This document shows positions 1 to 64,000 of a DNA stretch of 64,000 nucleotides, one piece after another. The stretch lies in assembly GCA_000002445.1 (NCBI GenBank), contig CP000070.1, positions 416,001 to 480,000 of the forward strand. Reading direction: 5' to 3'. The notes beneath the pieces are model-generated. The model searched no databases, was not told the origin of the DNA, and saw nothing but the letters and a program-made list of their open reading frames with translations. The translations under genes were made by a program, and so were the position numbers. Each line of letters opens with the position of its first letter. Within the stretch, counting starts at the first letter, position 1. Source of the stretch: Trypanosoma brucei (Eukaryota).

Positions 1-24
1 AGACGCATACGTGGGCTACAAGAA

Positions 25-1647
25 TTGGTAATGAGTGAGTCAACGCCGAGCGGGTTGTGTCGCGGCGTACTGCTTGCCGCCGCGGAGGAATGTCAGCAGC
101 GTGCCGCGAAAGGTAATACATCCCCTGACGACTCATCTAACAGTAGGTGTGGTGGCACCGGTGGTTCAGACGTCGGTTTAAGACCTCAGCGCAGGGTCGT
201 TAACTTCCTGTACTCCAACACAATTCACGACCAGGGAGAGGAGGAAGTGGGCAAGGAAATCTGTGATCGCACAGAAGAAATTACGTTGGTGCGCATGGTT
301 GAGTGTATATGTTTAGGTACAAGCGCCGATGCTGTGTTCGGCGCCGAGATCACACTGGGTTGTGTGTGTGATGTTTTAGCCGTTGTAGCAACCATATCCT
401 TTGTTTGCTGGCGTTGGACTGTGTTACTTATACCAAAAGTCTTTTGCAAAGATGTCGTCACTGCCGTGTTTGCGCAGCACGCAACAATTGCAGATCGCCG
501 GAAGGCCGCTGAAGACTTACTGTTGCGCGGGGAGAGGCTCTTTTCAGTGTTAACGGCACTTCACGCGGCCGTAGATTCATCTTCAGATGACGTTTCCGCG
601 GCTGCTGAGGGCTCTCTTGCAGCTGCTATGGAAGCATCACGGCAGTACAGTAGTAATGTCGGATGCGAGGGTCGTTGTGTGGATGACGATCACGACGCCA
701 CTGGCAATACCGTTTCTTACAGTAGTGAGGACGAAGTACGTTCCACTTACCGTCGTCTGGCAGTGGAGGCGGAAAAGTGTCTTGAAACTCGGTCAACTGG
801 CTCCCTCGTAGTACATTTACTCGCGCTCTCCCGTATGGCGGAGGACGAAGCTAGCAAAAGGCGGAATGCACCGTCTCACTACAGTGACAAGTTAGTGGGT
901 GCTGTACAACCCGCATTACACGTACTCAGTCGTGTGTTAGCAGAGGTGGATGACGCATGCGCCGCCGTTGCCGCCATTAAAACCATGGTGTGGTGGGCCC
1001 TTGCACGGGCTGACTCGCCGGATTCGTCGTTTATTGGAAACCTCCTTATTTATCAATTGTCTCGTGACGTGCGCGGTAGGTCGTCGAAGTTCCCCTTGCA
1101 AGCATCAGTTGCTGCAACACCGGTCCAACTAGATCGAATGAAGGTTCGACTGCTTGATGTTTTGCTGGGTTTATGTGACTACGATACGGAGGGCCGCACA
1201 CTTCGAAACATCGATGACTACAGCCGGCAGATGTACGGTTACTCTCTGTACGATCTGTTGAGGGAGTTGTGTGGGCCAAGACACTCTGTGGCAGTGCAGG
1301 TGGCAGCATTGCACCTCGTTGGGCATTTTGTTATCGCGGTTGCGCCTCGTGTCTCTGTTGAATTGGCATGTGTACTCTGCAAAGACGTGTTTAGGCACAC
1401 GCCGCACGCTATGGCAAAAGCAGCTGCAGCCGCGATGTTAGTGTGTATTTCCTCTTCTCTGGAGGTATTTGGGGAGGGTAGTGTTGAACCGTTACTGCGT
1501 ATGGCTGATGCAATGCGAAATTATCGAGATGCCGCCGTGGAAAATACGGTGCATGAAGATGTGATTCGGAGGCACGGTGAGCGCATAAAGGGTCTGCTAG
1601 AAGAAAAACAATTCATGTTGCCAGTGCAGGAAATACGAGAGAGTTGA
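25..1647 (+). CDS. Hypothetical protein (540 aa; reading frame stays open to window start, so possibly 5'-partial)
   Basis: Long ORF in the same orientation as downstream genes. No stop between nt 1 and the first ATG at 25. I recognise no family motif. Confidence 0.5.
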   Translation: MVMSESTPSGLCRGVLLAAAEECQQRAAKGNTSPDDSSNSRCGGTGGSDVGLRPQRRVVNFLYSNTIHDQGEEEVGKEICDRTEEITLVRMVECICLGTSADAVFGAEITLGCVCDVLAVVATISFVCWRWTVLLIPKVFCKDVVTAVFAQHATIADRRKAAEDLLLRGERLFSVLTALHAAVDSSSDDVSAAAEGSLAAAMEASRQYSSNVGCEGRCVDDDHDATGNTVSYSSEDEVRSTYRRLAVEAEKCLETRSTGSLVVHLLALSRMAEDEASKRRNAPSHYSDKLVGAVQPALHVLSRVLAEVDDACAAVAAIKTMVWWALARADSPDSSFIGNLLIYQLSRDVRGRSSKFPLQASVAATPVQLDRMKVRLLDVLLGLCDYDTEGRTLRNIDDYSRQMYGYSLYDLLRELCGPRHSVAVQVAALHLVGHFVIAVAPRVSVELACVLCKDVFRHTPHAMAKAAAAAMLVCISSSLEVFGEGSVEPLLRMADAMRNYRDAAVENTVHEDVIRRHGERIKGLLEEKQFMLPVQEIRES

Positions 1648-1871
1648 AGTGGGAGGATTATACCTCAGGACTTTCTGTCGGGGGAGTTGGAAATGGAATA
1701 ACGTATAAAGGGGTACCAAAATGGTGACCATGCATATTTTCGGCAATATTGTTGCATGTAATGGTTGTTGCGCGAAGTCTGGGACTCATAGGTGCCTCCC
1801 AGTACACCAAACGGCTGTTAATTCTCAATATCACATACACGTTGTTCACCCCTTACTTACAACCGGTAACC

Positions 1872-1872
<1 letters not shown>

Positions 1873-1898
<26 letters not shown>
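1873..1898. repeat. (TA)13 microsatellite followed by a T-rich pyrimidine tract
   Basis: Direct reading of the sequence: ctatatatatatatatatatatatatatcc. Confidence 0.95.
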
Positions 1899-1902
<4 letters not shown>

Positions 1903-1995
1903 GTTTGTTTGTTTGTTTATTTGTTTTTTGAAATTCTTCTCTGGTGTCCTGTGTACTTTTTTTTTCGATTCTTTTAACTTTTTTCCCTTGGATGT
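1899..1995 (+). promoter_or_regulatory. Polypyrimidine tract, candidate trans-splice acceptor / polyadenylation region upstream of the eIF4E-like gene
   Basis: Pyrimidine-rich run 'gtgtttgtttgtttgtttatttgttttttgaaattcttctctggtgtcctgtgtactttttttttcg' about 200 nt upstream of the ATG at 2176. This is typical kinetoplastid processing-signal architecture. Confidence 0.35.
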
Positions 1996-2175
1996 TCCTG
2001 GCGCACATCAGTAAAACATTAACTACTGCAGTTGGTATAATATTGTAAGCGGGGATAAAGAACCGGGAATCAAAAGAAGGTATAGGAATAATAACAACGT
2101 TGAAAATAAGGTTAACAGTAAAGAAGAAGGGTTATTTAACAGAAAGGAGATAAAAAGGAAGAAAAAGAACGTAGG

Positions 2176-2736
2176 ATGGCCGCTGAGGCTACTGAAAAAC
2201 CGCACCCACTGAAGGACCGTTGGTTCGTGTCTTACTTTCCTGTTGTTAAGCAGAAAAAGTTCAGCAAAGATTCGGAGGAGCAGAAAGGTGTAGAGTTGGA
2301 CTGGGTCTCGACAGCAGAGGAGCTGCACGCTACAATAAATGCTTTTTCCCCACTCACATTGCTGCCTCCTGATGATAATCTTGTCTTTGCACGCGAGAAG
2401 GTGGAACCATTCTTCGAAAACTTCCCCAATGGCATGCGTGTCAGCGTCTTCACTCGCACGAAAGTTCAAGCTACTCAGGCTGTACCGCTCGTGTTAGCGG
2501 CTGTCATGGGCGAGCACCTTCGCACGGTGACGGATGGCCCTTCCCACGCGGATGTGGTTCGCATTGCCCATAAGCCCGGCACGGTGTATCCCGAATCCCT
2601 GCGTGTGGAGGTATGGTTACGGGACCGTAGCAAAGTAGATGCGGTAACAAAATACTTCAGCGAGATGCTCGCACCGCACCCAGGTATTCGTGTGGCCGGT
2701 CGTCCCATAAATGCGGAAGGGGAGGAGGCGAAGTAG
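2176..2736 (+). CDS. Small eIF4E-like cap-binding protein homologue (186 aa), divergent
   Basis: Motif '[12 protein letters not shown]' resembles the eIF4E N-terminal 'HPLxxxWxxWFF' block. '[16 protein letters not shown]' resembles the 'LFKxGIEPMWED' block. Its size matches the small trypanosomatid EIF4E5/6-type proteins. Several canonical Trp residues are substituted. Confidence 0.45.
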
Positions 2737-3489
2737 AAGTTTATTGGGTGAAGCACACCATACACACAACATGTAATGCTGTATCATATGTGACACTCAT
2801 ATGCAGGAAGTGAATCGTGTATGTGTGCACATGGATTCAGTGAAGGTATTACGGTGAGCTGCGATGGTGATGGCGATGTGGCGGGGCGGAAAAAAAGGGA
2901 AGGATCAATGAAGTGTGTTAGAAAGTGATGGAAACTGTATTCTGGACACAACAGACGAATTTCTGTTCGTCACATGAAAGGTGTGACCGATGTTGTTGGT
3001 GACGATCGTCTTCTTTCCAAAAAAAAAAAACAAACTCGCATGCGGCGTGAAAACGCCGCATAGCATTGGTGAAGATGGGGAGGGACTGTCAAAAGGAGTA
3101 GCCCAAGGGGACGCCCTCAGCCACTAGAAACAATGGTTGAGTTAACTTTTTATTCTTTGTTTCCCTTTCCTTCGCCGCATAAACCTTATGAGTTTGCTGC
3201 TTATAGGCGTTTAAAAGGAAACGAGTGGAGGACACGCAGAATCGGACTCGTAAACGGGGAGGCAGAACATGAATATGCTTTAGTCACTGCGATGATGCGA
3301 AGGACATTTGGGGCCGCAACGTTTGTAGTTCCACTGTTTACCCGGCTACCTGTAGTTCGTTGTAATAATTGTGACTGTGAGGAAACATCTGTCCTTCCTT
3401 TTATTTGAAGAATTGCTTAACCGTACCACTTTTTTTTTTGTTTAACCATCTAGTGTACTCTTTCATAGTTTCAGAAGGAAAGCTGTCAT

Positions 3490-4455
3490 ATGGAAGAGGA
3501 GGTAAACACAACGTCCTCCAACCTCATTGTGACGTGGAGAAGCAGACGCTGTGTGGCTCCCGTTGTAGAGGTATTGCAGAGTCGTCCACATCTACTTGAT
3601 TGCTTAACTATGTTTCCTAATGGCACGAAGGCACTGCATTCTCCCACTACATGCAAGAAAATGTTCGTCCTCTTTCCGGGGAATCCGGGCATTGTTAACT
3701 TTTATGAGCAGTTTGTAGAGCTTTTGTCCCTCAAAGATGTTGATGTGCTTGTGATGGGCTACTCTGGCCACAGTATTTGTGATCGAAATAACGGCAAGGT
3801 GTATGGCCTGCGGGACCAGATAGACAATGCAAGGGATTTTTTCGATAGTATTCAAGAGCGAGCCTTGAGTTACTATGGGAATGATATATACATTGGAGGT
3901 CATAGCATTGGAGCGTTTATTGCGGCGAAGATATTAGTTGTCTTCCCGTGTATTCGCCGCTGCTTCTCCCTCTGCGGGGTTTTGTCGAGAATACAGGAGA
4001 CACCTAATGGCCGACATATGTTTTTCGTTGGTGGCAATGTAATATTTTACTATGTTTTCGTCTATCTGGTAGTGGCGGTGCTCGTGCTACTGCCGAGGTT
4101 TGTTTCTTCTTGGTTTATTCGACGCCAAGCTCCAACGCTTAGCCCGGTGTTGGTATCGCAGTTTATTGAACACTATAACACGGGGGCCCTTAGGAATTGT
4201 TTTAGCATGTGTCGGGAAGAGTTTCAGGTTGTGAGAGAGCCGGACCAACAGTTTCTTGGGTTAGTGGGGAAGCGCATGGTGTTTTACTGCGTTCAGGATG
4301 ATGGATGGGCACCACTATCGCATGTGCAGGAAGCGAAGGAGTTGTGCGGGGATTGTGCCGGGTTTGTTGTGGAAAGTGATCCGAGTGTCATTCACGCCTG
4401 GTGTCTTTCAAACAACGAAACTGTCATAGAGAAAGGTATTTTACCGTTCATGTGA
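3490..4455 (+). CDS. Alpha/beta-hydrolase fold protein (putative lipase/esterase; 321 aa)
   Basis: Nucleophile-elbow motif G-H-S-I-G ('IGGHSIGAFIAA'). A hydrophobic segment follows it. The architecture is LDAH-like. Confidence 0.55.
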   Translation: MEEEVNTTSSNLIVTWRSRRCVAPVVEVLQSRPHLLDCLTMFPNGTKALHSPTTCKKMFVLFPGNPGIVNFYEQFVELLSLKDVDVLVMGYSGHSICDRNNGKVYGLRDQIDNARDFFDSIQERALSYYGNDIYIGGHSIGAFIAAKILVVFPCIRRCFSLCGVLSRIQETPNGRHMFFVGGNVIFYYVFVYLVVAVLVLLPRFVSSWFIRRQAPTLSPVLVSQFIEHYNTGALRNCFSMCREEFQVVREPDQQFLGLVGKRMVFYCVQDDGWAPLSHVQEAKELCGDCAGFVVESDPSVIHAWCLSNNETVIEKGILPFM

Positions 4456-5538
4456 GGTACTGTTGGCATCGGTGTAATGTTTACAGTTAGTTAGTTAGAT
4501 GAGCCTAAAATCTGCTTAGACGACCATTTAAATGCGGTTGACTGAAAAATCAGAGGGATAAGCATCTTTGCGATGCGTTGAGTGCCGTTCACTTTTCACT
4601 ATTTCAAGTAACGAAAGGGTTTGAAGGGTACCACTGATGCTCAGAAAGCTTCGCTTTCCCTCCCTTCTCTCGTGTTTCTTCAGGACGGATATTTATTTTG
4701 ATATTTGTTGCGACCGCGATGTGAGAACCACTTGTTGGTTAGTACTTTCGTTAAATACTTCTCAGTATATATTTTTCTAGTCTATAGGACCTTTTGTTGT
4801 TGTTGATTGTTTCTTCTTTGCGTTGGCTGATGAAGCAATAAAAGAAGGAAGAAGAGAAGGTATTCATGATATTCATCTTTATATTGTCCATTCGTTCACC
4901 CTCTTTGCTTTCTGGTCTGGTTTTGTTTCCCTCCTTTCTTCATTTCACTCAATAGTTTCACGCAGTCCGCTGCTTATAATGTGTTCATGGATTCACGTAA
5001 GTGACCAAACGAGCAGGCATGCCTTTCGAGTGCGGAGTTTAGCAGCCTGTTAGAATAAATTAATGAAAACTCAACGGCTGGGTGACATCAAAGCTGAAGA
5101 GGTGCCTACGTTTGTGCTTGTGCGAGTGGCGAATTAGTAGTTTTGACGTTACCACCACCACACCTCTATTTTACTGGCACGCTTTCTTCCTTTCGACGGA
5201 TGCAAGAAAAGTATATGCGTGTGCACAGCTCCATGTATATACGTCTCGTGAATCATTCTGTTGGTTGCACCAGTCCCCCAAGCTTCGTCAATTTTCTACC
5301 CGCTTACACCCTCATTCATTGCTCTGTTCCATGTTTTACGCAGCATTTTACCGGCAAGCTGGGTGGCTTTTTGAAACTAGTAAAATCACAGTGGAGAGGC
5401 AGAGAGGAGAGGGTATTTTCTCTGTGTTTCAGGAGCACAAAAGCGGAAGGCAGGAGGAGGAGGGTTTGGAGAAAGGGTGGAAGACACTTGAAGAAAATAT
5501 ATATATATATATAACCAACTAGTATAGGGAAACGTGAA

Positions 5539-6594
5539 ATGACAGAACCGAAGTTAGCAACCACGCACGTAGTGGGTGAACCCACCTTCGAAGGACTGGC
5601 ACGTTTCATTGAGCGAAACAACATCACCAAAATATTTGTTATGGTGGGCGCAGGGATAAGCGTTGCAGCTGGAATCCCCGACTTCCGCTCTCCCCACACC
5701 GGCTTGTACGCTAAACTCAGTCGCTACAATCTCAACTCACCGGAGGACGCCTTCTCACTCCCTCTCTTGCGTCAACAACCAAGTGTGTTTTACAACATTC
5801 TGATGGATATGGACCTCTGGCCCGGGAAGTATTGTCCTACGACGGTTCACCACTTTATCAGTCTACTCGCCAAGAAGGGCATGTTATTATGCTGTTGTAC
5901 GCAGAACATAGACGGGTTGGAACGCGCCTGCGGAATTCCAGAGTCTTTACTAGTTGAAGCCCATGGTTCCTTCTCTTCCGCATCATGTGTTGACTGTCAC
6001 GCGAAATATGACATCAACATGGCGAGGGCGGAGACAAGGGCTGGAAAAGTGCCTCATTGCAATCAATGTGGTGGTATAGTGAAACCCGACGTGGTTTTCT
6101 TTGGCGAGAATCTCCCGGAGGCGTTTTTTAACGTAGCGGGACTCATTGAGGAAACGGAATTGCTGCTTATTTTGGGAACCTCACTTCAAGTCCACCCATT
6201 TGCCGACCTTGCGCTCATGGTGCCCTCTGACGTGCCACGAGTGTTGTTTAACTTGGAGCGCGTGGGCGGGAGGATGTTCCGCTTTCCTACGGACCGAACA
6301 CCCAATTTCCGCGCCAGTTCCTATCGTCTCAGCACTGGAAATGGCAATGGCAGTAAAATTAGCAGTGGGGACAGCAGCAACAGCAGCAGCGTCGACGGGT
6401 ATGACCAGTTTACGCTCGCAGAGAATGACGAGACGGGCGTGTTGCGTGACATTTTCTTTCCTGGTGACTGTCAGGTGTCTGTTCGTTCCTTTGCCCAGGC
6501 GTTGGGCTTCGGAGAGCAGCTTGACGCCTCTGTACGTGAGGGAAGGGAAATATTTGAGCGCACTCGGCGTAGGGAAAAAGTCGTTGAGGGTTAA
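5539..6594 (+). CDS. SIR2rp1: NAD-dependent protein deacetylase, Sir2 family (sirtuin; 351 aa)
   Basis: Sirtuin signature 'GAGISVAAGIPDFRSP' is present. 'CTQNIDGLE' is present. Zn-binding Cys pairs are 'CVDCH...CNQCGG'. 'FFGE' and 'GTSLQV' motifs are present. Confidence 0.85.
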   Translation: MTEPKLATTHVVGEPTFEGLARFIERNNITKIFVMVGAGISVAAGIPDFRSPHTGLYAKLSRYNLNSPEDAFSLPLLRQQPSVFYNILMDMDLWPGKYCPTTVHHFISLLAKKGMLLCCCTQNIDGLERACGIPESLLVEAHGSFSSASCVDCHAKYDINMARAETRAGKVPHCNQCGGIVKPDVVFFGENLPEAFFNVAGLIEETELLLILGTSLQVHPFADLALMVPSDVPRVLFNLERVGGRMFRFPTDRTPNFRASSYRLSTGNGNGSKISSGDSSNSSSVDGYDQFTLAENDETGVLRDIFFPGDCQVSVRSFAQALGFGEQLDASVREGREIFERTRRREKVVEG

Positions 6595-6751
6595 CACGCT
6601 TGTAGACACTTGAAAACTGTATGAGTGGGGCCGTGTTTTCATACGTTTTCGTCTGTGGTGCGTGTGGTTACAGCACAATGTGATTCATGTATATGTGCGC
6701 GTGTCCGTTGAAACTGCCTGTAATGCTTAAATTTTATTTTCTTTCCTACAT

Positions 6752-8746
6752 TTGCTGGAAAGTGGTTGCGTTTATTTTCAGTTCTTTTATGGCACCGGAT
6801 GCTTTGGGGTAATGTACGTCGCCCCGCGTTCATGTTTCACATCATTCTCTCTCTCTCTCTCTTTGCTTCGTTGGGTGCAGCCGTCGTTAGCTGTCATGTG
6901 CCTTTGGCAACTTGCATTGCTGCCGTTTTGTATTGCGTTGCGTACTTCTCTTTTCCTTTTTGGGACTTCTGAGGCAAGCATTGCGCACATTGAAAGGGCG
7001 GAAAACAGTTCAAGTACTAGAAACATATCTATTCCAGGAACAACCTCCCCCCTCTTTTTCAGAAGGAGTGGAAAGGAAAGACAGTACATGAGGTACAGTG
7101 TTGTCAGAACGCGGCCGTCTCGCAGCCGCAGGCTGCGTCACTGTGTGCTAATTTCATTTCTAGCATTATTACTGATGATGCTTTCTTTGTCTATATCGTT
7201 CTACAACACCCGGAGAAGTGTCGACAGTCTAAAGATGAAACTGCGAGAAGATGCGGCAGGGAACCCACTACTGCGGGAGGGTGCCGCACAAACCGCTTGG
7301 AGCTTGTTGAACACAGAAAATGGTTCTTTATGGGGTTACGTTGGCGGTATTGACAGCCTTATAGAAAAAAGAGTTGACCGGGCGTACTGGGGACCAACCA
7401 TGTTCCGGAGCAACGAAGGAACCGTGAATGAATCCACGGTTACAAATGTTGTGTCTGAGCGGTTCCGCAACTTAAACATGAGCGAGGCTGAGATGAAGCG
7501 TAGGTACAAACGACATCAGCTGGTGAAGGAGGTCACAGGCTGTGATTCACTATCCGTACCGTTTAACCCTCTGCATGACAGCCGCTGTATTAACTTCATG
7601 ACCAACTCTTCTAATTGGTTGGATGTAGTTCCTATTGGACAAAATGTTGATCAACGTACCATCAAATTCAGGCTATTATTTAAGCCGCTACGTATAAATG
7701 CAAGCTATAGTGTCGAGTATCCCCTCGAAACTTTTGTTAAGGTACCACAGAAATACTTCGTGCTTGAGGCAGCAAGCGAGGTGGTTGCGTTCAATGTTGA
7801 CCGTCTTCTTCTTGTCAATCGCGTGCCGCCTACGGGGCTGGGTTGTCTCCCGCTTAACACGCTAAGAGGGTCTGTCAACAAGTATAAACATAATACGTCA
7901 ACGTTTAAAAAGTTTCTCCAGGATTCGAAAGCCGAAAATTACGAGCAGTGGATCGAAAAGGACCTCTTTCATTTCCTACGGCGGGCGAAGCATCATCTTC
8001 GCAAAAACGGTAACAACCAAACGTGTGTTCTGGTCTCCATCCAACTGAAGATTGCTGATGTGGTGCACTTTCTCGAAACGCCGATGCGAATCCCCTACCG
8101 TGTTTTTAGCGACACGTGGTTCGACTATTTCGACCTTAGGGCTAATGTAGGCGAGTTGGAGGATGGTTTGCCAACATTTGCACATGAACGTCACTACCCG
8201 GGTGTCCTTCACCTCGCAGCACTTGCGATGTTTGACTATGTCATAGGCAATATGGACCGATCACCTTTCAAGAATAACTTTGTGGTGGGCGGAGTGGCCA
8301 ACCAACTGGTTTCGGATAATACGACTCTTCTTCACCCAAACCACCCAACGTTTGTATATTTGGATCATGGTTCCTCATTTCGACTGCGACGACCCGAGCG
8401 AAACCCTATAGCGAAGTCTCATATTGGCTTTGAAAATGGAAAAGAGGACACTTTTTGTCTTTTCCGCGGTCCATTGCTGCGGCGTATTCAAGAACTTACC
8501 GGACCATCGGGAGAAGTTACACACGGAAATAAAGCGAAGGAAGAAGCCTATGGTGCCGCACACAATCATAGAAGTACGGAGACTTTGTTCACCCATATGT
8601 TAAGGGAGAGAGTTCCACCGGAGGTGTATTCCGTTATTGATAGCAGTAACTTGGATTTGGTTGTGGTTCGTATGAAAGAGCTGCTTGCCATGGCAGGGCG
8701 CTGTCTTTCCGATGAGCGTATACGCCGAACTGTACTATTTCCGTAA
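6752..8746 (+). CDS. Fam20/Four-jointed-like secretory-pathway kinase-like protein (longest ORF 664 aa; probable real start at 6896 or 7088, the latter preceding a signal-anchor helix)
   Basis: 'YVIGNMDRSPF' matches the Fam20 catalytic-loop 'GNMDRHHYE'. 'VYLDHGSSF' matches the Fam20/Fjx1 metal-binding 'LDNGRGF'. The N-terminal 'LISFLALLLMMLSLSISF' looks like a type-II membrane anchor. Confidence 0.5.
   Translation: MLESGCVYFQFFYGTGCFGVMYVAPRSCFTSFSLSLSLLRWVQPSLAVMCLWQLALLPFCIALRTSLFLFGTSEASIAHIERAENSSSTRNISIPGTTSPLFFRRSGKERQYMRYSVVRTRPSRSRRLRHCVLISFLALLLMMLSLSISFYNTRRSVDSLKMKLREDAAGNPLLREGAAQTAWSLLNTENGSLWGYVGGIDSLIEKRVDRAYWGPTMFRSNEGTVNESTVTNVVSERFRNLNMSEAEMKRRYKRHQLVKEVTGCDSLSVPFNPLHDSRCINFMTNSSNWLDVVPIGQNVDQRTIKFRLLFKPLRINASYSVEYPLETFVKVPQKYFVLEAASEVVAFNVDRLLLVNRVPPTGLGCLPLNTLRGSVNKYKHNTSTFKKFLQDSKAENYEQWIEKDLFHFLRRAKHHLRKNGNNQTCVLVSIQLKIADVVHFLETPMRIPYRVFSDTWFDYFDLRANVGELEDGLPTFAHERHYPGVLHLAALAMFDYVIGNMDRSPFKNNFVVGGVANQLVSDNTTLLHPNHPTFVYLDHGSSFRLRRPERNPIAKSHIGFENGKEDTFCLFRGPLLRRIQELTGPSGEVTHGNKAKEEAYGAAHNHRSTETLFTHMLRERVPPEVYSVIDSSNLDLVVVRMKELLAMAGRCLSDERIRRTVLFP
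6846..6863. repeat. (CT)n microsatellite
   Basis: tctctctctctctctctc read directly. It lies inside the 5' extension of the next ORF, which suggests that gene's true start is downstream of it. Confidence 0.9.
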
Positions 8747-8750
8747 ATTT

Positions 8751-8790
8751 TATTATTATTATTGTTGTTGTTGCTGTTGTTGTTTTAGTA
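8751..8790. repeat. Imperfect trinucleotide repeat (ATT)4(GTT)n
   Basis: ttattattattattgttgttgttgctgttgttg, immediately 3' of the stop at 8746. Confidence 0.85.
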
Positions 8791-9260
8791 TATTCACTCG
8801 CACGCTGCTATTTTTTATTACTTATTCCATCTCTGGCTTTTTCCAAGTGTACATGTGTTTTTCCATTGTAATGGCACGTCGCGTGTTACTCACATATGCT
8901 CTGAAAACCAATTTAAAGTTGAGTTTCTTTTATTTTTTATTTTTTAAATTGTTCTGCCTACTAGCGTCATTCCCTCCATACATGTGTGTGTATATGTATT
9001 TCGTTTTTCCCACGTTGTTTCCCACTCTTGCGTTTGAGAGAACCACTGGTAACTTCAAATATGTAACGGATTACGTTTCCCCCCTCCAAAAAAAAAAAAT
9101 AATAATAATAATAATCGCGTACGTTAGTTCCTGCAATTGTTTACATGTGTTTACTTAATGAAGTACCACTGTACATGCGTGGGATTCTCTATATACTTTC
9201 CTGCGCGTGTGCGCAAATTTATACTGACGAACTCGATAACGTTTTCTCTTAGAAGTTTAA

Positions 9261-9292
9261 GTGAGTGTGAGTGTGTGTGTGTGTGTGTGTGT
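9261..9292. repeat. (GT)n microsatellite
   Basis: gtgagtgtgagtgtgtgtgtgtgtgtgtgtgt read directly. Confidence 0.95.
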
Positions 9293-9589
9293 CTGCAAGG
9301 ATAAAAGAAGGTGTAGGGTGGAAACAAAAAGGAACAGCTAAAAAAAGAAAAGGTGAATAATGCATAGAGTGAGACGAGGGGTGTCGGAGGAATCGCTAAG
9401 CTGGGTCCCTGCCACACGTTTCCTATATAACATTTATTTCACTGATACCGACTTTCCCCCTTACTCAGACTACATATGTCTGTTTTTTGTGTGCGTTTTC
9501 TATTTATTTATTTCCCCCTCTCTTTCCATTACAGCTTTACGGGTGAAGCACAAAAGAATAAGACGGGGATTTGCGTCACCGTCCAATTT

Positions 9590-9700
9590 TATTTATTTAT
9601 TTTTTTTGCCTTTCCGGTGATGCACCTCTAACGTATTTACCTTTTTTTTTCTTTTACTTTGTTTTGCTTCTTCCACTATTTCTCGTTAAAATCATCTCTT
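9590..9700 (+). promoter_or_regulatory. Long polypyrimidine tract, candidate splice-acceptor region upstream of pelota
   Basis: T/C-rich run 'atttatttattttttttgcctttccggtgatgcacctctaacgtatttaccttttttttt...'. It is translated only as a poly-Phe/Leu artefact in the longest ORF. Confidence 0.4.
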
Positions 9701-9708
9701 TCAGGGAG

Positions 9709-10926
9709 ATGCGCTTGTTGAAAAAGTCGGTGACAGCAGAAGGTGCTGTGGAGGTAAAGTTGCAAGTAAGTACCAGTGAAGATTTGTGGCATTTATATAA
9801 TTTGGTGCTTCCAGGAGACCAGGTACGCACGAACACAAGACGAAAGGTTGTGAAGGAAACTTCTATAGGATCACAGGCTGCGGAGGTGCGAACAATTACA
9901 TTACAGTTACAGGTACGCAACACAGAGTTCTCTCCTGATGAGCTACGCGTTCAGGGAGTTAACGTTAAGGAGAATGAATGCGTAAAGTTGGGTGCACATC
10001 ACACACTTTCAGTACACGCATTTCCACCGCAGGATGTTGTGATTTTGAAGGATGAGTGGAATGATGTATTCGCTGCACGTCTGAAGGAAGCGTGCGATAA
10101 TGAGTCGCGAGCAGACACAGTGGCAGTTTTGATGGACAGTGGTACTGCATCCGTTCTCCTGGTAACTCCTTCCTTCATGTACACAAAAGCAAAGATTGAG
10201 GTGTCCATAGCCAAGAAACATAAGAACGATGGAACCGCACGGGATAGGAGCATTCAGCGGTTCTTCAAACAAGTGTTGGACGCCCTCTGCATGCACGTAG
10301 ACTTTGATAAGGCTAAGTTGATCCTTATTTGCTCTCCGGCGCATGTGCGGGAGGAATTCAAAGCGTATGTAGAAGCCGCAATGGCTCATTCTGAGGCTAT
10401 GGCTATGCGCAACCTCCGCAAAAACTTTTCTAAGATAGTGTTAATAAAGGTGAGAGACAATACGAACGACGCCCTTCGTGAGGCGTTCGCGGATCCTAAC
10501 ATTGCAAATCAGATGGAATCTACACGATGCCGTGACGAGATAAAAGTGTGGCAGGACTTTCAGAAGACGATGGATGAGGATCCAGACCGCTGCGTATATA
10601 CGCCACAAATGGTTTACAGAGCGGCGATGTTAGGGGCTGTGGGAAAACTTATGGTGAGTGACGTTGTGTTTCGCTCTGAAGACCCCACAGTGCGTCGCTT
10701 TTACCTTTCACTCATTCGTTTTGTGCGGCAGGGCGGTGGTGGTGTTAGTGTTTTTTCTAGTAACCACGTCACTGGCGAGCAGTTAACGCAGTTGGGGTTT
10801 GTTGCAGCTATTCTTCATTTCCCCTGTGATGAACTTGATGATCTGGAGGTGGTGGAAAATTTTATCGACAGCGAGGAAGCCGCAACCTTCATTCGGGAAA
10901 ATGCTGCGGCAAGTGTAGTTGTGTAA
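9709..10926 (+). CDS. Pelota/Dom34 ribosome-rescue factor (405 aa from ATG at 9709; longest ORF starts at 9571 inside the pyrimidine tract)
   Basis: N-terminus 'MRLLKKSVTAEGAVEVKLQVSTSEDLWHLYNLVLPGDQVR' closely matches the Pelota N-domain 'MKL..K.......G.V.L.PEE.EDMWH.YNL...GD'. A downstream eRF1-like central/C domain pattern is present. Confidence 0.8.
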   Translation: MRLLKKSVTAEGAVEVKLQVSTSEDLWHLYNLVLPGDQVRTNTRRKVVKETSIGSQAAEVRTITLQLQVRNTEFSPDELRVQGVNVKENECVKLGAHHTLSVHAFPPQDVVILKDEWNDVFAARLKEACDNESRADTVAVLMDSGTASVLLVTPSFMYTKAKIEVSIAKKHKNDGTARDRSIQRFFKQVLDALCMHVDFDKAKLILICSPAHVREEFKAYVEAAMAHSEAMAMRNLRKNFSKIVLIKVRDNTNDALREAFADPNIANQMESTRCRDEIKVWQDFQKTMDEDPDRCVYTPQMVYRAAMLGAVGKLMVSDVVFRSEDPTVRRFYLSLIRFVRQGGGGVSVFSSNHVTGEQLTQLGFVAAILHFPCDELDDLEVVENFIDSEEAATFIRENAAASVVV

Positions 10927-11229
10927 CTGTGGGTTTTGCCCCTTTCCGATATGCGTGACGATAAAACCGATAATCTGGGGATGTACCCTCGCCAACCATT
11001 TTGTGCGTTGGGGCGTGCGGGGGGAGAGGGCCCGCAGTGCGGGTGTTTCATCAAAGGTGTTACTAATTTGAAGGTGCCGCTACTTCCTTCGGTGACGCAC
11101 TATTATTCCGTACTCTGCTCTATCTTTCGCTTTTTTAAAAAAATCTTTTGTAGCTTTGCTGCTCCCTCCTCCCCCCTCTCTGTAGCTCTTACTGCTTAAT
11201 TCTCTTCCTTTGTTGTTTCGCCAAAGGAG

Positions 11230-12072
11230 ATGATAAAGTTCACTCTGCGGTACTTCGCAGTAAGTAGCTCGACATTTTATCGGCTTCCTCGTCGAATGAG
11301 TACGCCAACTACGCGTTGGGCGGCGTTCTGCGCGTTGTATTCCCATCGTGAACTTCTGCTTTGTACGATCTGTCGAGGTGTTTGCTCCGGGAAATCAAGC
11401 CAGCGCTCTATTGTGGTTGAGAAGAATGAAACTCCTAACCCTGATTGCCTTCGGTTCTACTCGATGGAGCTGTCATTCCTTCCTCCTGGTCGGTCTTTAG
11501 ACCTTCCAGATGCTCAGCACGCCGGCAAATCGCCATTAGCTGAGTTGCTGTTCAGCATCAGCGGAGTACAGTCGGTTTTCCTTGCGGATGAATATATCAC
11601 TGTAGGCAAAGTTCCCCATGTGGATTGGGGTTCCCTCGTACCGCAGATACAAGAGTGTATCGTTGAGTTTGCCGAGAGCGGCGTGGGTGTTCTCTCCGAG
11701 GAGGGAGAGGCATGTTTTGTCGACAACAATAACGATACTGATCCAGAGGATGATGATGATGAGGTAGTGCTTGCAGTGAAGGAGTTGCTCTCTGCTCGTA
11801 TACGGCCGCTTCTTCGAGCAGACGGGGGTAATGTTCGTTACATTAGCATGGATGACGGAACAGTTTTCGTGCTGCTGGAGGGCGCATGCAAGTCCTGTCC
11901 ATCATCTGGAGTTACGCTCAAGAATGGAATTGAGCGCATGCTCATGCACTGGATACCTGAGGTAGTTGAGGTGCAAGAGTGCACAGATGAGATGGCGAGT
12001 GATTTACTGGCGGAAAAGGAACTTCGAAGGAAATTGAAGAAGGATGAGGTGAGCGCCTCACAATCAAACTAG
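11230..12072 (+). CDS. NFU-type iron-sulfur cluster scaffold protein (Nfu_N plus NifU C-terminal domain; 280 aa)
   Basis: C-terminal 'GACKSCPSSGVTLKNGIERMLMHWIPEV' carries the CxxC cluster-binding motif of NFU1. The upstream region is Nfu_N-like ('SPLAELLFSISGVQSVFLADEYITV'). A basic N-terminus is consistent with mitochondrial targeting. Confidence 0.8.
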   Translation: MIKFTLRYFAVSSSTFYRLPRRMSTPTTRWAAFCALYSHRELLLCTICRGVCSGKSSQRSIVVEKNETPNPDCLRFYSMELSFLPPGRSLDLPDAQHAGKSPLAELLFSISGVQSVFLADEYITVGKVPHVDWGSLVPQIQECIVEFAESGVGVLSEEGEACFVDNNNDTDPEDDDDEVVLAVKELLSARIRPLLRADGGNVRYISMDDGTVFVLLEGACKSCPSSGVTLKNGIERMLMHWIPEVVEVQECTDEMASDLLAEKELRRKLKKDEVSASQSN

Positions 12073-12095
12073 GACGCATCCCATTCCCCGTGTTT

Positions 12096-12110
12096 GGGGG
12101 GGGGGGGGGG
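12096..12110. repeat. Homopolymer G15 followed by (GGC)3
   Basis: tgtttgggggggggggggggcggcggcg read directly, 24 nt after the NFU stop. Confidence 0.9.
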
Positions 12111-13044
12111 CGGCGGCGCTGACGACGGTGCGTGTCTGTTTGTTGGTGTTGTTGTTGTTTGACGTATGCGACAAACGAATAACTGCAATAATCGTTTGTT
12201 TGTCAAGGATTCTGTCTGGTTCAAAATTACAAGGTCTTGGGCAACACGGTATATCAGTGGCTGATCAGCTGCGGCGCGGGGGTCCTCGTCATGTTGTTGT
12301 ATCCCCTGTTTCCTAGTTAACAGCCATCGTTGCTCACTTCACGTATCGTTTGCTGTAATTTCCAACCGGGGAGGAGTGTGTGGTGTTCCGTTAGTGGTGG
12401 TGGTCGATTTACCGGTGACTTTACCCAAACCGCTTCACATTTCGGCGTTTAGTCGGTTACGGGAAAACGTTACAGGATTTAGTGCTGTAAGATGAAGCAT
12501 CAGGGTCCTCAAGGATCCTGTAGGCACAGTCGTGATGGGCTTGCTGACCGTGTCTGTTTCGACACTGCTAAACGGCTGCCCTTACTGGGTCATTACCATG
12601 ACGTATTCCTTTTACTTGTTACAGATATATATCGTCTCAGTGAGGCTGTCACGGGGTTGTTAGTTGTAATGAGCAAGGCTTTGCGTTGGTTGATTTTTTT
12701 AGTGAGGAGTACGTGGCTTTATATATATATCTTTCATTCAGGTGATGCTTTGTCATCCTGCTTTCATCGCCAACGTTCGGTTCCTCTTTCTTTCCTTCAC
12801 TATTTTTACGCCTTGTTTCACCAGTCATACCACTTACGCATAGTTGTATTTCTCCCCAACATTATTCCCTTTCCCCCTGCTGTTACCTGTTCATCGACGA
12901 AACAGATTTCCTCCGTCTTTTTTTCCCCCTTACATGGAGGCTTTTACCGCTTTCAAGGCTGTTTTGGATCGTATTTGTTATTTGTACTGCTTTTTCCCTA
13001 TTCAATTTACTCCACTGTAGCACAGCGCGGTCCATTGATCACAT

Positions 13045-13773
13045 ATGCCCGCTAAAGCTGTTCCCGCCCCGGAGTCTGCGATCAAGCGCGCTGCCTTCAA
13101 GCAGCAGCAGACGGAGAACTTCAAGAAGGCGATCGCTGCGAACAAAGTGGCGGCGGCTGCCCTGAAGAAACTTGCGTACAGTCGTGGTCTCAAGTACTCT
13201 CGTGAGTACCGCTCCACCGAGAAGAAGCTTGCTGGCTTGCGTCGGAACGCGAGGCAGCACGGTAACTACTACCTTGAGGCAAAACCAAAGGTAGCTGTTG
13301 TCACCCGTATTCGCGGTATTGCGAAGGTGCCACCAAAGCAGCGCAAGATCCTGCAGCTTCTGAGGCTCCGTCAGATCTTCAATACTGTGTTCGTGCGGTT
13401 GAATAAACCAATGGAGAATATGCTCCGCGCAGTGGAGCCGTACATTGCGTATGGCTATCCGTCATTGAGTACGGTACGCGCGATGGTGTACAAGCGTGGG
13501 CACTTGAAGATCAACGGTCAGCGTGTGAAGATCACCGATAACCAGATGATTAAGGACAAGTACCACAACGATGATATCGTCTGTGCCGAAGACATTGTTA
13601 ACCAGATCTACGCCTGCGGTAAGCACTTCCGGACTGTGACGAATGGTTTGTGGCCCTTCAAGCTTGCGCCCCCTGCTGGTGGCATGCGGCAAAAGCGCCG
13701 TCACTTCGTCGAGGGTGGTGATTACGGCAACCGTGACACATTGATCAACCGCTTCCTCGCGCGTATGATCTAA
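13045..13773 (+). CDS. RPL7: 60S ribosomal protein L7 (uL30), copy 1
   Basis: 'KVPPKQRKILQLLRLRQIFNTVFVRLNKPMENMLRAVEPYIAYGYPSL...INGQRV' is the hallmark uL30/L7 eukaryotic sequence. 242 aa. Confidence 0.9.
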   Translation: MPAKAVPAPESAIKRAAFKQQQTENFKKAIAANKVAAAALKKLAYSRGLKYSREYRSTEKKLAGLRRNARQHGNYYLEAKPKVAVVTRIRGIAKVPPKQRKILQLLRLRQIFNTVFVRLNKPMENMLRAVEPYIAYGYPSLSTVRAMVYKRGHLKINGQRVKITDNQMIKDKYHNDDIVCAEDIVNQIYACGKHFRTVTNGLWPFKLAPPAGGMRQKRRHFVEGGDYGNRDTLINRFLARMI

Positions 13774-14057
13774 ACTCAGCGGCGACGGTGGAGCACTGTG
13801 CATTATTACTTTGAAATAGTATTTTGTTTTTCGTTTGATGTGGGTGTGTTGTGTGTACTATTTTTCCACGGCTACCTATTCATCTTTCTCGGTTCTACTT
13901 AGGTGGAGCTTTAAATTTCACTTCAATAAAAAATCTCTCCTGCGTACTTTACGAAAGTTTTGTTACCAACAGAACACGAGTATCTAATTTTCTCCGTTCT
14001 GCCTTTACTTTAATGTTTATGACGGGACTCATACTGTTAGGAAAAGGTAGAGAAGTT

Positions 14058-14786
14058 ATGCCCGCTAAAGCTGTTCCCGCCCCGGAGTCTGCGATCAAGC
14101 GCGCTGCCTTCAAGCAGCAGCAGACGGAGAACTTCAAGAAGGCGATCGCTGCGAACAAAGTGGCGGCGGCTGCCCTGAAGAAACTTGCGTACAGTCGTGG
14201 TCTCAAGTACTCTCGTGAGTACCGCTCCACCGAGAAGAAGCTTGCTGGCTTGCGTCGGAACGCGAGGCAGCACGGTAACTACTACCTTGAGGCAAAACCA
14301 AAGGTAGCTGTTGTCACCCGTATTCGCGGTATTGCGAAGGTGCCACCAAAGCAGCGCAAGATCCTGCAGCTTCTGAGGCTCCGTCAGATCTTCAATACTG
14401 TGTTCGTGCGGTTGAATAAACCAATGGAGAATATGCTCCGCGCAGTGGAGCCGTACATTGCGTATGGCTATCCGTCATTGAGTACGGTACGCGCGATGGT
14501 GTACAAGCGTGGGCACTTGAAGATCAACGGTCAGCGTGTGAAGATCACCGATAACCAGATGATTAAGGACAAGTACCACAACGATGATATCGTCTGTGCC
14601 GAAGACATTGTTAACCAGATCTACGCCTGCGGTAAGCACTTCCGGACTGTGACGAATGGTTTGTGGCCCTTCAAGCTTGCGCCCCCTGCTGGTGGCATGC
14701 GGCAAAAGCGCCGTCACTTCGTCGAGGGTGGTGATTACGGCAACCGTGACACATTGATCAACCGCTTCCTCGCGCGTATGATCTAA
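14058..14786 (+). CDS. RPL7: 60S ribosomal protein L7 (uL30), copy 2
   Basis: Protein identical to copy 1. The longest ORF (13851..14786) has a 69-aa extension that is translated 3'UTR/intergenic sequence. The ATG at 14058 corresponds to the copy-1 start. Confidence 0.9.
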   Translation: MPAKAVPAPESAIKRAAFKQQQTENFKKAIAANKVAAAALKKLAYSRGLKYSREYRSTEKKLAGLRRNARQHGNYYLEAKPKVAVVTRIRGIAKVPPKQRKILQLLRLRQIFNTVFVRLNKPMENMLRAVEPYIAYGYPSLSTVRAMVYKRGHLKINGQRVKITDNQMIKDKYHNDDIVCAEDIVNQIYACGKHFRTVTNGLWPFKLAPPAGGMRQKRRHFVEGGDYGNRDTLINRFLARMI

Positions 14787-15070
14787 ACTCAGCGGCGACG
14801 GTGGAGCACTGTGCATTATTACTTTGAAATAGTATTTTGTTTTTCGTTTGATGTGGGTGTGTTGTGTGTACTATTTTTCCACGGCTACCTATTCATCTTT
14901 CTCGGTTCTACTTAGGTGGAGCTTTAAATTTCACTTCAATAAAAAATCTCTCCTGCGTACTTTACGAAAGTTTTGTTACCAACAGAACACGAGTATCTAA
15001 TTTTCTCCGTTCTGCCTTTACTTTAATGTTTATGACGGGACTCATACTGTTAGGAAAAGGTAGAGAAGTT

Positions 15071-15799
15071 ATGCCCGCTAAAGCTGTTCCCGCCCCGGAG
15101 TCTGCGATCAAGCGCGCTGCCTTCAAGCAGCAGCAGACGGAGAACTTCAAGAAGGCGATCGCTGCGAACAAAGTGGCGGCGGCTGCCCTGAAGAAACTTG
15201 CGTACAGTCGTGGTCTCAAGTACTCTCGTGAGTACCGCTCCACCGAGAAGAAGCTTGCTGGCTTGCGTCGGAACGCGAGGCAGCACGGTAACTACTACCT
15301 TGAGGCAAAACCAAAGGTAGCTGTTGTCACCCGTATTCGCGGTATTGCGAAGGTGCCACCAAAGCAGCGCAAGATCCTGCAGCTTCTGAGGCTCCGTCAG
15401 ATCTTCAATACTGTGTTCGTGCGGTTGAATAAACCAATGGAGAATATGCTCCGCGCAGTGGAGCCGTACATTGCGTATGGCTATCCGTCATTGAGTACGG
15501 TACGCGCGATGGTGTACAAGCGTGGGCACTTGAAGATCAACGGTCAGCGTGTGAAGATCACCGATAACCAGATGATTAAGGACAAGTACCACAACGATGA
15601 TATCGTCTGTGCCGAAGACATTGTTAACCAGATCTACGCCTGCGGTAAGCACTTCCGGACTGTGACGAATGGTTTGTGGCCCTTCAAGCTTGCGCCCCCT
15701 GCTGGTGGCATGCGGCAAAAGCGCCGTCACTTCGTCGAGGGTGGTGATTACGGCAACCGTGACACATTGATCAACCGCTTCCTCGCGCGTATGATCTAA
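15071..15799 (+). CDS. RPL7: 60S ribosomal protein L7 (uL30), copy 3
   Basis: Protein identical to copies 1 and 2. The downstream sequence diverges 7 nt after the stop. Confidence 0.9.
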   Translation: MPAKAVPAPESAIKRAAFKQQQTENFKKAIAANKVAAAALKKLAYSRGLKYSREYRSTEKKLAGLRRNARQHGNYYLEAKPKVAVVTRIRGIAKVPPKQRKILQLLRLRQIFNTVFVRLNKPMENMLRAVEPYIAYGYPSLSTVRAMVYKRGHLKINGQRVKITDNQMIKDKYHNDDIVCAEDIVNQIYACGKHFRTVTNGLWPFKLAPPAGGMRQKRRHFVEGGDYGNRDTLINRFLARMI

Positions 15800-16871
15800 A
15801 CTCTGTGGCGACAACTTCTTGAGGAAAACCTTTCCATCCTATTTAGTTTTCCTTTCTGATTTTTTGTGTTTGTTGATTTTACTATTTTTTACTGCCTGTT
15901 GAGGCTGCTTGCGTTCACTGTTTCCCAACCACTGCTGGCAGTTTGCTTTGTCATGTGGTGGTGGGGGGAAGGTGCTAGTTACTCGTCTCATCGGGTGATA
16001 TTTGTTTTGCCTATGATATTTGTATCTATGCTCTTTTCCCTAATTGTTCTTTTTTTTTTTTTGTATTCTAAAATGGGTCTTAGTTGTGTTTACCAGGTTG
16101 TCCATATCGTTTAGTACAAGTGGGTGCGGAGGTACTGTGTTTACTTATTAGCGGGACATTTCATGAAACGGAAAGAAGGCAATTGGAGGGTGAATGTCGT
16201 TGGGTTCTACGTGAGGGCACGGGCAGTCGTGGTTTAAACATTTTTTGTGGTCGCTGTGCAATCCCGATTCACGACATTCCTCACCACTATGATTAACTTG
16301 TAATGAAGTACTTCGTTGCAATGAGGGGGTGAAGGGTAGGTGAAGGGTATGTACTTTCACTAAGTTTCTAGCGGGGCAAACGGAAGGCGGTGTCTGCGAT
16401 CAGCCAACGGGATCTTGCGTGTGTTACAACTGAAAGTGCGCCATCCTGTGTATCTTGCGATAGGGCGGTGACGGTTATTGGTTCCCTTTGATTTTCAGTT
16501 CAAGCCATCACCAGTCACGCCTTGCGCCACAGTGCCTACGGCATTTGGTGTGTTGTTAAATTACAGGATTATTGGTTCCCCGCTCGTTATATCAGCAATG
16601 AATGCAGGAGAATGGGAGAAAGGGTCGAAGACAATGTTTTTTGTTTTCAACACAAGGGAGGAGACTCAGTATTAGGTGGTATACTTTCTTCATACGCCAA
16701 ATCTGTTCTAGACGTACGAGAGTGAGTTTGTCTCTCTTTCATTTACTTCATCGCTTCCCCACCCATTCAACTTCCTCCCCCGTTTTACCTACAACCGGGT
16801 GAGGAAGAAAAAATTGTAAAAGGTCTCCATTGTCATATAGCAGGAACTAAAACGTTTCCATTTCAGCAAAG

Positions 16872-18089
16872 GTGATGGAGCATCTAATCGCTGCGAGGCC
16901 GCTGCCACCTGCCATAGGAAGGGGCGATAAAATCGAAGGAGCAAAAGCACCTGAAAGAATGAAAACGTCCATAAGAGACAAATTAGCTGCCGTGCAAAGC
17001 ATGCGTACCAACGAGCTGCAGGAGGCCCTTGCACGAGAAAAGCAACTGTCATACGTTATATGTGAGTTGAAGAAACGCTCGGGGGAAATGGAGGTATCGC
17101 GGGAAACGGAGCGAGAAATAAACGCGCAGAAGTCCTTTTATATTATTAAGGAAAACGAGTGCCTGAAGAAGCAGGTTCAGTTGCTGGAGAGGGAACTTGC
17201 TGACGCAAGGCGGAGGTACGAGAGGGAACTCTTGCGGCTGCAAACAGCGCTGAATAATACGCAGGAGATGCTTGTAACGGATAGGCAGATATCGAAGAAG
17301 CGAGAAGGTGAGAGGGAGGAAGCCGTTCAACGTTTAGTGACGAACCTTCGCCTCATGCAAGCAGAGATTGTGCATTACGAATCGGAGAATAAACGGTTGG
17401 AGGCCACGAAGCAGGCGCTGAGTGAGTCGAAAGCCGAATGTGAATCGGTGAGAGCGGAGTGCTCCCTATGGAAAGAAATCTGTCAGCATCAGCAGTGGTT
17501 TCTTTTGAATGAGCGGGAGGAATTTGTAGATGCTCTTCGTGTTCATGAATTGGAGGAGAAACAACTGTGGGAAGGTACCACTTGCGCAGCGGCTAAGGTG
17601 ATGGCCGGATATGCGAAGTCTGTAACTGAGCGTATGGAAAGCGAAGTTGACATCTGTTTTAAGTTAAAAATGCTTATGCTGAAGGATGTGGTGTCCACCA
17701 TGAAAGCAGAGCAACTCGAGGAGCAGCGAAAGTTGGCGGCTGAGGAACTGAAAGAGCTGAGGGAGAAGCGTATGGCACTGATGAAGCTATTTGACAACTA
17801 CCAGCTGCAAATAGAACAAAATCAGAGGGAGAACTGCGAGAGTTTAGCACTGCTGAAGTCAGTTGATGATGCCACAATGGCGTATGTCTTGAAGCAAAGG
17901 GATCAAGAGGTGGTAGATAAAATATGTCTATGGAAGGGTGCATATTTAGAGGGTGATAAACTTTTACGGGCACTACTCAAGCGCTATCAACCGTTCCAGC
18001 GGGGAGACGAGAAGTTTGTCTCCCATGTCATTGGATACTTGAACAAAGGGCCGCATGTGCAAGAACCACTTGATATATGGCTTGATTAG
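16872..18089 (+). CDS. Coiled-coil hypothetical protein (405 aa)
   Basis: Heptad-like E/K/R/L/Q-rich sequence throughout, e.g. 'LKKQVQLLERELADARRRYERELLRLQTALNNTQEM'. A long ORF in the sense orientation of the cluster. A pyrimidine tract lies upstream at 16725-16800. Confidence 0.6.
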   Translation: MMEHLIAARPLPPAIGRGDKIEGAKAPERMKTSIRDKLAAVQSMRTNELQEALAREKQLSYVICELKKRSGEMEVSRETEREINAQKSFYIIKENECLKKQVQLLERELADARRRYERELLRLQTALNNTQEMLVTDRQISKKREGEREEAVQRLVTNLRLMQAEIVHYESENKRLEATKQALSESKAECESVRAECSLWKEICQHQQWFLLNEREEFVDALRVHELEEKQLWEGTTCAAAKVMAGYAKSVTERMESEVDICFKLKMLMLKDVVSTMKAEQLEEQRKLAAEELKELREKRMALMKLFDNYQLQIEQNQRENCESLALLKSVDDATMAYVLKQRDQEVVDKICLWKGAYLEGDKLLRALLKRYQPFQRGDEKFVSHVIGYLNKGPHVQEPLDIWLD

Positions 18090-18533
18090 TGATGTCTGTT
18101 GTTGTTGTATTCAGGTGGCAATCTCCACCTCAAATGTAGTTAGACATCATCAGTGCCGCCTTTATTTATTTATTTTTGTATTTTTGCTTCCCTACCCTCT
18201 ACATTTGATACATGCGCACTTTTCATGTGGGGAACACTTCGCTACCTGTGATTTTATGTACGTTGCAACTGTCTTCTTTTTTTTTTTTTTTGTGGAAATA
18301 GTAGTATACTTGCGTGCCCCCCTTTTTTTTCACAGTTCTACTACTGGAAAGATGAGAGGATTTGGCGAAGCTCTTTTTCTTTTTTCATTTACTTTCTGAA
18401 GAAGTGCAGAAGCTTCTCTCACTGATGCTGTTGTCCTTGTTTCCAATTACCGGTCCTTCTGTTTCTGCAACTTAAATTATTAAACCACTTTTTACGTTCT
18501 CCAATCATCTTCTACACAAACATCAACAATCAT

Positions 18534-20363
18534 ATGCGAAGAGTAATGGATCGTATATACAGCCAGCCGGGGATAAACGCGATTATCCGTGAGAAGGCTG
18601 CTGAGCTCGGTAGCGCTGCTGCGGCTCTGTCATACGTCCATAGACACCTCCGTGAGGCGCTTTCCAGTGCAGAAGTGGCTACGGCAGTTCACGATGTCTT
18701 TCCAATCGGTGCTTCGCAGGATTCCGTAGGGAAATTATGTCGGTGCCGCGGGATGATTCAGGAAGTGGACCCAAGTGTTGCGTTATACCGTGCTTCCCCC
18801 AATAATTTTTTGGGTGCAGAAACCACGGATGATGCTGTAATGCTGGAGGCCCTTCAGGTGTACGTTATTCCTGTCCCCGGTAACGCACACTTTTATGGCA
18901 TCCAAGATCAACAACAAACGGGATATCAGCAAGCTCAGGGTGCCGCAACGTGCACTGAAGGTGGTGGCTTCCTTCCAGCGGATACTTCGGATTTAGGCCG
19001 CAACTCCGGTCTTGACCGTAAGCGACGCGAACGGACACCAATGGGAGATCAGACGCATCAGGGGGAGTGGAATAGTGAAGATCCCGACGTCGAGCGCGAC
19101 CCAAAGCAAAGCCGTTATGAAGGGGATAAGTTGTTGGGTACACTACCAGCGCATTCAGCAGCGAATGTACCACTTCACCACCAGCTGAACCTTCCACATC
19201 CACCACTCTGCTGGACGCTTCATACAGCCTGTGTTGTAACCGTGATTTATGGCGGTAGTGCGGAGGAGGAGCCGCTGCGACTCAACGACGTGGTTGACTT
19301 CTTCGGTTTTATTGACGAACCATCCATTGTTGAGCATTCATGTGGTCCATATGCCGAGGTAGAGGACTTCGAAAACTTTGATGCATGGCACACCGAACAA
19401 CTCCCTCCTGGTGTCCTCCCGCGAATGACATGTTTGTCGTGGCAGCGCGTCTACTGTCAACCTGACCGCCCACTGTGTCACTTCTACTTTGAGTCAAAAC
19501 GCCCCCTTGTCTTACAGCATTTAAAAAACACTGTATGTAAGGGAGACTCCTTACTGGCCGAATACATCTTGCTACACCTCTGTGCGCGCGTTATCACTCA
19601 GGAGGGTGGAATGCCCGTTGGAGACTTACCACTCCGGGTTGAGGGCGACATTGTGAATCTTGATATGTGGTCAGCATACATGAGGGAAGTTGCACCTGTG
19701 GGCGAGGTCCTGTTGGATTTATCGAAACTGACTAGTTCGTCTCTGCGTGTCACATCGAGCCTGGACGAGAAAAGCAACATATTACGCGCTGGTGTTCTCC
19801 AGTTAGCGAATGGGACACATGTCACACTTGACAGTCGTGCTGTTGCCATTGCCAGCAGCGGTGTCCAGGATGCTATTTTCTCTGCAGTCCACAAGCAGGT
19901 GCTGCAGCTGGAATACCCTTATCAGAAACTTGAACTGCCGATTGATCTTAGTTTCCTCGTTCTTTCGACCACAAAGTTGACTGATGAGATTGGTTTTTTG
20001 CAATTGGCTGTTTCTGTGCGGTGGTTACCAGAGCTCACAACGGAGGCTGCAATTTCTAACGATATTAGCGTAGACGAAGTGAGAGACTACTTTGCGCAGG
20101 TGCGGCGGTTGCCCCGCAGATTCGAAAGGGAGGATGACATTTCGACAACTCAACTATCTGACAAGTTGTTGGCTTTCTCCCAGTCTGAGCCGCGTTGGAA
20201 TAACCACGACTCATTCATACACAATAACTCTTTCGCTATGGCTGCTTCAATGATGCGTGCGTATGCAGCAAGTGTAGGACGCGAGGTAATTACCAACGAA
20301 AGCGTCGGTTTTGTTCTGGCTCTCGAAGGCCAGCGTGTAGCACGTTGTTATGATGAAACATAG
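18534..20363 (+). CDS. Conserved hypothetical protein (609 aa)
   Basis: Long ORF with normal coding composition. I recognise no diagnostic motif. Confidence 0.55.
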   Translation: MRRVMDRIYSQPGINAIIREKAAELGSAAAALSYVHRHLREALSSAEVATAVHDVFPIGASQDSVGKLCRCRGMIQEVDPSVALYRASPNNFLGAETTDDAVMLEALQVYVIPVPGNAHFYGIQDQQQTGYQQAQGAATCTEGGGFLPADTSDLGRNSGLDRKRRERTPMGDQTHQGEWNSEDPDVERDPKQSRYEGDKLLGTLPAHSAANVPLHHQLNLPHPPLCWTLHTACVVTVIYGGSAEEEPLRLNDVVDFFGFIDEPSIVEHSCGPYAEVEDFENFDAWHTEQLPPGVLPRMTCLSWQRVYCQPDRPLCHFYFESKRPLVLQHLKNTVCKGDSLLAEYILLHLCARVITQEGGMPVGDLPLRVEGDIVNLDMWSAYMREVAPVGEVLLDLSKLTSSSLRVTSSLDEKSNILRAGVLQLANGTHVTLDSRAVAIASSGVQDAIFSAVHKQVLQLEYPYQKLELPIDLSFLVLSTTKLTDEIGFLQLAVSVRWLPELTTEAAISNDISVDEVRDYFAQVRRLPRRFEREDDISTTQLSDKLLAFSQSEPRWNNHDSFIHNNSFAMAASMMRAYAASVGREVITNESVGFVLALEGQRVARCYDET

Positions 20364-20812
20364 TGGCTGCGGTGCTGGGTGGATCACAAAGCAAGTGTGT
20401 GCAGCATACCCAACATCCTTCTTCCCACCCGTTGGTTCTTCGTTTACCTACTCTGTTATAGTAGTAATAGATGCCGCTGTCTTGGTTAAGCACTTAACCT
20501 GTGACTCTCCCTGCTGGTTAGTGCTGTACTTCCTACACAAACATACCCGCCTCTAACTTGAATCGTTCTCTTTCAACTCGTTTTGCATTCTTTTCTCTTT
20601 CTCTCACTCTCTCTCACATTCATTTGCTGCATGCGCATATTATCCTGACTACTGATGCATACAATTTATATTGAAGAAGGTAAATAGAGCATATCAACAG
20701 TTTAAAAAAAAGGCCAAATAACGTAAAGTAACATATTACATTTTTTTTTTTTGAAAGTGTCGTTGGATCTCGTGACAACAGAATAACACAGAAGGAAAAA
20801 GCACTTAACATT

Positions 20813-21526
20813 TTGGACATGTCACTTGTGGAGGTTTTGCCGAACTACTTCACTCTTTCGAAGGACTCACCCCTTCGGAAGAAGTTCGAAAAGGTGTACA
20901 AATGGTATTCACCAGCCTTTTCGCCTCACGATGTTCCGCGCTTTGCTGAGGTGGGGAATATCACCGAAAATCCTGAAGTGATGCGCGGCATTCGAGACTT
21001 CTTCGTTGACCGCTATAAAAATCTTCAGCAGCCCATCACCCACATTTTGGGGTTTGACTCTCGTGGTTTTCTGCTTGGACCAATGATTGCAGTGGAGCTG
21101 AACGTGCCTTTTGTACTGATAAGGAAGGCGAACAAAATCGCTGGTGTTATCATTAAGAGTGAACCTTACACGAAGGAATACGCCGCAGAATCAGAGGAGT
21201 GCATGACCGTTCGCTTCGGGAGCTTTGACAAGAATTCTCGCGTTGTTCTCATCGATGATGTGATTGCCACTGGTGGTACCATGCTTGCGGGAGTGCAACT
21301 TGTTGATGCATGTGGTGCCACTCTTGTGGAAGTGGCGGGTATTCTCGGCCTCACTTTCCTCAAAGGAACGCAACCCGCCCATACATTTGCGGGAGGTCGG
21401 TACAGTAATGTTCCATTTGTCACTCTTGTGGATGAAACTGTCCTTTCTGATGAAAACTGTGGCGATCCTCTTCATCACAAGGGATCCCGCATAATAAGCT
21501 GCGCCGAGGCAAAAAAATTGATTTAA
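20813..21526 (+). CDS. APRT: Adenine phosphoribosyltransferase (type I PRTase), probably the cytosolic copy (237 aa)
   Basis: PRPP-binding motif 'VVLIDDVIATGGTM'. The 'GFDSRGFLLGPMIAVELNVPFVLIRKA' region is typical of APRT. C-terminus is -KLI. Confidence 0.8.
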   Translation: MDMSLVEVLPNYFTLSKDSPLRKKFEKVYKWYSPAFSPHDVPRFAEVGNITENPEVMRGIRDFFVDRYKNLQQPITHILGFDSRGFLLGPMIAVELNVPFVLIRKANKIAGVIIKSEPYTKEYAAESEECMTVRFGSFDKNSRVVLIDDVIATGGTMLAGVQLVDACGATLVEVAGILGLTFLKGTQPAHTFAGGRYSNVPFVTLVDETVLSDENCGDPLHHKGSRIISCAEAKKLI

Positions 21527-21606
21527 GGAATATATTGGGCAGGTAACGCCCGTAACGGATCCTTAATGATGTTACAGGTATTATTTTTAATTTGGGTAAC
21601 AGAAGA

Positions 21607-21622
21607 ATATATATATATATAT
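21607..21622. repeat. (TA)8 microsatellite
   Basis: atatatatatatatat, between the two APRT genes. Confidence 0.9.
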
Positions 21623-22273
21623 AAAAGAGAGATAATCGAGGCAGTGACATTATTTATATGTGTGATATCCAACAGCGTTGGTGGTCCACACGGAAAAAGA
21701 CAGCGGAGAAGAATCAGTGAAAGGAAGAGACATGGCGTTGAGTGCTTTTTTTTTTTCCTTCTTACGGGATGGGTATTTAAAAGGTGGTGCCTCATTTTTT
21801 GCGAGCAGTAGGCCTTGTTTTGTGTCAAGTGCAGCATTTAGCATATTAGTTTACACATGACTACGGGGCGTTCTGGGAATAAGAATTCTCCTCGGGTTGG
21901 CACACCTGTAAATTTATATGTCGTACCTCCCCTCTATTGGCGTATCAATTTTTTTTCTCATTGCCTCCTGCATCCCTTCCCGCGTGTTCTTTTTTTTTTT
22001 TGCTGCTTTTCGGTATTTCAAACCTCTCTAAATTATGGGGGAGGGGGGCTGTTGCTTGTTTCACCCCCACGTGTGCAACGCTTTCCGTGTGTTACTCATC
22101 GCCACTTCAACAATTACTATCCACCTCCGTTTCGTTTTGCCCTGCTACTTCATTTCGCTTACCACAATTTATTCAATTAAGTTTCTTACTAATAGTAGTA
22201 GTAGTTGAGCACCCGCTTGTTTTGTTGCCGTTTTTCAAGGTTAATCACAAGTCTTTATCTGTTATCCATAACT

Positions 22274-22966
22274 ATGTCACAGTATGATGCGATTCTGACT
22301 GAGCGTCACCCACATCACTTCACGCTGGCAGATACCCATCCGCTAGCCAAGGAACTGCATGCCAATATCTTTGGAGAATCGGATTTAACACATGCCAATT
22401 GTGCTCACGTATACGACATCAGCAGTCTTACCGAAAAGCCGGCGCTCTTTCGAAAGGTCATCGAGTTCCTCAAATGCCGCTATGAAACGATGGGTGACAC
22501 CGGTCCAACACACATCATTGGAGTGGAATCACGCGGTTACATCATTGGGGCCCCTCTGGCAGTGGCGCTTGGTATTCCATTCGTAACCGCCCGTGTGACG
22601 AAACGGTTTCCCTCTTCATTTGTACCTGAAGGTGACGATTTGAAGTATTTGCCGATGTCACGCTCTATCCGAAATGACAGCATTCCTCCGCGTGCGCGTG
22701 TGTTGATTGTTGACGATTTCATTGGTACGGGAAGCACAATGCTTGCCGCACTGCGACTTGCAGATATTGTGGCTGCTCAAGTAGTAGAAGTTCTTACCGT
22801 CTGTGATGTGGCCTCGTTGGGGGGTATCAAAATTATACGTGAATCCGATGATGAAATGTTCAAAGAGACGCCTATCTTTACTTTGATTCACTTCAAACTC
22901 TCCCCGCGGGAGGCTGAAGAGCAACTTGAATTCGTTAACTCATACATTACCAGGTCACGACTGTGA
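22274..22966 (+). CDS. APRT: Adenine phosphoribosyltransferase paralogue with C-terminal PTS1-like -SRL (putative glycosomal; 230 aa from ATG at 22274)
   Basis: PRTase motif 'VLIVDDFIGTGSTM'. 'IGVESRGYIIGAPLAVALGIPFVTAR' is APRT-like. The terminal tripeptide SRL fits the PTS1 consensus. The longest ORF begins at 22205 inside a pyrimidine tract. Confidence 0.75.
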   Translation: MSQYDAILTERHPHHFTLADTHPLAKELHANIFGESDLTHANCAHVYDISSLTEKPALFRKVIEFLKCRYETMGDTGPTHIIGVESRGYIIGAPLAVALGIPFVTARVTKRFPSSFVPEGDDLKYLPMSRSIRNDSIPPRARVLIVDDFIGTGSTMLAALRLADIVAAQVVEVLTVCDVASLGGIKIIRESDDEMFKETPIFTLIHFKLSPREAEEQLEFVNSYITRSRL

Positions 22967-24282
22967 GATATTTCCCCTCCCCTTTTTATACCTCAGTTGT
23001 GGCATGATATCTTCATGTGAGTGTTCATCTGCTCTATGTGGAATTGAGAGAGAGTCACTGGAATAAGAGCAGCTGCGGAAAACAATTTTTTTTTTTTTGA
23101 AAAACAGTTAAAGTAAGGAAACAAGCGGCAGTGACGTGGAGGAGCCTAAAGTGCGCATGTTCCCTCATGCGGTCGGCACCTCTCATAATTGCTACCAATG
23201 GTGTGTTCTCCTTCGTATCGGTGTTATTTCAGATAGCGGGATAATCACATGGAATAAAACTGAACAGCAAGCAGTGAAGTGAAGGGGAGGGGAGGCGTTG
23301 GTAAAGAAACGTGTTTTAATGACAGGTGCGGGTAGGGAAGTGACAATTTTCCAAACATAAATGCTGATTGCAATATATTCCTCATTTTCCCCATACACGA
23401 AAAAGGTTACTAAGGGAAAACGAAAAAAGAAAAAGAAGGATGAAGCACAATCTTACGGGAAGTAGTTACTCATCTTCTGCGTGTCCGCGTATTTGGAAAG
23501 CATATTAAAACAACAGGTATGTGTGAGGGTGTTTGTTTTTTTTTTTTCGTATGTTCGTGAAGCGAATGGAAACGTGATGATGTTCACCTTATCTTCAGTT
23601 CGTTAGCAAGAGAGGGGAAGGGAAGCATCCGCTTCTATTTTCTGCTCCTCTTTTTCCCTTTTCATATATATATATATTATTATTATTATTATTATCATTT
23701 TTATTATCGTTATCTTCTTTCTGTGTTTGTCTGTTGTTGTGACCATTCCGAAGGCTGGCGGTGCAACCTCGTCCTTTTTCCCCCTCCCCCCCCTCACGTC
23801 ATACCTCTGGATACATAACGTTTTCCAATTTAGAAAAGAATTATTGTGTGGACGCCACGTCATCCTCCAGCTTTTTCTTTTTTCCTCCTCTACAGACTCT
23901 TCTTTCGGACCATATGACTGTTACCGGCAACTACCAACTTAAAAAAATATGTGCGGACGACTACGTTAGTTCTTTCGTAGTTTGACGAGTTTTTCTTTTT
24001 CCTTTTTTTTTTGTTGTTGCGGTGGATGTTTATCTCACTCTGACCATGTGTAGTACTTTTGAGTTAAGCGGAGGACTTCAGACAGCGACATAATACCGCT
24101 GCGCTTGTGTCTGTATGTTTGATTAAGAAAATACAAGTAAAAGGTTGTTTGTATTTTTGTCTTCGTGCGCATGCGTTATGCACTGTTCTTTTATTCTTTC
24201 CTTCTGTCCTCTTTGCTTTGTATGCTTCTTTTTTTATTTTCTGCTGATCGCCATTGGGAGCCCACGCGCTTTAACGAGGGGA

Positions 24283-24326
<44 letters not shown>
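24283..24326. repeat. (TA)~21 microsatellite
   Basis: Long perfect TA run read directly. Confidence 0.95.
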
Positions 24327-24329
<3 letters not shown>

Positions 24330-24541
24330 GTGGGGAGTAAAGGGAGCTCAAAAGGGAAGTGACCGCATCGCCACCCGCTTTGTATTTCTTTTTGTTGGTC
24401 AGACTCCAGTAAAAGGGAAGGAACCGATAAAAGTAACAGACCTAACTGCTATAACATTTACTCAGTTAAGCAAGGGGGGGGAAGCATTAGAAAGGTGTTT
24501 TATCTCACACGTCCAACGCCTCGCTGCACGGCGGTTCGAAT

Positions 24542-25252
24542 ATGTCGTCTTTAATGTCGGCAAATAATAGTGGTCTCGTCTTCGCTATGGCACTGACCAC
24601 CAACCAAACCTTCTTTCTAACGTACCACATGGGCAGCTACGCTAATAACGCCGTCATGCTTAGCAGCCGGAAACCTATGTTGATGAGAGACGTATTCTTG
24701 ACGAAATCTTCAAGTTTCTTCCCTAACCCCCTTTCGTGCGTTTATGTTCACAGTCCGTTGGATGCTGTGTTAAACAGTTTATTAGCATGGTTTTTAGTGA
24801 GACCAATTATCGAAATCATTGGTTGGAGGTCCGGAGTGGCGATATACTTCGGTTCAGGTTTCTTCAGCAGTTTCGCTTACATATTCAGTAGCCAACTCGG
24901 TACAGGGAGGACGAACACACCGTTTGATTGTGCAGACACGTCAAATGGTGCCTTTTCGGGTTTTGCGACCCTCAGCCTCGTATTGCCAAAATGTTATATA
25001 CCAACAAGCAAGCGCATCCCTACAAGCTACCTTGGTGTCCCATACCTCATCAAATGCTTCTACGACGAATACGTTGCTCCCCATTACGTTGACAAAAGAG
25101 AAAAGGGTGCTATCGAGCTGCGAAACTGGGGATTTGTTGGGGGAGTATTCTTCGTAATGATCTATACATCATTGGTACTTCGAACTAAACATGATATGAC
25201 AACAATGAGGACATTTTGGCGCAACATGGGCATTACTACGCGAAAAAAATAA
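24542..25252 (+). CDS. Hypothetical multi-pass membrane protein (236 aa)
   Basis: ORF with several hydrophobic segments ('GVAIYFGSGFFSSFAYIF', 'GFVGGVFFVMIYTSLVL'). A rhomboid-like 'GAFSGF' motif is weak. Annotated as hypothetical. Confidence 0.45.
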   Translation: MSSLMSANNSGLVFAMALTTNQTFFLTYHMGSYANNAVMLSSRKPMLMRDVFLTKSSSFFPNPLSCVYVHSPLDAVLNSLLAWFLVRPIIEIIGWRSGVAIYFGSGFFSSFAYIFSSQLGTGRTNTPFDCADTSNGAFSGFATLSLVLPKCYIPTSKRIPTSYLGVPYLIKCFYDEYVAPHYVDKREKGAIELRNWGFVGGVFFVMIYTSLVLRTKHDMTTMRTFWRNMGITTRKK

Positions 25253-25499
25253 TGCAGAACACACATACTGTGTAACAACAACTTTTATTTTACTTACAAA
25301 AAAAACTCACATTCCCTACTCTGCAAGGAACGAAAAAAAATACCATAATTTTCAACGACAATTAAACGTCACCGTCAAACTGTTTTACCAAACCGCAATG
25401 CACTCTTGTAAACGAACACACAGGTAGGCTAGGCGAGGTTTTTCACAAAAGGAATATATATATATATATATAAGGCTACGCCTAAATCCCTTTGACCTC

Positions 25500-26507
25500 A
25501 TGGGTTGCCAACGTATGGGGACCTATCCCATTGCGGGTGTGGAAGATGTGCGCCGTGCTGTCGTTTTGGAGGTGAACGATTTTTGTATTTCCGTGAAGCT
25601 GCCTCCTGCAAGTGAATTAAGGAAAGATTCCCGGTATGGCATTAACCTTGATGCCCAGGTTGTCGGTTTCAATGCAAGGCGCGTTCGCGACGAATATGAG
25701 CTTGCCTTTCGTATGTATCTTACTGGAAACGATCTTGAGAAGTACGCCCGGAGGTGCACGGTTGGGTACCTTTTTCTTCCATCCGGGGAGGAGCATTACC
25801 TCGGCCCGCTGATATTTGGTAGTGACTCGGTGTGCTCGGCCATGCTTGTGGGGGAAGTGCCATCAAATGTAGAGGTGTGCTTTGAGTGCCTTTCTCTTCC
25901 CAGAGGTATGACGGCTCTGATGCCTGCCTGCTTTCGCCTTGCAGAGATCATGGCGACCATTCTTGATGCTGACGTGCACAATGCATCAGTGGCCTCCTCG
26001 CATATGCAAAACTTGGTGAAACTGTTCCCTTCTTATGGTGACTGCATGATGCAGTTTGATAACTGGACCAAATTTGTGGAGTGCGCGGAAGCTCAACTGG
26101 GACTGTGGTGCACAAGAAGATACACCGAAGACGAAATCAAAAAATATGGATTTCGTAATGTTGCACATTATGAGGAGCCACGTCTTGTCTCAAAACGATT
26201 TATTTACGACTATGTTGATGGGGATGTTGGGAAAGATGCGTTGCATCATGAAAAGTTTGAGGAGTTGAAGAAGCTTGTTGCCGCTGCATTGAACTCTTGC
26301 ACTGACTGCCGGCGTCCTTCTCATCTGTGTAAGAAACACCTCACGGAGATATCAAGCATGCCTTGCGTTCTCCAGCTGAATCCCCCAAACTACTTGGCAC
26401 CCGTGACTGCTGAGGGAATCGTCTGGAGGATTGTTCTCCAAGACCCCCTCCATCCCCTCCGTGTTGTCTGGGAACGCAAAGTCACGCGGGTTCCAGATTT
26501 TCGCTAA
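25500..26507 (+). CDS. Hypothetical protein (335 aa; starts MGC..., a Gly2/Cys3 N-terminus), duplication copy A
   Basis: Long ORF, duplicated identically at 31061. A Cys-rich C-terminal region ('CTDCRRPSHLCKKH') is present. No known family recognised. Confidence 0.55.
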   Translation: MGCQRMGTYPIAGVEDVRRAVVLEVNDFCISVKLPPASELRKDSRYGINLDAQVVGFNARRVRDEYELAFRMYLTGNDLEKYARRCTVGYLFLPSGEEHYLGPLIFGSDSVCSAMLVGEVPSNVEVCFECLSLPRGMTALMPACFRLAEIMATILDADVHNASVASSHMQNLVKLFPSYGDCMMQFDNWTKFVECAEAQLGLWCTRRYTEDEIKKYGFRNVAHYEEPRLVSKRFIYDYVDGDVGKDALHHEKFEELKKLVAAALNSCTDCRRPSHLCKKHLTEISSMPCVLQLNPPNYLAPVTAEGIVWRIVLQDPLHPLRVVWERKVTRVPDFR

Positions 26508-27270
26508 TCCCAAATGCTTCCGTACGGCATTCATTATTTTACACCATCATGTAAGCTGTCAGGCAGCAATAGGGTCCTTAACACAATACATTTCCCTCCT
26601 CTTTCGCGTTTGACTTTCAATTCCTCAATGTTTTTGGTTGTCGCTGTTCTGTTTTTAACATTTTGCATGACTAATGTCTTTTGTTCATGTTTGTTCGTTT
26701 CCCTCTACGTCTGCTTTTGATGTTCCGTTATTTTACTTTTACGTTTGCTTTTTTTTCTTTACTGTTTGCTCCACCCCGTACTCCTTACGATTGGTAACAT
26801 CCTGATTCAAATGTCGGCTGCAGGTGATAGGGGAGCGAGCTTATGAAGACGTGGAAGTACTGCTTCTCCGTCATTTTCCCATCTTTTGTGTTTCAGCTCT
26901 TGTATGCGCCACCGAAGCACATTGTTAGATGCTACACATGTGCATGTAGAAGGACTTCCTTTTACGCACCTTTCTTTTTCTTTTCCATAATTATACTTTT
27001 GTGCTGTCTCCTACTGCTTTTCTTACCTTATGTATTTTTTTTACTCTTTGGTTACACACTCGTTACTTATCTTTTCCTTATATCCTTCCTAACATTATGG
27101 TGCTCCCATGGTTTTCCTCTTCTTTCCTGTGCGGTGGGCCCAGTTGCTGCGTCTATCCACTGCATTGCTGACCACTATCCACTCTCCCGTGCACTTATTA
27201 TGTTGTTTTCTCTTTTTTACTTTACTGAGCGCAACCGAATTGTGGGGGACATAGTAGAAGGCAAGACCAC

Positions 27271-27576
27271 TTGACCGCCCTAAGTGCGATGCCTGGGCGA
27301 AGAGGGAAGCAGCGTGTGAAGCGGAAGAAGTCGAAACGTCAGAGGCCTTCCGGGATGGAGCGTGTGCTTATTGAAAGCATACACGTGCGGAAGCATAAGG
27401 AGCGTGACATTCTGAAGCATCACATCCCCCCTTCAGTAAAACCGAGAGTGAAGAAAGTGTCGTTGGATGCGACATTGCCCATGTTTAATGCCATCTCTAA
27501 AAACGCCAACCGGAGTACCTCTTCAGTGACCATGGCGAAGGGAACCAAATCGAACGGTACTGTGGTAGGATGCTGA
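27271..27576 (+). CDS. Small basic hypothetical protein (101 aa), duplication copy A
   Basis: ORF in the sense orientation between larger genes. Lys/Arg-rich ('RRGKQRVKRKKSKRQRP'). Could equally be non-coding. Confidence 0.25.
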   Translation: MTALSAMPGRRGKQRVKRKKSKRQRPSGMERVLIESIHVRKHKERDILKHHIPPSVKPRVKKVSLDATLPMFNAISKNANRSTSSVTMAKGTKSNGTVVGC

Positions 27577-28220
27577 AGTTCCAACTGTTAGTGCACATGC
27601 GCGCTGTGTGGTAAACCCCTGCAAACTATTATACGCGGTTGCGTTGGGAGTACGACTCGTGCATGCGTGTGTGTAATTATTGGGGCTAGTGCTTTGAGAC
27701 GTACTATTGACAGGGCACCTTTACTGTGGAGATGTGCGAGGTGGACGTAATGTAGGTAAGGGTTATCGAGGTGTACCTCATCACTGTGATGCCTCTGTCA
27801 ACAGGTCCCTGCGTTCGTGGCCGCGTGGTGTATGAGTTGCTTCCTACTGTGTCGTGGGGAACTGTGAGCCACACCCTCTGAATTCTCAGCGTGTCCTCTG
27901 CACCTTTATTACGCCTGGGTGGGCCAGCTCTCTCTTCCCCCCGGGTCATGCATGGTGATATCTCTCCTGGCTCCGCATCCACTGTTAGTAGATGGTGGCG
28001 CCTTTAACGTTTGTATACTTCAGTGGTTCTCCTGTTTCAGCGCTTGGTACCGTCCTCCAGTTTCCCAGGAGTGAAGCCCACTATGGGTGTGCCACTGATT
28101 CGTGTCTTTTCTCTCTTTTCTGTCTCGCAACACTTTTGTGTAGTTAGCCCGCCACACTTGACCTTTGTTGAGGAAGGGGAGTGGGGGAACGAACCCACAG
28201 CGGATTAGACGAGACAACGG

Positions 28221-29321
28221 ATGAGTAGAGATGCGACACCCTACGAGGGCGAGGGTGATGATGACGATTATGACGGGGCAATGAGGTGTATTCTCGTGGA
28301 AAAGATACGGCGACACCGTGCTCTCGAGCGTGAGGGAAGCGTTAGGGTTATAACACGGAAAGGTGTACCACCCCCGACACTAGGGGAGCTGCGCGCGATA
28401 GCTGACAGGCGGTCGAGACATGAAGACCTGTTGAGGTTGCAGCGGCGTCTGGATGGGGTAGAGAGACGGATGGGGTTGTGGCGTGACTATCTTTCCTACG
28501 AGCCCCCACCCTTTATGTCCTCCAGCGTTCCTGCTAACGCTTCTGAGACTGGAATCCTTGAGGGACGCGCAGCACTTCTTTCACCACTTTCCACACTGTT
28601 TCGCATTTTGCTCCGCGAGAATCGCGCGCGCGAAAGGCTACGGTTGCTGCGAGCGCGGCCCCCCCTCCCCAAGTCGCAAACGCCATCGCTAGCTAGTGCT
28701 CGACGGATGTCATTGGAGGTGGCTCGTTTTGTGGGAGACGATATATTTGTTCCCCCTGGGGATGGGTGCCGTTCTGCAATAACTTCCGAGCAGTTGCTTG
28801 TAACACCCGCGTATGAGGTCGAACGCCTTCGAAACCCGCTGGTGTTCTTGGCTCGCGAGTACCGTATGGAGCGACTCCCTGAATTCTCACTAAACCCAGC
28901 AAAGTCTCCGGATACTGGTCACAGCTCTGTGGTGAGGAAGGATTGCGGTGCCTCGTCTGCAGTCACATTATCAGACTTCCGCCAGCCACCTGTGATGTTA
29001 GAGGCATTTAATATACCTTGCGGCATTTACGATGTGGGTCGTAGAGTCCACCTCATTCAGGGGTATGAGCCGCTGTACAGCAGTGATGGGCTTGGGTCTC
29101 TTGACTCTCTTAGTAAGGCCGTGAAGTGTAGGCGGGATGGACCGCAACGGGGCGATACTGCCTTCATTGACGGGCGGCTGTCTCAAAGTTTGTGGTGTTC
29201 TGGGACTCCAGCGAAACTACGAGGGCCGCTCCAGGAGGACTCGCTAAGCGGAAGCGACGACGACGAGGTCTCCCCAGCCTTCTGCGCGGATGTCTCATGG
29301 CTTCCCAAGTTCCCCGAGTAA
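28221..29321 (+). CDS. Hypothetical protein (366 aa; acidic N-terminus, Arg-rich helices), duplication copy A
   Basis: Long sense ORF, identical protein in copy B. No motif recognised. Confidence 0.55.
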   Translation: MSRDATPYEGEGDDDDYDGAMRCILVEKIRRHRALEREGSVRVITRKGVPPPTLGELRAIADRRSRHEDLLRLQRRLDGVERRMGLWRDYLSYEPPPFMSSSVPANASETGILEGRAALLSPLSTLFRILLRENRARERLRLLRARPPLPKSQTPSLASARRMSLEVARFVGDDIFVPPGDGCRSAITSEQLLVTPAYEVERLRNPLVFLAREYRMERLPEFSLNPAKSPDTGHSSVVRKDCGASSAVTLSDFRQPPVMLEAFNIPCGIYDVGRRVHLIQGYEPLYSSDGLGSLDSLSKAVKCRRDGPQRGDTAFIDGRLSQSLWCSGTPAKLRGPLQEDSLSGSDDDEVSPAFCADVSWLPKFPE

Positions 29322-29616
29322 CAAGATTGCGATAGTGAGGGAATAGTAGAGGATATTCTCTTACTGTGCACTGGGTGTATCATTCTGTCACCCGATGTAA
29401 TGTAATATATGGCGCAAAAGAATGTGCTTTTTGGTGAAGTGGATGCCTCCGGCACTGTTTCATTCGAATGGCTGCGTTTATTTTCTGTGTTGTCACTGCT
29501 CCGCCAACCTCTTGCACGCATCTGAGAACCCACTTGTTGATGCCTCTTTTCCCTTTACTTTTGTGTGCTCCCACCCTACGACCCCGTGTCACGTGACGCA
29601 GTTTTCACCGCCGACG

Positions 29617-30498
29617 ATGGTTGGCGAGAGGACCGTCTCTGGTGGTTGGAAACCTGATAGTTCGGCACCTGTGTGTGACAGCTGCGATGTCACGTTCACT
29701 GTTTACAGGAGACGCCACCACTGCCGTTGTTGCGGCGGCGTGTTTTGCAACTCATGCTCGAATACGTATGTGAGCATCCCAGCATTGCATGAAATGAAAC
29801 CACAGCGCGTGTGCCGCGCCTGTGCAACCGCGTTGTCTGGTGCCACAGATGCCTCTGCCACTGCCGGTTCGGCGGCAACCGACCCCGTGTCCGGCGGTTC
29901 CTTTCCCTCGATTGCGGAAGAGGAGGAGGAGGGAGGTGATGGCATTGTGTCTTCAGGCAGTAGTCGCCTCGACGACGATAGCGGTGATGTTGACGACAGT
30001 TCGTCTCATAGTGGGGACGTTTCGTCTGCCGTCGCGGCTGTGTATTCTTCCGTTGAGGAGGGACCACGCACCAGTAGCATGACCTTCATTGCGGCTTTGC
30101 AAGAGAATCTCAGACACTCGGATGATCCGGGTGTCGTGACAATCCTTATGTATGCTTCGGCGACGAGGCAGCAACTAATTCTTGTTACTGTGAGTGATGG
30201 AGAAACAATGTCGATGCTTGCAGAGCGACTAGCTGACACCTACCTCCGACTGGAGAACGGACCGTTCAAGGCCGCAAGTCTTACCGACCGGGAGAATGCG
30301 CTGAAGAGGTTGCGCTTCTTTAGTGAATCAGCTGCTGTGGATAACGGCGCTCAGGCAGTGTCCGTGGCGCTGCAGCATCGGCGCCTGGTTTTGACCGGTT
30401 GCTCGCTTTCCGAACTGCAGTGTCAGAGCGCGAAACCCCTCGTCCATGATTTTTTCTGCAGTAACATCAGTGCAGGGGAGTGTGGGGAGTGGGAATGA
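29617..30498 (+). CDS. FYVE zinc-finger protein (293 aa from ATG at 29617; longest ORF from 29422), duplication copy A
   Basis: Canonical FYVE signature: 'WKPD' (WxxD), 'RRRHHCRCCGGVFC' (R+HHCR) and 'RVCRAC' (RVC), with 8 Zn-coordinating Cys. The upstream ORF extension is pyrimidine-tract sequence. Confidence 0.75.
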   Translation: MVGERTVSGGWKPDSSAPVCDSCDVTFTVYRRRHHCRCCGGVFCNSCSNTYVSIPALHEMKPQRVCRACATALSGATDASATAGSAATDPVSGGSFPSIAEEEEEGGDGIVSSGSSRLDDDSGDVDDSSSHSGDVSSAVAAVYSSVEEGPRTSSMTFIAALQENLRHSDDPGVVTILMYASATRQQLILVTVSDGETMSMLAERLADTYLRLENGPFKAASLTDRENALKRLRFFSESAAVDNGAQAVSVALQHRRLVLTGCSLSELQCQSAKPLVHDFFCSNISAGECGEWE

Positions 30499-31060
30499 AG
30501 AAAGTGACTTTGTGCAATTATCGTTGCTGCAAATCACCCTTTTTAAGGTCTGCGTATGGACTATGCGTATTCCCAGGTTGGGTATGTAGTTACTTGAAGG
30601 AGGATAACCCCGTCTTCTAACCTAACCGGTGCCTTCCTTGCCGCATTCCGGCTTCTGGCGCCATCAGTCGCTGCTTGGTTTCATTTCCAACCACTCAATG
30701 ACTCATGGGGGATCTCTTTTACTTCACCTTTTTCCCCTTCTCACACTGTCGATGTGACAGTGTCTTTTCAGTGTTCTGCGTAATCCCTTGTTCATTTTCC
30801 TTTTCCCTCTTTGCTGCTAGAAGTTGCGCATTATGTGCGTTGTTGTGGTGCCAGTAGCACGTGTGTACTGATACACGCTCCTTTATGTGCGTGTGTGCGA
30901 ATCCGAGTAGGTACTGTGTTCTCTCCTCCTTTCTCGTACAACAAATTGTATAACCGCAATGCACTCTTGTAAACGAACACACAGGTAGGCTAGGCGAGGT
31001 TTTTCACAAAAGGAATATATATATATATATATAAGGCTACGCCTAAATCCCTTTGACCTC

Positions 31061-32068
31061 ATGGGTTGCCAACGTATGGGGACCTATCCCATTGCGGGTG
31101 TGGAAGATGTGCGCCGTGCTGTCGTTTTGGAGGTGAACGATTTTTGTATTTCCGTGAAGCTGCCTCCTGCAAGTGAATTAAGGAAAGATTCCCGGTATGG
31201 CATTAACCTTGATGCCCAGGTTGTCGGTTTCAATGCAAGGCGCGTTCGCGACGAATATGAGCTTGCCTTTCGTATGTATCTTACTGGAAACGATCTTGAG
31301 AAGTACGCCCGGAGGTGCACGGTTGGGTACCTTTTTCTTCCATCCGGGGAGGAGCATTACCTCGGCCCGCTGATATTTGGTAGTGACTCGGTGTGCTCGG
31401 CCATGCTTGTGGGGGAAGTGCCATCAAATGTAGAGGTGTGCTTTGAGTGCCTTTCTCTTCCCAGAGGTATGACGGCTCTGATGCCTGCCTGCTTTCGCCT
31501 TGCAGAGATCATGGCGACCATTCTTGATGCTGACGTGCACAATGCATCAGTGGCCTCCTCGCATATGCAAAACTTGGTGAAACTGTTCCCTTCTTATGGT
31601 GACTGCATGATGCAGTTTGATAACTGGACCAAATTTGTGGAGTGCGCGGAAGCTCAACTGGGACTGTGGTGCACAAGAAGATACACCGAAGACGAAATCA
31701 AAAAATATGGATTTCGTAATGTTGCACATTATGAGGAGCCACGTCTTGTCTCAAAACGATTTATTTACGACTATGTTGATGGGGATGTTGGGAAAGATGC
31801 GTTGCATCATGAAAAGTTTGAGGAGTTGAAGAAGCTTGTTGCCGCTGCATTGAACTCTTGCACTGACTGCCGGCGTCCTTCTCATCTGTGTAAGAAACAC
31901 CTCACGGAGATATCAAGCATGCCTTGCGTTCTCCAGCTGAATCCCCCAAACTACTTGGCACCCGTGACTGCTGAGGGAATCGTCTGGAGGATTGTTCTCC
32001 AAGACCCCCTCCATCCCCTCCGTGTTGTCTGGGAACGCAAAGTCACGCGGGTTCCAGATTTTCGCTAA
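31061..32068 (+). CDS. Hypothetical protein (335 aa), duplication copy B
   Basis: Protein identical to 25500..26507. Confidence 0.55.
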   Translation: MGCQRMGTYPIAGVEDVRRAVVLEVNDFCISVKLPPASELRKDSRYGINLDAQVVGFNARRVRDEYELAFRMYLTGNDLEKYARRCTVGYLFLPSGEEHYLGPLIFGSDSVCSAMLVGEVPSNVEVCFECLSLPRGMTALMPACFRLAEIMATILDADVHNASVASSHMQNLVKLFPSYGDCMMQFDNWTKFVECAEAQLGLWCTRRYTEDEIKKYGFRNVAHYEEPRLVSKRFIYDYVDGDVGKDALHHEKFEELKKLVAAALNSCTDCRRPSHLCKKHLTEISSMPCVLQLNPPNYLAPVTAEGIVWRIVLQDPLHPLRVVWERKVTRVPDFR

Positions 32069-32831
32069 TCCCAAATGCTTCCGTACGGCATTCATTATTT
32101 TACACCATCATGTAAGCTGTCAGGCAGCAATAGGGTCCTTAACACAATACATTTCCCTCCTCTTTCGCGTTTGACTTTCAATTCCTCAATGTTTTTGGTT
32201 GTCGCTGTTCTGTTTTTAACATTTTGCATGACTAATGTCTTTTGTTCATGTTTGTTCGTTTCCCTCTACGTCTGCTTTTGATGTTCCGTTATTTTACTTT
32301 TACGTTTGCTTTTTTTTCTTTACTGTTTGCTCCACCCCGTACTCCTTACGATTGGTAACATCCTGATTCAAATGTCGGCTGCAGGTGATAGGGGAGCGAG
32401 CTTATGAAGACGTGGAAGTACTGCTTCTCCGTCATTTTCCCATCTTTTGTGTTTCAGCTCTTGTATGCGCCACCGAAGCACATTGTTAGATGCTACACAT
32501 GTGCATGTAGAAGGACTTCCTTTTACGCACCTTTCTTTTTCTTTTCCATAATTATACTTTTGTGCTGTCTCCTACTGCTTTTCTTACCTTATGTATTTTT
32601 TTTACTCTTTGGTTACACACTCGTTACTTATCTTTTCCTTATATCCTTCCTAACATTATGGTGCTCCCATGGTTTTCCTCTTCTTTCCTGTGCGGTGGGC
32701 CCAGTTGCTGCGTCTATCCACTGCATTGCTGACCACTATCCACTCTCCCGTGCACTTATTATGTTGTTTTCTCTTTTTTACTTTACTGAGCGCAACCGAA
32801 TTGTGGGGGACATAGTAGAAGGCAAGACCAC

Positions 32832-33137
32832 TTGACCGCCCTAAGTGCGATGCCTGGGCGAAGAGGGAAGCAGCGTGTGAAGCGGAAGAAGTCGAAACGT
32901 CAGAGGCCTTCCGGGATGGAGCGTGTGCTTATTGAAAGCATACACGTGCGGAAGCATAAGGAGCGTGACATTCTGAAGCATCACATCCCCCCTTCAGTAA
33001 AACCGAGAGTGAAGAAAGTGTCGTTGGATGCGACATTGCCCATGTTTAATGCCATCTCTAAAAACGCCAACCGGAGTACCTCTTCAGTGACCATGGCGAA
33101 GGGAACCAAATCGAACGGTACTGTGGTAGGATGCTGA
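32832..33137 (+). CDS. Small basic hypothetical protein (101 aa), duplication copy B
   Basis: Identical to 27271..27576. Confidence 0.25.
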   Translation: MTALSAMPGRRGKQRVKRKKSKRQRPSGMERVLIESIHVRKHKERDILKHHIPPSVKPRVKKVSLDATLPMFNAISKNANRSTSSVTMAKGTKSNGTVVGC

Positions 33138-33781
33138 AGTTCCAACTGTTAGTGCACATGCGCGCTGTGTGGTAAACCCCTGCAAACTATTATACGCGGT
33201 TGCGTTGGGAGTACGACTCGTGCATGCGTGTGTGTAATTATTGGGGCTAGTGCTTTGAAACGTACTATTGACAGGGCACCTTTACTGTGGAGATGTGCGA
33301 GGTGGACGTAATGTAGGTAAGGGTTATCGAGGTGTACCTCATCACTGTGATGCCTCTGTCAACAGGTCCCTGCGTTCGTGGCCGCATGGTGTATGAGTTG
33401 CTTCCTACTGTGTCGTGGGGAACTGTGAGCCACACCCTCTGAATTCTCAGCGTGTCCTCTGCACCTTTATTACGCCTGGGTGGGCCAGCTCTCTCTTCCC
33501 CCCGGGTCATGCATGGTGATATCTCTCCTGGCTCCGCATCCACTGTTAGTAGATGGTGGCGCCTTTAACGTTTGTATACTTCAGTGGTTCTCCTGTTTCA
33601 GCGCTTGGTACCGTCCTCCAGTTTCCCAGGAGTGAAGCCCACTATGGGTGTGCCACTGATTCGTGTCTTTTCTCTCTTTTCTGTCCCGCAACACTTTTGT
33701 GTAGTTAGCCCGCCACACTTGACCTTTGTTGAGGAAGGGGAGTGGGGGAACGAACCCACAGCGGATTAGACGAGACAACGG

Positions 33782-34882
33782 ATGAGTAGAGATGCGACAC
33801 CCTACGAGGGCGAGGGTGATGATGACGATTATGACGGGGCAATGAGGTGTATTCTCGTGGAAAAGATACGGCGACACCGTGCTCTCGAGCGTGAGGGAAG
33901 CGTTAGGGTTATAACACGGAAAGGTGTACCACCCCCGACACTAGGGGAGCTGCGCGCGATAGCTGACAGGCGGTCGAGACATGAAGACCTGTTGAGGTTG
34001 CAGCGGCGTCTGGATGGGGTAGAGAGACGGATGGGGTTGTGGCGTGACTATCTTTCCTACGAGCCCCCACCCTTTATGTCCTCCAGCGTTCCTGCTAACG
34101 CTTCTGAGACTGGAATCCTTGAGGGACGCGCAGCACTTCTTTCACCACTTTCCACACTGTTTCGCATTTTGCTCCGCGAGAATCGCGCGCGCGAAAGGCT
34201 ACGGTTGCTGCGAGCGCGGCCCCCCCTCCCCAAGTCGCAAACGCCATCGCTAGCTAGTGCTCGACGGATGTCATTGGAGGTGGCTCGTTTTGTGGGAGAC
34301 GATATATTTGTTCCCCCTGGGGATGGGTGCCGTTCTGCAATAACTTCCGAGCAGTTGCTTGTAACACCCGCGTATGAGGTCGAACGCCTTCGAAACCCGC
34401 TGGTGTTCTTGGCTCGCGAGTACCGTATGGAGCGACTCCCTGAATTCTCACTAAACCCAGCAAAGTCTCCGGATACTGGTCACAGCTCTGTGGTGAGGAA
34501 GGATTGCGGTGCCTCGTCTGCAGTCACATTATCAGACTTCCGCCAGCCACCTGTGATGTTAGAGGCATTTAATATACCTTGCGGCATTTACGATGTGGGT
34601 CGTAGAGTCCACCTCATTCAGGGGTATGAGCCGCTGTACAGCAGTGATGGGCTTGGGTCTCTTGACTCTCTTAGTAAGGCCGTGAAGTGTAGGCGGGATG
34701 GACCACAACGGGGCGATACTGCCTTCATTGACGGGCGGCTGTCTCAAAGTTTGTGGTGTTCTGGGACTCCAGCGAAACTACGAGGGCCGCTCCAGGAGGA
34801 CTCGCTAAGCGGAAGCGACGACGACGAGGTCTCCCCAGCCTTCTGCGCGGATGTCTCATGGCTTCCCAAGTTCCCCGAGTAA
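33782..34882 (+). CDS. Hypothetical protein (366 aa), duplication copy B
   Basis: Protein identical to 28221..29321. One synonymous difference, ccg to cca, at 29144 versus 34705. Confidence 0.55.
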   Translation: MSRDATPYEGEGDDDDYDGAMRCILVEKIRRHRALEREGSVRVITRKGVPPPTLGELRAIADRRSRHEDLLRLQRRLDGVERRMGLWRDYLSYEPPPFMSSSVPANASETGILEGRAALLSPLSTLFRILLRENRARERLRLLRARPPLPKSQTPSLASARRMSLEVARFVGDDIFVPPGDGCRSAITSEQLLVTPAYEVERLRNPLVFLAREYRMERLPEFSLNPAKSPDTGHSSVVRKDCGASSAVTLSDFRQPPVMLEAFNIPCGIYDVGRRVHLIQGYEPLYSSDGLGSLDSLSKAVKCRRDGPQRGDTAFIDGRLSQSLWCSGTPAKLRGPLQEDSLSGSDDDEVSPAFCADVSWLPKFPE

Positions 34883-35177
34883 CAAGATTGCGATAGTGAG
34901 GGAATAGTAGAGGATATTCTCTTACTGTGCACTGGGTGTATCATTCTGTCACCCGATGTAATGTAATATATGGCGCAAAAGAATGTGCTTTTTGGTGAAG
35001 TGGATGCCTCCGGCACTGTTTCATTCGAATGGCTGCGTTTATTTTCTGTGTTGTCACTGCTCCGCCAACCTCTTGCACGCATCTGAGAACCCACTTGTTG
35101 ATGCCTCTTTTCCCTTTACTTTTGTGTGCTCCCACCCTACGACCCCGTGTCACGTGACGCAGTTTTCACCGCCGACG

Positions 35178-36059
35178 ATGGTTGGCGAGAGGACCGTCTC
35201 TGGTGGTTGGAAACCTGATAGTTCGGCACCTGTGTGTGACAGCTGCGATGTCACGTTCACTGTTTACAGGAGACGCCACCACTGCCGTTGTTGCGGCGGC
35301 GTGTTTTGCAACTCATGCTCGAATACGTATGTGAGCATCCCAGCATTGCATGAAATGAAACCACAGCGCGTGTGCCGCGCCTGTGCAACCGCGTTGTCTG
35401 GTGCCACAGATGCCTCTGCCACTGCCGGTTCGGCGGCAACCGACCCCGTGTCCGGCGGTTCCTTTCCCTCGATTGCGGAAGAGGAGGAGGAGGGAGGTGA
35501 TGGCATTGTGTCTTCAGGCAGTAGTCGCCTCGACGACGATAGCGGTGATGTTGACGACAGTTCGTCTCATAGTGGGGACGTTTCGTCTGCCGTCGCGGCT
35601 GTGTATTCTTCCGTTGAGGAGGGACCACGCACCAGTAGCATGACCTTCATTGCGGCTTTGCAAGAGAATCTCAGACACTCGGATGATCCGGGTGTCGTGA
35701 CAATCCTTATGTATGCTTCGGCGACGAGGCAGCAACTAATTCTTGTTACTGTGAGTGATGGAGAAACAATGTCGATGCTTGCAGAGCGACTAGCTGACAC
35801 CTACCTCCGACTGGAGAACGGACCGTTCAAGGCCGCAAGTCTTACCGACCGGGAGAATGCGCTGAAGAGGTTGCGCTTCTTTAGTGAATCAGCTGCTGTG
35901 GATAACGGCGCTCAGGCAGTGTCCGTGGCGCTGCAGCATCGGCGCCTGGTTTTGACCGGTTGCTCGCTTTCCGAACTGCAGTGTCAGAGCGCGAAACCCC
36001 TCGTCCATGATTTTTTCTGCAGTAACATCAGTGCAGGGGAGTGTGGGGAGTGGGAATGA
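35178..36059 (+). CDS. FYVE zinc-finger protein, duplication copy B
   Basis: Identical to copy A. WxxD, R+HHCR and RVC motifs present. Confidence 0.75.
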   Translation: MVGERTVSGGWKPDSSAPVCDSCDVTFTVYRRRHHCRCCGGVFCNSCSNTYVSIPALHEMKPQRVCRACATALSGATDASATAGSAATDPVSGGSFPSIAEEEEEGGDGIVSSGSSRLDDDSGDVDDSSSHSGDVSSAVAAVYSSVEEGPRTSSMTFIAALQENLRHSDDPGVVTILMYASATRQQLILVTVSDGETMSMLAERLADTYLRLENGPFKAASLTDRENALKRLRFFSESAAVDNGAQAVSVALQHRRLVLTGCSLSELQCQSAKPLVHDFFCSNISAGECGEWE

Positions 36060-36592
36060 AGAAAGTGACTTTGTGCAATTATCGTTGCTGCAAATCACCC
36101 TTTTTAAGGTCTGCGTATGGACTATGCGTATTCCCAGGTTGGGTATGTAGTTACTTGAAGGAGGATAACCCCGTCTTCTAACCTAACCGGTGCCTTCCTT
36201 GCCGCATTCCGGCTTCTGGCGCCATCAGTCGCTGCTTGGTTTCATTTCCAACCACTCAATGACTCATGGGGGATCTCTTTTACTTCACCTTTTTCCCCTT
36301 CTCACACTGTCGATGTGACAGTGTCTTTTCAGTGTTCTGCGTAATCCCTTGTTCATTTTCCTTTTCCCTCTTTGCTGCTAGAAGTTGCGCATTATGTGCG
36401 TTGTTGTGGTGCCAGTAGCACGTGTGTACTGATACACGCTCCTTTATGTGCGTGTGTGCGAATCCGAGTAGGTACTGTGTTCTCTCCTCCTTTCTCGTAC
36501 AACAAATTGTATAACCGCAATGCACTCTTGTAAACGAACACACAGGTAGGCTAGGCGAGGTTTTTCACAAAAGGAATATATATATATATCCA

Positions 36593-37459
36593 ATGAATGT
36601 TTCTGAGTTTCTAAAAGTTTGGAAAGACGTTAAAGTTTGTGATGACGTCGTCGCTGATGGTGGCAGTGGTGGTTGTAACCTTGATATTGGTGTACCCTCT
36701 TTGTCTGAAGTGGATGATGGAGACGAGGTTCCTGTAGAATATGGTGATGTATCACGTGATGATTTTGGTGGTGATGACGGTGGTTGTGAAGTTTTTGATG
36801 AAGCGGGGTCGTTCTTTTATGGTCAGCGGAGTAAGCGGAGGAGATATGATGGTTTGAAGACGGATAGTATATCCTTGTGCAAACCTCGTGAACCATATGC
36901 CTGCCTGAAAACTTTTAGCACTAATGAGGGCAGTTATGACAATTTTGTTTCTGGTGATTCCGGAAGAAAGAGGGTGAAAGTCCAGATAGCTGGCCGCGGT
37001 AAGCCGAGGAAGGGATCGTTGGCTGCCGTTACTGCTTTACGCGAGGAGCTGCTGAGGAAAAAGACACTACTCGACAAGTCTTGTCGTCAAGAAGTCGTGG
37101 ATTCTTCCACAAATGAAGAGTTTCCGACCATTGCAGAAGGGGAAAGCACGCTGGATGAGTTGCTGCTTAGTGTAGAAGATTTAGTACCTGTCGGGAACTT
37201 GGCAACAATCGTTGAAAAAAGTTTGGCACCCGCGCAAACCTCATCAGTCGAAGATCCGACTCTGTCGGCGGTAAGTACGGAGGCGGAAACTCCCCTTAAG
37301 GTCGACGAGCCGGGTGAACGCAAAGAAAGTACTGGCAGTGCCCCGAAAGCGGGGAAGCTAAGCATGTTTGCACGGGCGAAGTTGTACGTAAGTGGTGGGG
37401 ATGCTCTAGAAGGAAAGGCAAACATAGAAGATTTTTTTGGAAAGAGGTTTACGTCATAG
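36593..37459 (+). CDS. Hypothetical acidic protein (288 aa)
   Basis: Long sense ORF with D/E/G-rich N-terminus. The ATG lies 3 nt after the (TA)n tract of the partial third duplication unit. Confidence 0.5.
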   Translation: MNVSEFLKVWKDVKVCDDVVADGGSGGCNLDIGVPSLSEVDDGDEVPVEYGDVSRDDFGGDDGGCEVFDEAGSFFYGQRSKRRRYDGLKTDSISLCKPREPYACLKTFSTNEGSYDNFVSGDSGRKRVKVQIAGRGKPRKGSLAAVTALREELLRKKTLLDKSCRQEVVDSSTNEEFPTIAEGESTLDELLLSVEDLVPVGNLATIVEKSLAPAQTSSVEDPTLSAVSTEAETPLKVDEPGERKESTGSAPKAGKLSMFARAKLYVSGGDALEGKANIEDFFGKRFTS

Positions 37460-37700
37460 CAATACACGCACTGAGTTGTGGTTGTGTACTCGAAGATGAT
37501 ATTGCCCAACTCACACATTTACATGTGCTGGTGTGTGTTTTGTATTGTGAGTGAACACGCAGGTGCAGCAAGGGTTTACTCGTTGCTTTTCTTAACCTTT
37601 AAGGATAGTGAGGTGTATTCTCTTTGCGCCAGTTGCTGTACTGCATATATACACGCTGCTGTCACTTACCCTTTTTTTATAATGATTAGTACATAAGCTA

Positions 37701-38579
37701 ATGGAGAAGTACCTCCTTGGCCCTTCGATGGGAGAAGGAAGGTTCGGATCCGTACGTTCCGCTGTTATCAGGGGGTCCGGGGTGCCTGTCGCCATCAAGT
37801 TGATTAACGTCACGCGCGTTGAGGAAGGTATTCCTCATATGGTTGCCAGGGAATTACTAGTGTCTATGCGGCTGCAGCACCCATACATTATTAGGACTTA
37901 TGAGGTCTTCCCATACGGATCTTCTGTGGCTTTGGTGATGGAGCGTTGCGCGACCGATTTGTCGGCGGTGCTCTGTGAAAGAAGTCCCGCTAATCCCCTT
38001 TCCCCTCAATCAGCAAAATCACTTTTCAGGATGCTTCTTGGGGCACTTGCATATATGCACAAGGAGGGCATCCTTCATCGTGACGTAAAACCCTCAAATT
38101 GCTTCTTGGCGCGAGATGGAACCCTTCGTCTTGGTGACTTTGGTCTTAGTCGCATGCAAGACACGGAAGAGTCCATGACTCATGAGGTGGTGTCGAGATG
38201 GTACCGTCCCCCGGAGTTGTTGCTGGGTCAGCGCCACTACGGACCAGAGGTTGACATGTGGTCCGCTGGCTGTGTGTTCGTAGAGTTGTTACGAGGGTAT
38301 ACCGGCGCGTTTTTTGCTAGTGACGGAGATGTCATGCAGCTCTCACGGATTTTCGATGTTTTGGGCACCCCGACACAGGAATCATGGCCCACTGCGGAGT
38401 TGCTTCCAGATTGGGGAAAGGTGCACTTCGAACCTAAGAACCCGTGCCCATTGGGTGAGTTTTTCCCCGAGGCGTCCGGATCTGCGGTTGACCTATTGCG
38501 GGGTTTACTTTGTCTTGATCCTTCCAGACGTCTCAGTGCTGCAGATGCCCTTTGTCATACATATTTCAACGAGTACTGA
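37701..38579 (+). CDS. Cdc2-related / CDK-family serine-threonine protein kinase (292 aa)
   Basis: Kinase subdomains are present: 'GRFGSVRSAV...VAIK' (glycine loop and VAIK Lys), 'HRDVKPSNCFL' (catalytic loop), 'DFGLSR' (DFG) and 'WYRPPELLLG' (CMGC/CDK-type P+1 loop). By position and family it could be a CRK, but I cannot assign which. Confidence 0.8.
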   Translation: MEKYLLGPSMGEGRFGSVRSAVIRGSGVPVAIKLINVTRVEEGIPHMVARELLVSMRLQHPYIIRTYEVFPYGSSVALVMERCATDLSAVLCERSPANPLSPQSAKSLFRMLLGALAYMHKEGILHRDVKPSNCFLARDGTLRLGDFGLSRMQDTEESMTHEVVSRWYRPPELLLGQRHYGPEVDMWSAGCVFVELLRGYTGAFFASDGDVMQLSRIFDVLGTPTQESWPTAELLPDWGKVHFEPKNPCPLGEFFPEASGSAVDLLRGLLCLDPSRRLSAADALCHTYFNEY

Positions 38580-38598
38580 TGTCTGTTGTTGAGGTGGT

Positions 38599-38609
38599 GG
38601 GGGGGGGGG
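38599..38609. repeat. Homopolymer G11
   Basis: gtggtgggggggggggtaccc read directly, just 3' of the kinase stop. Confidence 0.9.
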
Positions 38610-38901
38610 TACCCAAACCAAATGGCAAGTTGCAGACTGCTTCTGACTTTTGTGCGCTCACGCATTCATCACATGCAACCCCCTTGAATACCGTTTGCTC
38701 CAATATGCGTTACGCTATGCAGGGCATTTACTGACGCCTTCGAGTGTTCCCGTTTTATTTCCCTGATATCCCCCCTTTACCGTGGCGTGAACGTGCCATC
38801 GTTGGGGAAAATATTTTCTCTCTCTTAAGCATTCGAGCACCTACATTACTTAAAAAGGAACATCATCAGCAGTTACCTTTGCTGGCAAAGAAAGATCACA
38901 T

Positions 38902-41814
38902 ATGTATCGCAGTGCGTTTCGCAGCCTACGATGCTCCACTGTGAAGTATGCGAGGTGGAGCGCGGCTGGTAACTATGTTAACCGTCATGTTGGGCCCACC
39001 GCTGCCGACACGGAGGTAATGCTTCAGATGATCGGAAAGAAGACTATTTCGGATTTGATGGCAGACGCGATTCCTGCTGAACTTATGCGACCACCTATGA
39101 AAGAAATTGAACCTCTTAGTGAGAAGGACGCGCTTTCTTCGGTTCTCTCACTTGGGGCACGGAATAGGGTGTTGAAGAGCATGATCGGACAAGGTTACTA
39201 CGAGTGTATAACTCCCTCAGTACTTCTTCGCAACGTCATTGAAAATCCTGGGTGGTATACGCCGTACACGCCGTATCAGGCCGAGATATCTCAAGGTCGT
39301 TTGGAATCGTTGTTAAACTTCCAAACGATGATAACAGATCTGACAAAGATGGATGTCGCAAACGCATCCCTCTTGGATCAGGCAACCGCTTGTGCTGAGG
39401 CAATGTATTTGGCATTCCGGCATCACAACCGTAAGCGGGACACGTTCTTTGTCTCAAAGGATGTTTTCCCCTCGTGCATCGAGATGATTAAAACACGAGC
39501 GGAGCCCCTCAAAATTAAGGTTGTGGTGGATGACCCGGCTTTATTCGATTGGGGTGAAGTCTCCCCGTGTGGTATGCTCGTGCAGAACCCTGACGCGAAC
39601 GGGACGGTCCATGATTTTACGGAACTCTTTCAAAAGGCAAAAGACCACGGTGTTCTGTGTTGCTGTGGCGCAGACCTAATGGCCTCTTTGCTCATCAAAC
39701 CACCAGGTGAAATGGGGGCCGATGTTGTTGTGGGAACTTCTCAGCGGTTTGGTATTCCACTTGGTTACGGCGGTCCTCATGCTGCTTTCTTCGCTGCAAA
39801 GGAACAGTTTAAGCGGTTGGTTCCAGGTCGTATTGTGGGAGTGAGCAAAGATGTTGCAGGAGACCCCGCTATACGGATGGCCCTGCAAACACGTGAGCAG
39901 CACATCAAGCGGGAGAGGGCCACTTCAAACATTTGTACTGCGCAGGCACTTTTAGCGACGGTAAGCGCCTTTTATGCCGTTTATCACGGCCCTGGAGGTC
40001 TGACGGACATAGCCAATGAAATTCATCAGAAGGCGAAGACGTTGGCAGTTGGTATGGAATCCGCAGGTCACTCAGTTGTGAACACGACTTTCTTTGACAC
40101 CCTTACATTCAACTTAAAAGGCATAACGCCCGAAGACTACGCAAGCCAGTGCAATGAGAAGGGCATAAATGTTTTTCTCGATTATGGTACCGGAACAGTT
40201 TCCATATCGGTTGACGAAGCGACGACAGAGACTCACATTATGTCCCTGTTGGAGGCTGCGGGCTTGAAATTACCTGTTTTTGCGGCCCTCACGAAAATCG
40301 GAAGGAACAAAACGGCGTTCCCGGAAGCACTCGCTCGAACTTCATCTTTCTTACAACATTCCGTTTTTTGCAAGTACAGAAGCGAGGGTGAACTTATGCG
40401 CTACATACACCGCTTGCAACGAAAAGACTACGGATTGACACACGGTTGTATCCCTCTCGGATCATGTACCATGAAGCTTAACCCTGCTTCAGCTATGTTG
40501 CCCTTATCATGGGGCACATTCACCAATTTGCACCCACTCGCTCCTTCAGACCAAGTGCAAGGGTATAGTGCGATGTGCTTTGATCTGGAGCAGAAGATAC
40601 GAGATGTAACGGGACTGGATGCGGTTTCGCTTCAACCGAACAGTGGGGCGCAGGGCGAATACGCCGGCCTTCGCGTCGTCCGCGCTTATCACCAATCGAA
40701 AGGGGAGGGTCAGCGAAATGTCTGTTTGATTCCTGTGAGTGCCCACGGCACAAACCCTGCTTCAGCGGTGCTGGCAGGGATGAAGGTTGTTACCTTAAAG
40801 TGCTTAGAAGATGGGCGAATTGATGTGGAGGACTTGAAGCAGCTATGTGAAAAGCACTCGAAGGAACTATCGTGCATCATGCTGACTTACCCCAGTACCT
40901 ACGGACTGTTTGACAGAGACATTCTGTCCGTCACGTCGTTGGTACATCAACATGGAGGACAGTGCTACATTGACGGAGCCAATCTTAATGCGATGGTCGG
41001 GTACACAGGGCCGGGTTTTATCGGAGGTGATCTATGTCATATTAATCTTCACAAAACGTTTTCCATTCCTCACGGTGGTGGTGGGCCCGGTATGGGGCCC
41101 ATCGCAGTGCGGCAGCATTTGGCTCCCTTCTTACCTAATTCCGTTCTCAGACAGAAAGTTGGTGGATCGCAGTCATTTGGGCAGGTGTCGCAGGCAGCGT
41201 ATGGTTCCGCTTCCATTCTTACCGTTTCGTATATGCTGATGTTGATGTTGGGTACGCGGGGGATGAAGGTGTGCACGGAACACGCCATTTTGAATGCTAA
41301 TTATCTCAAAAAACGTCTGGAAAAACACTACCGTATCATGTTCCTTGGGGAAGAGGATTTGTGTGCTCATGAATTCATCATTGATCTGCGCCCCTTCAAG
41401 AAATCTGCAGAGGTAGAGGCAGAAGATGTTTCCAAACGGCTGATGGACTATGGCATCCACTCACCAACTGTGGCGTTCCCCATACCGGGGACGCTGATGA
41501 TAGAACCTACGGAGTCAGAATCTAAACAGGAGCTAGATCGTTTAGCAGATGCATTAATTTCAATACGCGGTGAAATAGCAGCCATAGAACGGGGTGAGCA
41601 GGACAAAACTAACAATGTTCTGAAGAATGCGCCGCACACGGCCAAATGTGTTACTGCGGAAAATTGGGATAGGCCGTACAGTCGTCGCACCGCGGCATTC
41701 CCAGCGCCGCATTCCAATATTGAAAAGTACTGGCCGACGGTGGGGCGCATCGATGGTGCGTACGGTGACCGCCATCTGATGTGCAACTGTATGTCGTTGG
41801 ACTCATTCAAATAG
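38902..41814 (+). CDS. GCVP: Glycine dehydrogenase (decarboxylating), glycine cleavage system P protein (970 aa)
   Basis: 'YTPYQAEISQGRLESLLNFQTMITDLTKMDVANASLLDQATACAEAM' is the conserved GLDC N-terminal half-site. The PLP-Lys region 'LHKTFSIPHGGGGPGMGPIAV' is present. Size and two-domain layout match P-protein. Confidence 0.9.
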   Translation: MYRSAFRSLRCSTVKYARWSAAGNYVNRHVGPTAADTEVMLQMIGKKTISDLMADAIPAELMRPPMKEIEPLSEKDALSSVLSLGARNRVLKSMIGQGYYECITPSVLLRNVIENPGWYTPYTPYQAEISQGRLESLLNFQTMITDLTKMDVANASLLDQATACAEAMYLAFRHHNRKRDTFFVSKDVFPSCIEMIKTRAEPLKIKVVVDDPALFDWGEVSPCGMLVQNPDANGTVHDFTELFQKAKDHGVLCCCGADLMASLLIKPPGEMGADVVVGTSQRFGIPLGYGGPHAAFFAAKEQFKRLVPGRIVGVSKDVAGDPAIRMALQTREQHIKRERATSNICTAQALLATVSAFYAVYHGPGGLTDIANEIHQKAKTLAVGMESAGHSVVNTTFFDTLTFNLKGITPEDYASQCNEKGINVFLDYGTGTVSISVDEATTETHIMSLLEAAGLKLPVFAALTKIGRNKTAFPEALARTSSFLQHSVFCKYRSEGELMRYIHRLQRKDYGLTHGCIPLGSCTMKLNPASAMLPLSWGTFTNLHPLAPSDQVQGYSAMCFDLEQKIRDVTGLDAVSLQPNSGAQGEYAGLRVVRAYHQSKGEGQRNVCLIPVSAHGTNPASAVLAGMKVVTLKCLEDGRIDVEDLKQLCEKHSKELSCIMLTYPSTYGLFDRDILSVTSLVHQHGGQCYIDGANLNAMVGYTGPGFIGGDLCHINLHKTFSIPHGGGGPGMGPIAVRQHLAPFLPNSVLRQKVGGSQSFGQVSQAAYGSASILTVSYMLMLMLGTRGMKVCTEHAILNANYLKKRLEKHYRIMFLGEEDLCAHEFIIDLRPFKKSAEVEAEDVSKRLMDYGIHSPTVAFPIPGTLMIEPTESESKQELDRLADALISIRGEIAAIERGEQDKTNNVLKNAPHTAKCVTAENWDRPYSRRTAAFPAPHSNIEKYWPTVGRIDGAYGDRHLMCNCMSLDSFK

Positions 41815-42344
41815 AAAAAAATGCCGAAATAATTAGCTGTATTACCGTCCACCGCGATCTCACCTCCGGCGGGTTGTTGCGGCATCTCCTCTAATTTTTG
41901 AGCGAAAGATTCTTAGGTCATAACAAACGTGGGGGTGGCGAAAGAAAAAAACAAAAAGATTAAAGGTACAACGAAAGAAAACACCGTCAAAACGGTCGAC
42001 TTTTCATGATTGTTGTACCACCCTTCTTACTCCACGAAATGGCGTTACTGAGTGTAGCCTCGTCATTTTTGTCATCTCCCCCCCCCTCCCTGTCTCTTTC
42101 TTGATGCAACAAGGAAAAGACTAAACAATCAAATGGAAAGGGAATAGAGCAATCCTAAAGTCCAAGTTCTCGTTGCTGTTGAAACGGCTTTATTTCAGCG
42201 CGTGCAACATCTTATCTTCACGCTCCGTAAAGCTTGGGGCTTCCGACGTTCATGTCACATCCATCCGGATGGTCAGCAGCTTTACTTGAATTCTAGTGTC
42301 GGTACCATTTAAATACTTTGAAGCAACGGAACGAGATGTGAAGC

Positions 42345-42366
42345 CACACATACACACACACACACA
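42345..42366. repeat. (CA)n microsatellite
   Basis: cacacatacacacacacacacacaaa read directly. Confidence 0.9.
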
Positions 42367-42406
42367 AATATTTGCGGTTGTAGAGGGCATACATGGAAAG
42401 GAGAAA

Positions 42407-42427
42407 TGATGATGATGATGATGATGG
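42407..42427. repeat. (GAT)7 trinucleotide repeat
   Basis: tgatgatgatgatgatgatgg read directly. Confidence 0.9.
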
Positions 42428-42753
42428 AAATCCTTCTTTAAATATCTCTGGTGGGGTATCGGCAGTATGTGCCGTGGGATTGTGGGAGGTGGGGGAAGGG
42501 GGAAGGGGTATTGTAATCGAAAAATGGTACAGCGGTGTTAGGGGATAACATTCGTAGTGATTCTCTACGCGAATTTATATAGGAGATCAGATGCAAAGGG
42601 CTGCGATGTACAAAGCGAACCAGCATATTATTTTTTTTGGATTGTTTCGTTCATGCTATTTTTCTTTTTTTTCTTTTTACATTCTGTGTCAGTTTTTTCT
42701 TCCCCTTAAGCACACTACGAAGAGGAGAAAAGGTCAGCGATAAAACTTTATCA

Positions 42754-44385
42754 ATGTTACAAGCGGCTGAGCAGAGAAACAGCTTGCGGCTCGCGAATGC
42801 CGTTGCCCTCGTTGCAGATGCTAGTGATCAACCAATAACCGAATACGTTGCCGAAAATGGTGGCGCGGCACCCCGGACTTCCAGCACTCTCACATTAGCG
42901 GAGCGGGCTATACGCAATATGGAGATTCGAGCTCTTTGTGAGGACAAAAACTACCAAAGAGTGAAGTTGACATCGTGTCGCGGATCAGTCGACTTGAAAT
43001 TATTCACCTGCATGACGTCGCTGCGCGACATTCATGTTGAGATGGACGGCGATATATGTAACATTCCTTCTCTTCAAGACCTCCCAGATATCAGGAGGAT
43101 ATATTTGAGTAGCAAAACGATGAACGACAGTGATGTGCGACCACTCTGCAACATTGAAACCCTGGAGGAAATTAACATTTGTAACTCCCCAAACGTTGTT
43201 AACCTTGGGAACGTGGGTCGGCTACCGCGCGTACATACGCTGATGGTGAATCGCACTGGCGTGATTGATGAATTCCTCTGCGGTCTCACTTTAAGCAACA
43301 CCTTGAGAAGGATTGATCTGTCTGAATGCCTGCGCCTCACAGACGTTGAGCCGTTGGCTAGCATTGAAACTTTGGAAGAAATTGACGTGAGCGGTTGCTT
43401 CCCTTGTGTGTGCGGGATTGGCGCCCTCGGTGCGCTGCCACGTTTGAAAATTCTCAATGCCAGCCTAACGGGAATCACTGATGAGTGCCTTGCAAGGCTT
43501 AGCGCAAGTCAGAGCCTCAAGAAACTTTTGCTCTCTAAATGTGAGCGGTTGACGAATGTGAGCCGTTTGGATACCGTTACTACCTTGCAAGAATTAGACC
43601 TGGCAGAATGTAAAAATGTGGTAAGTGGTATTGGTTCACTCGGTACACTTCCCGTCCTCCAGTGTCTTGATCTAAGCGGCACCGGGGTGGCCGATGATGA
43701 CTTGTGCGCATTAAGTTGTAGCGCGACTATCTCAAAATTGATAATGAAACGTTGCGTTCTGCTCACAAACGTTTCTCCACTTGAAAAGCTTCGCACACTG
43801 CAGCACGTAAACATTGGAGAATGCATCAACGTCATTGAAGGGTTGAATTCATTCAGTGAGCTCCCGTCGCTGAGAACGCTTTACATGCATTACACTCCCG
43901 TCACGAACGAATGCCTGAGCGTAATCAGCACATCACAAAGTATCGTAAGCCTCAATATAGCGGCGTGTACGCGGATAACGGATATCTCTTGCCTGGCTAA
44001 CTTGAAGACATTGGAGGATGTGAATATTAACATGTGCGAGAGTGTCGAGAAGGGGCTGGGCGATATCAGCGGACTCTCAAACCTTCGAATGCTGAGCGCT
44101 CGCTCCACAGTACTTGACGATGAGTGCGTAAAGATAATGAGCAGTTCCTCCAACCTCGAAAGAAGCTCGCTGGAAGGATGCGCAAAAATTACGGATGTGA
44201 CTCCCCTTGCAGCGGTAAAGTCACTTGAGTATGTAAATCTTGATAATTGCCCAGTGGTGAAGGGCATTGCAGAGCTCGGCAAGCTGCCGCTGCTGCGGGT
44301 GATTTCCCTCCGCGAAACAAACATCTGCGAGGAAGATATTAAGAACCTGAAAAAGTTTAATCGACGATTATATATTGAGAGATGA
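42754..44385 (+). CDS. Leucine-rich repeat protein (543 aa from ATG at 42754; longest ORF from 42637)
   Basis: At least 14 tandem repeats of about 23-25 aa of the form 'L..L..LdLs.C..ltdv..L....tLeel.l..C'. The upstream ORF extension is a poly-T tract ('FLFFLFTF'). Confidence 0.8.
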   Translation: MLQAAEQRNSLRLANAVALVADASDQPITEYVAENGGAAPRTSSTLTLAERAIRNMEIRALCEDKNYQRVKLTSCRGSVDLKLFTCMTSLRDIHVEMDGDICNIPSLQDLPDIRRIYLSSKTMNDSDVRPLCNIETLEEINICNSPNVVNLGNVGRLPRVHTLMVNRTGVIDEFLCGLTLSNTLRRIDLSECLRLTDVEPLASIETLEEIDVSGCFPCVCGIGALGALPRLKILNASLTGITDECLARLSASQSLKKLLLSKCERLTNVSRLDTVTTLQELDLAECKNVVSGIGSLGTLPVLQCLDLSGTGVADDDLCALSCSATISKLIMKRCVLLTNVSPLEKLRTLQHVNIGECINVIEGLNSFSELPSLRTLYMHYTPVTNECLSVISTSQSIVSLNIAACTRITDISCLANLKTLEDVNINMCESVEKGLGDISGLSNLRMLSARSTVLDDECVKIMSSSSNLERSSLEGCAKITDVTPLAAVKSLEYVNLDNCPVVKGIAELGKLPLLRVISLRETNICEEDIKNLKKFNRRLYIER

Positions 44386-44888
44386 TGAAGGTTTGTGGGA
44401 TGCGTGGGCAGAGCATGAAGGGCGCAGTGCAGCTGCTTCGTCTCAGCGAGCTCCTCTCTTTGCTTTGATACGTCGCAGCGCTATATCGCCCTACCTCTTT
44501 TTAGTTTTTATTTTTCTTCACTTCTCCGGGTTTGCGTTGGATGCAGTATAGTTGGGTGGAGCGCGGTGATGGGCCCATCACAGTGCAATATGTACAGTCA
44601 CTGAATGTAAATTTTTTCCCGTTTTTTTTTTCTTTTGGTGCTATTGTGAGTGGACGAAATGATGCAATTTGAATTATATATGTAGACGGGAGGTCAGTTG
44701 TTACGGACGGGCAGCTCCTGAAGTAACGGGTGGGGGAACCACCTGACAACAGGAAGGGCAAAAAGGAGAGAACAATGTGTGAGGTTGATTTTGTAATTTT
44801 TTTTTAAAAAAAATTTCGTTACTGCACACCAAATCAACCATAAAGTGTGGATTACGTATTACACTGTTTCCTTGAATGTATCTTCACG

Positions 44889-44910
44889 TATTATTATTAT
44901 TATTATTATT
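44889..44910. repeat. (TTA)7 trinucleotide repeat
   Basis: attattattattattattattg read directly. Confidence 0.9.
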
Positions 44911-45661
44911 GCCGCTGCCTCCCGTAATAGGGGGCTGATCCACAATGTTTTTTCCTTTCCACCACTTTCCTTTTCCAAGACAGGAAACACTCAAAGGGGG
45001 GACTAACCCGCACTCCGATATTCTTTAGACGGTTTGACAGGGAAACAAGGGGGAAATTGTGAAGTTCGGCCCGTCCTTTTCATCAAGTAACTCATAAGCA
45101 AAAAAAAAAAGATAAAAAGAAATGCTCAACCCCGTGACAGCGTAACTGCAGCTTGGAGTTTATGGAATCCAACCAGTGAGGTAACGAAGGCTTCGCGGCA
45201 GTTAAGTGAAATCGGCTGCCATGGGGGTGGGGGACAAGCGTTACTTCAATTGCTTTACATGAAATAATTGCCCTCCTTTTTTTGTCCCCGTGTTGGGTGC
45301 CCACTGAAAGATATCGGGGCCGTTGAAAAACCATTCATGCTGGTCGGCGATAGAAAACGTGTTGGTTGTGCAGTGTATTAGATGTGAAATGAAAATAACT
45401 GGTGTATGAGAGTTTGGTCCCACGAGTAAATTTAAAAGGATGCGATAAATGTACACTGCGGATAATTATAGTACGAAATAAGTATGCGTAGGGAGTTGCT
45501 TCCCCTTTTGAAGCCATTGTTGAGATGGGATTTTGAAACTTCTCCCTTTACCGTTAGTAACGCGCTCACTTTTTTCTTTTTCTTTTTTTTTTATCGTTTC
45601 CATTCGCAACCTTGTCATCCGATTTTTTTCTTCTCGTAGCTTGCATGGTGTCTGTTAGAGG

Positions 45662-46993
45662 ATGGTTACCCTACGGATGGCCGCTCGTAGACGCGGTTTG
45701 CATGCCAAGAGAAATTGGCACGTGAGCGTTTTCTTATTTCTTGGACTCACCTTCCTCGTAGCTCTCTTCGCGCTGTTGAGCTTGATTACGGGAAAGGGCA
45801 GCGACAATAGCGACCTGCCTAAGAGCACGACAGGACTCTGCGACACTCCATTGATGTACGACATTCTGCTTGACGCTGGTAGTACAGGAACCAGAGTGCA
45901 CATTTTTGAGTACAATAAGTGGCGTCTCGTGGGGGAGGTGTACAACAGCACCCATCCAGGCCTTTCACAGCTCGCTAGTGATGACTCCGCTAACATATCT
46001 GCAAACCTTCAGCCGCTAATGGCAACGGCAGTACGTGCAATCCCTGAAGTTTATCATCCGTGTACAAAAGTGACGCTAAAGGCAACGGCCGGCTTACGTC
46101 TTCTTCCTCCTGAAAAAGTCGAATTCATCCTCCGCGAGACGAAGAAGGTGCTGCGGCGATATCCGTTCGTGGTGGGTTCAGTTTCCGTCATGGATGGTGA
46201 TGAAGAGGGCATGGACGCGTGGCTTACGGTGGCGTACCTACTCGGGCGTTTCGATAGGTCAGCGGAGGGGACCCCAAATTCTACGGCAAAACGAATTGCA
46301 ACCATTGATATGGGTGGCGCCTCTACACAGCTTGTGCTTCAAATGTCGCCAGGTTACACCGGCGAAACACAGTTCATAACCTCCCTGCATTTTGGTGTTA
46401 CGGAGATTCCGTTATACACTTACAGTTTTCTGGGGTTGGGTCTTAGACAGGCCACACTCGAGGTGCTGAGAGAATTGACAGCGGTCGAGCGGACGTCATT
46501 CCCATGTTTTCCATCACGGTACCGGCATCGTATTGATGGTGAGGGAGGGGTTAGTTTTGTAGAAAATATTGATGGCAACGCGCAGGGATTTGGCGCATGC
46601 CTCCGCTTTTTCCATCGTTTTATAAATACACGCTCTTCGGAACACTTGGCGGCTCTCCGGGGCGGCCGACACGTATTGAAATTTGCTGAAGGAGCTCAAT
46701 CGGTTGAGATATTCGCCTTTTCCTTCTTCCATCGCTTATGGCGACTTCGACCAGCAGACAATGTAACCGTTCAGTACTATAAGGAATTGGGCGAACAAGT
46801 GTGTTCCGCAGGTGGGAAGCACAACAGCGGGACGAACTGCATGGACGTTGCCTATTTATATGGTTTCCTCACGTCAGGGCTTGGTTTGTCTGACAAAACG
46901 AAACTGAACGTCCCCTACGTTCTGAGCGACGTGAAGGTTACGTGGGCTCTGGGCGCGTCTCTGCTATCAGTGGAGGGGAAGGTGCGGCGTTAG
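45662..46993 (+). CDS. Nucleoside diphosphatase / apyrase, GDA1/CD39 (NTPDase) family (443 aa)
   Basis: Apyrase conserved regions are present: ACR1 'DAGSTGTRVHIF', ACR2 'ATAGLRLL', ACR4 'IDMGGASTQL'. The N-terminal hydrophobic anchor 'VFLFLGLTFLVALFALLSLI' suggests a type-II membrane protein. Confidence 0.85.
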   Translation: MVTLRMAARRRGLHAKRNWHVSVFLFLGLTFLVALFALLSLITGKGSDNSDLPKSTTGLCDTPLMYDILLDAGSTGTRVHIFEYNKWRLVGEVYNSTHPGLSQLASDDSANISANLQPLMATAVRAIPEVYHPCTKVTLKATAGLRLLPPEKVEFILRETKKVLRRYPFVVGSVSVMDGDEEGMDAWLTVAYLLGRFDRSAEGTPNSTAKRIATIDMGGASTQLVLQMSPGYTGETQFITSLHFGVTEIPLYTYSFLGLGLRQATLEVLRELTAVERTSFPCFPSRYRHRIDGEGGVSFVENIDGNAQGFGACLRFFHRFINTRSSEHLAALRGGRHVLKFAEGAQSVEIFAFSFFHRLWRLRPADNVTVQYYKELGEQVCSAGGKHNSGTNCMDVAYLYGFLTSGLGLSDKTKLNVPYVLSDVKVTWALGASLLSVEGKVRR

Positions 46994-49662
46994 AACATAA
47001 AATTTGCACGGCTTTTACTCAGTATGAGTGCTGCATCCACATAAAGATTTTTTTCTTTGATTTTTCTCTCTTTTTTTTTTTTTTTGGCCGCCTCCAGTCT
47101 GCTTGACCATTTGTTGGTACCTTTTTTTAGTGTCGATGCTCAGTCACACGCGCAAAGTTTACTGAGTTAAAATGAAGACACGAGTGACTCACCGCTTCTT
47201 GCACTTTGGCTCCCACTTGCCGCCTACGTGCATATACCACTAAAAGATATTCGGTTGGCACATGTGATTAAGAGAAGACAAAATCAAACCGTCTTTCAAT
47301 CGGTTTGTACCACCATAACTGGAGTGTGGAACATTCGCGCAACCTTGCGTAGAGCAGTCGGAATTTAGCGACTGATCTTCTTACCTTTTATCCTCCATTT
47401 CTTCCCATTTCCTTCAAAAGTAAGGAGGTGTCAATGGACTAGCGACTGCCAAGTTGTTGGAACATAGGCATAACGGGATATGGCGGCTCCCTCTCCGTGC
47501 AGTCACAGGTGTGAAATGTTGGCAACACTCGTCAATGATACTCCCGTCCCCATAAACAATTTTTTTTACGTCGTTTAACCAAACAACACTTGTGAAGAGA
47601 GCAGATGAGGTAGCAGAACCGTGCTCTCTGCAAGGGAGGGGGCCGTTGCCTCTTGAAAACGAAACAAGTGACTGGCTTCTAACTTATGAGTGCTAGCATG
47701 GAAGGTTGGTACCAGGGACACCTGATTTCATGGTCATGCCACGAAGTGAGTAAGCCAGAGTTGACAGTTTAGAGTGGGGGGGGGGGATAATTCTAAATTC
47801 ACCCAACTGGCACGGGTCACCGACAATCGAAACCTGATAATAGAGAAAGAGACCCACAGTTCCATAAGGCACGACTTTCCCATCGCTTGAGGGTTGGGGA
47901 TGTGACTTGGGCCTTCTTAGACGAATGCTTGCGAAGGGGGTGCCTTTTCACGAACATCCGTTTCCCGCAGCATTTGGGGTCCTAGTTCGCCAGTGATATA
48001 GTAAATATGTCCTCTTAATACGCCTTCCTCACGCAATGGACAATATACACCACCGCCCCGCTTCGCGCAAAAACGGTTTTCTGCTTTCCGAGGTCTTTTC
48101 GTCATTCACAGCATTTCTCGTGAACGGCGTCCACTTCAACGTGACGGTGCGGTTCCCTGCCCCCTCTTGTCGTGGGAAGCCGGAAGCAGCCCGCATTTTC
48201 CACGTGAAAAACAACAGCATTGCGTGTGAGCCCCCAATGCCGTCATACGGCACAGGGAGGCAGCTGCATCATGGCGCGGTACCGTTCCCTGTCGGTTCCA
48301 CGTCACACTCCATCATGTTATTGCCCGGCCGTTGTGGAAATTGGTTTTTTTTTCACCCACAACTCCAAACTGGAGAAGGCCCCCCAACCTCGTCCTTCAG
48401 AATCATTTCCTCGGCCTCTAAAATAAGCACTTCCTCCTTAGCCCCCTCACAGCGGTACATTACATCAGGCAACTCAACAGTTATTGGAGGTCCAACTGCA
48501 ACTTGTTGAGGACGCTTTTGCTCTCATAAAGTTGCTGCTTCCACGTTATATTATTTTCACAAAAGTTCTCAGAACCGCATCGGCAGCAATACCCCCACAC
48601 ACACTACGTCAGTAAAAGCTGACCCGCCAGCACCCTTACAAACTTCGCCACAATTTTCCTGCTAAATAATGGTCCTCTTTCAAGTTTCTTCGCATCTTGG
48701 CGAGAGTTTCTCGGACAAACTGCCACAAACTACAAGGGATGTTTCCATCCTACTGCTGATGACGTATGGCAAAAAACCTTTGTCACAAGTACCGTATACC
48801 TCCGCCCAACTTTATTTCGCCTTCTCCCCTTTAGCACTGTCACAGTAAGTGTCCTCTTCAGAAAGGAATTGGACAAAACTCATTACACGCAATTCAAGCA
48901 TACAAAATAATCAGACACAACCTTATTGATGGTACTGGCACTCCCCATCAATACCTTCCCCCTTTCCATGACTAACGAGAGGCCCTTCCCCCACACCACC
49001 AACTACACCTTATCAATCCACAATACAAATCATACGTTGAACAGAAACTAAAACATTAAATACTAAATATAAATACATGGGGAAGTGATGTAAACTATAA
49101 GAGGGTTTATGTACGTCAAGGAAGTTTCATTAGAATACAATAATAGTTTTGAATTTTATTAAACAACTTAAAGCTTAACCACATGTGTGGAAACAACAAT
49201 CACTTCACTATAGCATTTGTAGATTAGTGATTGTTACTGAAATAAATGAAAAAAACAAATGAAGTAAATATGGCAAGCACTGCATCCCATATTCTGTATT
49301 CATCACTGTGTGCTGACGCGTTTGAGTAGCTTTGCCCATTGACAGAAAAAAAAATAATAAATAAATGAAATCTCTTCTTGCATCTTGCACAAGTGTATTT
49401 CAACAGAACAAAGACGTAAAAGAAATTTTATGCTTAATATATTTACTCATTTATTTGAAGGAAAGGTACAATGGCCAAAAAACTATAAAGGTGCATGTGA
49501 GTTATACTTCATTGTCAGATAAAGTTAACTTCACAACCCTCCTGAAACACAAAAGGAAAATTAAAAGAATTACAATGAAGAAACAGAAGGAATACAATAT
49601 GTTTTTGCCAACCTCTAACATGTTATATGTAAAAGTGACGAAATGGTCTTCACAATAGGATG
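46994..49662. other. Convergent strand-switch region (end of + strand gene cluster, start of - strand array)
   Basis: The last + gene stops at 46993. The first - strand gene stops at 49663. There is no long ORF in between. It contains poly-T16 at 47075-47090 and G11 at 47776-47786. Confidence 0.8.
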
Positions 49663-51735
49663 CTACTCATGACCTCGTTTCCGTGTGAATGCTGGTGCAT
49701 CTCGATATTTTCTCTCTTCATGATACGCTATTATAAGCTCTTTCTGTATCTTGTTATCAAATGTTATTTGATACTGGTCAATACCATCCCAAAATACTTG
49801 TGTTTCCTCAGTTTGTTGCTCAGCATCAGCGGTGTTGTTGTTCACACATCGTTGCCGCGTCTTAATCACACCACCATAAATAGCATTAACATATATCATC
49901 TCCCATGCCATGTTACGAGAAAAGGTATCCCAATCGGAAAAATACCTTGCAATGTTTGTCATAAATTCCTGTAACTCTGAAACACTTGCTTCTTTCCTGT
50001 AATTATCTGTTATTTGAATAAGCACAATAGTCTTTGAGGCAACTCCCAGTTGTGGAAAACCATCCCTCATATCCGCAACCCTTCTAGAGCAATCTTCCAC
50101 AAAGAAAAAGCCATCCACAAAAAGCTTACTCTTTTCCAATGACCTGTAGAGCACTTTGTATTTACAGTTTCCAATTGCATTCTGTCCAGCTTCTGGTAAG
50201 AACTTTTGTTCAAAAATTTGAAACTGTTGTGGGGTCATATCTTTCAGGATGCTACGCTTGTCTTCCGTCTCTCCGAGTCTTCGGAGGTAGTTCAAATGTT
50301 TTGTGACCACACAAAAGACTCTAGGAAAGAGAAGTGAAACCAAAGCCCTTGTTTTAAGCGAGTAGGCTCCGACCTTACCGTATTCCATCATGAATTCATG
50401 GGATGACATACTTTCCGCAACATCTGCAAACAGCGTACAGAGTATCATATTCCCAATGGCAACTGATAGAGGTCTACAGTGGTATGATTCGAGGTTGCCA
50501 TATCTGCTCCTCTCCCGTACAATCTTTATTAACGATTCTGTGAAATGATTACCTTTCCATTCAAAATATTTTCCCATCATCATATCATAGCCATCTCGTC
50601 TATTACAACTGAGACTGCTTAGATACTCTATTACTGCCGCCTCACGACAGCCAGCTCCATTACTGAAAACATAACGAGGCAGCGGCCCCACAAAGTCAAC
50701 ACGTCTCTCCACCAACCTCCACTCATCCTCTAGCTCTTCCTTAACCTTCAAACGAGCATTTTCATCGAGAGTCGTATAGTTGGGAAATAGGGACAGTTTC
50801 TTCCAAGCCACAAACGCCTTAATGTCACGTACGTCATCGCAGTTTAAAATTATCCTTGTTTGTTCCAGGTTCTTCATCCAGTACTTGTAGCGAACTCCAT
50901 CTGGGGGTGCGAGGACAGTCACACCCCAAACATTTCTTGGGATCTCATAAGGCAGAGTTTCCTTACGACTATTAATATCAAAAATAATATGCCCTCTTTT
51001 TTTTAGACGCATTTCTTCAATAACATTAGTGACGTCTTCTCTCTTGTGCAATACAACCCTCCCTTCCTCATTCCCCTTCTTGTTGTATATAAGGTAAGCG
51101 TCCACATCCGTGAAATACACAACGACATCAAGCATTCCTTCATGGAAGTGAAGTAGGGAATGAAGTAAAAATGATCCAACTCCACATGATTTTCCAATAC
51201 CAGATATACCAATGACAATGTGTGTTGGTGGTGTGCTCTCTGTCTTTTCCACCCACCATGCATTTAATTTTCGTTGTATTATATACCACACACGCATCAT
51301 TTCACGACGGACGTAAATATGACCTCCATTTCCCCCATATAAACTAATGAGAGAACATTGAAATCTATCTGAGGGCCAACCCATCTTTGATGTAAGGACA
51401 AAGATCTCCAGGCCAGTGGGTCTCTCCTCAAGTTCCGCATCAACTTCACAATGTTCAGGAGTTATATCCACTTCTTCTTCCGTCCATATGTGTTGTGGTC
51501 TTCCAAAGAATACCTTCATACCGAGTGGCTCTTGATTATAACCTGACATCACATAACTCCACTTCGCATAATACAGAGACTCATATAACTCCTCTTCACG
51601 AGATTTCCTTTTTCCAGTTACCGATGGATTCTGCATCTGTCGTCCACCTTGTTCCTGCACTTCACCTTGTGCACGATTAAACCGTTCGTTAAACACATTC
51701 TGAGTATTTCTCATATTGCCGTTGTTTTGAATCAT
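49663..51735 (-). CDS. P-loop NTPase-like multicopy protein, tentatively retrotransposon-hot-spot (RHS)-like (690 aa), array copy 1
   Basis: Walker-A-like 'IVIGISGIGKSCGVGSFLLHSLLH' resembles the RHS 'GxPGIGKS' block. 'IFVLTSKMGWPSDRF' resembles the RHS 'VLTSxKGWPY' motif. Family assignment is from memory and unverified. Codon usage is much more AT-rich than the upstream genes. Confidence 0.5.
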   Translation of the reverse strand: MIQNNGNMRNTQNVFNERFNRAQGEVQEQGGRQMQNPSVTGKRKSREEELYESLYYAKWSYVMSGYNQEPLGMKVFFGRPQHIWTEEEVDITPEHCEVDAELEERPTGLEIFVLTSKMGWPSDRFQCSLISLYGGNGGHIYVRREMMRVWYIIQRKLNAWWVEKTESTPPTHIVIGISGIGKSCGVGSFLLHSLLHFHEGMLDVVVYFTDVDAYLIYNKKGNEEGRVVLHKREDVTNVIEEMRLKKRGHIIFDINSRKETLPYEIPRNVWGVTVLAPPDGVRYKYWMKNLEQTRIILNCDDVRDIKAFVAWKKLSLFPNYTTLDENARLKVKEELEDEWRLVERRVDFVGPLPRYVFSNGAGCREAAVIEYLSSLSCNRRDGYDMMMGKYFEWKGNHFTESLIKIVRERSRYGNLESYHCRPLSVAIGNMILCTLFADVAESMSSHEFMMEYGKVGAYSLKTRALVSLLFPRVFCVVTKHLNYLRRLGETEDKRSILKDMTPQQFQIFEQKFLPEAGQNAIGNCKYKVLYRSLEKSKLFVDGFFFVEDCSRRVADMRDGFPQLGVASKTIVLIQITDNYRKEASVSELQEFMTNIARYFSDWDTFSRNMAWEMIYVNAIYGGVIKTRQRCVNNNTADAEQQTEETQVFWDGIDQYQITFDNKIQKELIIAYHEERKYRDAPAFTRKRGHE

Positions 51736-54268
51736 TCCTATCTCAAAATAATAACTTTAAATAGGTAATATTGTGTTACTTTCTGCACATATATGTGTTT
51801 GTGTGTGTTAAATCAAATAGTAAAATGAAGGGAATGATGTGTACACACTATCAAGCAACACATATATACAGTTCATGAATATCATAAACTAACAGAACAA
51901 ATCATAACCCCTCCTTACAGTTAAACCCCTTAACAACCCCTTGCATATATTGAATAGTGATGTTCAATCAATTAAATATTCTGTATGAAAGCATGAGTAA
52001 TAAGATTTTTAGATATGAGAGATAACAAACACGAAATCCTAAGTGAAGAATACTACTATTTCATATAATATAATATGTATGCATATAGTATAATATGTCA
52101 TACTTTTTGAAATAATAAACAATAGTATTAATAATGAGATAAACAGAATTTACAATAATAGATTATACATTGCACACGTAATAATGAGGACAACGTATGT
52201 CACAAAGGTTCTTAATTATAACATCGAAAGAACATTAACTCAAAGCATCAGCATATACTGCACATACAAACTGTTATTCATTATAACATCTTGGCTCCAT
52301 TTCACAGCATAGACGACAATGTTTGAGTGTAAACCGTAACATACAAAACCCAACACAAATATCTTCTGTACTGTCAAATATTGGGATGGTATCTCATCTC
52401 ATTATTAAACACTTTCAACATTATCTTGTTGTCTCCTTGTTTGGGAACTCTCATCTGTGACACTAAGGAATATGTGAAGATATTAAGATCATTTATTTTT
52501 TTATTTCCTAGTTGCATTTGCAATTGTTCACGTATTCTTTCAGTACACGCAAAAAAATTGAAAGTTTAAGGAAAATTGAATTATGAGAATAAGGAAACAA
52601 AGGATAAATTTTCTGTGAACAATAAAATATTATATAATATCTCAAATCTTCTGCAGTGATTCACCACATGTGGAAAATATATGCAATAGTTACATAACAC
52701 TGACAACACTGAATAAAGGAATATATTCAATATACTCAATATAGTCAATATATTTAATGCAAATATTACATGGAATATAAGAAATGTAAGGAATCAAAGG
52801 AATATAAAAAATAAAATGTAATGGAGAATGATGAAAACTTAAGATACATCTATGTGAGCATAGCGTTGTGTGAGTAGAAATCATGTGCATATTTTATCTT
52901 AATCTTTCCCTATATTGTACTCACTCACTCGTAAAATTTAATCATGGAAATAAAGTTTAGGGAATAGTAAAGTTGTTCTTCCACTCGCATCAAGACACAA
53001 ATACCTGCTTTCTGTCATTGGAAATCATGTGTCTTTATTAAATTGTAGTATCCAATAATGAAAAAGAAGTACTCTATTACTATATCACTCATCATTTCCT
53101 ACATCCCTAAATATATCGCATATTGTCACTATACATATTCTTTTTCTTTTTCATATACCATACAACAATCATATATTATTTACTTCCTTTCTTTAACCTG
53201 ATGTTGTAATGTTCCTTTTGGAAGATACAAATAAATAATTGTACAAATATTAACACAAGAGTAATAATAGAAGAAAAGAATTACCTTAAGGAAACTACAT
53301 GGAACTTCCATTATATAAGATACTACACTTCATATAAGGGGGAAATACGTAACAGTGGTTGTATCTTTTATTTGTCCTCAGTGTATCGGCAATCCTTCAG
53401 TAGACACTGCTTTGCAACTGATTTCTTTTATGGATTAAGTTAGTCAGCAGTGTTGAGACAGGTTCCCCCGCATAAGGAGTGAAGAAACAAAACAATATTC
53501 CTACCTTCTAACCTATTGAACAAGAATGTCTCAAACAATATCATTTGTCCCTATTTATTTCTGCAGATGCAAATGCTATTGATGGGTGAGATACATCTAA
53601 ACAGCAACGGATATAACTATACTCATACAGTGTTTCTTTGATTTCTTCTCGTCACCACAGTTGTGTTGGGTTACAAATATATACACAGCACTCCACTTTG
53701 TGGCTATAAGTCTCTTTAATATTTGAATGAAATCCTGCTTATCGCTACTGCAATATTTCACACTCTGTGAGGGACACTGATATTTGCTTCTTTCGTCCAT
53801 TTCATATTTTGATAGTTATGTAAATATCTTATGTGCAATCCATCTCCTTTCCAAAATAAATAAAAAGAAAGATAAAAGCATAAGCAATTATCGACATAAA
53901 AACTGGAATGAGTCTCTCGGTTACACGTCGCACGCTTCTAACATATAGACACGCTGCATGTAACCTATTTTTGTTGTTTCATGCATGTGTCAGTATGATA
54001 AAATGAAAATAGTCTCATGTTTCTCCTTGTGCTTTTGTATTGCATAAACTACTGGACTCGTCATCTCTTCCACCTATTCATCACACAGGAGTTGTTCACT
54101 TGCTTTACATATAGCATATAGTAAAAATACAAAATATCAAATTATTAAATTAATACTTCACTATAAGCAATAAAGCTTACTTGATTTTGTTTATTTCATT
54201 TATATCTGAGTTGAATTACATATGTTAATGAAATTATTCCACTACTCAAAGATACAAACACTTTATTG

Positions 54269-54307
<39 letters not shown>

Positions 54308-55246
54308 ATGGTTTTGAGACACACCACATATCAGTTCTTCAACATTACATATGTGTAAATCCATATTTACAAAAGGTACAGCTTTTGAATATCTGCATAA
54401 TTATTTGAAGTATTATTATCTAATGAAGTGAACAGTAGATGTCACTAAAATGCAAATAGTAATAATCCTCTGAAAGGCATAAATACTGTTTCACACAATA
54501 CTCTAAAGTAATGCAGCGCTATGCCATGAATACTTCCACAGAAGATACAACAACTAATGTGCGATAGTTAGTCATAATGATGCCTTCCATGTGATGAACT
54601 CTGCAATACAAATCATACGTTGAACAGAAACTAAAACATTAAATACTAAATATAAATGCATGGGGGAGTGATGTAAACTATAAGAGGGTTTATGTACGTC
54701 AAGGAAGTTTCATTAGAATACAATAATAGTTTTGAATTTTATTAAACAACTTAAAGCTTAACCACATGTGTGGAAACAACAATCACTTCACTATAGCATT
54801 TGTAGATTAGTGATTGTTACTGAAATAAATGAAAAAAAACAAATGAAGTAAATACGGCAAGCACTGCATCCCATATTCTGTATTCATCACTGTGTGCTGA
54901 CGCGTTTGAGTAGCTTTGCCCATTGACAGAAAAAAAAATAATAAATAAATGAAATCTCTTCTTGCATCTTGTACAAGTGTATTTCAACAAAACAAAGACG
55001 TAAAAGAAATTTTATGCTTAATATATTTACTCATTTATTTGAAGGAAAGGTACAATAGCCAAAAAACTATAAAGGTGCATGTGAGTTATACTTCATTGTC
55101 AGATAAAGTTAACTTCACAACCCTCCTGAAACACAAAAGGAAAATTAAAAGAATTACAATGAAGAAACAGAAGGAATACAATATGTTTTTGCCAACCTCT
55201 AACATGTTATATGTAAAAGTGACGAAATGGTCTTCACAATAGGATG
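51736..55246. repeat. Extremely AT-rich (~25% GC) 3.5-kb spacer of the array; includes (TA)9(GA)9 at 54270-54306 and short direct repeats ('tcaatata' x3 near 52725-52760)
   Basis: Composition and repeats read directly. The same spacer recurs at 57320-60849 with (TA)10(GA)13 at 59856-59900. Confidence 0.9.
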
Positions 55247-57319
55247 CTACTCATGACCTCGTTTCCGTGTGAATGCTGGTGCATCTCGATATTTTCTCTC
55301 TTCATGATACGCTATTATAAGCTCTTTCTGTATCTTTTTATCAAATGTTATTTGATACTGGTCAATACCATCCCAAAATACTTGTGTTTCCTCAGTTTGT
55401 TGCTCAGCATCAGCGGTGTTGTTGTTCACACATCGTTGCCGCGTCTTAATCACACCACCATAAATAGCATTAACATATATCATCTCCCATGCCATGTTAC
55501 GAGAAAAGGTATCCCAATCGGAAAAATACCTTGCAATGTTTGTCATAAATTCCTGTAACTCTGAAACACTTGCTTCTTTCCTGTAATTATCTGTTATTTG
55601 AATAAGCACAATAGTCTTTGAGGCAACTCCCAGTTGTGGAAAACCATCCCTCATATCCGCAACCCTTCTAGAGCAATCTTCCACAAAGAAAAAGCCATCC
55701 ACAAAAAGCTTACTCTTTTCCAATGACCTGTAGAGCACTTTGTATTTACAGTTTCCAATTGCATTCTGTCCAGCTTCTGGTAAGAACTTTTGTTCAAAAA
55801 TTTGAAACTGTTGTGGGGTCATATCTTTCAGGATGCTACGCTTGTCTTCCGTCTCTCCGAGTCTTCGGAGGTAGTTCAAATGTTTTGTGACCACACAAAA
55901 GACTCTAGGAAAGAGAAGTGAAACCAAAGCCCTTGTTTTAAGCGAGTAGGCTCCGACCTTACCGTATTCCATCATGAATTCATGGGATGACATACTTTCC
56001 GCAACATCTGCAAACAGCGTACAGAGTATCATATTCCCAATGGCAACTGATAGAGGTCTACAGTGGTATGATTCGAGGTTTCCATATCTGCTCCTCTCCC
56101 GTACAATCTTTATTAACGATTCTGTGAAATGATTACCTTTCCATTCAAAATATTTTCCCATCATCATATCATAGCCATCTCGTCTATTACAACTGAGACT
56201 GCTTAGATACCTTATTACCGCCGCCTCACGACAGCAAGCTCCATTACTGAAAACATAACGAGGCAGCGGCCCCACAACGTCAACACGTCTCTCCACCAAC
56301 CTCCACTCATCCTCTAGTTCTTCCTTAACCTTCAAACGAGCATTTTCATCGAGAGTCGTATAGTTGGGAAATACGGACAGTTTCTTCCAAGCCACAAACG
56401 CCTTAATGTCACGTACGTCATCGCAGTTTAAAATTATCCTTGTTTGTTCCAGGTTCTTCATCCAGTACTTGTAGCGAACTCCATCTGGGGGTGCGAGGAC
56501 AGTCACACCCCAAACATTTCTTGGGATCTCATAAGGCAGAGTTTCCTTAGGACTATTAATATCAAAAATAATATGCCCTCTTTTTTTTAGACGCATTTCT
56601 TCAATAACATTAGTGACGTCTTCTCTCTCGTACAATACAACCCTCCCTTCCTCATTCCCCTTCTTGTTGTATATAAGGTAAGCGTCCACATCCGTGAAAT
56701 ACACAACGACATCAAGCATTCCTTCATGGAAGTGAAGTAGGGAATGAAGTAAAAATGATCCAACTCCACATGATTTTCCAATACCAGATATACCAATGAC
56801 AATGTGTGTTGGTGGTGTGCTCTCTGTCTTTTCCACCCACCATGCATTTAATTTTCGTTGTATTATATACCACACACGCATCATTTCACGACGGACGTAA
56901 ATATGACCTCCATTTCCCCCATATAAACTAATGAGAGAACATTGAAATCCGCATGATGGGTTACATATCTTTGATGTAAGGACAAAGATCTCCAGGCCAG
57001 TGGGTCTCTCCTCAAGTTCCGCATCAACTTCACAATGTTCAGGAGTTATATCCACTTCTTCTTCCGTCCATATGTGTTGTGGTCTTCCAAAGAATACCTT
57101 CATACCGAGTGGCTCTTGATTATAACCTGACATCACATAACTCCACTTCGCATAATACAGAGACTCATATAACTCCTCTTCACGAGATTTCCTTTTTCCA
57201 GTTACCGATGGATTCTGCATCTGTCGTCCACCTCGTTCCTGCACTTCACCTTGTGCACGATTAAACCGTTCGTTAAACACATTCTGAGTATTTCTCATAT
57301 TGCCGTTGTTTTGAATCAT
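55247..57319 (-). CDS. P-loop NTPase-like / RHS-like protein, array copy 2 (690 aa; divergent, 'GWP' motif replaced)
   Basis: Same as copy 1 but with 'KICNPSCGF' replacing 'KMGWPSDRF'. Copy-2-specific substitutions include Q28R, HK>YE, R>P and F>V. Confidence 0.45.
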   Translation of the reverse strand: MIQNNGNMRNTQNVFNERFNRAQGEVQERGGRQMQNPSVTGKRKSREEELYESLYYAKWSYVMSGYNQEPLGMKVFFGRPQHIWTEEEVDITPEHCEVDAELEERPTGLEIFVLTSKICNPSCGFQCSLISLYGGNGGHIYVRREMMRVWYIIQRKLNAWWVEKTESTPPTHIVIGISGIGKSCGVGSFLLHSLLHFHEGMLDVVVYFTDVDAYLIYNKKGNEEGRVVLYEREDVTNVIEEMRLKKRGHIIFDINSPKETLPYEIPRNVWGVTVLAPPDGVRYKYWMKNLEQTRIILNCDDVRDIKAFVAWKKLSVFPNYTTLDENARLKVKEELEDEWRLVERRVDVVGPLPRYVFSNGACCREAAVIRYLSSLSCNRRDGYDMMMGKYFEWKGNHFTESLIKIVRERSRYGNLESYHCRPLSVAIGNMILCTLFADVAESMSSHEFMMEYGKVGAYSLKTRALVSLLFPRVFCVVTKHLNYLRRLGETEDKRSILKDMTPQQFQIFEQKFLPEAGQNAIGNCKYKVLYRSLEKSKLFVDGFFFVEDCSRRVADMRDGFPQLGVASKTIVLIQITDNYRKEASVSELQEFMTNIARYFSDWDTFSRNMAWEMIYVNAIYGGVIKTRQRCVNNNTADAEQQTEETQVFWDGIDQYQITFDKKIQKELIIAYHEERKYRDAPAFTRKRGHE

Positions 57320-59853
57320 TCCTATCTCAAAATAATAACTTTAAATAGGTAATATTGTGTTACTTTCTGAACATATATGTGTTTGTGTGTGTTAAATCAA
57401 ATAGTAAAATGAAGGGAATGATGTGTACACACTATCAAGCAACACATATATACAGTTCATGAATATCATAAACTAACAGAACAAATCATAACCCCTCCTT
57501 ACAGTTAAACCCCTTAACAACCCCTTGCATATATTGAATAGTGATGTTCAATCAATTAAATATTCTGTATGAAAGCATGAGTAATAAGATTTTTAGATAT
57601 GAGAGATAACAAACACGAAATCCTAAGTGAAGAATACTACTATTTCATATAATATAATATGTATGCATATAGTATAATATGTCATACTTTTTGAAATAAT
57701 AAACAATAGTATTAATAATGAGATAAACAGAATTTACAATAATAGATTATACATTGCACACGTAATAATGAGGACAACGTATGTCACAAAGGTTCTTAAT
57801 TATAACATCGAAAGAACATTAACTCAAAGCATCAGCATATACTGCACATACAAACTGTTATTCATTATAACATCTTGGCTCCATTTCACAGCATAGACGA
57901 CAATGTTTGAGTGTAAACCGTAACATACAAAACCCAACACAAATATCTTCTGTACTGTCAAATATTGGGATGGTATCTCATCTCATTATTAAACACTTTC
58001 AACATTATCTTGTTGTCTCCTTGTTTGGGAACTCTCATCTGTGACACTAAGGAATATGTGAAGATATTAAGATCATTTATTTTTTTATTTCCTAGTTGCA
58101 TTTGCAATTGTTCACGTATTCTTTCAGTACACGCAAAAAAATTGAAAGTTTAAGGAAAATTGAATTATGAGAATAAGGAAACAAAGGATAAATTTTCTGT
58201 GAACAATAAAATATTATATAATATCTCAAATCTTCTGCAGTGATTCACCACATGTGGAAAATATATGCAATAGTTACATAACACTGACAACACTGAATAA
58301 AGGAATATATTCAATATACTCAATATAGTCAATATATTTAATGCAAATATTACATGGAATATAAGAAGTGTAAGGAATCAAAGAAATATAAAAAATAAAA
58401 TGTAATGGAGAATGATGGAAACTTAAGATACATCTATGTGAGCATAGCGTTGTGTGAGTAGAAATCATGTGCATATTTTATCTTAATCTTTCCCTATATT
58501 GTACTCACTCACTCGTAAAATTTAATCATGGAAATAAAGTTTAGGGAATAGTAAAGTTGTTCTTCCACTCGCATCAAGACACAAATACCTGCTTTCTGTC
58601 ATTGGAAATCATGTGTCTTTATTAAATTGTAGTATCCAATAATGAAAAAGAAGTACTCTATTACTATATCACTCATCATTTCCTACATCCCTAAATATAT
58701 CGCATATTGTCACTATACATATTCTTTTTCTTTTTCATATACCATACAACAATCATATATTATTTACTTCCTTTCTTTAACCTGATGTTGTAATGTTCCT
58801 TTTGGAAGATACAAATAAATAATTGTACAAATATTAACACAAGAGTAATAATAGAAGAAAAGAATTACCTTAAGGAAACTACATGGAACTTCCATTATAT
58901 AAGATACTACACTTCATATAAGGGGGAAATACGTAACAGTGGTTGTATCTTTTATTTGTCCTCAGTGTATCGGCAATCCTTCAGTAGACACTGCTTTGCA
59001 ACTGATTTCTTTTATGGATTAAGTTAGTCAGCAGTGTTGAGACAGGTTCCCCCGCATGAGGAGTGAAGGGACAAAACAATATTCCTACCTTCTAACCTAT
59101 TGAACAAGAATGTCTCAAACAATATCATTTGTCCCTATTTATTTCTGCAGATGCAAATGCTATTGATGGGTGAGATACATCTAAACAGCAACGGATATAA
59201 CTATACTCATACAGTGTTTCTTTGATTTCTTCTCGTCACCACAGTTGTGTTGGGTTACAAATATATACACAGCACTCCACTTTGTGGCTATAAGTCTCTT
59301 TAATATTTGAATGAAATCCTGCTTATCGCTACTGCAATATTTCACACTCTGTGAGGGACACTGATATTTGCTTCTTTCGTCCATTTCATATTTTGATAGT
59401 TATGTAAATATCTTATGTGCAATCCATCTCCTTTCCAAAATAAATAAAAAGAAAGATAAAAGCATAAGCAATTATCGACATAAAAACTGGAATGAGTCTC
59501 TCGGTTACACGTCGCACGCTTCTAACATATAGACATGCTGCATGTAACCTATTTTTGTTGTTTCATTCATGTGTCAGTATGATAAAATGAAAATAGTCTC
59601 ATGTTTCTCCTTGTGCTTTTGTATTGCATAAACTACTGGACTCGTCATCTCTTCCACCTATTCATCACACAGGAGTTGTTCACTTGCTTTACATATAGCA
59701 TATAGTAAAAATACAAAATATCACATTATTAAATTAATACTTCACTATAAGCAATAAAGCTTACTTGATTTTGTTTATTTCATTTATATCTGAGTTGAAT
59801 TACATATGTTAATTGAAATTATTCCACTACTCAAAGATACAAACACTTTATTG

Positions 59854-59900
<47 letters not shown>

Positions 59901-60849
59901 ATGGTTTTGAGACACACCACATATCAGTTCTTCAACATTACATATGTGTAAATCCATATTTACAAAAGGTACAGCTTTTGAATATCTGCATAATTATTTG
60001 AAGTATTATTATCTAATGAAGTGAACAGTAGATGTCCCTGAAATGCAAATAGTAATAATCCTCTGAAAGGCATAAATACTGTTTCACACAATACTCTAAA
60101 GTAATGCAGCGCTATGCCATGAATACTTCCACAGAAGATACAACAACTAATGTGCGATAGTTAGTCATAATGATGCCTTCCATGTGATGAACTCTGCAAT
60201 ACAAATCATACGTTAACAGAAACTAAAACATTAAATACTAAATATAAATACATGGGGGAGTGATGTAAACTATAAGAGGGGTTATGCACGTCAAAAAAGT
60301 TTCATTAGAATACAATAATAGTTTTGAATTTTATTAAACAACTTAAAGCTTAACCACATGTGTGGAAACAACAATCACTTCACTATAGCATTTGTAGATT
60401 AGTGATTGTTACTGAAATAAATGAAAAAAACAAATGAAGTAAATACGGCAAGCACTGCATCCCATATTCTGTATTCATCACTGTGTGCTGACGCGTTTGA
60501 GTAGCTTTGCCCATTGACAGAAAAAAAAATAATAAATAAATGAAATCTCTTCTTGCATCTTGTACAAGTGTATTTCAACAGAACAAAGACGTAAAAGAAA
60601 TTTTATGCTTAATATATTTACTCATTTATTTGAAGGAAAGGTACAATGGCCAAAAAACTATAAAGGTGCATGTGAGTTATACTTCATTGTCAGATAAAGT
60701 TAACTTCACAACCCTCCTGAAACACAAAAGGAAAATTAAAAGAATTACAATGAAGAAACAGAAGGAATACAATATGTTTTTTCCAACCTCTAACATGTTA
60801 TATGTAAAAGTGACGAAATGGTCTTCACAATAGGATGCTACTCATGACC

Positions 60850-62910
60850 TCATTTCCGTGTGAATGCTGGTGCATCTCGATATTTTCTCTCTTCATGATA
60901 CGCTATTATAAGCTCTTTCTGTATCTTTTTATCAAATGTTATTTGATACTGGTCAATACCATCCCAAAATACTTGTGTTTCCTCAGTTTGTTGCTCAGCA
61001 TCAGCGGTGTTGTTGTTCACACATCGTTGCCGCGTCTTAATCACACCACCATAAATAGCATTAACATATATCATCTCCCATGCCATGTTACGAGAAAAGG
61101 TATCCCAATCGGAAAAATACCTTGCAATGTTTGTCATAAATTCCTGTAACTCTGAAACACTTGCTTCTTTCCTGTAATTATCTGTTATTTGAATAAGCAC
61201 AATAGTCTTTGAGGCAACTCCCAGTTGTGGAAAACCATCCCTCATATCCGCAACCCTTCTAGAGCAATCTTCCACAAAGAAAAAGCCATCCACAAAAAGC
61301 TCACTCTCCTCCAATGACCTGTAGAGCACCTTGTATTTACAGTTTCCAATTGCATTCTGTCCAGTTTTTGGTAAGAACTTTTGTTCAAAAATTTGAAACT
61401 GTTGTGGGGTCATATCTTTCAGGATGCTACGCTTGTCTTCCGTCTCTCCGAGTCTTCGGAGGTAGTTCAAATGTTTTGTGACCACACAAAAGACTCTAGG
61501 AAAGAGAAGTGAAACCAAAGCCCTTGTTTTAAGCGAGTAGGCTCCGACCTTACCGTATTCCATCATGAATTCATGGGATGACATACTTTCCGCAACATCT
61601 GCAAACAGCGTACAGAGTATCATATTCCCAATGGCAACTGATAGAGGTCTACAGTGGTATGATTCGAGGTTGCCATATCTGCTCCTCTCCCGTACAATCT
61701 TTATTAACGATTCTGTGAAATGATTACCTTTCCATTCAAAATATTTTCCCATCATCATATCATAGCCATCTCGTCTATTACAACTGAGACTGCTTAGATA
61801 CTCTATTACTGCCGCCTCACGACAGCCAGCTCCATTACTGAAAACATAACGAGGCAGCGGCCCCACAAAGTCAACACGTCTCTCCACCAACCTCCACTCA
61901 TCCTCTAGCTCTTCCTTAACCTTCAAACGAGCATTTTCATCGAGAGTCGTATAGTTGGGAAATAGGGACAGTTTCTTCCAAGCCACAAACGCCTTAATGT
62001 CACGTACGTCATCGCAGTTTAAAATTATCCTTGTTTGTTCCAGGTTCTTCATCCAGTACTTGTAGCGAACTCCATCTGGGGGTGCGAGGACAGTCACACC
62101 CCAAACATTTCTTGGGATCTCATAAGGCAGAGTTTCCTTACGACTATTAATATCAAAAATAATATGCCCTCTTTTTTTTAGACGCATTTCTTCAATAACA
62201 TTAGTGACGTCTTCTCTCTTGTGCAATACAACCCTCCCTTCCTCATTCCCCTTCTTGTTGTATATAAGGTAAGCGTCCACATCCGTGAAATACACAACGA
62301 CATCAAGCATTCCTTCATGGAAGTGAAGTAGGGAATGAAGTAAAAATGATCCAACTCCACATGATTTTCCAATACCAGATATACCAATGACAATGTGTGT
62401 TGGTGGTGTGCTCTCTGTCTTTTCCACCCACCATGCATTTAATTTTCGTTGTATTATATACCACACACGCATCATTTCACGACGGACGTAAATATGACCT
62501 CCATTTCCCCCATATAAACTAATGAGAGAACATTGAAATCTATCTGAGGGCCAACCCATCTTTGATGTAAGGACAAAGATCTCCAGGCCAGTGGGTCTCT
62601 CCTCAAGTTCCGCATCAACTTCACAATGTTCAGGAGTTATATCCACTTCTTCTTCCGTCCATATGTGTTGTGGTCTTCCAAAGAATACCTTCATACCGAG
62701 TGGCTCTTGATTATAACCTGACATCACATAACTCCACTTCGCATAATACAGAGACTCATATAACTCCTCTTCACGAGATTTCCTTTTTCCAGTTACCGAT
62801 GGATTCTGCATCTGTCGTCCACCTTGTTCCTGCACTTCACCTTGTGCACGATTAAACCGTTCGTTAAACACATTCTGAGTATTTCTCATATTGCCGTTGT
62901 TTTGAATCAT
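60850..62910 (-). CDS. P-loop NTPase-like / RHS-like protein, array copy 3 (686 aa; stop 4 codons early relative to copies 1 and 2)
   Basis: Nearly identical to copy 1. A single C>T on the + strand at 60852 converts Arg to stop. A few substitutions are present (EA>KT, K>E). Confidence 0.5.
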   Translation of the reverse strand: MIQNNGNMRNTQNVFNERFNRAQGEVQEQGGRQMQNPSVTGKRKSREEELYESLYYAKWSYVMSGYNQEPLGMKVFFGRPQHIWTEEEVDITPEHCEVDAELEERPTGLEIFVLTSKMGWPSDRFQCSLISLYGGNGGHIYVRREMMRVWYIIQRKLNAWWVEKTESTPPTHIVIGISGIGKSCGVGSFLLHSLLHFHEGMLDVVVYFTDVDAYLIYNKKGNEEGRVVLHKREDVTNVIEEMRLKKRGHIIFDINSRKETLPYEIPRNVWGVTVLAPPDGVRYKYWMKNLEQTRIILNCDDVRDIKAFVAWKKLSLFPNYTTLDENARLKVKEELEDEWRLVERRVDFVGPLPRYVFSNGAGCREAAVIEYLSSLSCNRRDGYDMMMGKYFEWKGNHFTESLIKIVRERSRYGNLESYHCRPLSVAIGNMILCTLFADVAESMSSHEFMMEYGKVGAYSLKTRALVSLLFPRVFCVVTKHLNYLRRLGETEDKRSILKDMTPQQFQIFEQKFLPKTGQNAIGNCKYKVLYRSLEESELFVDGFFFVEDCSRRVADMRDGFPQLGVASKTIVLIQITDNYRKEASVSELQEFMTNIARYFSDWDTFSRNMAWEMIYVNAIYGGVIKTRQRCVNNNTADAEQQTEETQVFWDGIDQYQITFDKKIQKELIIAYHEERKYRDAPAFTRK

Positions 62911-64000
62911 TCCTATCTCAAAATAATAACTTTAAATAGGTAATATTGCGTTACTTTCTGCACATATGTGTGTGTGTGTGTTAAATCAAATAGTAAAATG
63001 AAGGGAATGATGTGTACACACTATCAAGCAACACATATATACAGTTCATGAATATCATAAACTAACAGAACAAATTATAACCCCTTCTTACAGTTAAACC
63101 CCTTAACAACCCCTTGCATATATTGAATAGTGATGTTCAATCAATTAAATATTCTGTATGAAAGCATGAGTAATAAGATTTTTAGATATGAGAGATAACA
63201 AACACGAAATCCTAAGTGAAGAATACTACTATTTCATATAATATAATATGTATGCATATAGTATAATATGTCATACTTTTTGAAATAATAAACAATAGTA
63301 TTAATAATGAGATAAACAGAATTTACAATAATAGATTATACATTGCACACGTAATAATGAGGACAACGTATGTCACAAAGGTTCTTAATTATAACATCGA
63401 AAGAACATTAACTCAAAGCATCAGCAAACATGCACATACAAACTGTTATTCATTATAACATCTTGGCTCCATCTCACAGCATAGACGACAATGTTTGAGT
63501 GTAAACCGTAACATACAAAACCTAACACAAATATCTTCTGTACTGTCAAATATTGGGATGGTATCTCATCTCATTATTAAACACTTTCAACATTATCTTG
63601 TTGTCTCCTTGTTTGGGAACTCTCATCTGTGACACTAAGGAATATGTGAAGATATTAAGATCATTTATTTTTTTATTTCCTAGTTGCATTTGCAATTGTT
63701 CACATATTCTTTCAGTACACGCAAAAAAATTGAAAGTTTAAGGAAAATTGAATTATGAGAATAAGGAAACAAAGGATAAATTTTCTGTGAACAATAAAAT
63801 ATTATATAATATCTCAAATCTTCTGCAGTGATTCACCACATGTGGAAAATATATGCAATAGTTACATAACACTGACAACACTGAATAAAGGAATATATTC
63901 AATATACTCAATATAGTCAATATATTTAATGCAAATATTACATGGAATATAAGAAATGTAAGGAATCAAAGGAATATAAAAATAAAATGTAATGGAGAAT

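What the first reader, a model, noticed from the sequence alone, without database searches (positions are those of the whole stretch)
6752..8746. Fam20 / Four-jointed-like secretory kinase-like protein in a kinetoplastid
The ORF contains 'GNMDRSPF', matching the Fam20C catalytic-loop GNMDRHHYE. It contains 'YLDHGSSF', matching the Mn-binding LDNG motif. It has an N-terminal signal-anchor. Golgi-type atypical kinases of this family are characterised in metazoa. A homologue with both motifs conserved in a trypanosome would be worth functional study. Candidate roles include phosphorylation of secreted or surface proteins and glycan kinase activity.
Basis: partly seen in the sequence, partly recalled or inferred. 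Interest (0 to 1): 0.5.

Follow-up and report, generated by a model that had tools for sequence, protein, structure and literature searches.

The report
Trypanosome Fam20-like secretory-pathway kinase
This Trypanosoma brucei gene, annotated only as a 'hypothetical protein', encodes a membrane-anchored relative of the animal Golgi kinases Fam20B/C with all catalytic residues intact, and it belongs to an undescribed family found in trypanosomes, diplonemids and euglenids, so it is a concrete candidate for phosphorylation inside the parasite's secretory pathway.

Summary
The ORF is T. brucei TREU927 'hypothetical protein, conserved' (by gene order Tb927.7.1700, between SIR2rp1 and DOM34). The conserved CDS is probably 7088..8746 (552 aa), not the mechanical ORF from 6752.

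The single sequence gives no Pfam hit. Profiles do:
- A 9-sequence kinetoplastid profile hits only Fam20A/B/C in the PDB (best E 1.2e-5).
- A 111-sequence family profile hits them at E 1e-20 to 1e-23, and PI4KII at 4e-7.

Both ATP-binding lysines, both αC glutamates, the catalytic Asp and the metal-binding Asp map onto Fam20C K271/K285/E306/E311/D458/D478. They are (nearly) invariant across the family.

An N-terminal signal anchor with an Arg-rich tail and conserved Cys pairs predict a lumenal, type II enzyme.

It is not a Fam20A/B/C orthologue:
- the catalytic loop is DRSPxKNN;
- the Kβ3-Kα3 loop is 12 residues shorter;
- only one of the four Fam20 disulfides is kept;
- the Fam20B sugar ligands are absent.

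All named members are Euglenozoa, and none is Leishmania. Substrate, activity and localisation are untested.

The parts
7088..8746 (+). Most likely true CDS (552 aa plus stop) of the Fam20-like kinase, by gene order Tb927.7.1700. The mechanical ORF runs 6752..8746 and the TREU927 annotation 6812..8746.
   Evidence: Orthologue alignment starts here. T. equiperdum and T. b. equiperdum models are 552 aa. A polypyrimidine tract plus AG lies at about 7045-7062.
6812..7087 (+). Annotated N-terminal extension, probably 5' UTR / trans-splicing region. It contains a (CT)n tract that translates as SLSLSL.
   Evidence: It has no counterpart in any orthologue. Its start differs between TREU927 and gambiense, and it shows 3 substitutions in about 85 aa against 7 in 552 aa for the core. 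This is an inference, not proven.
7088..7144 (+). Short Arg-rich cytoplasmic tail (MRYSVVRTRPSRSRRLRHC).
   Evidence: 6 K/R and 0 D/E in the 15 residues before the TM segment. By the positive-inside rule the N-terminus is cytosolic (inference).
7145..7201 (+). Single transmembrane signal-anchor (VLISFLALLLMMLSLSISF).
   Evidence: KD19 = 2.52 and it is the only segment >=1.6. Translation. 80 of 93 full-length family members have an equivalent N-terminal hydrophobic segment.
7202..7519 (+). Stem (low pLDDT about residues 40-70) plus an N-terminal helical/strand segment that precedes the kinase core.
   Evidence: AF2 pLDDT blocks are 57-61 for residues 41-70 and >84 from residue 71 on.
7541..7588 (+). 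Family-specific Cys pair C152...C167 (GCDxxxVPFxPxxDxxC), a presumed lumenal disulfide.
   Evidence: C152 is Cys in 103/111 members and C167 in 105/111. That they form a disulfide is inferred.
7655..7669 (+). RTIKF: the Gly-loop/β2 lysine K193, equivalent to Fam20C K271 (GTQLK). R190 and T191 take the positions of the Fam20B sugar ligands T114/Q115.
   Evidence: hhalign of the N-lobes gave Prob 94%, E 2e-8. K193 is Lys in 110/111, R190 in 108/111, T191 in 107/111. Ligand identities come from PMC5865150.
7730..7750 (+). TFVKVPQ: the β3 lysine K218, equivalent to Fam20C K285 (FKP).
   Evidence: hhalign. K218 is Lys in 110/111 and Q221 is Gln in 109/111.
7766..7837 (+). αC region EAASEVVAFNVDRLLLVNRVPPTG. 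E227 corresponds to Fam20C E306 (ion-pair/metal Glu) and E231 to E311 (canonical αC Glu). This is the most Fam20-like stretch (AEIAAFHLDRILDFRRVPP).
   Evidence: E231 is invariant and E227 is E in 108/111 and D in 3/111. Translation.
8231..8293 (+). Catalytic loop FDYVIGNMDRSPFKNNFVVGG. D390 corresponds to Fam20C D458 (catalytic base). N396 is an invariant Asn that aligns with the Glu of Fam20 DRHHYE.
   Evidence: D383, N388, D390, R391 and N396 are invariant in 111 sequences.
8357..8380 (+). YLDHGSSF: the DFG-equivalent, with D426 corresponding to Fam20C D478 (metal binding).
   Evidence: D426 and G428 are invariant.
8456..8704 (+). C457 (FCLFR) ... C539 (RCL). They align with the Fam20 QCC...DC cysteines (hmFam20 C341-C400) and are the one Fam20 disulfide retained.
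   Evidence: HMM alignment. C457 is Cys in 107/111 and C539 in 108/111. The Fam20 disulfide list comes from PMC5865150.

Best explanation
The gene encodes a type II membrane protein. It has a short Arg-rich cytosolic tail, one signal-anchor helix, a flexible stem and a lumenal catalytic domain of about 400 residues. That domain is a divergent member of the Fam20 (Golgi casein kinase / xylosylkinase) superfamily. Proposed mechanism: ATP and divalent metal are held by K193 and K218 (Fam20C K271 and K285), E227/E231 (E306/E311), N396 and D426 (D478). D390 (D458) acts as the catalytic base and transfers the γ-phosphate to a hydroxyl on a protein or glycan passing through the Golgi or late secretory pathway. 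It represents a separate, euglenozoan-wide clade with its own substrate-binding residues, so its substrate is expected to differ from both S-x-E proteins and Gal-Xyl. Shown here: homology, fold, conservation of catalytic residues, the N-terminal hydrophobic anchor and the taxonomic spread. Inferred: lumenal orientation, Golgi residence, activity and the nature of the substrate.
Confidence: 0.75

Rival explanations
1. It is a PI4K type II-like lipid kinase anchored by its N-terminal helix, with the catalytic domain facing the cytosol and phosphorylating phosphoinositides.
Confidence: 0.05
2. It is a catalytically dead pseudokinase or scaffold, like Fam20A, that regulates another enzyme.
For: The Fam20 superfamily contains a pseudokinase (Fam20A) and members with no demonstrated activity (FAM198A/B; PMC7948968). 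Activity was not tested here.
Against: Fam20A is inactive partly because Gln replaces the Glu equivalent to E306 (PMC5865150; PMC5413348). Here that position (E227) is acidic in 111/111 members. Both Lys, the catalytic Asp, the Asn and the DFG-Asp are (nearly) invariant. T. brucei has only one copy, so there is no paralogous active partner.
Confidence: 0.08
3. It is a true Fam20B orthologue, a Gal-Xyl xylosylkinase acting on a proteoglycan-type linker.
Against: The margin over Fam20C structures is small (22.2 versus 20.8 and 20.5). The Gal-Xyl ligands T114, Q115, H301 and K321 are not conserved: they are R190, T191, S392 and S429, and R190/T191 are themselves near-invariant in this family. From my own knowledge (not tested here), T. 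brucei has not been found to make UDP-xylose.
Confidence: 0.04
4. The motif matches are coincidental and the ORF is an unrelated hypothetical protein.
For: There is no Pfam hit for the single sequence. The motifs are short.
Against: Profile E-values reach 1e-23 and are specific to Fam20. The alignment is collinear over about 290 residues. A high-confidence model has the Fam20 fold. The protein is conserved in many species.
Confidence: 0.01

Closest known systems
Fam20C (Golgi casein kinase; human FAM20C, zebrafish Fam20C1, C. elegans Fam20/FAMK-1)
   Different: Identity is only about 15-18%. The catalytic loop is DRSPxKNN rather than DRHHYE. The Kβ3-Kα3 loop, the core of the Fam20C dimer interface (PMC5865150), is 12 residues shorter. 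Three of the four Fam20 disulfides are absent. The N-lobe insertion is predicted helical. It is membrane-anchored by an uncleaved-looking signal anchor. There is no evidence for S-x-E specificity.
Fam20B / hydra Fam20 (glycosaminoglycan xylosylkinase)
   Different: The Gal-Xyl-binding residues are not conserved, and a K/R at DFG+3 is absent in the T. brucei protein (S429).
Fam20A (secretory pseudokinase)
   Same: Highest-scoring PDB hit for the single sequence and the small profile. Same fold.
   Different: Fam20A has Gln at the E306-equivalent position and binds ATP inverted without metal (PMC5413348). This protein keeps the acidic residue and every other catalytic residue.
PI4K type IIα/β
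   Different: PI4KII is a cytosolic, palmitoylated lipid kinase without a signal anchor or lumenal disulfides (own knowledge). Its sequence and fold scores are much weaker than those of Fam20.
HipA / CtkA / actin-fragmin kinase / CotH (more distant atypical kinases of the same fold group)
   Different: They are much more distant, with no sequence-level signal apart from one weak HipA_C Pfam hit. Their cellular contexts differ.

Membership tests
Fam20 superfamily (Pfam PF06702-type Golgi kinases) | Significant profile-level sequence similarity to Fam20 kinase domains | tested here: met
   Profiles against the PDB: 1.2e-5 (9 sequences) and 1.8e-23 (111 sequences), with Fam20 chains as the only or top hits. 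N-lobe hhalign Prob 94%, E 2e-8.
Fam20 superfamily (Pfam PF06702-type Golgi kinases) | The protein itself passes the Pfam PF06702 gathering score (26.8 bits) | tested here: not met
   No Pfam hit for the T. brucei protein even at E<=1. Among relatives, 40/87 hit at E<=0.01, and P0077 and P0090 just pass at 28.7 and 28.9 bits.
Fam20 superfamily (Pfam PF06702-type Golgi kinases) | Fam20-type atypical kinase fold | tested here: met
Fam20 superfamily (Pfam PF06702-type Golgi kinases) | Catalytic residues: two Lys (K271, K285), Glu (E306), catalytic Asp (D458), metal-binding Asp (D478) | tested here: met
   K193, K218, E227, D390 and D426 align to them and are invariant or near-invariant.
Fam20 superfamily (Pfam PF06702-type Golgi kinases) | Entry into the secretory pathway (signal peptide or signal anchor) | tested here: met
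   Hydropathy only: a single N-terminal TM-like segment after a basic tail, and 80/93 relatives likewise. No dedicated signal-peptide predictor was available.
Fam20 superfamily (Pfam PF06702-type Golgi kinases) | Golgi/lumenal localisation and Mn-dependent kinase activity | not testable with these tools
   Needs tagging/imaging and enzymology.
Fam20A/B/C proper (animal clade) | Four conserved disulfides (hmFam20 C207-C222, C212-C215, C267-C340, C341-C400) | tested here: not met
   Only C457...C539 aligns with the C341-C400 pair. The other conserved Cys (C152, C167) lie in a different region. Disulfide list from PMC5865150.
Fam20A/B/C proper (animal clade) | GNMDRHHYE catalytic loop and the long Kβ3-Kα3 loop | tested here: not met
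   The loop is GNxDRSPNKNN, with an invariant Asn where Fam20 has Glu. K(β3) to Glu is 9 residues, against 21 in Fam20.
Fam20B xylosylkinase | Gal-Xyl-binding residues T114, Q115, H301, K321 (hmFam20 numbering) | tested here: not met
   The aligned residues are R190, T191, S392 and S429. The other ligands (Y148-Y151, Y214, Y253) lie in regions that do not align.
PI4K type II | Best similarity to PI4KII; cytosolic, membrane-associated lipid kinase | tested here: not met
CotH kinases | Closest fold or sequence match is CotH (PF08757) | tested here: not met

The most novel reading that the evidence does not exclude
Fam20-type lumenal kinases are not an animal invention. An ancient, catalytically intact sister clade exists across Euglenozoa, and its single trypanosome member is the so-far unidentified secretory-pathway kinase that phosphorylates surface or secreted molecules. 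In T. brucei the best-known candidate substrate is GPEET procyclin, which is phosphorylated on six of seven threonines during transport to the surface (Mehlert 1999 and Bütikofer 1999, as cited in PMC8591177). That the kinase is still unknown is my own understanding. The gene's apparent absence from Leishmania would then reflect a lineage-specific difference in surface-coat biosynthesis.
Probability: 0.12. Interest if true: 0.8.

Novelty: new variant of a known kind. Interest (0 to 1): 0.55.

Why it matters
The reviews I could read describe Fam20 kinases as an animal family, 'from sponge to mammals' (PMC7948968; PMC5865150). A Leishmania kinome review states that FAM20C is not present (PMC8066228). 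The gene is absent from the kinome-wide RNAi screen supplements I could search, and no paper in the library mentions its presumed ID.

An intact Fam20-like enzyme conserved in all Trypanosoma examined, diplonemids and euglenids has three consequences:
1. It pushes this secretory-kinase lineage outside animals. A 2026 preprint lists FAM20B among possible Myxococcota contributions to eukaryotic endomembrane functions.
2. It adds an unlisted atypical kinase to the trypanosome kinome.
3. It makes lumenal phosphorylation in trypanosomes, whether of protein or glycan, testable by knockout and phosphoproteomics or glycomics.

Because it is divergent from the host enzymes and single-copy, it could also be a selective target if it proves essential.

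Tried and rejected
- Single-sequence Pfam gave no hit, and single-sequence phmmer against the PDB was only suggestive (E 0.11).
- The N-lobe-only HMM against the PDB aligned only the αC helix. The lysines had to be mapped by profile-profile alignment against Fam20 sequences recovered.
- A second homologous-protein search with the 111-sequence alignment returned essentially the same nine proteins, plus a T. congolense fragment, so it was of little use.
- The afdb50 fold library was unavailable, so taxonomic spread could not be read from AlphaFold DB. It was pieced together from cluster look-ups instead, many of which were unnamed metagenome or SRA contigs.
- Literature searches for the gene ID and for Fam20 with kinetoplastid, Trypanosoma or euglenid terms found no description of this family.
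- The downstream partial ORF in L001 and the upstream ORF in L002 gave no Pfam hit. Only the SIR2 side of the synteny is supported.

Full report
**What is at the coordinates.**
The window is Trypanosoma brucei TREU927 chromosome sequence. The ORF product is 100% identical to the NCBI entry 'hypothetical protein, conserved [T. b. brucei TREU927]' on a 2.2-Mb contig. The ORF at 6752..8746 (+) is real. It lies between a SIR2-family gene (5539..6594) and an eRF1-fold gene (9571..10926). Tb927.7.1710 is DOM34. Tb927.7.1690 appears in trypanosome silencing and sirtuin papers, and from my own knowledge it is SIR2rp1. The gene is therefore Tb927.7.1700 by order, which is an inference.

The listed start at 6752 is a TTG under the bacterial code. 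The TREU927 annotation uses ATG 6812 (644 aa). All orthologues (523-544 aa) align from MRYSVV..., which is ATG 7088. The T. equiperdum and T. b. equiperdum gene models are exactly this 552-aa form. The upstream 'extension' contains a (CT)n tract, and a polypyrimidine run plus AG ends about 25 nt before 7088. I therefore treat 7088..8746 as the likely CDS. This is inferred, and spliced-leader mapping would settle it.

**The motifs are real and not chance.**
FDYVIGNMDRSPFKNNFVVGG (8231..8293) and YLDHGSSF (8357..8380) are present.
- The single sequence gives no Pfam hit and only E 0.11 to FAM20A in the PDB. Even so, it already shows two collinear segments, αC and the catalytic loop.
- A profile of nine sequences (eight Trypanosoma species including the query, plus two unnamed sequences P0008/P0009) finds six PDB sequences at E<=10, and all are Fam20 proteins: FAM20A 1.2e-5, FAM20C 1.7e-4, zebrafish Fam20C1 5e-4, C. 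elegans Fam20 2.6e-3, Fam20B 5.4e-3.
- An exhaustive HMM search of 1.84 billion cluster representatives found 158 relatives (82 at E<=1e-30).
- A 111-sequence alignment of these scores Fam20C at 1.8e-23 / 3.8e-23, ceFam20 at 1.3e-22, Fam20B at 5.3e-21 and Fam20A at about 2e-20. The alignment runs from the αC helix to the C-terminus. PI4K type II follows at about 4e-7.
- Of 87 members scanned individually, 40 hit Pfam PF06702 (Fam20C) at E<=0.01 (best 1.6e-9). Eight hit PI3_PI4_kinase and two hit FAM198. Two members tested individually just pass the PF06702 gathering score.

**Fold.**
- then PI4KIIα 15.6, CtkA 13.5, HipA-like 11.7, actin-fragmin kinase 11.0 and CotH 9.3.

The first 28 Foldseek hits are all Fam20 chains (E 4e-8 to 2e-5). 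The protein thus sits in the Fam20 / PI4KII / HipA / AFK / CotH group of atypical kinases and is closest to Fam20.

**Catalytic machinery.**
I recovered true Fam20 N-lobe sequences from the PDB alignments and aligned them profile-to-profile with the family N-lobe (hhalign Prob 94%, E 2e-8). This gives the following map, in 552-aa numbering:

| This protein | Motif | Fam20C equivalent |
|---|---|---|
| K193 | RTIKF | K271 (GTQLK) |
| K218 | FVKVPQ | K285 (FKP) |
| E227 | | E306 |
| E231 | | E311 |
| D390 | | D458 |
| D426 | | D478 |

The last two rows come from the C-lobe HMM alignment. The human residue numbers for K285, E306, E311 and D458 come from my own offset calculation, anchored on my recollection that the catalytic Asp is D458; only K271 and D478 are stated in a paper I read.

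[quoted passage not shown] PMC5865150 states that the Glu equivalent to ceFam20 E213 is essential, that it is Gln in the pseudokinase Fam20A, and that the DRH Asp is the catalytic base.

Across 111 family members E231, D383, N388, D390, R391, N396, D426 and G428 are invariant. K193 and K218 are Lys in 110, and E227 is E in 108 and D in 3. This pattern is that of an active phosphotransferase, not a pseudokinase.

**Topology.**
The 552-aa protein has one hydrophobic segment (residues 20-38, KD19 2.52). It follows a tail with 6 K/R and no acidic residue in 15 positions. 80 of 93 full-length relatives have an equivalent N-terminal segment, with a median start at residue 12. Four cysteines are near-invariant: C152, C167, C457 and C539. 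C457 and C539 align with the Fam20 'QCC...DC' cysteines, which form the C341-C400 disulfide in hydra Fam20. There are eight N-x-S/T sequons in the T. brucei protein. I infer a type II membrane protein with a lumenal catalytic domain on a flexible stem (pLDDT 57-61 for residues 41-70). This is the architecture of Golgi glycosyltransferases and of Fam20/Fjx1. There is no KDEL-like C-terminus, and the family ends in a conserved VLFP/VIAP.

**How it differs from Fam20A/B/C.**
1. The catalytic loop is GNxDRSPNKNN. An invariant Asn (N396) sits where Fam20 has the Glu of DRHHYE. In this respect it resembles PI4KII and canonical kinases.
2. The β3-Lys to Glu spacing is 9 residues, against 21 in Fam20. 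The Kβ3-Kα3 loop, which forms the heart of the Fam20A-Fam20C and Fam20C-Fam20C interface, is largely missing. Fam20-style dimer regulation is therefore unlikely (inference).
3. Only one of the four Fam20 disulfides is kept. A family-specific pair lies N-terminal of the core. A 'GGC...C' pair present in 84/111 members has been lost in Trypanosoma.
4. The Gal-Xyl ligands of Fam20B (T114, Q115, H301, K321) correspond to R190, T191, S392 and S429. R190 and T191 are themselves near-invariant here, which suggests a different, family-specific substrate contact.
5. The region between β4 and β5 is predicted helical (H256-299).

I therefore file it in the Fam20 superfamily as a new clade, not as a Fam20A, B or C orthologue.

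**Distribution.**
Every member for which a source gives an organism is euglenozoan:
- Trypanosoma: T. brucei/gambiense/equiperdum, T. vivax, T. congolense (fragment), T. cruzi, T. rangeli, T. grayi, T. theileri, T. melophagium and T. conorhini;
- diplonemids: Rhynchopus humris, Namystynia karyoxenos and Diplonema papillatum;
- euglenids: Euglena gracilis and Entosiphon sulcatum (two paralogues).

The twelve best-scoring clusters were all looked up, and none is from Leishmania or another named Leishmaniinae. The unnamed ones come only from Logan, ENA and JGI assemblies. This agrees with a review's statement that FAM20C is not present in Leishmania. It does not prove loss, because no eukaryotic genome collection could be searched. 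One unnamed relative (P0008, 36% identical) lies directly downstream of a SIR2 gene that is 46% identical to the T. brucei neighbour, so local gene order is conserved.

**Function.**
What can be said with reasonable confidence is that this is a lumenal, ATP- and metal-dependent phosphotransferase of the secretory pathway. Whether the acceptor is a protein or a glycan cannot be decided from these data.
- A xylosylkinase role is disfavoured by the missing ligands. From my own knowledge, it is also disfavoured by the lack of UDP-Xyl in T. brucei.
- A speculative but testable candidate in T. brucei is GPEET procyclin. [quoted passage not shown] To my knowledge its kinase has not been identified.
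- Because the family is also present in species without GPEET, any such role would be one instance of a broader function.

**Prior knowledge.**
Full-text searches found no paper naming the gene or describing Fam20-like kinases in kinetoplastids or euglenozoans. It does not appear in the supplements of the kinome-wide RNAi screen that I could search. Fam20 reviews treat the family as animal-specific. There are hints that automated pipelines have seen the relationship. One is a KEGG K20825/FAM20B label on a diplonemid transcript. Another is a 2026 preprint listing FAM20B among possible Myxococcota contributions to eukaryotic endomembrane functions.

**Verdict.**
The finding is a correct and useful annotation of a 'conserved hypothetical' gene. 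It is a new variant of a known enzyme kind and is moderately surprising to specialists. It makes lumenal phosphorylation in trypanosomes experimentally approachable.

Noticed in passing
window 6812..7087: The TREU927 (644 aa) and gambiense (649 aa) gene models carry an N-terminal extension that no orthologue has. It runs through a (CT)n tract. The conserved start is ATG 7088, as in the 552-aa T. equiperdum models, so the reference start codon is probably mis-annotated.
   Followed up: partly
L001 776..3497 (Logan SRR7249135): A distant relative (P0008, 36% identity) lies immediately downstream of a SIR2 gene that is 46% identical to the T. brucei neighbour. The SIR2-then-Fam20-like gene order is therefore conserved in an unidentified kinetoplastid-like organism with very short intergenic regions.
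   Followed up: partly
window 8291..8338 (residues 402-417) compared with family alignment A2: 84 of 111 family members have a Cys pair (GGCxxxC) just after the catalytic loop. All Trypanosoma members, including T. vivax, lack both cysteines, which looks like a genus-level loss of a probable disulfide.
   Followed up: partly
window 13044..16082: Three perfect tandem copies of a 1013-bp unit. Two of them contain complete 311-aa ORFs with ribosomal protein L30p/L7e domains (a tandem RPL7 array).
   Followed up: partly
window 25391..36500: A tandem duplication with 5561-bp spacing. Each copy carries three ORFs (335, 366 and 358 aa). The 358-aa one has a FYVE zinc finger, and the other two have no Pfam hit.
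   Followed up: partly
window 48000..64000: There is a sharp composition change: GC falls from about 0.49 to 0.31-0.40 and GC skew turns negative. It coincides with a switch to the minus strand and three 686-690-aa ORFs. The one scanned (49663..51735) is a retrotransposon hot spot (RHS) protein. This looks like a convergent strand-switch / RHS cluster.
   Followed up: partly
window 45662..46993: A GDA1/CD39-family nucleoside phosphatase (apyrase) gene lies in the same directional gene cluster. Such enzymes hydrolyse nucleoside di/triphosphates in the Golgi lumen or at the cell surface. No functional link to the kinase was tested, and trypanosome polycistrons are not operons.
   Followed up: no
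window 25..1647 and 16872..18089: Two long ORFs (540 and 405 aa) have no Pfam hit at E<=0.001. They were not examined further.
   Followed up: no

What the first reader, a model, noticed from the sequence alone, without database searches (positions are those of the whole stretch)
25393..36589. Recent 5,561-bp tandem duplication of a four-gene block with breakpoints at a (TA)n microsatellite; a 75-bp third partial unit forms the 5' flank of the next gene
Units 25393-30953 and 30954-36514 are near-identical. The same 5' end ('aaccgcaatgcactcttgtaaacgaacacacaggtaggctaggcgaggtttttcacaaaaggaa(TA)n') appears a third time at 36515-36589. There it stops inside the (TA)n run and continues as unique sequence 3 nt before the ATG at 36593. 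The (TA)n run lies at 25455-25471, 31015-31032 and 36576-36589. It is the only junction sequence. This fits unequal crossing-over or replication slippage at the microsatellite as the duplication mechanism. Two genes, the 335-aa protein and the 288-aa protein, end up sharing the same upstream processing region.
Basis: seen in the sequence. Interest (0 to 1): 0.6.

Follow-up and report, generated by a model that had tools for sequence, protein, structure and literature searches.

The report
Tandem four-gene duplication in Trypanosoma brucei
This is a real but ordinary head-to-tail duplication of a 5.6-kb four-gene block on Trypanosoma brucei chromosome 7, already present in the reference annotation, kept nearly identical and variable in copy number by unequal recombination, as in many other trypanosome gene arrays.

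Summary
Period-5561 identity runs from 25391 to 36589, which is two units plus 77 bp, with only 4 mismatches. The window is T. b. brucei TREU927 chromosome 7 (Tb927.7.1800-1910), and the duplicated proteins are already deposited as identical pairs.

The duplication is not an assembly artefact. T. b. gambiense DAL972 carries it too. Published read depth gives about 1.7-4.4 copies per haploid genome in every T. brucei strain tested, and about 3 in TREU927. T. vivax and T. grayi have one copy.

The interpretation needs correcting in three places:
- **Junction.** The homology shared at all three junctions is 64 nt of complex sequence plus the TA run, and the left edge has no microsatellite. A crossover within (TA)n alone cannot give this structure. 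Unequal homologous exchange on the 77-bp direct repeat can.
- **Age.** "Recent" describes the last homogenisation, not the origin. Units differ by 0.07% within TREU927 but 0.85% between strains, and the 77-bp terminal copy carries its own haplotype-specific variants.
- **Gene content.** The fourth gene is a conserved 95-aa basic protein, not the 143-aa ORF.

The 288-aa gene and the second 335-aa copy share 530 bp of upstream sequence, including the probable splice-acceptor AG cluster. Known kind, low interest.

The parts
25391..30951 (+). Unit 1 of the tandem duplication (5,561 bp)
   Evidence: Period-5561 identity with 4 mismatches
30952..36512 (+). Unit 2 of the tandem duplication (5,561 bp)
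25391..25467 (+). 77-bp element A, copy 1: 64 nt of complex sequence plus the shared part of the TA run. It follows the unique 3' flank of the 236-aa gene.
30952..31028 (+). 77-bp element A, copy 2, at the unit1|unit2 junction
36513..36589 (+). 77-bp element A', the truncated third unit. It ends in the TA run 3 nt before the ATG of the 288-aa gene.
   Evidence: A' carries its own variants in DAL972 (1 difference) and GCA_003543875.1 (3 differences).
25455..25472 (.). (TA)9 microsatellite, unit 1. The equivalents are 31016-31033 (TA)9 and 36577-36589 (TA)6+T. Length is polymorphic between assemblies (6 to 15 repeats).
25422..25437 (+). Cluster of four AG dinucleotides inside A (CAGGTAGGCTAGGCGAG), also at 30983-30998 and 36544-36559. 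These are inferred trans-splice acceptor candidates.
   Evidence: Read from the sequence. In units 1 and 2 these are the first AGs downstream of the polypyrimidine tract. Usage is not tested.
30919..30935 (+). Polypyrimidine tract TTCTCTCCTCCTTTCTC at the 3' end of the unit, also at 36480-36496, immediately upstream of A copy 2 and of A'
   Evidence: Read from the sequence
25500..26507 (+). 335-aa conserved hypothetical protein (second copy 31061-32068). Deposited as AAZ12246 and AAZ12250.
   Evidence: Orthologues in T. grayi and T. vivax.
27289..27576 (+). 95-aa lysine/arginine-rich conserved small protein (second copy 32850-33137). This is the real fourth gene of the unit.
   Evidence: 60-75% identical to 90-100-aa ORFs at the same position in T. 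vivax and T. grayi.
28221..29321 (+). 366-aa conserved hypothetical protein (second copy 33782-34882). Deposited as AAZ12248 and AAZ12252.
29422..30498 (+). FYVE zinc-finger protein, Tb927.7.1840 (second copy 34983-36059). The ORF is 358 aa. The deposited protein is 293 aa, starting at Met66 (29617).
   Evidence: Pfam FYVE E=1.4e-21..
36593..37459 (+). 288-aa gene downstream of the array. Its whole 5' flank, 36060-36589, is identical to the flank of the second 335-aa copy.
24542..25252 (+). 236-aa rhomboid-like gene, the unique left flank of the array

Best explanation
The window is T. brucei brucei TREU927 chromosome 7. A block of four co-transcribed genes is present as a head-to-tail array of two 5,561-bp units, closed by a 77-bp copy (A') of the unit's first 77 bp. 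The four genes are a 335-aa protein, a 95-aa basic protein, a 366-aa protein and a FYVE zinc-finger protein.

The block was single-copy in the trypanosome ancestor and became an array within the T. brucei lineage. The layout is A-unit-A-unit-A'. This layout is both the product of, and the substrate for, unequal homologous exchange between direct repeats, whether between sister chromatids or between homologues. Misaligned pairing on the 77-bp element or on whole units adds or removes units. The same exchanges, together with gene conversion, keep the units almost identical within a genome while strains diverge. The result is a homogenised array of variable copy number, not a single young event.

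The TA microsatellite is only where the terminal partial copy joins the unique sequence 3 nt before the next gene's ATG. This join is probably a separate microhomology-type event. It could be a deletion within a former third unit, or a templated patch.

One consequence follows (inferred). The 288-aa gene, the second 335-aa copy and both FYVE copies share one 530-bp processing region. It contains a polypyrimidine tract, an AG cluster inside A and the 5' UTR. The first 335-aa copy shares only the 77 bp.

Shown: the structure, the organism, presence in a second subspecies, one copy in two outgroup species, the within- versus between-strain distances, and published depth-based copy numbers. Inferred: the recombination mechanism, the order of events and splice-site usage.
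For: - **Structure.**
- **Identity of the locus.** Exact protein matches to TREU927 entries AAZ12245-AAZ12254, with each duplicated protein listed under two accessions. The FYVE gene is Tb927.7.1840. Tb927.7.1820 and 1860 are listed together in one table row in a transcriptome study.
- **Independent assembly.** DAL972 chromosome 7 has 236 / 335 / 95 / 366 / FYVE / 335 / 95 / (gap) / FYVE / 288, with A at three places and different TA lengths.
- **Read depth** (Mulindwa et al. 2021, PMC8459984, S2 Table). Tb927.7.1810 gives 1.68-1.89 in four T. b. rhodesiense isolates, MAK98 and EATRO1125. It gives 2.43-2.55 in Lister 427, 3.18 in MAK65 and 3.08 in TREU927. Tb927.7.1840 shows the same ranking across strains (1.9-4.4).
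- **Concerted pattern**. TREU unit 1 against unit 2 differs at 4 of 5561 sites. TREU against DAL unit 1 differs at 47 of 5561. In DAL972 the two units are 99.7-99.9% identical over the aligned parts.
- **Age of A'.** A' carries variants not found in A: CACGAAAGG in both DAL972 and GCA_003543875.1, plus 2 more in the latter.
- **Outgroups.** T. vivax and T. grayi have one copy of the block in the same gene order.
- **Background.** Multi-gene segmental duplications and array evolution by unequal crossing-over and gene conversion are described for T. brucei (PMC2854126, PMC1855330). Two other arrays lie in the same window.
Against: - The order of events that produced three A copies cannot be reconstructed. 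No assembly shows a state without A'.
- The two single-unit assemblies are T. equiperdum OVI and GCA_003543875.1. The latter is probably IVM-t1, and PMC6395869 describes the IVM-t1 assembly as MiSeq reads plus roughly 2x PacBio coverage by my arithmetic. I recall OVI as a short-read assembly, which I did not check here. A collapsed array would look exactly like A-unit-A', so neither proves a one-unit allele.
- The depth estimates are noisy. The two genes of the unit disagree by up to 1.7-fold in some libraries, and they disagree on the direction of change in MAK65 cultures.
- No long-read or junction-spanning read evidence was available.
- Splice-acceptor usage was not found in the supplementary tables searched.
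Confidence: 0.8

Rival explanations
1. A single recent unequal crossover or replication slippage occurred between two (TA)n microsatellites, one upstream of the 335-aa gene and one upstream of the 288-aa gene. This created the duplication, and the TA run is the only junction homology.
For: The homology of the terminal copy does end inside a TA run. The TA run is length-polymorphic between copies and strains, so it is unstable. If the 64-nt segment was originally native to the FYVE-288 spacer, a TA-TA exchange would explain the middle and terminal junctions.
Against: All three junction copies share 64 nt of non-repetitive sequence 5' of the TA run. The first copy abuts unique sequence at 25390|25391 with no TA and no microhomology. 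An exchange confined to TA would leave the first TA run preceded by different sequence, so at least one further event is needed. The array is shared by two subspecies, and read depth is about 2 or more in all strains tested. It is therefore not a single recent event in this isolate.
Confidence: 0.1
2. Assembly artefact. A single-copy locus, or its two alleles, was laid out twice in tandem in the reference.
For: The 4 differences in 5.6 kb (0.07%) could in principle be allelic differences rather than differences between copies (my judgement; I did not look up heterozygosity for this strain). Two T. equiperdum assemblies show one unit.
Against: DAL972, sequenced by whole-genome shotgun, has two units with their own SNPs, their own TA lengths and a gap. 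Mapping reads to one representative gene gives about 1.7-4.4 copies per haploid genome in 17 libraries, and about 3 for TREU927 itself.
Confidence: 0.03
3. Recurrent independent duplications. The standing ancestral allele is one unit flanked by A and A'. Exchange between the two 77-bp repeats has generated the two-unit allele separately in the TREU927-like and DAL972-like haplotype families. Under this model there is no long-lived array homogenised by conversion.
For: Two haplotype families exist: TREU927 with OVI, and DAL972 with GCA_003543875.1. They are about 0.85% apart, and each contains a two-unit and a one-unit assembly. A' has diverged from A, so it is old. Exchange on fixed repeats would reproduce identical breakpoints every time.
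Against: The one-unit assemblies may be collapsed (methods for IVM-t1). No strain with depth near 1 was seen. Seventy-seven bp is a short substrate compared with the 5.5-kb units, which dominate exchange once an array exists. This model differs from the main explanation only in history, not in mechanism.
Confidence: 0.15

Closest known systems
[quoted passage not shown] 2010, PMC2854126)
   Same: Head-to-tail repeats of one to several co-transcribed genes on core chromosomes. Copies evolve in concert by unequal crossing-over and gene conversion. Copy number differs between strains and subspecies. The genes are single-copy in other trypanosomatids. One published example is a 3-gene unit repeated five times on chromosome 9.
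   Different: This array has the same copy number in the TREU927 and DAL972 assemblies, so it is not in the published table of subspecies-specific duplications. Its copies encode identical proteins, so it offers no isoform diversification. The genes are not obvious dosage genes or surface proteins.
Gene amplification and deletion at low-copy direct repeats in Leishmania (Ubeda et al. 2014, PLoS Biol; from my own knowledge, not read here)
   Same: Short direct repeats bracket a group of co-transcribed genes and act as substrates for homologous recombination that changes the copy number of the bracketed segment.
   Different: The Leishmania repeats are longer (hundreds of bp), belong to genome-wide families and typically give extrachromosomal circles. 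Here the 77-bp element occurs only at this locus within the window, and the product is an intrachromosomal tandem array. Circles were not tested.
Other arrays in the same window: ribosomal protein L7/L30 (13044-15812) and RHS genes (49021-64000, minus strand)
   Same: Near-identical tandem units (99.9% and about 99%) that end in a partial unit. The L7 array is 2 units plus 743 bp, or 2.73 units. A fractional last unit is therefore normal for arrays here.
   Different: The L7 array has single-gene units. The unit content of the RHS array was not examined beyond its 686-690-aa ORFs. The RHS array lies in a low-GC region on the other strand.

Membership tests
Trypanosome tandem or segmental gene array evolving by unequal crossing-over and gene conversion | Two or more head-to-tail copies of the same gene-bearing unit on one strand | tested here: met
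   Two 5,561-bp units plus 77 bp, all genes on the + strand
Trypanosome tandem or segmental gene array evolving by unequal crossing-over and gene conversion | Copies within a genome are more alike than orthologous copies between strains (concerted evolution) | tested here: met
   4/5561 within TREU927 against 47/5561 between TREU927 and DAL972. DAL972 units are 99.7-99.9% alike.
Trypanosome tandem or segmental gene array evolving by unequal crossing-over and gene conversion | Copy number varies between isolates | tested here: inconclusive
   Published depth gives about 1.7-1.9 in some strains and about 3 in TREU927 and MAK65, consistently for two genes of the unit. The estimates are noisy, and the one-unit assemblies may be collapsed.
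Trypanosome tandem or segmental gene array evolving by unequal crossing-over and gene conversion | Single copy at the syntenic position in outgroup species | tested here: met
   T. vivax and T. grayi have one copy in the same gene order
Microsatellite-mediated duplication (slippage or unequal exchange confined to a simple repeat) | Junction homology consists of the microsatellite only, and both ends of the duplicated segment lie in the repeat | tested here: not met
   64 nt of complex sequence is shared 5' of the TA run at all three junctions. The left boundary 25390|25391 has no TA.
Non-allelic homologous recombination between flanking direct repeats | A one-unit allele exists in which the unit is bracketed by the two repeat copies | tested here: inconclusive
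   Exactly this arrangement is seen in T. equiperdum OVI and GCA_003543875.1. Neither assembly is shown to rest on reads long enough to span a 5.5-kb repeat, so both could be collapsed arrays (for IVM-t1; OVI from memory).
Non-allelic homologous recombination between flanking direct repeats | The repeat at the new junction is a hybrid of the two flanking repeats | tested here: inconclusive
   In DAL972 the middle A has the A-type base at the one informative site. This fits a crossover 5' of that site, but also conversion. TREU927 has no informative sites.
Assembly duplication artefact | Read depth over the repeated segment equals single-copy depth | tested here: not met
   Published depth-based copy number for TREU927 is 2.89 and 3.08 for two genes of the unit
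Shared trans-splicing and 5' UTR region for the 335-aa and 288-aa genes | The same splice-acceptor AG is used by both mRNAs | not testable with these tools
   The sequence is identical for 530 bp upstream, and the AG cluster lies in A. No spliced-leader mapping for these genes was found in the supplements searched.

The most novel reading that the evidence does not exclude
The 77-bp element A may be more than a by-product. It could be a portable splice-acceptor and 5'-UTR cassette. Copying it in front of the 288-aa gene would have replaced that gene's own processing signals, and it would also have created a dedicated direct-repeat pair. That pair would make this four-gene block a reversible amplicon whose copy number (about 2 to 4) is selected under different growth conditions. 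This would be analogous to repeat-bracketed amplicons in Leishmania, but chromosomal and in T. brucei.
Probability: 0.07. Interest if true: 0.4.

Novelty: already known. Interest (0 to 1): 0.15.

Why it matters
The practical value is modest.
- Tb927.7.1810-1840 and 1850-1880 are identical pairs. Read mapping, RNAi, knock-out and tagging designs must treat them as multi-copy.
- TREU927 reads suggest about three units per haploid genome, against two in the reference. The reference may under-represent the array, or the two homologues may differ.
- The junction anatomy gives a clean local example of how trypanosome arrays expand and contract. It shows that a truncated terminal unit can supply the whole 5' processing region of an unrelated downstream gene.

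None of this changes current understanding of trypanosome genome dynamics.

Tried and rejected
- **Diverged third unit.** I looked for homology between the sequence downstream of A' (the 288-aa gene) and the unit, to test whether the 288-aa gene is a diverged third copy. blastn with word size 7, tblastx and blastp found nothing above noise. Rejected.
- **Native context of A.** I looked for A, or either T. brucei spacer, in the corresponding T. vivax and T. grayi spacers. Scores fell within the shuffled range, apart from one borderline value (31 against a shuffle maximum of 30 for the 236-335 spacer against T. grayi). Uninformative.
- **Mapped splice-acceptor sites.** I searched the supplements of three T. 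brucei transcriptome papers. Either nothing was held or the genes were absent. The only hit was a joint expression entry for Tb927.7.1820/1860.
- **Other papers naming these gene IDs.** None discusses the locus structure.
- **Logan short-read contigs carrying the 366-aa gene**. They are too short to reach the junctions. I also expect a short-k-mer assembly graph to look the same for one or two units (my reasoning), so they cannot count copies.
- **Homologues of the 335-aa protein.** The search returned only T. brucei-group sequences. Outgroup loci were reached through the FYVE protein instead.
- **A labelling error of mine.** I called locus L012 'BoTat' in the script. Its accessions (GCA_003543875.1, CM010678.1) most likely belong to T. 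equiperdum IVM-t1, because that strain has a chromosome-level T. equiperdum assembly.
Full report
**1. The observation**

A comparison of the window with itself at offset 5561 shows identity from 25391 to 31028 against 30952 to 36589. There are four mismatches, at 27698, 27825, 28125 and 29144. The periodic tract is therefore 11,199 bp, or 2 x 5561 + 77. BLAST gives 99.929% identity over 5,638 columns.

The first 77 bp of the unit are AACCGCAATG...AAAAGGAA followed by TA repeats. They occur three times, at 25391, 30952 and 36513. A 48-nt core allowing up to 3 mismatches occurs only at those three places, against 0 expected in shuffles. The third copy ends within the TA run at 36589. It is followed by CCA and then the ATG at 36593.

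Three mismatches are intergenic. The fourth is at a third codon position in the 366-aa ORF, and all protein pairs are identical.

**2. What the locus is**

Exact protein look-ups identify the window as Trypanosoma brucei brucei TREU927 chromosome 7. The 236-aa protein is AAZ12245. The 335-aa protein is AAZ12246 and AAZ12250. The 366-aa protein is AAZ12248 and AAZ12252. The FYVE protein is AAZ12249 and AAZ12253. The 288-aa protein is AAZ12254. The duplication is therefore already in the deposited annotation.

The FYVE gene is Tb927.7.1840. Tb927.7.1820 and 1860 appear together in one row of an expression table.

The surrounding genes are:
- two adenine-type phosphoribosyltransferases;
- a rhomboid-like 236-aa protein;
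- the array itself;
- the 288-aa gene;
- a protein kinase;
- glycine dehydrogenase.

The unit holds four genes:
- the 335-aa protein;
- a 95-aa lysine/arginine-rich protein at 27289-27576, which is 60-75% identical to ORFs at the same position in T. vivax and T. grayi;
- the 366-aa protein;
- the FYVE protein (Pfam E = 1.4e-21).

The 143-aa ORF at 26843-27274 has no homologue in the outgroup loci. Its exact sequence is not in the protein collection. I regard it as doubtful.

**3. Is the duplication real?**

Yes, on two lines of evidence.

*An independent assembly.* T. b. gambiense DAL972 chromosome 7 carries two units followed by the 288-aa gene. It was sequenced by whole-genome shotgun and ordered on the TREU927 template (PMC2854126). 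Its A copies are at three places. Its TA lengths differ, at 15, 13 and 8 repeats. It has its own inter-unit differences and a 100-N gap in unit 2.

*Published read depth.* Mulindwa et al. 2021 (PMC8459984, S2 Table) mapped genomic reads to one representative of each gene family (header checked). Haploid copy numbers were:

| Strain or library | Tb927.7.1810 | Tb927.7.1840 |
|---|---|---|
| Four T. b. rhodesiense isolates | 1.68-1.78 | 2.34-2.64 |
| MAK98 (blood) | 1.89 | 1.96 |
| EATRO1125 | 1.81 | 2.59 |
| Lister 427 (three lines) | 2.43-2.55 | 3.67-4.39 |
| MAK65 (blood) | 3.18 | 3.03 |
| TREU927 | 3.08 | 2.89 |

No strain is near 1, so an assembly artefact is excluded.

The two genes rank the strains in the same way, which argues for real variation between about 2 and 3 or more units. 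Their absolute values disagree by up to 1.7-fold. They also disagree on the direction of change in MAK65 cultures. I therefore treat the polymorphism as likely, not proven.

TREU927 reads suggest about three units per haploid genome, against two in the reference.

**4. Other assemblies**

T. equiperdum OVI (L001) and GCA_003543875.1 (L012) each show one unit bracketed by A and A'. L012 is labelled T. b. equiperdum and is most probably strain IVM-t1.

PMC6395869 describes the IVM-t1 assembly as MiSeq reads assembled at k = 68, plus 7,508 PacBio reads of mean 8.5 kb, which I calculate as about 2x coverage. It was scaffolded on TREU927. From memory, unchecked here, OVI is a short-read assembly.

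A collapsed two-unit array would give exactly the same contig. These assemblies therefore do not prove a one-unit allele.

**5. Age and dynamics**

Pairwise differences over the unit are:

| Comparison | Differences |
|---|---|
| TREU927 unit 1 vs unit 2 | 4 of 5561 |
| TREU927 vs OVI | 6 |
| TREU927 vs DAL972 unit 1 | 47 of 5561 (0.85%) |
| DAL972 unit 1 vs GCA_003543875.1 | 4 |

The DAL972 units are 99.7-99.9% identical to each other over the parts that align.

Units therefore group by genome and not by position. That is the signature of concerted evolution, or of repeated re-creation of the array.

A' behaves differently. In DAL972 and GCA_003543875.1 it carries CACGAAAGG where every A has CACAAAAGG. 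In GCA_003543875.1 it has two further private changes. So A' is an old, separately evolving copy.

The block is single-copy, in the same gene order, in T. vivax and T. grayi. The array therefore arose on the T. brucei branch. T. congolense could not be examined, because its FYVE protein has no contig on record.

"Recent" describes the last homogenisation, not necessarily the origin.

**6. Mechanism**

One unequal exchange between two copies of a homology tract H gives H-U-H-U-H, and the tract seen three times is H. Here H is 77 bp: 64 nt of complex sequence plus 13 nt of TA.

The left boundary has no TA and no microhomology. It reads ...TTTTACCA|AACCGC for the first unit and ...AATTGTAT|AACCGC for the later ones. 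An exchange confined to the microsatellite cannot put the 64-nt segment in front of the first unit.

Two kinds of junction must be explained:
- **The unit-end|A junction**, present twice, which is non-homologous.
- **The (TA)|CCAATG junction**, present once, which lies in the microsatellite.

The simplest histories need at least two events:
- a non-homologous tandem duplication of 25391-30951, followed by a TA-mediated deletion within a terminal unit;
- a TA-TA exchange followed by a deletion at the left edge;
- a templated 77-bp patch followed by exchange between A and A'.

I cannot discriminate between these. The spacers are 247 bp (236-aa gene to 335-aa gene) and 533 bp (FYVE to 288-aa gene). 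Their counterparts in T. vivax and T. grayi are similar, at about 240-250 bp and 484-546 bp. Length gives no clue, and the outgroup spacers do not align.

Whatever the origin, the present array is a substrate for unequal homologous exchange, on 5.5-kb units and on the 77-bp ends. From established knowledge, not tested here, T. brucei repairs breaks by RAD51-dependent recombination and by microhomology-mediated joining, and it lacks classical end joining. Both junction types fit that repertoire.

**7. Consequence for RNA processing (inferred)**

The 530 bp upstream of the 288-aa ATG region (36060-36589) are identical to the 530 bp upstream of the second 335-aa copy (30499-31028). This tract contains:
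- several polypyrimidine tracts, the last at 30919-30935 and 36480-36496;
- 46 nt further on, the first AG dinucleotides, a cluster of four inside A (CAGGTAGGCTAGGCGAG).

By the usual trypanosome rule, the acceptor is the first AG after the polypyrimidine tract. Both genes should therefore be trans-spliced inside A, and the entire 5' UTR of the 288-aa mRNA would be A-derived.

The first 335-aa copy has only weak pyrimidine runs upstream, and an earlier AG near 25326. It may be processed differently. No spliced-leader mapping for these genes was found.

**8. Comparison with what is known, and verdict**

Multi-gene segmental duplications and tandem arrays are well described in T. brucei (PMC1855330, PMC2854126). 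Homogenisation by unequal crossing-over and gene conversion is described, and so is variation between strains. The same window contains two more arrays, ribosomal protein L7/L30 and RHS genes. The L7/L30 array also ends in a partial unit.

This locus meets the defining features of that class that I could test. It fails the test for a purely microsatellite-mediated duplication. It works like repeat-bracketed amplicons in Leishmania, but I do not file it there.

It is a correct observation of an ordinary, already annotated feature. The junction anatomy and the mismatch between reference and read-depth copy number are minor additions.

Noticed in passing
window 13044-15812: Tandem array of ribosomal protein L7/L30 genes (Pfam Ribosomal_L30 and L30_N). 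The period is 1013 bp, with 2 units plus 743 bp (2.73 units) at 99.7-99.9% identity. It is another array that ends in a partial unit.
   Followed up: partly
window 47000-64000: GC content drops from about 47% to 31-41% and GC skew changes sign at about 48 kb. Genes switch to the minus strand, giving a convergent strand switch between 46993 and 49663. Three 686-690-aa retrotransposon hot spot (RHS) genes form a tandem array on the minus strand (49021-64000, period about 5583-5593, about 99% identity) that runs off the window.
   Followed up: partly
window 36593-37459: The 288-aa protein is named 'T. brucei spp.-specific protein' in the DAL972 annotation. It nevertheless has weak but significant homologues at the same syntenic position in T. 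grayi (E = 1.7e-13) and T. vivax (E = 2.9e-11). It is a fast-evolving conserved gene, not an orphan.
   Followed up: partly
window 26843-27274 and 27289-27576 (and +5561): The 143-aa ORF has no homologue in the outgroup loci, and its exact sequence is absent from the protein collection. The adjacent 95-aa K/R-rich ORF is conserved in T. vivax and T. grayi. It is the likely product of Tb927.7.1820/1860, which has read counts in a published transcriptome expression table.
   Followed up: partly
window 29422-30498: The FYVE ORF is 358 aa from the first ATG. Orthologue alignments begin at Met66, and TREU927 annotates 293 aa while DAL972 annotates 358 aa. The gene models are inconsistent between the two reference annotations.
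   Followed up: no
window 25391-36512 versus published read depth: TREU927 genomic reads give about 2.9-3.1 copies of the unit per haploid genome, but the reference sequence has 2. Either the reference is one unit short or the two homologues carry different numbers.
   Followed up: partly
L011 12793-13347 (DAL972 chr 7, unit 2): There is a 100-N gap followed by about 455 bp that does not align to unit 1 or to TREU927. No 366-aa gene is called in DAL972 unit 2. This is probably a local assembly defect.
   Followed up: no
window 24283-24326: A second AT/TA microsatellite, (AT)22, lies about 215 bp upstream of the 236-aa gene, 1.1 kb left of the array. It is the only simple repeat reported at TRF score 80 or above.
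   Followed up: no
window 27698-29144: All four inter-unit differences lie in the central 1.45 kb of the unit. The outer 2.3 kb and 1.8 kb are identical. By my own rough calculation the chance of such clustering is about 0.06. This is possibly a hint that the ends of the units were homogenised more recently. At the two sites where OVI is informative, its single assembled unit matches unit 1 at one and unit 2 at the other.
   Followed up: no
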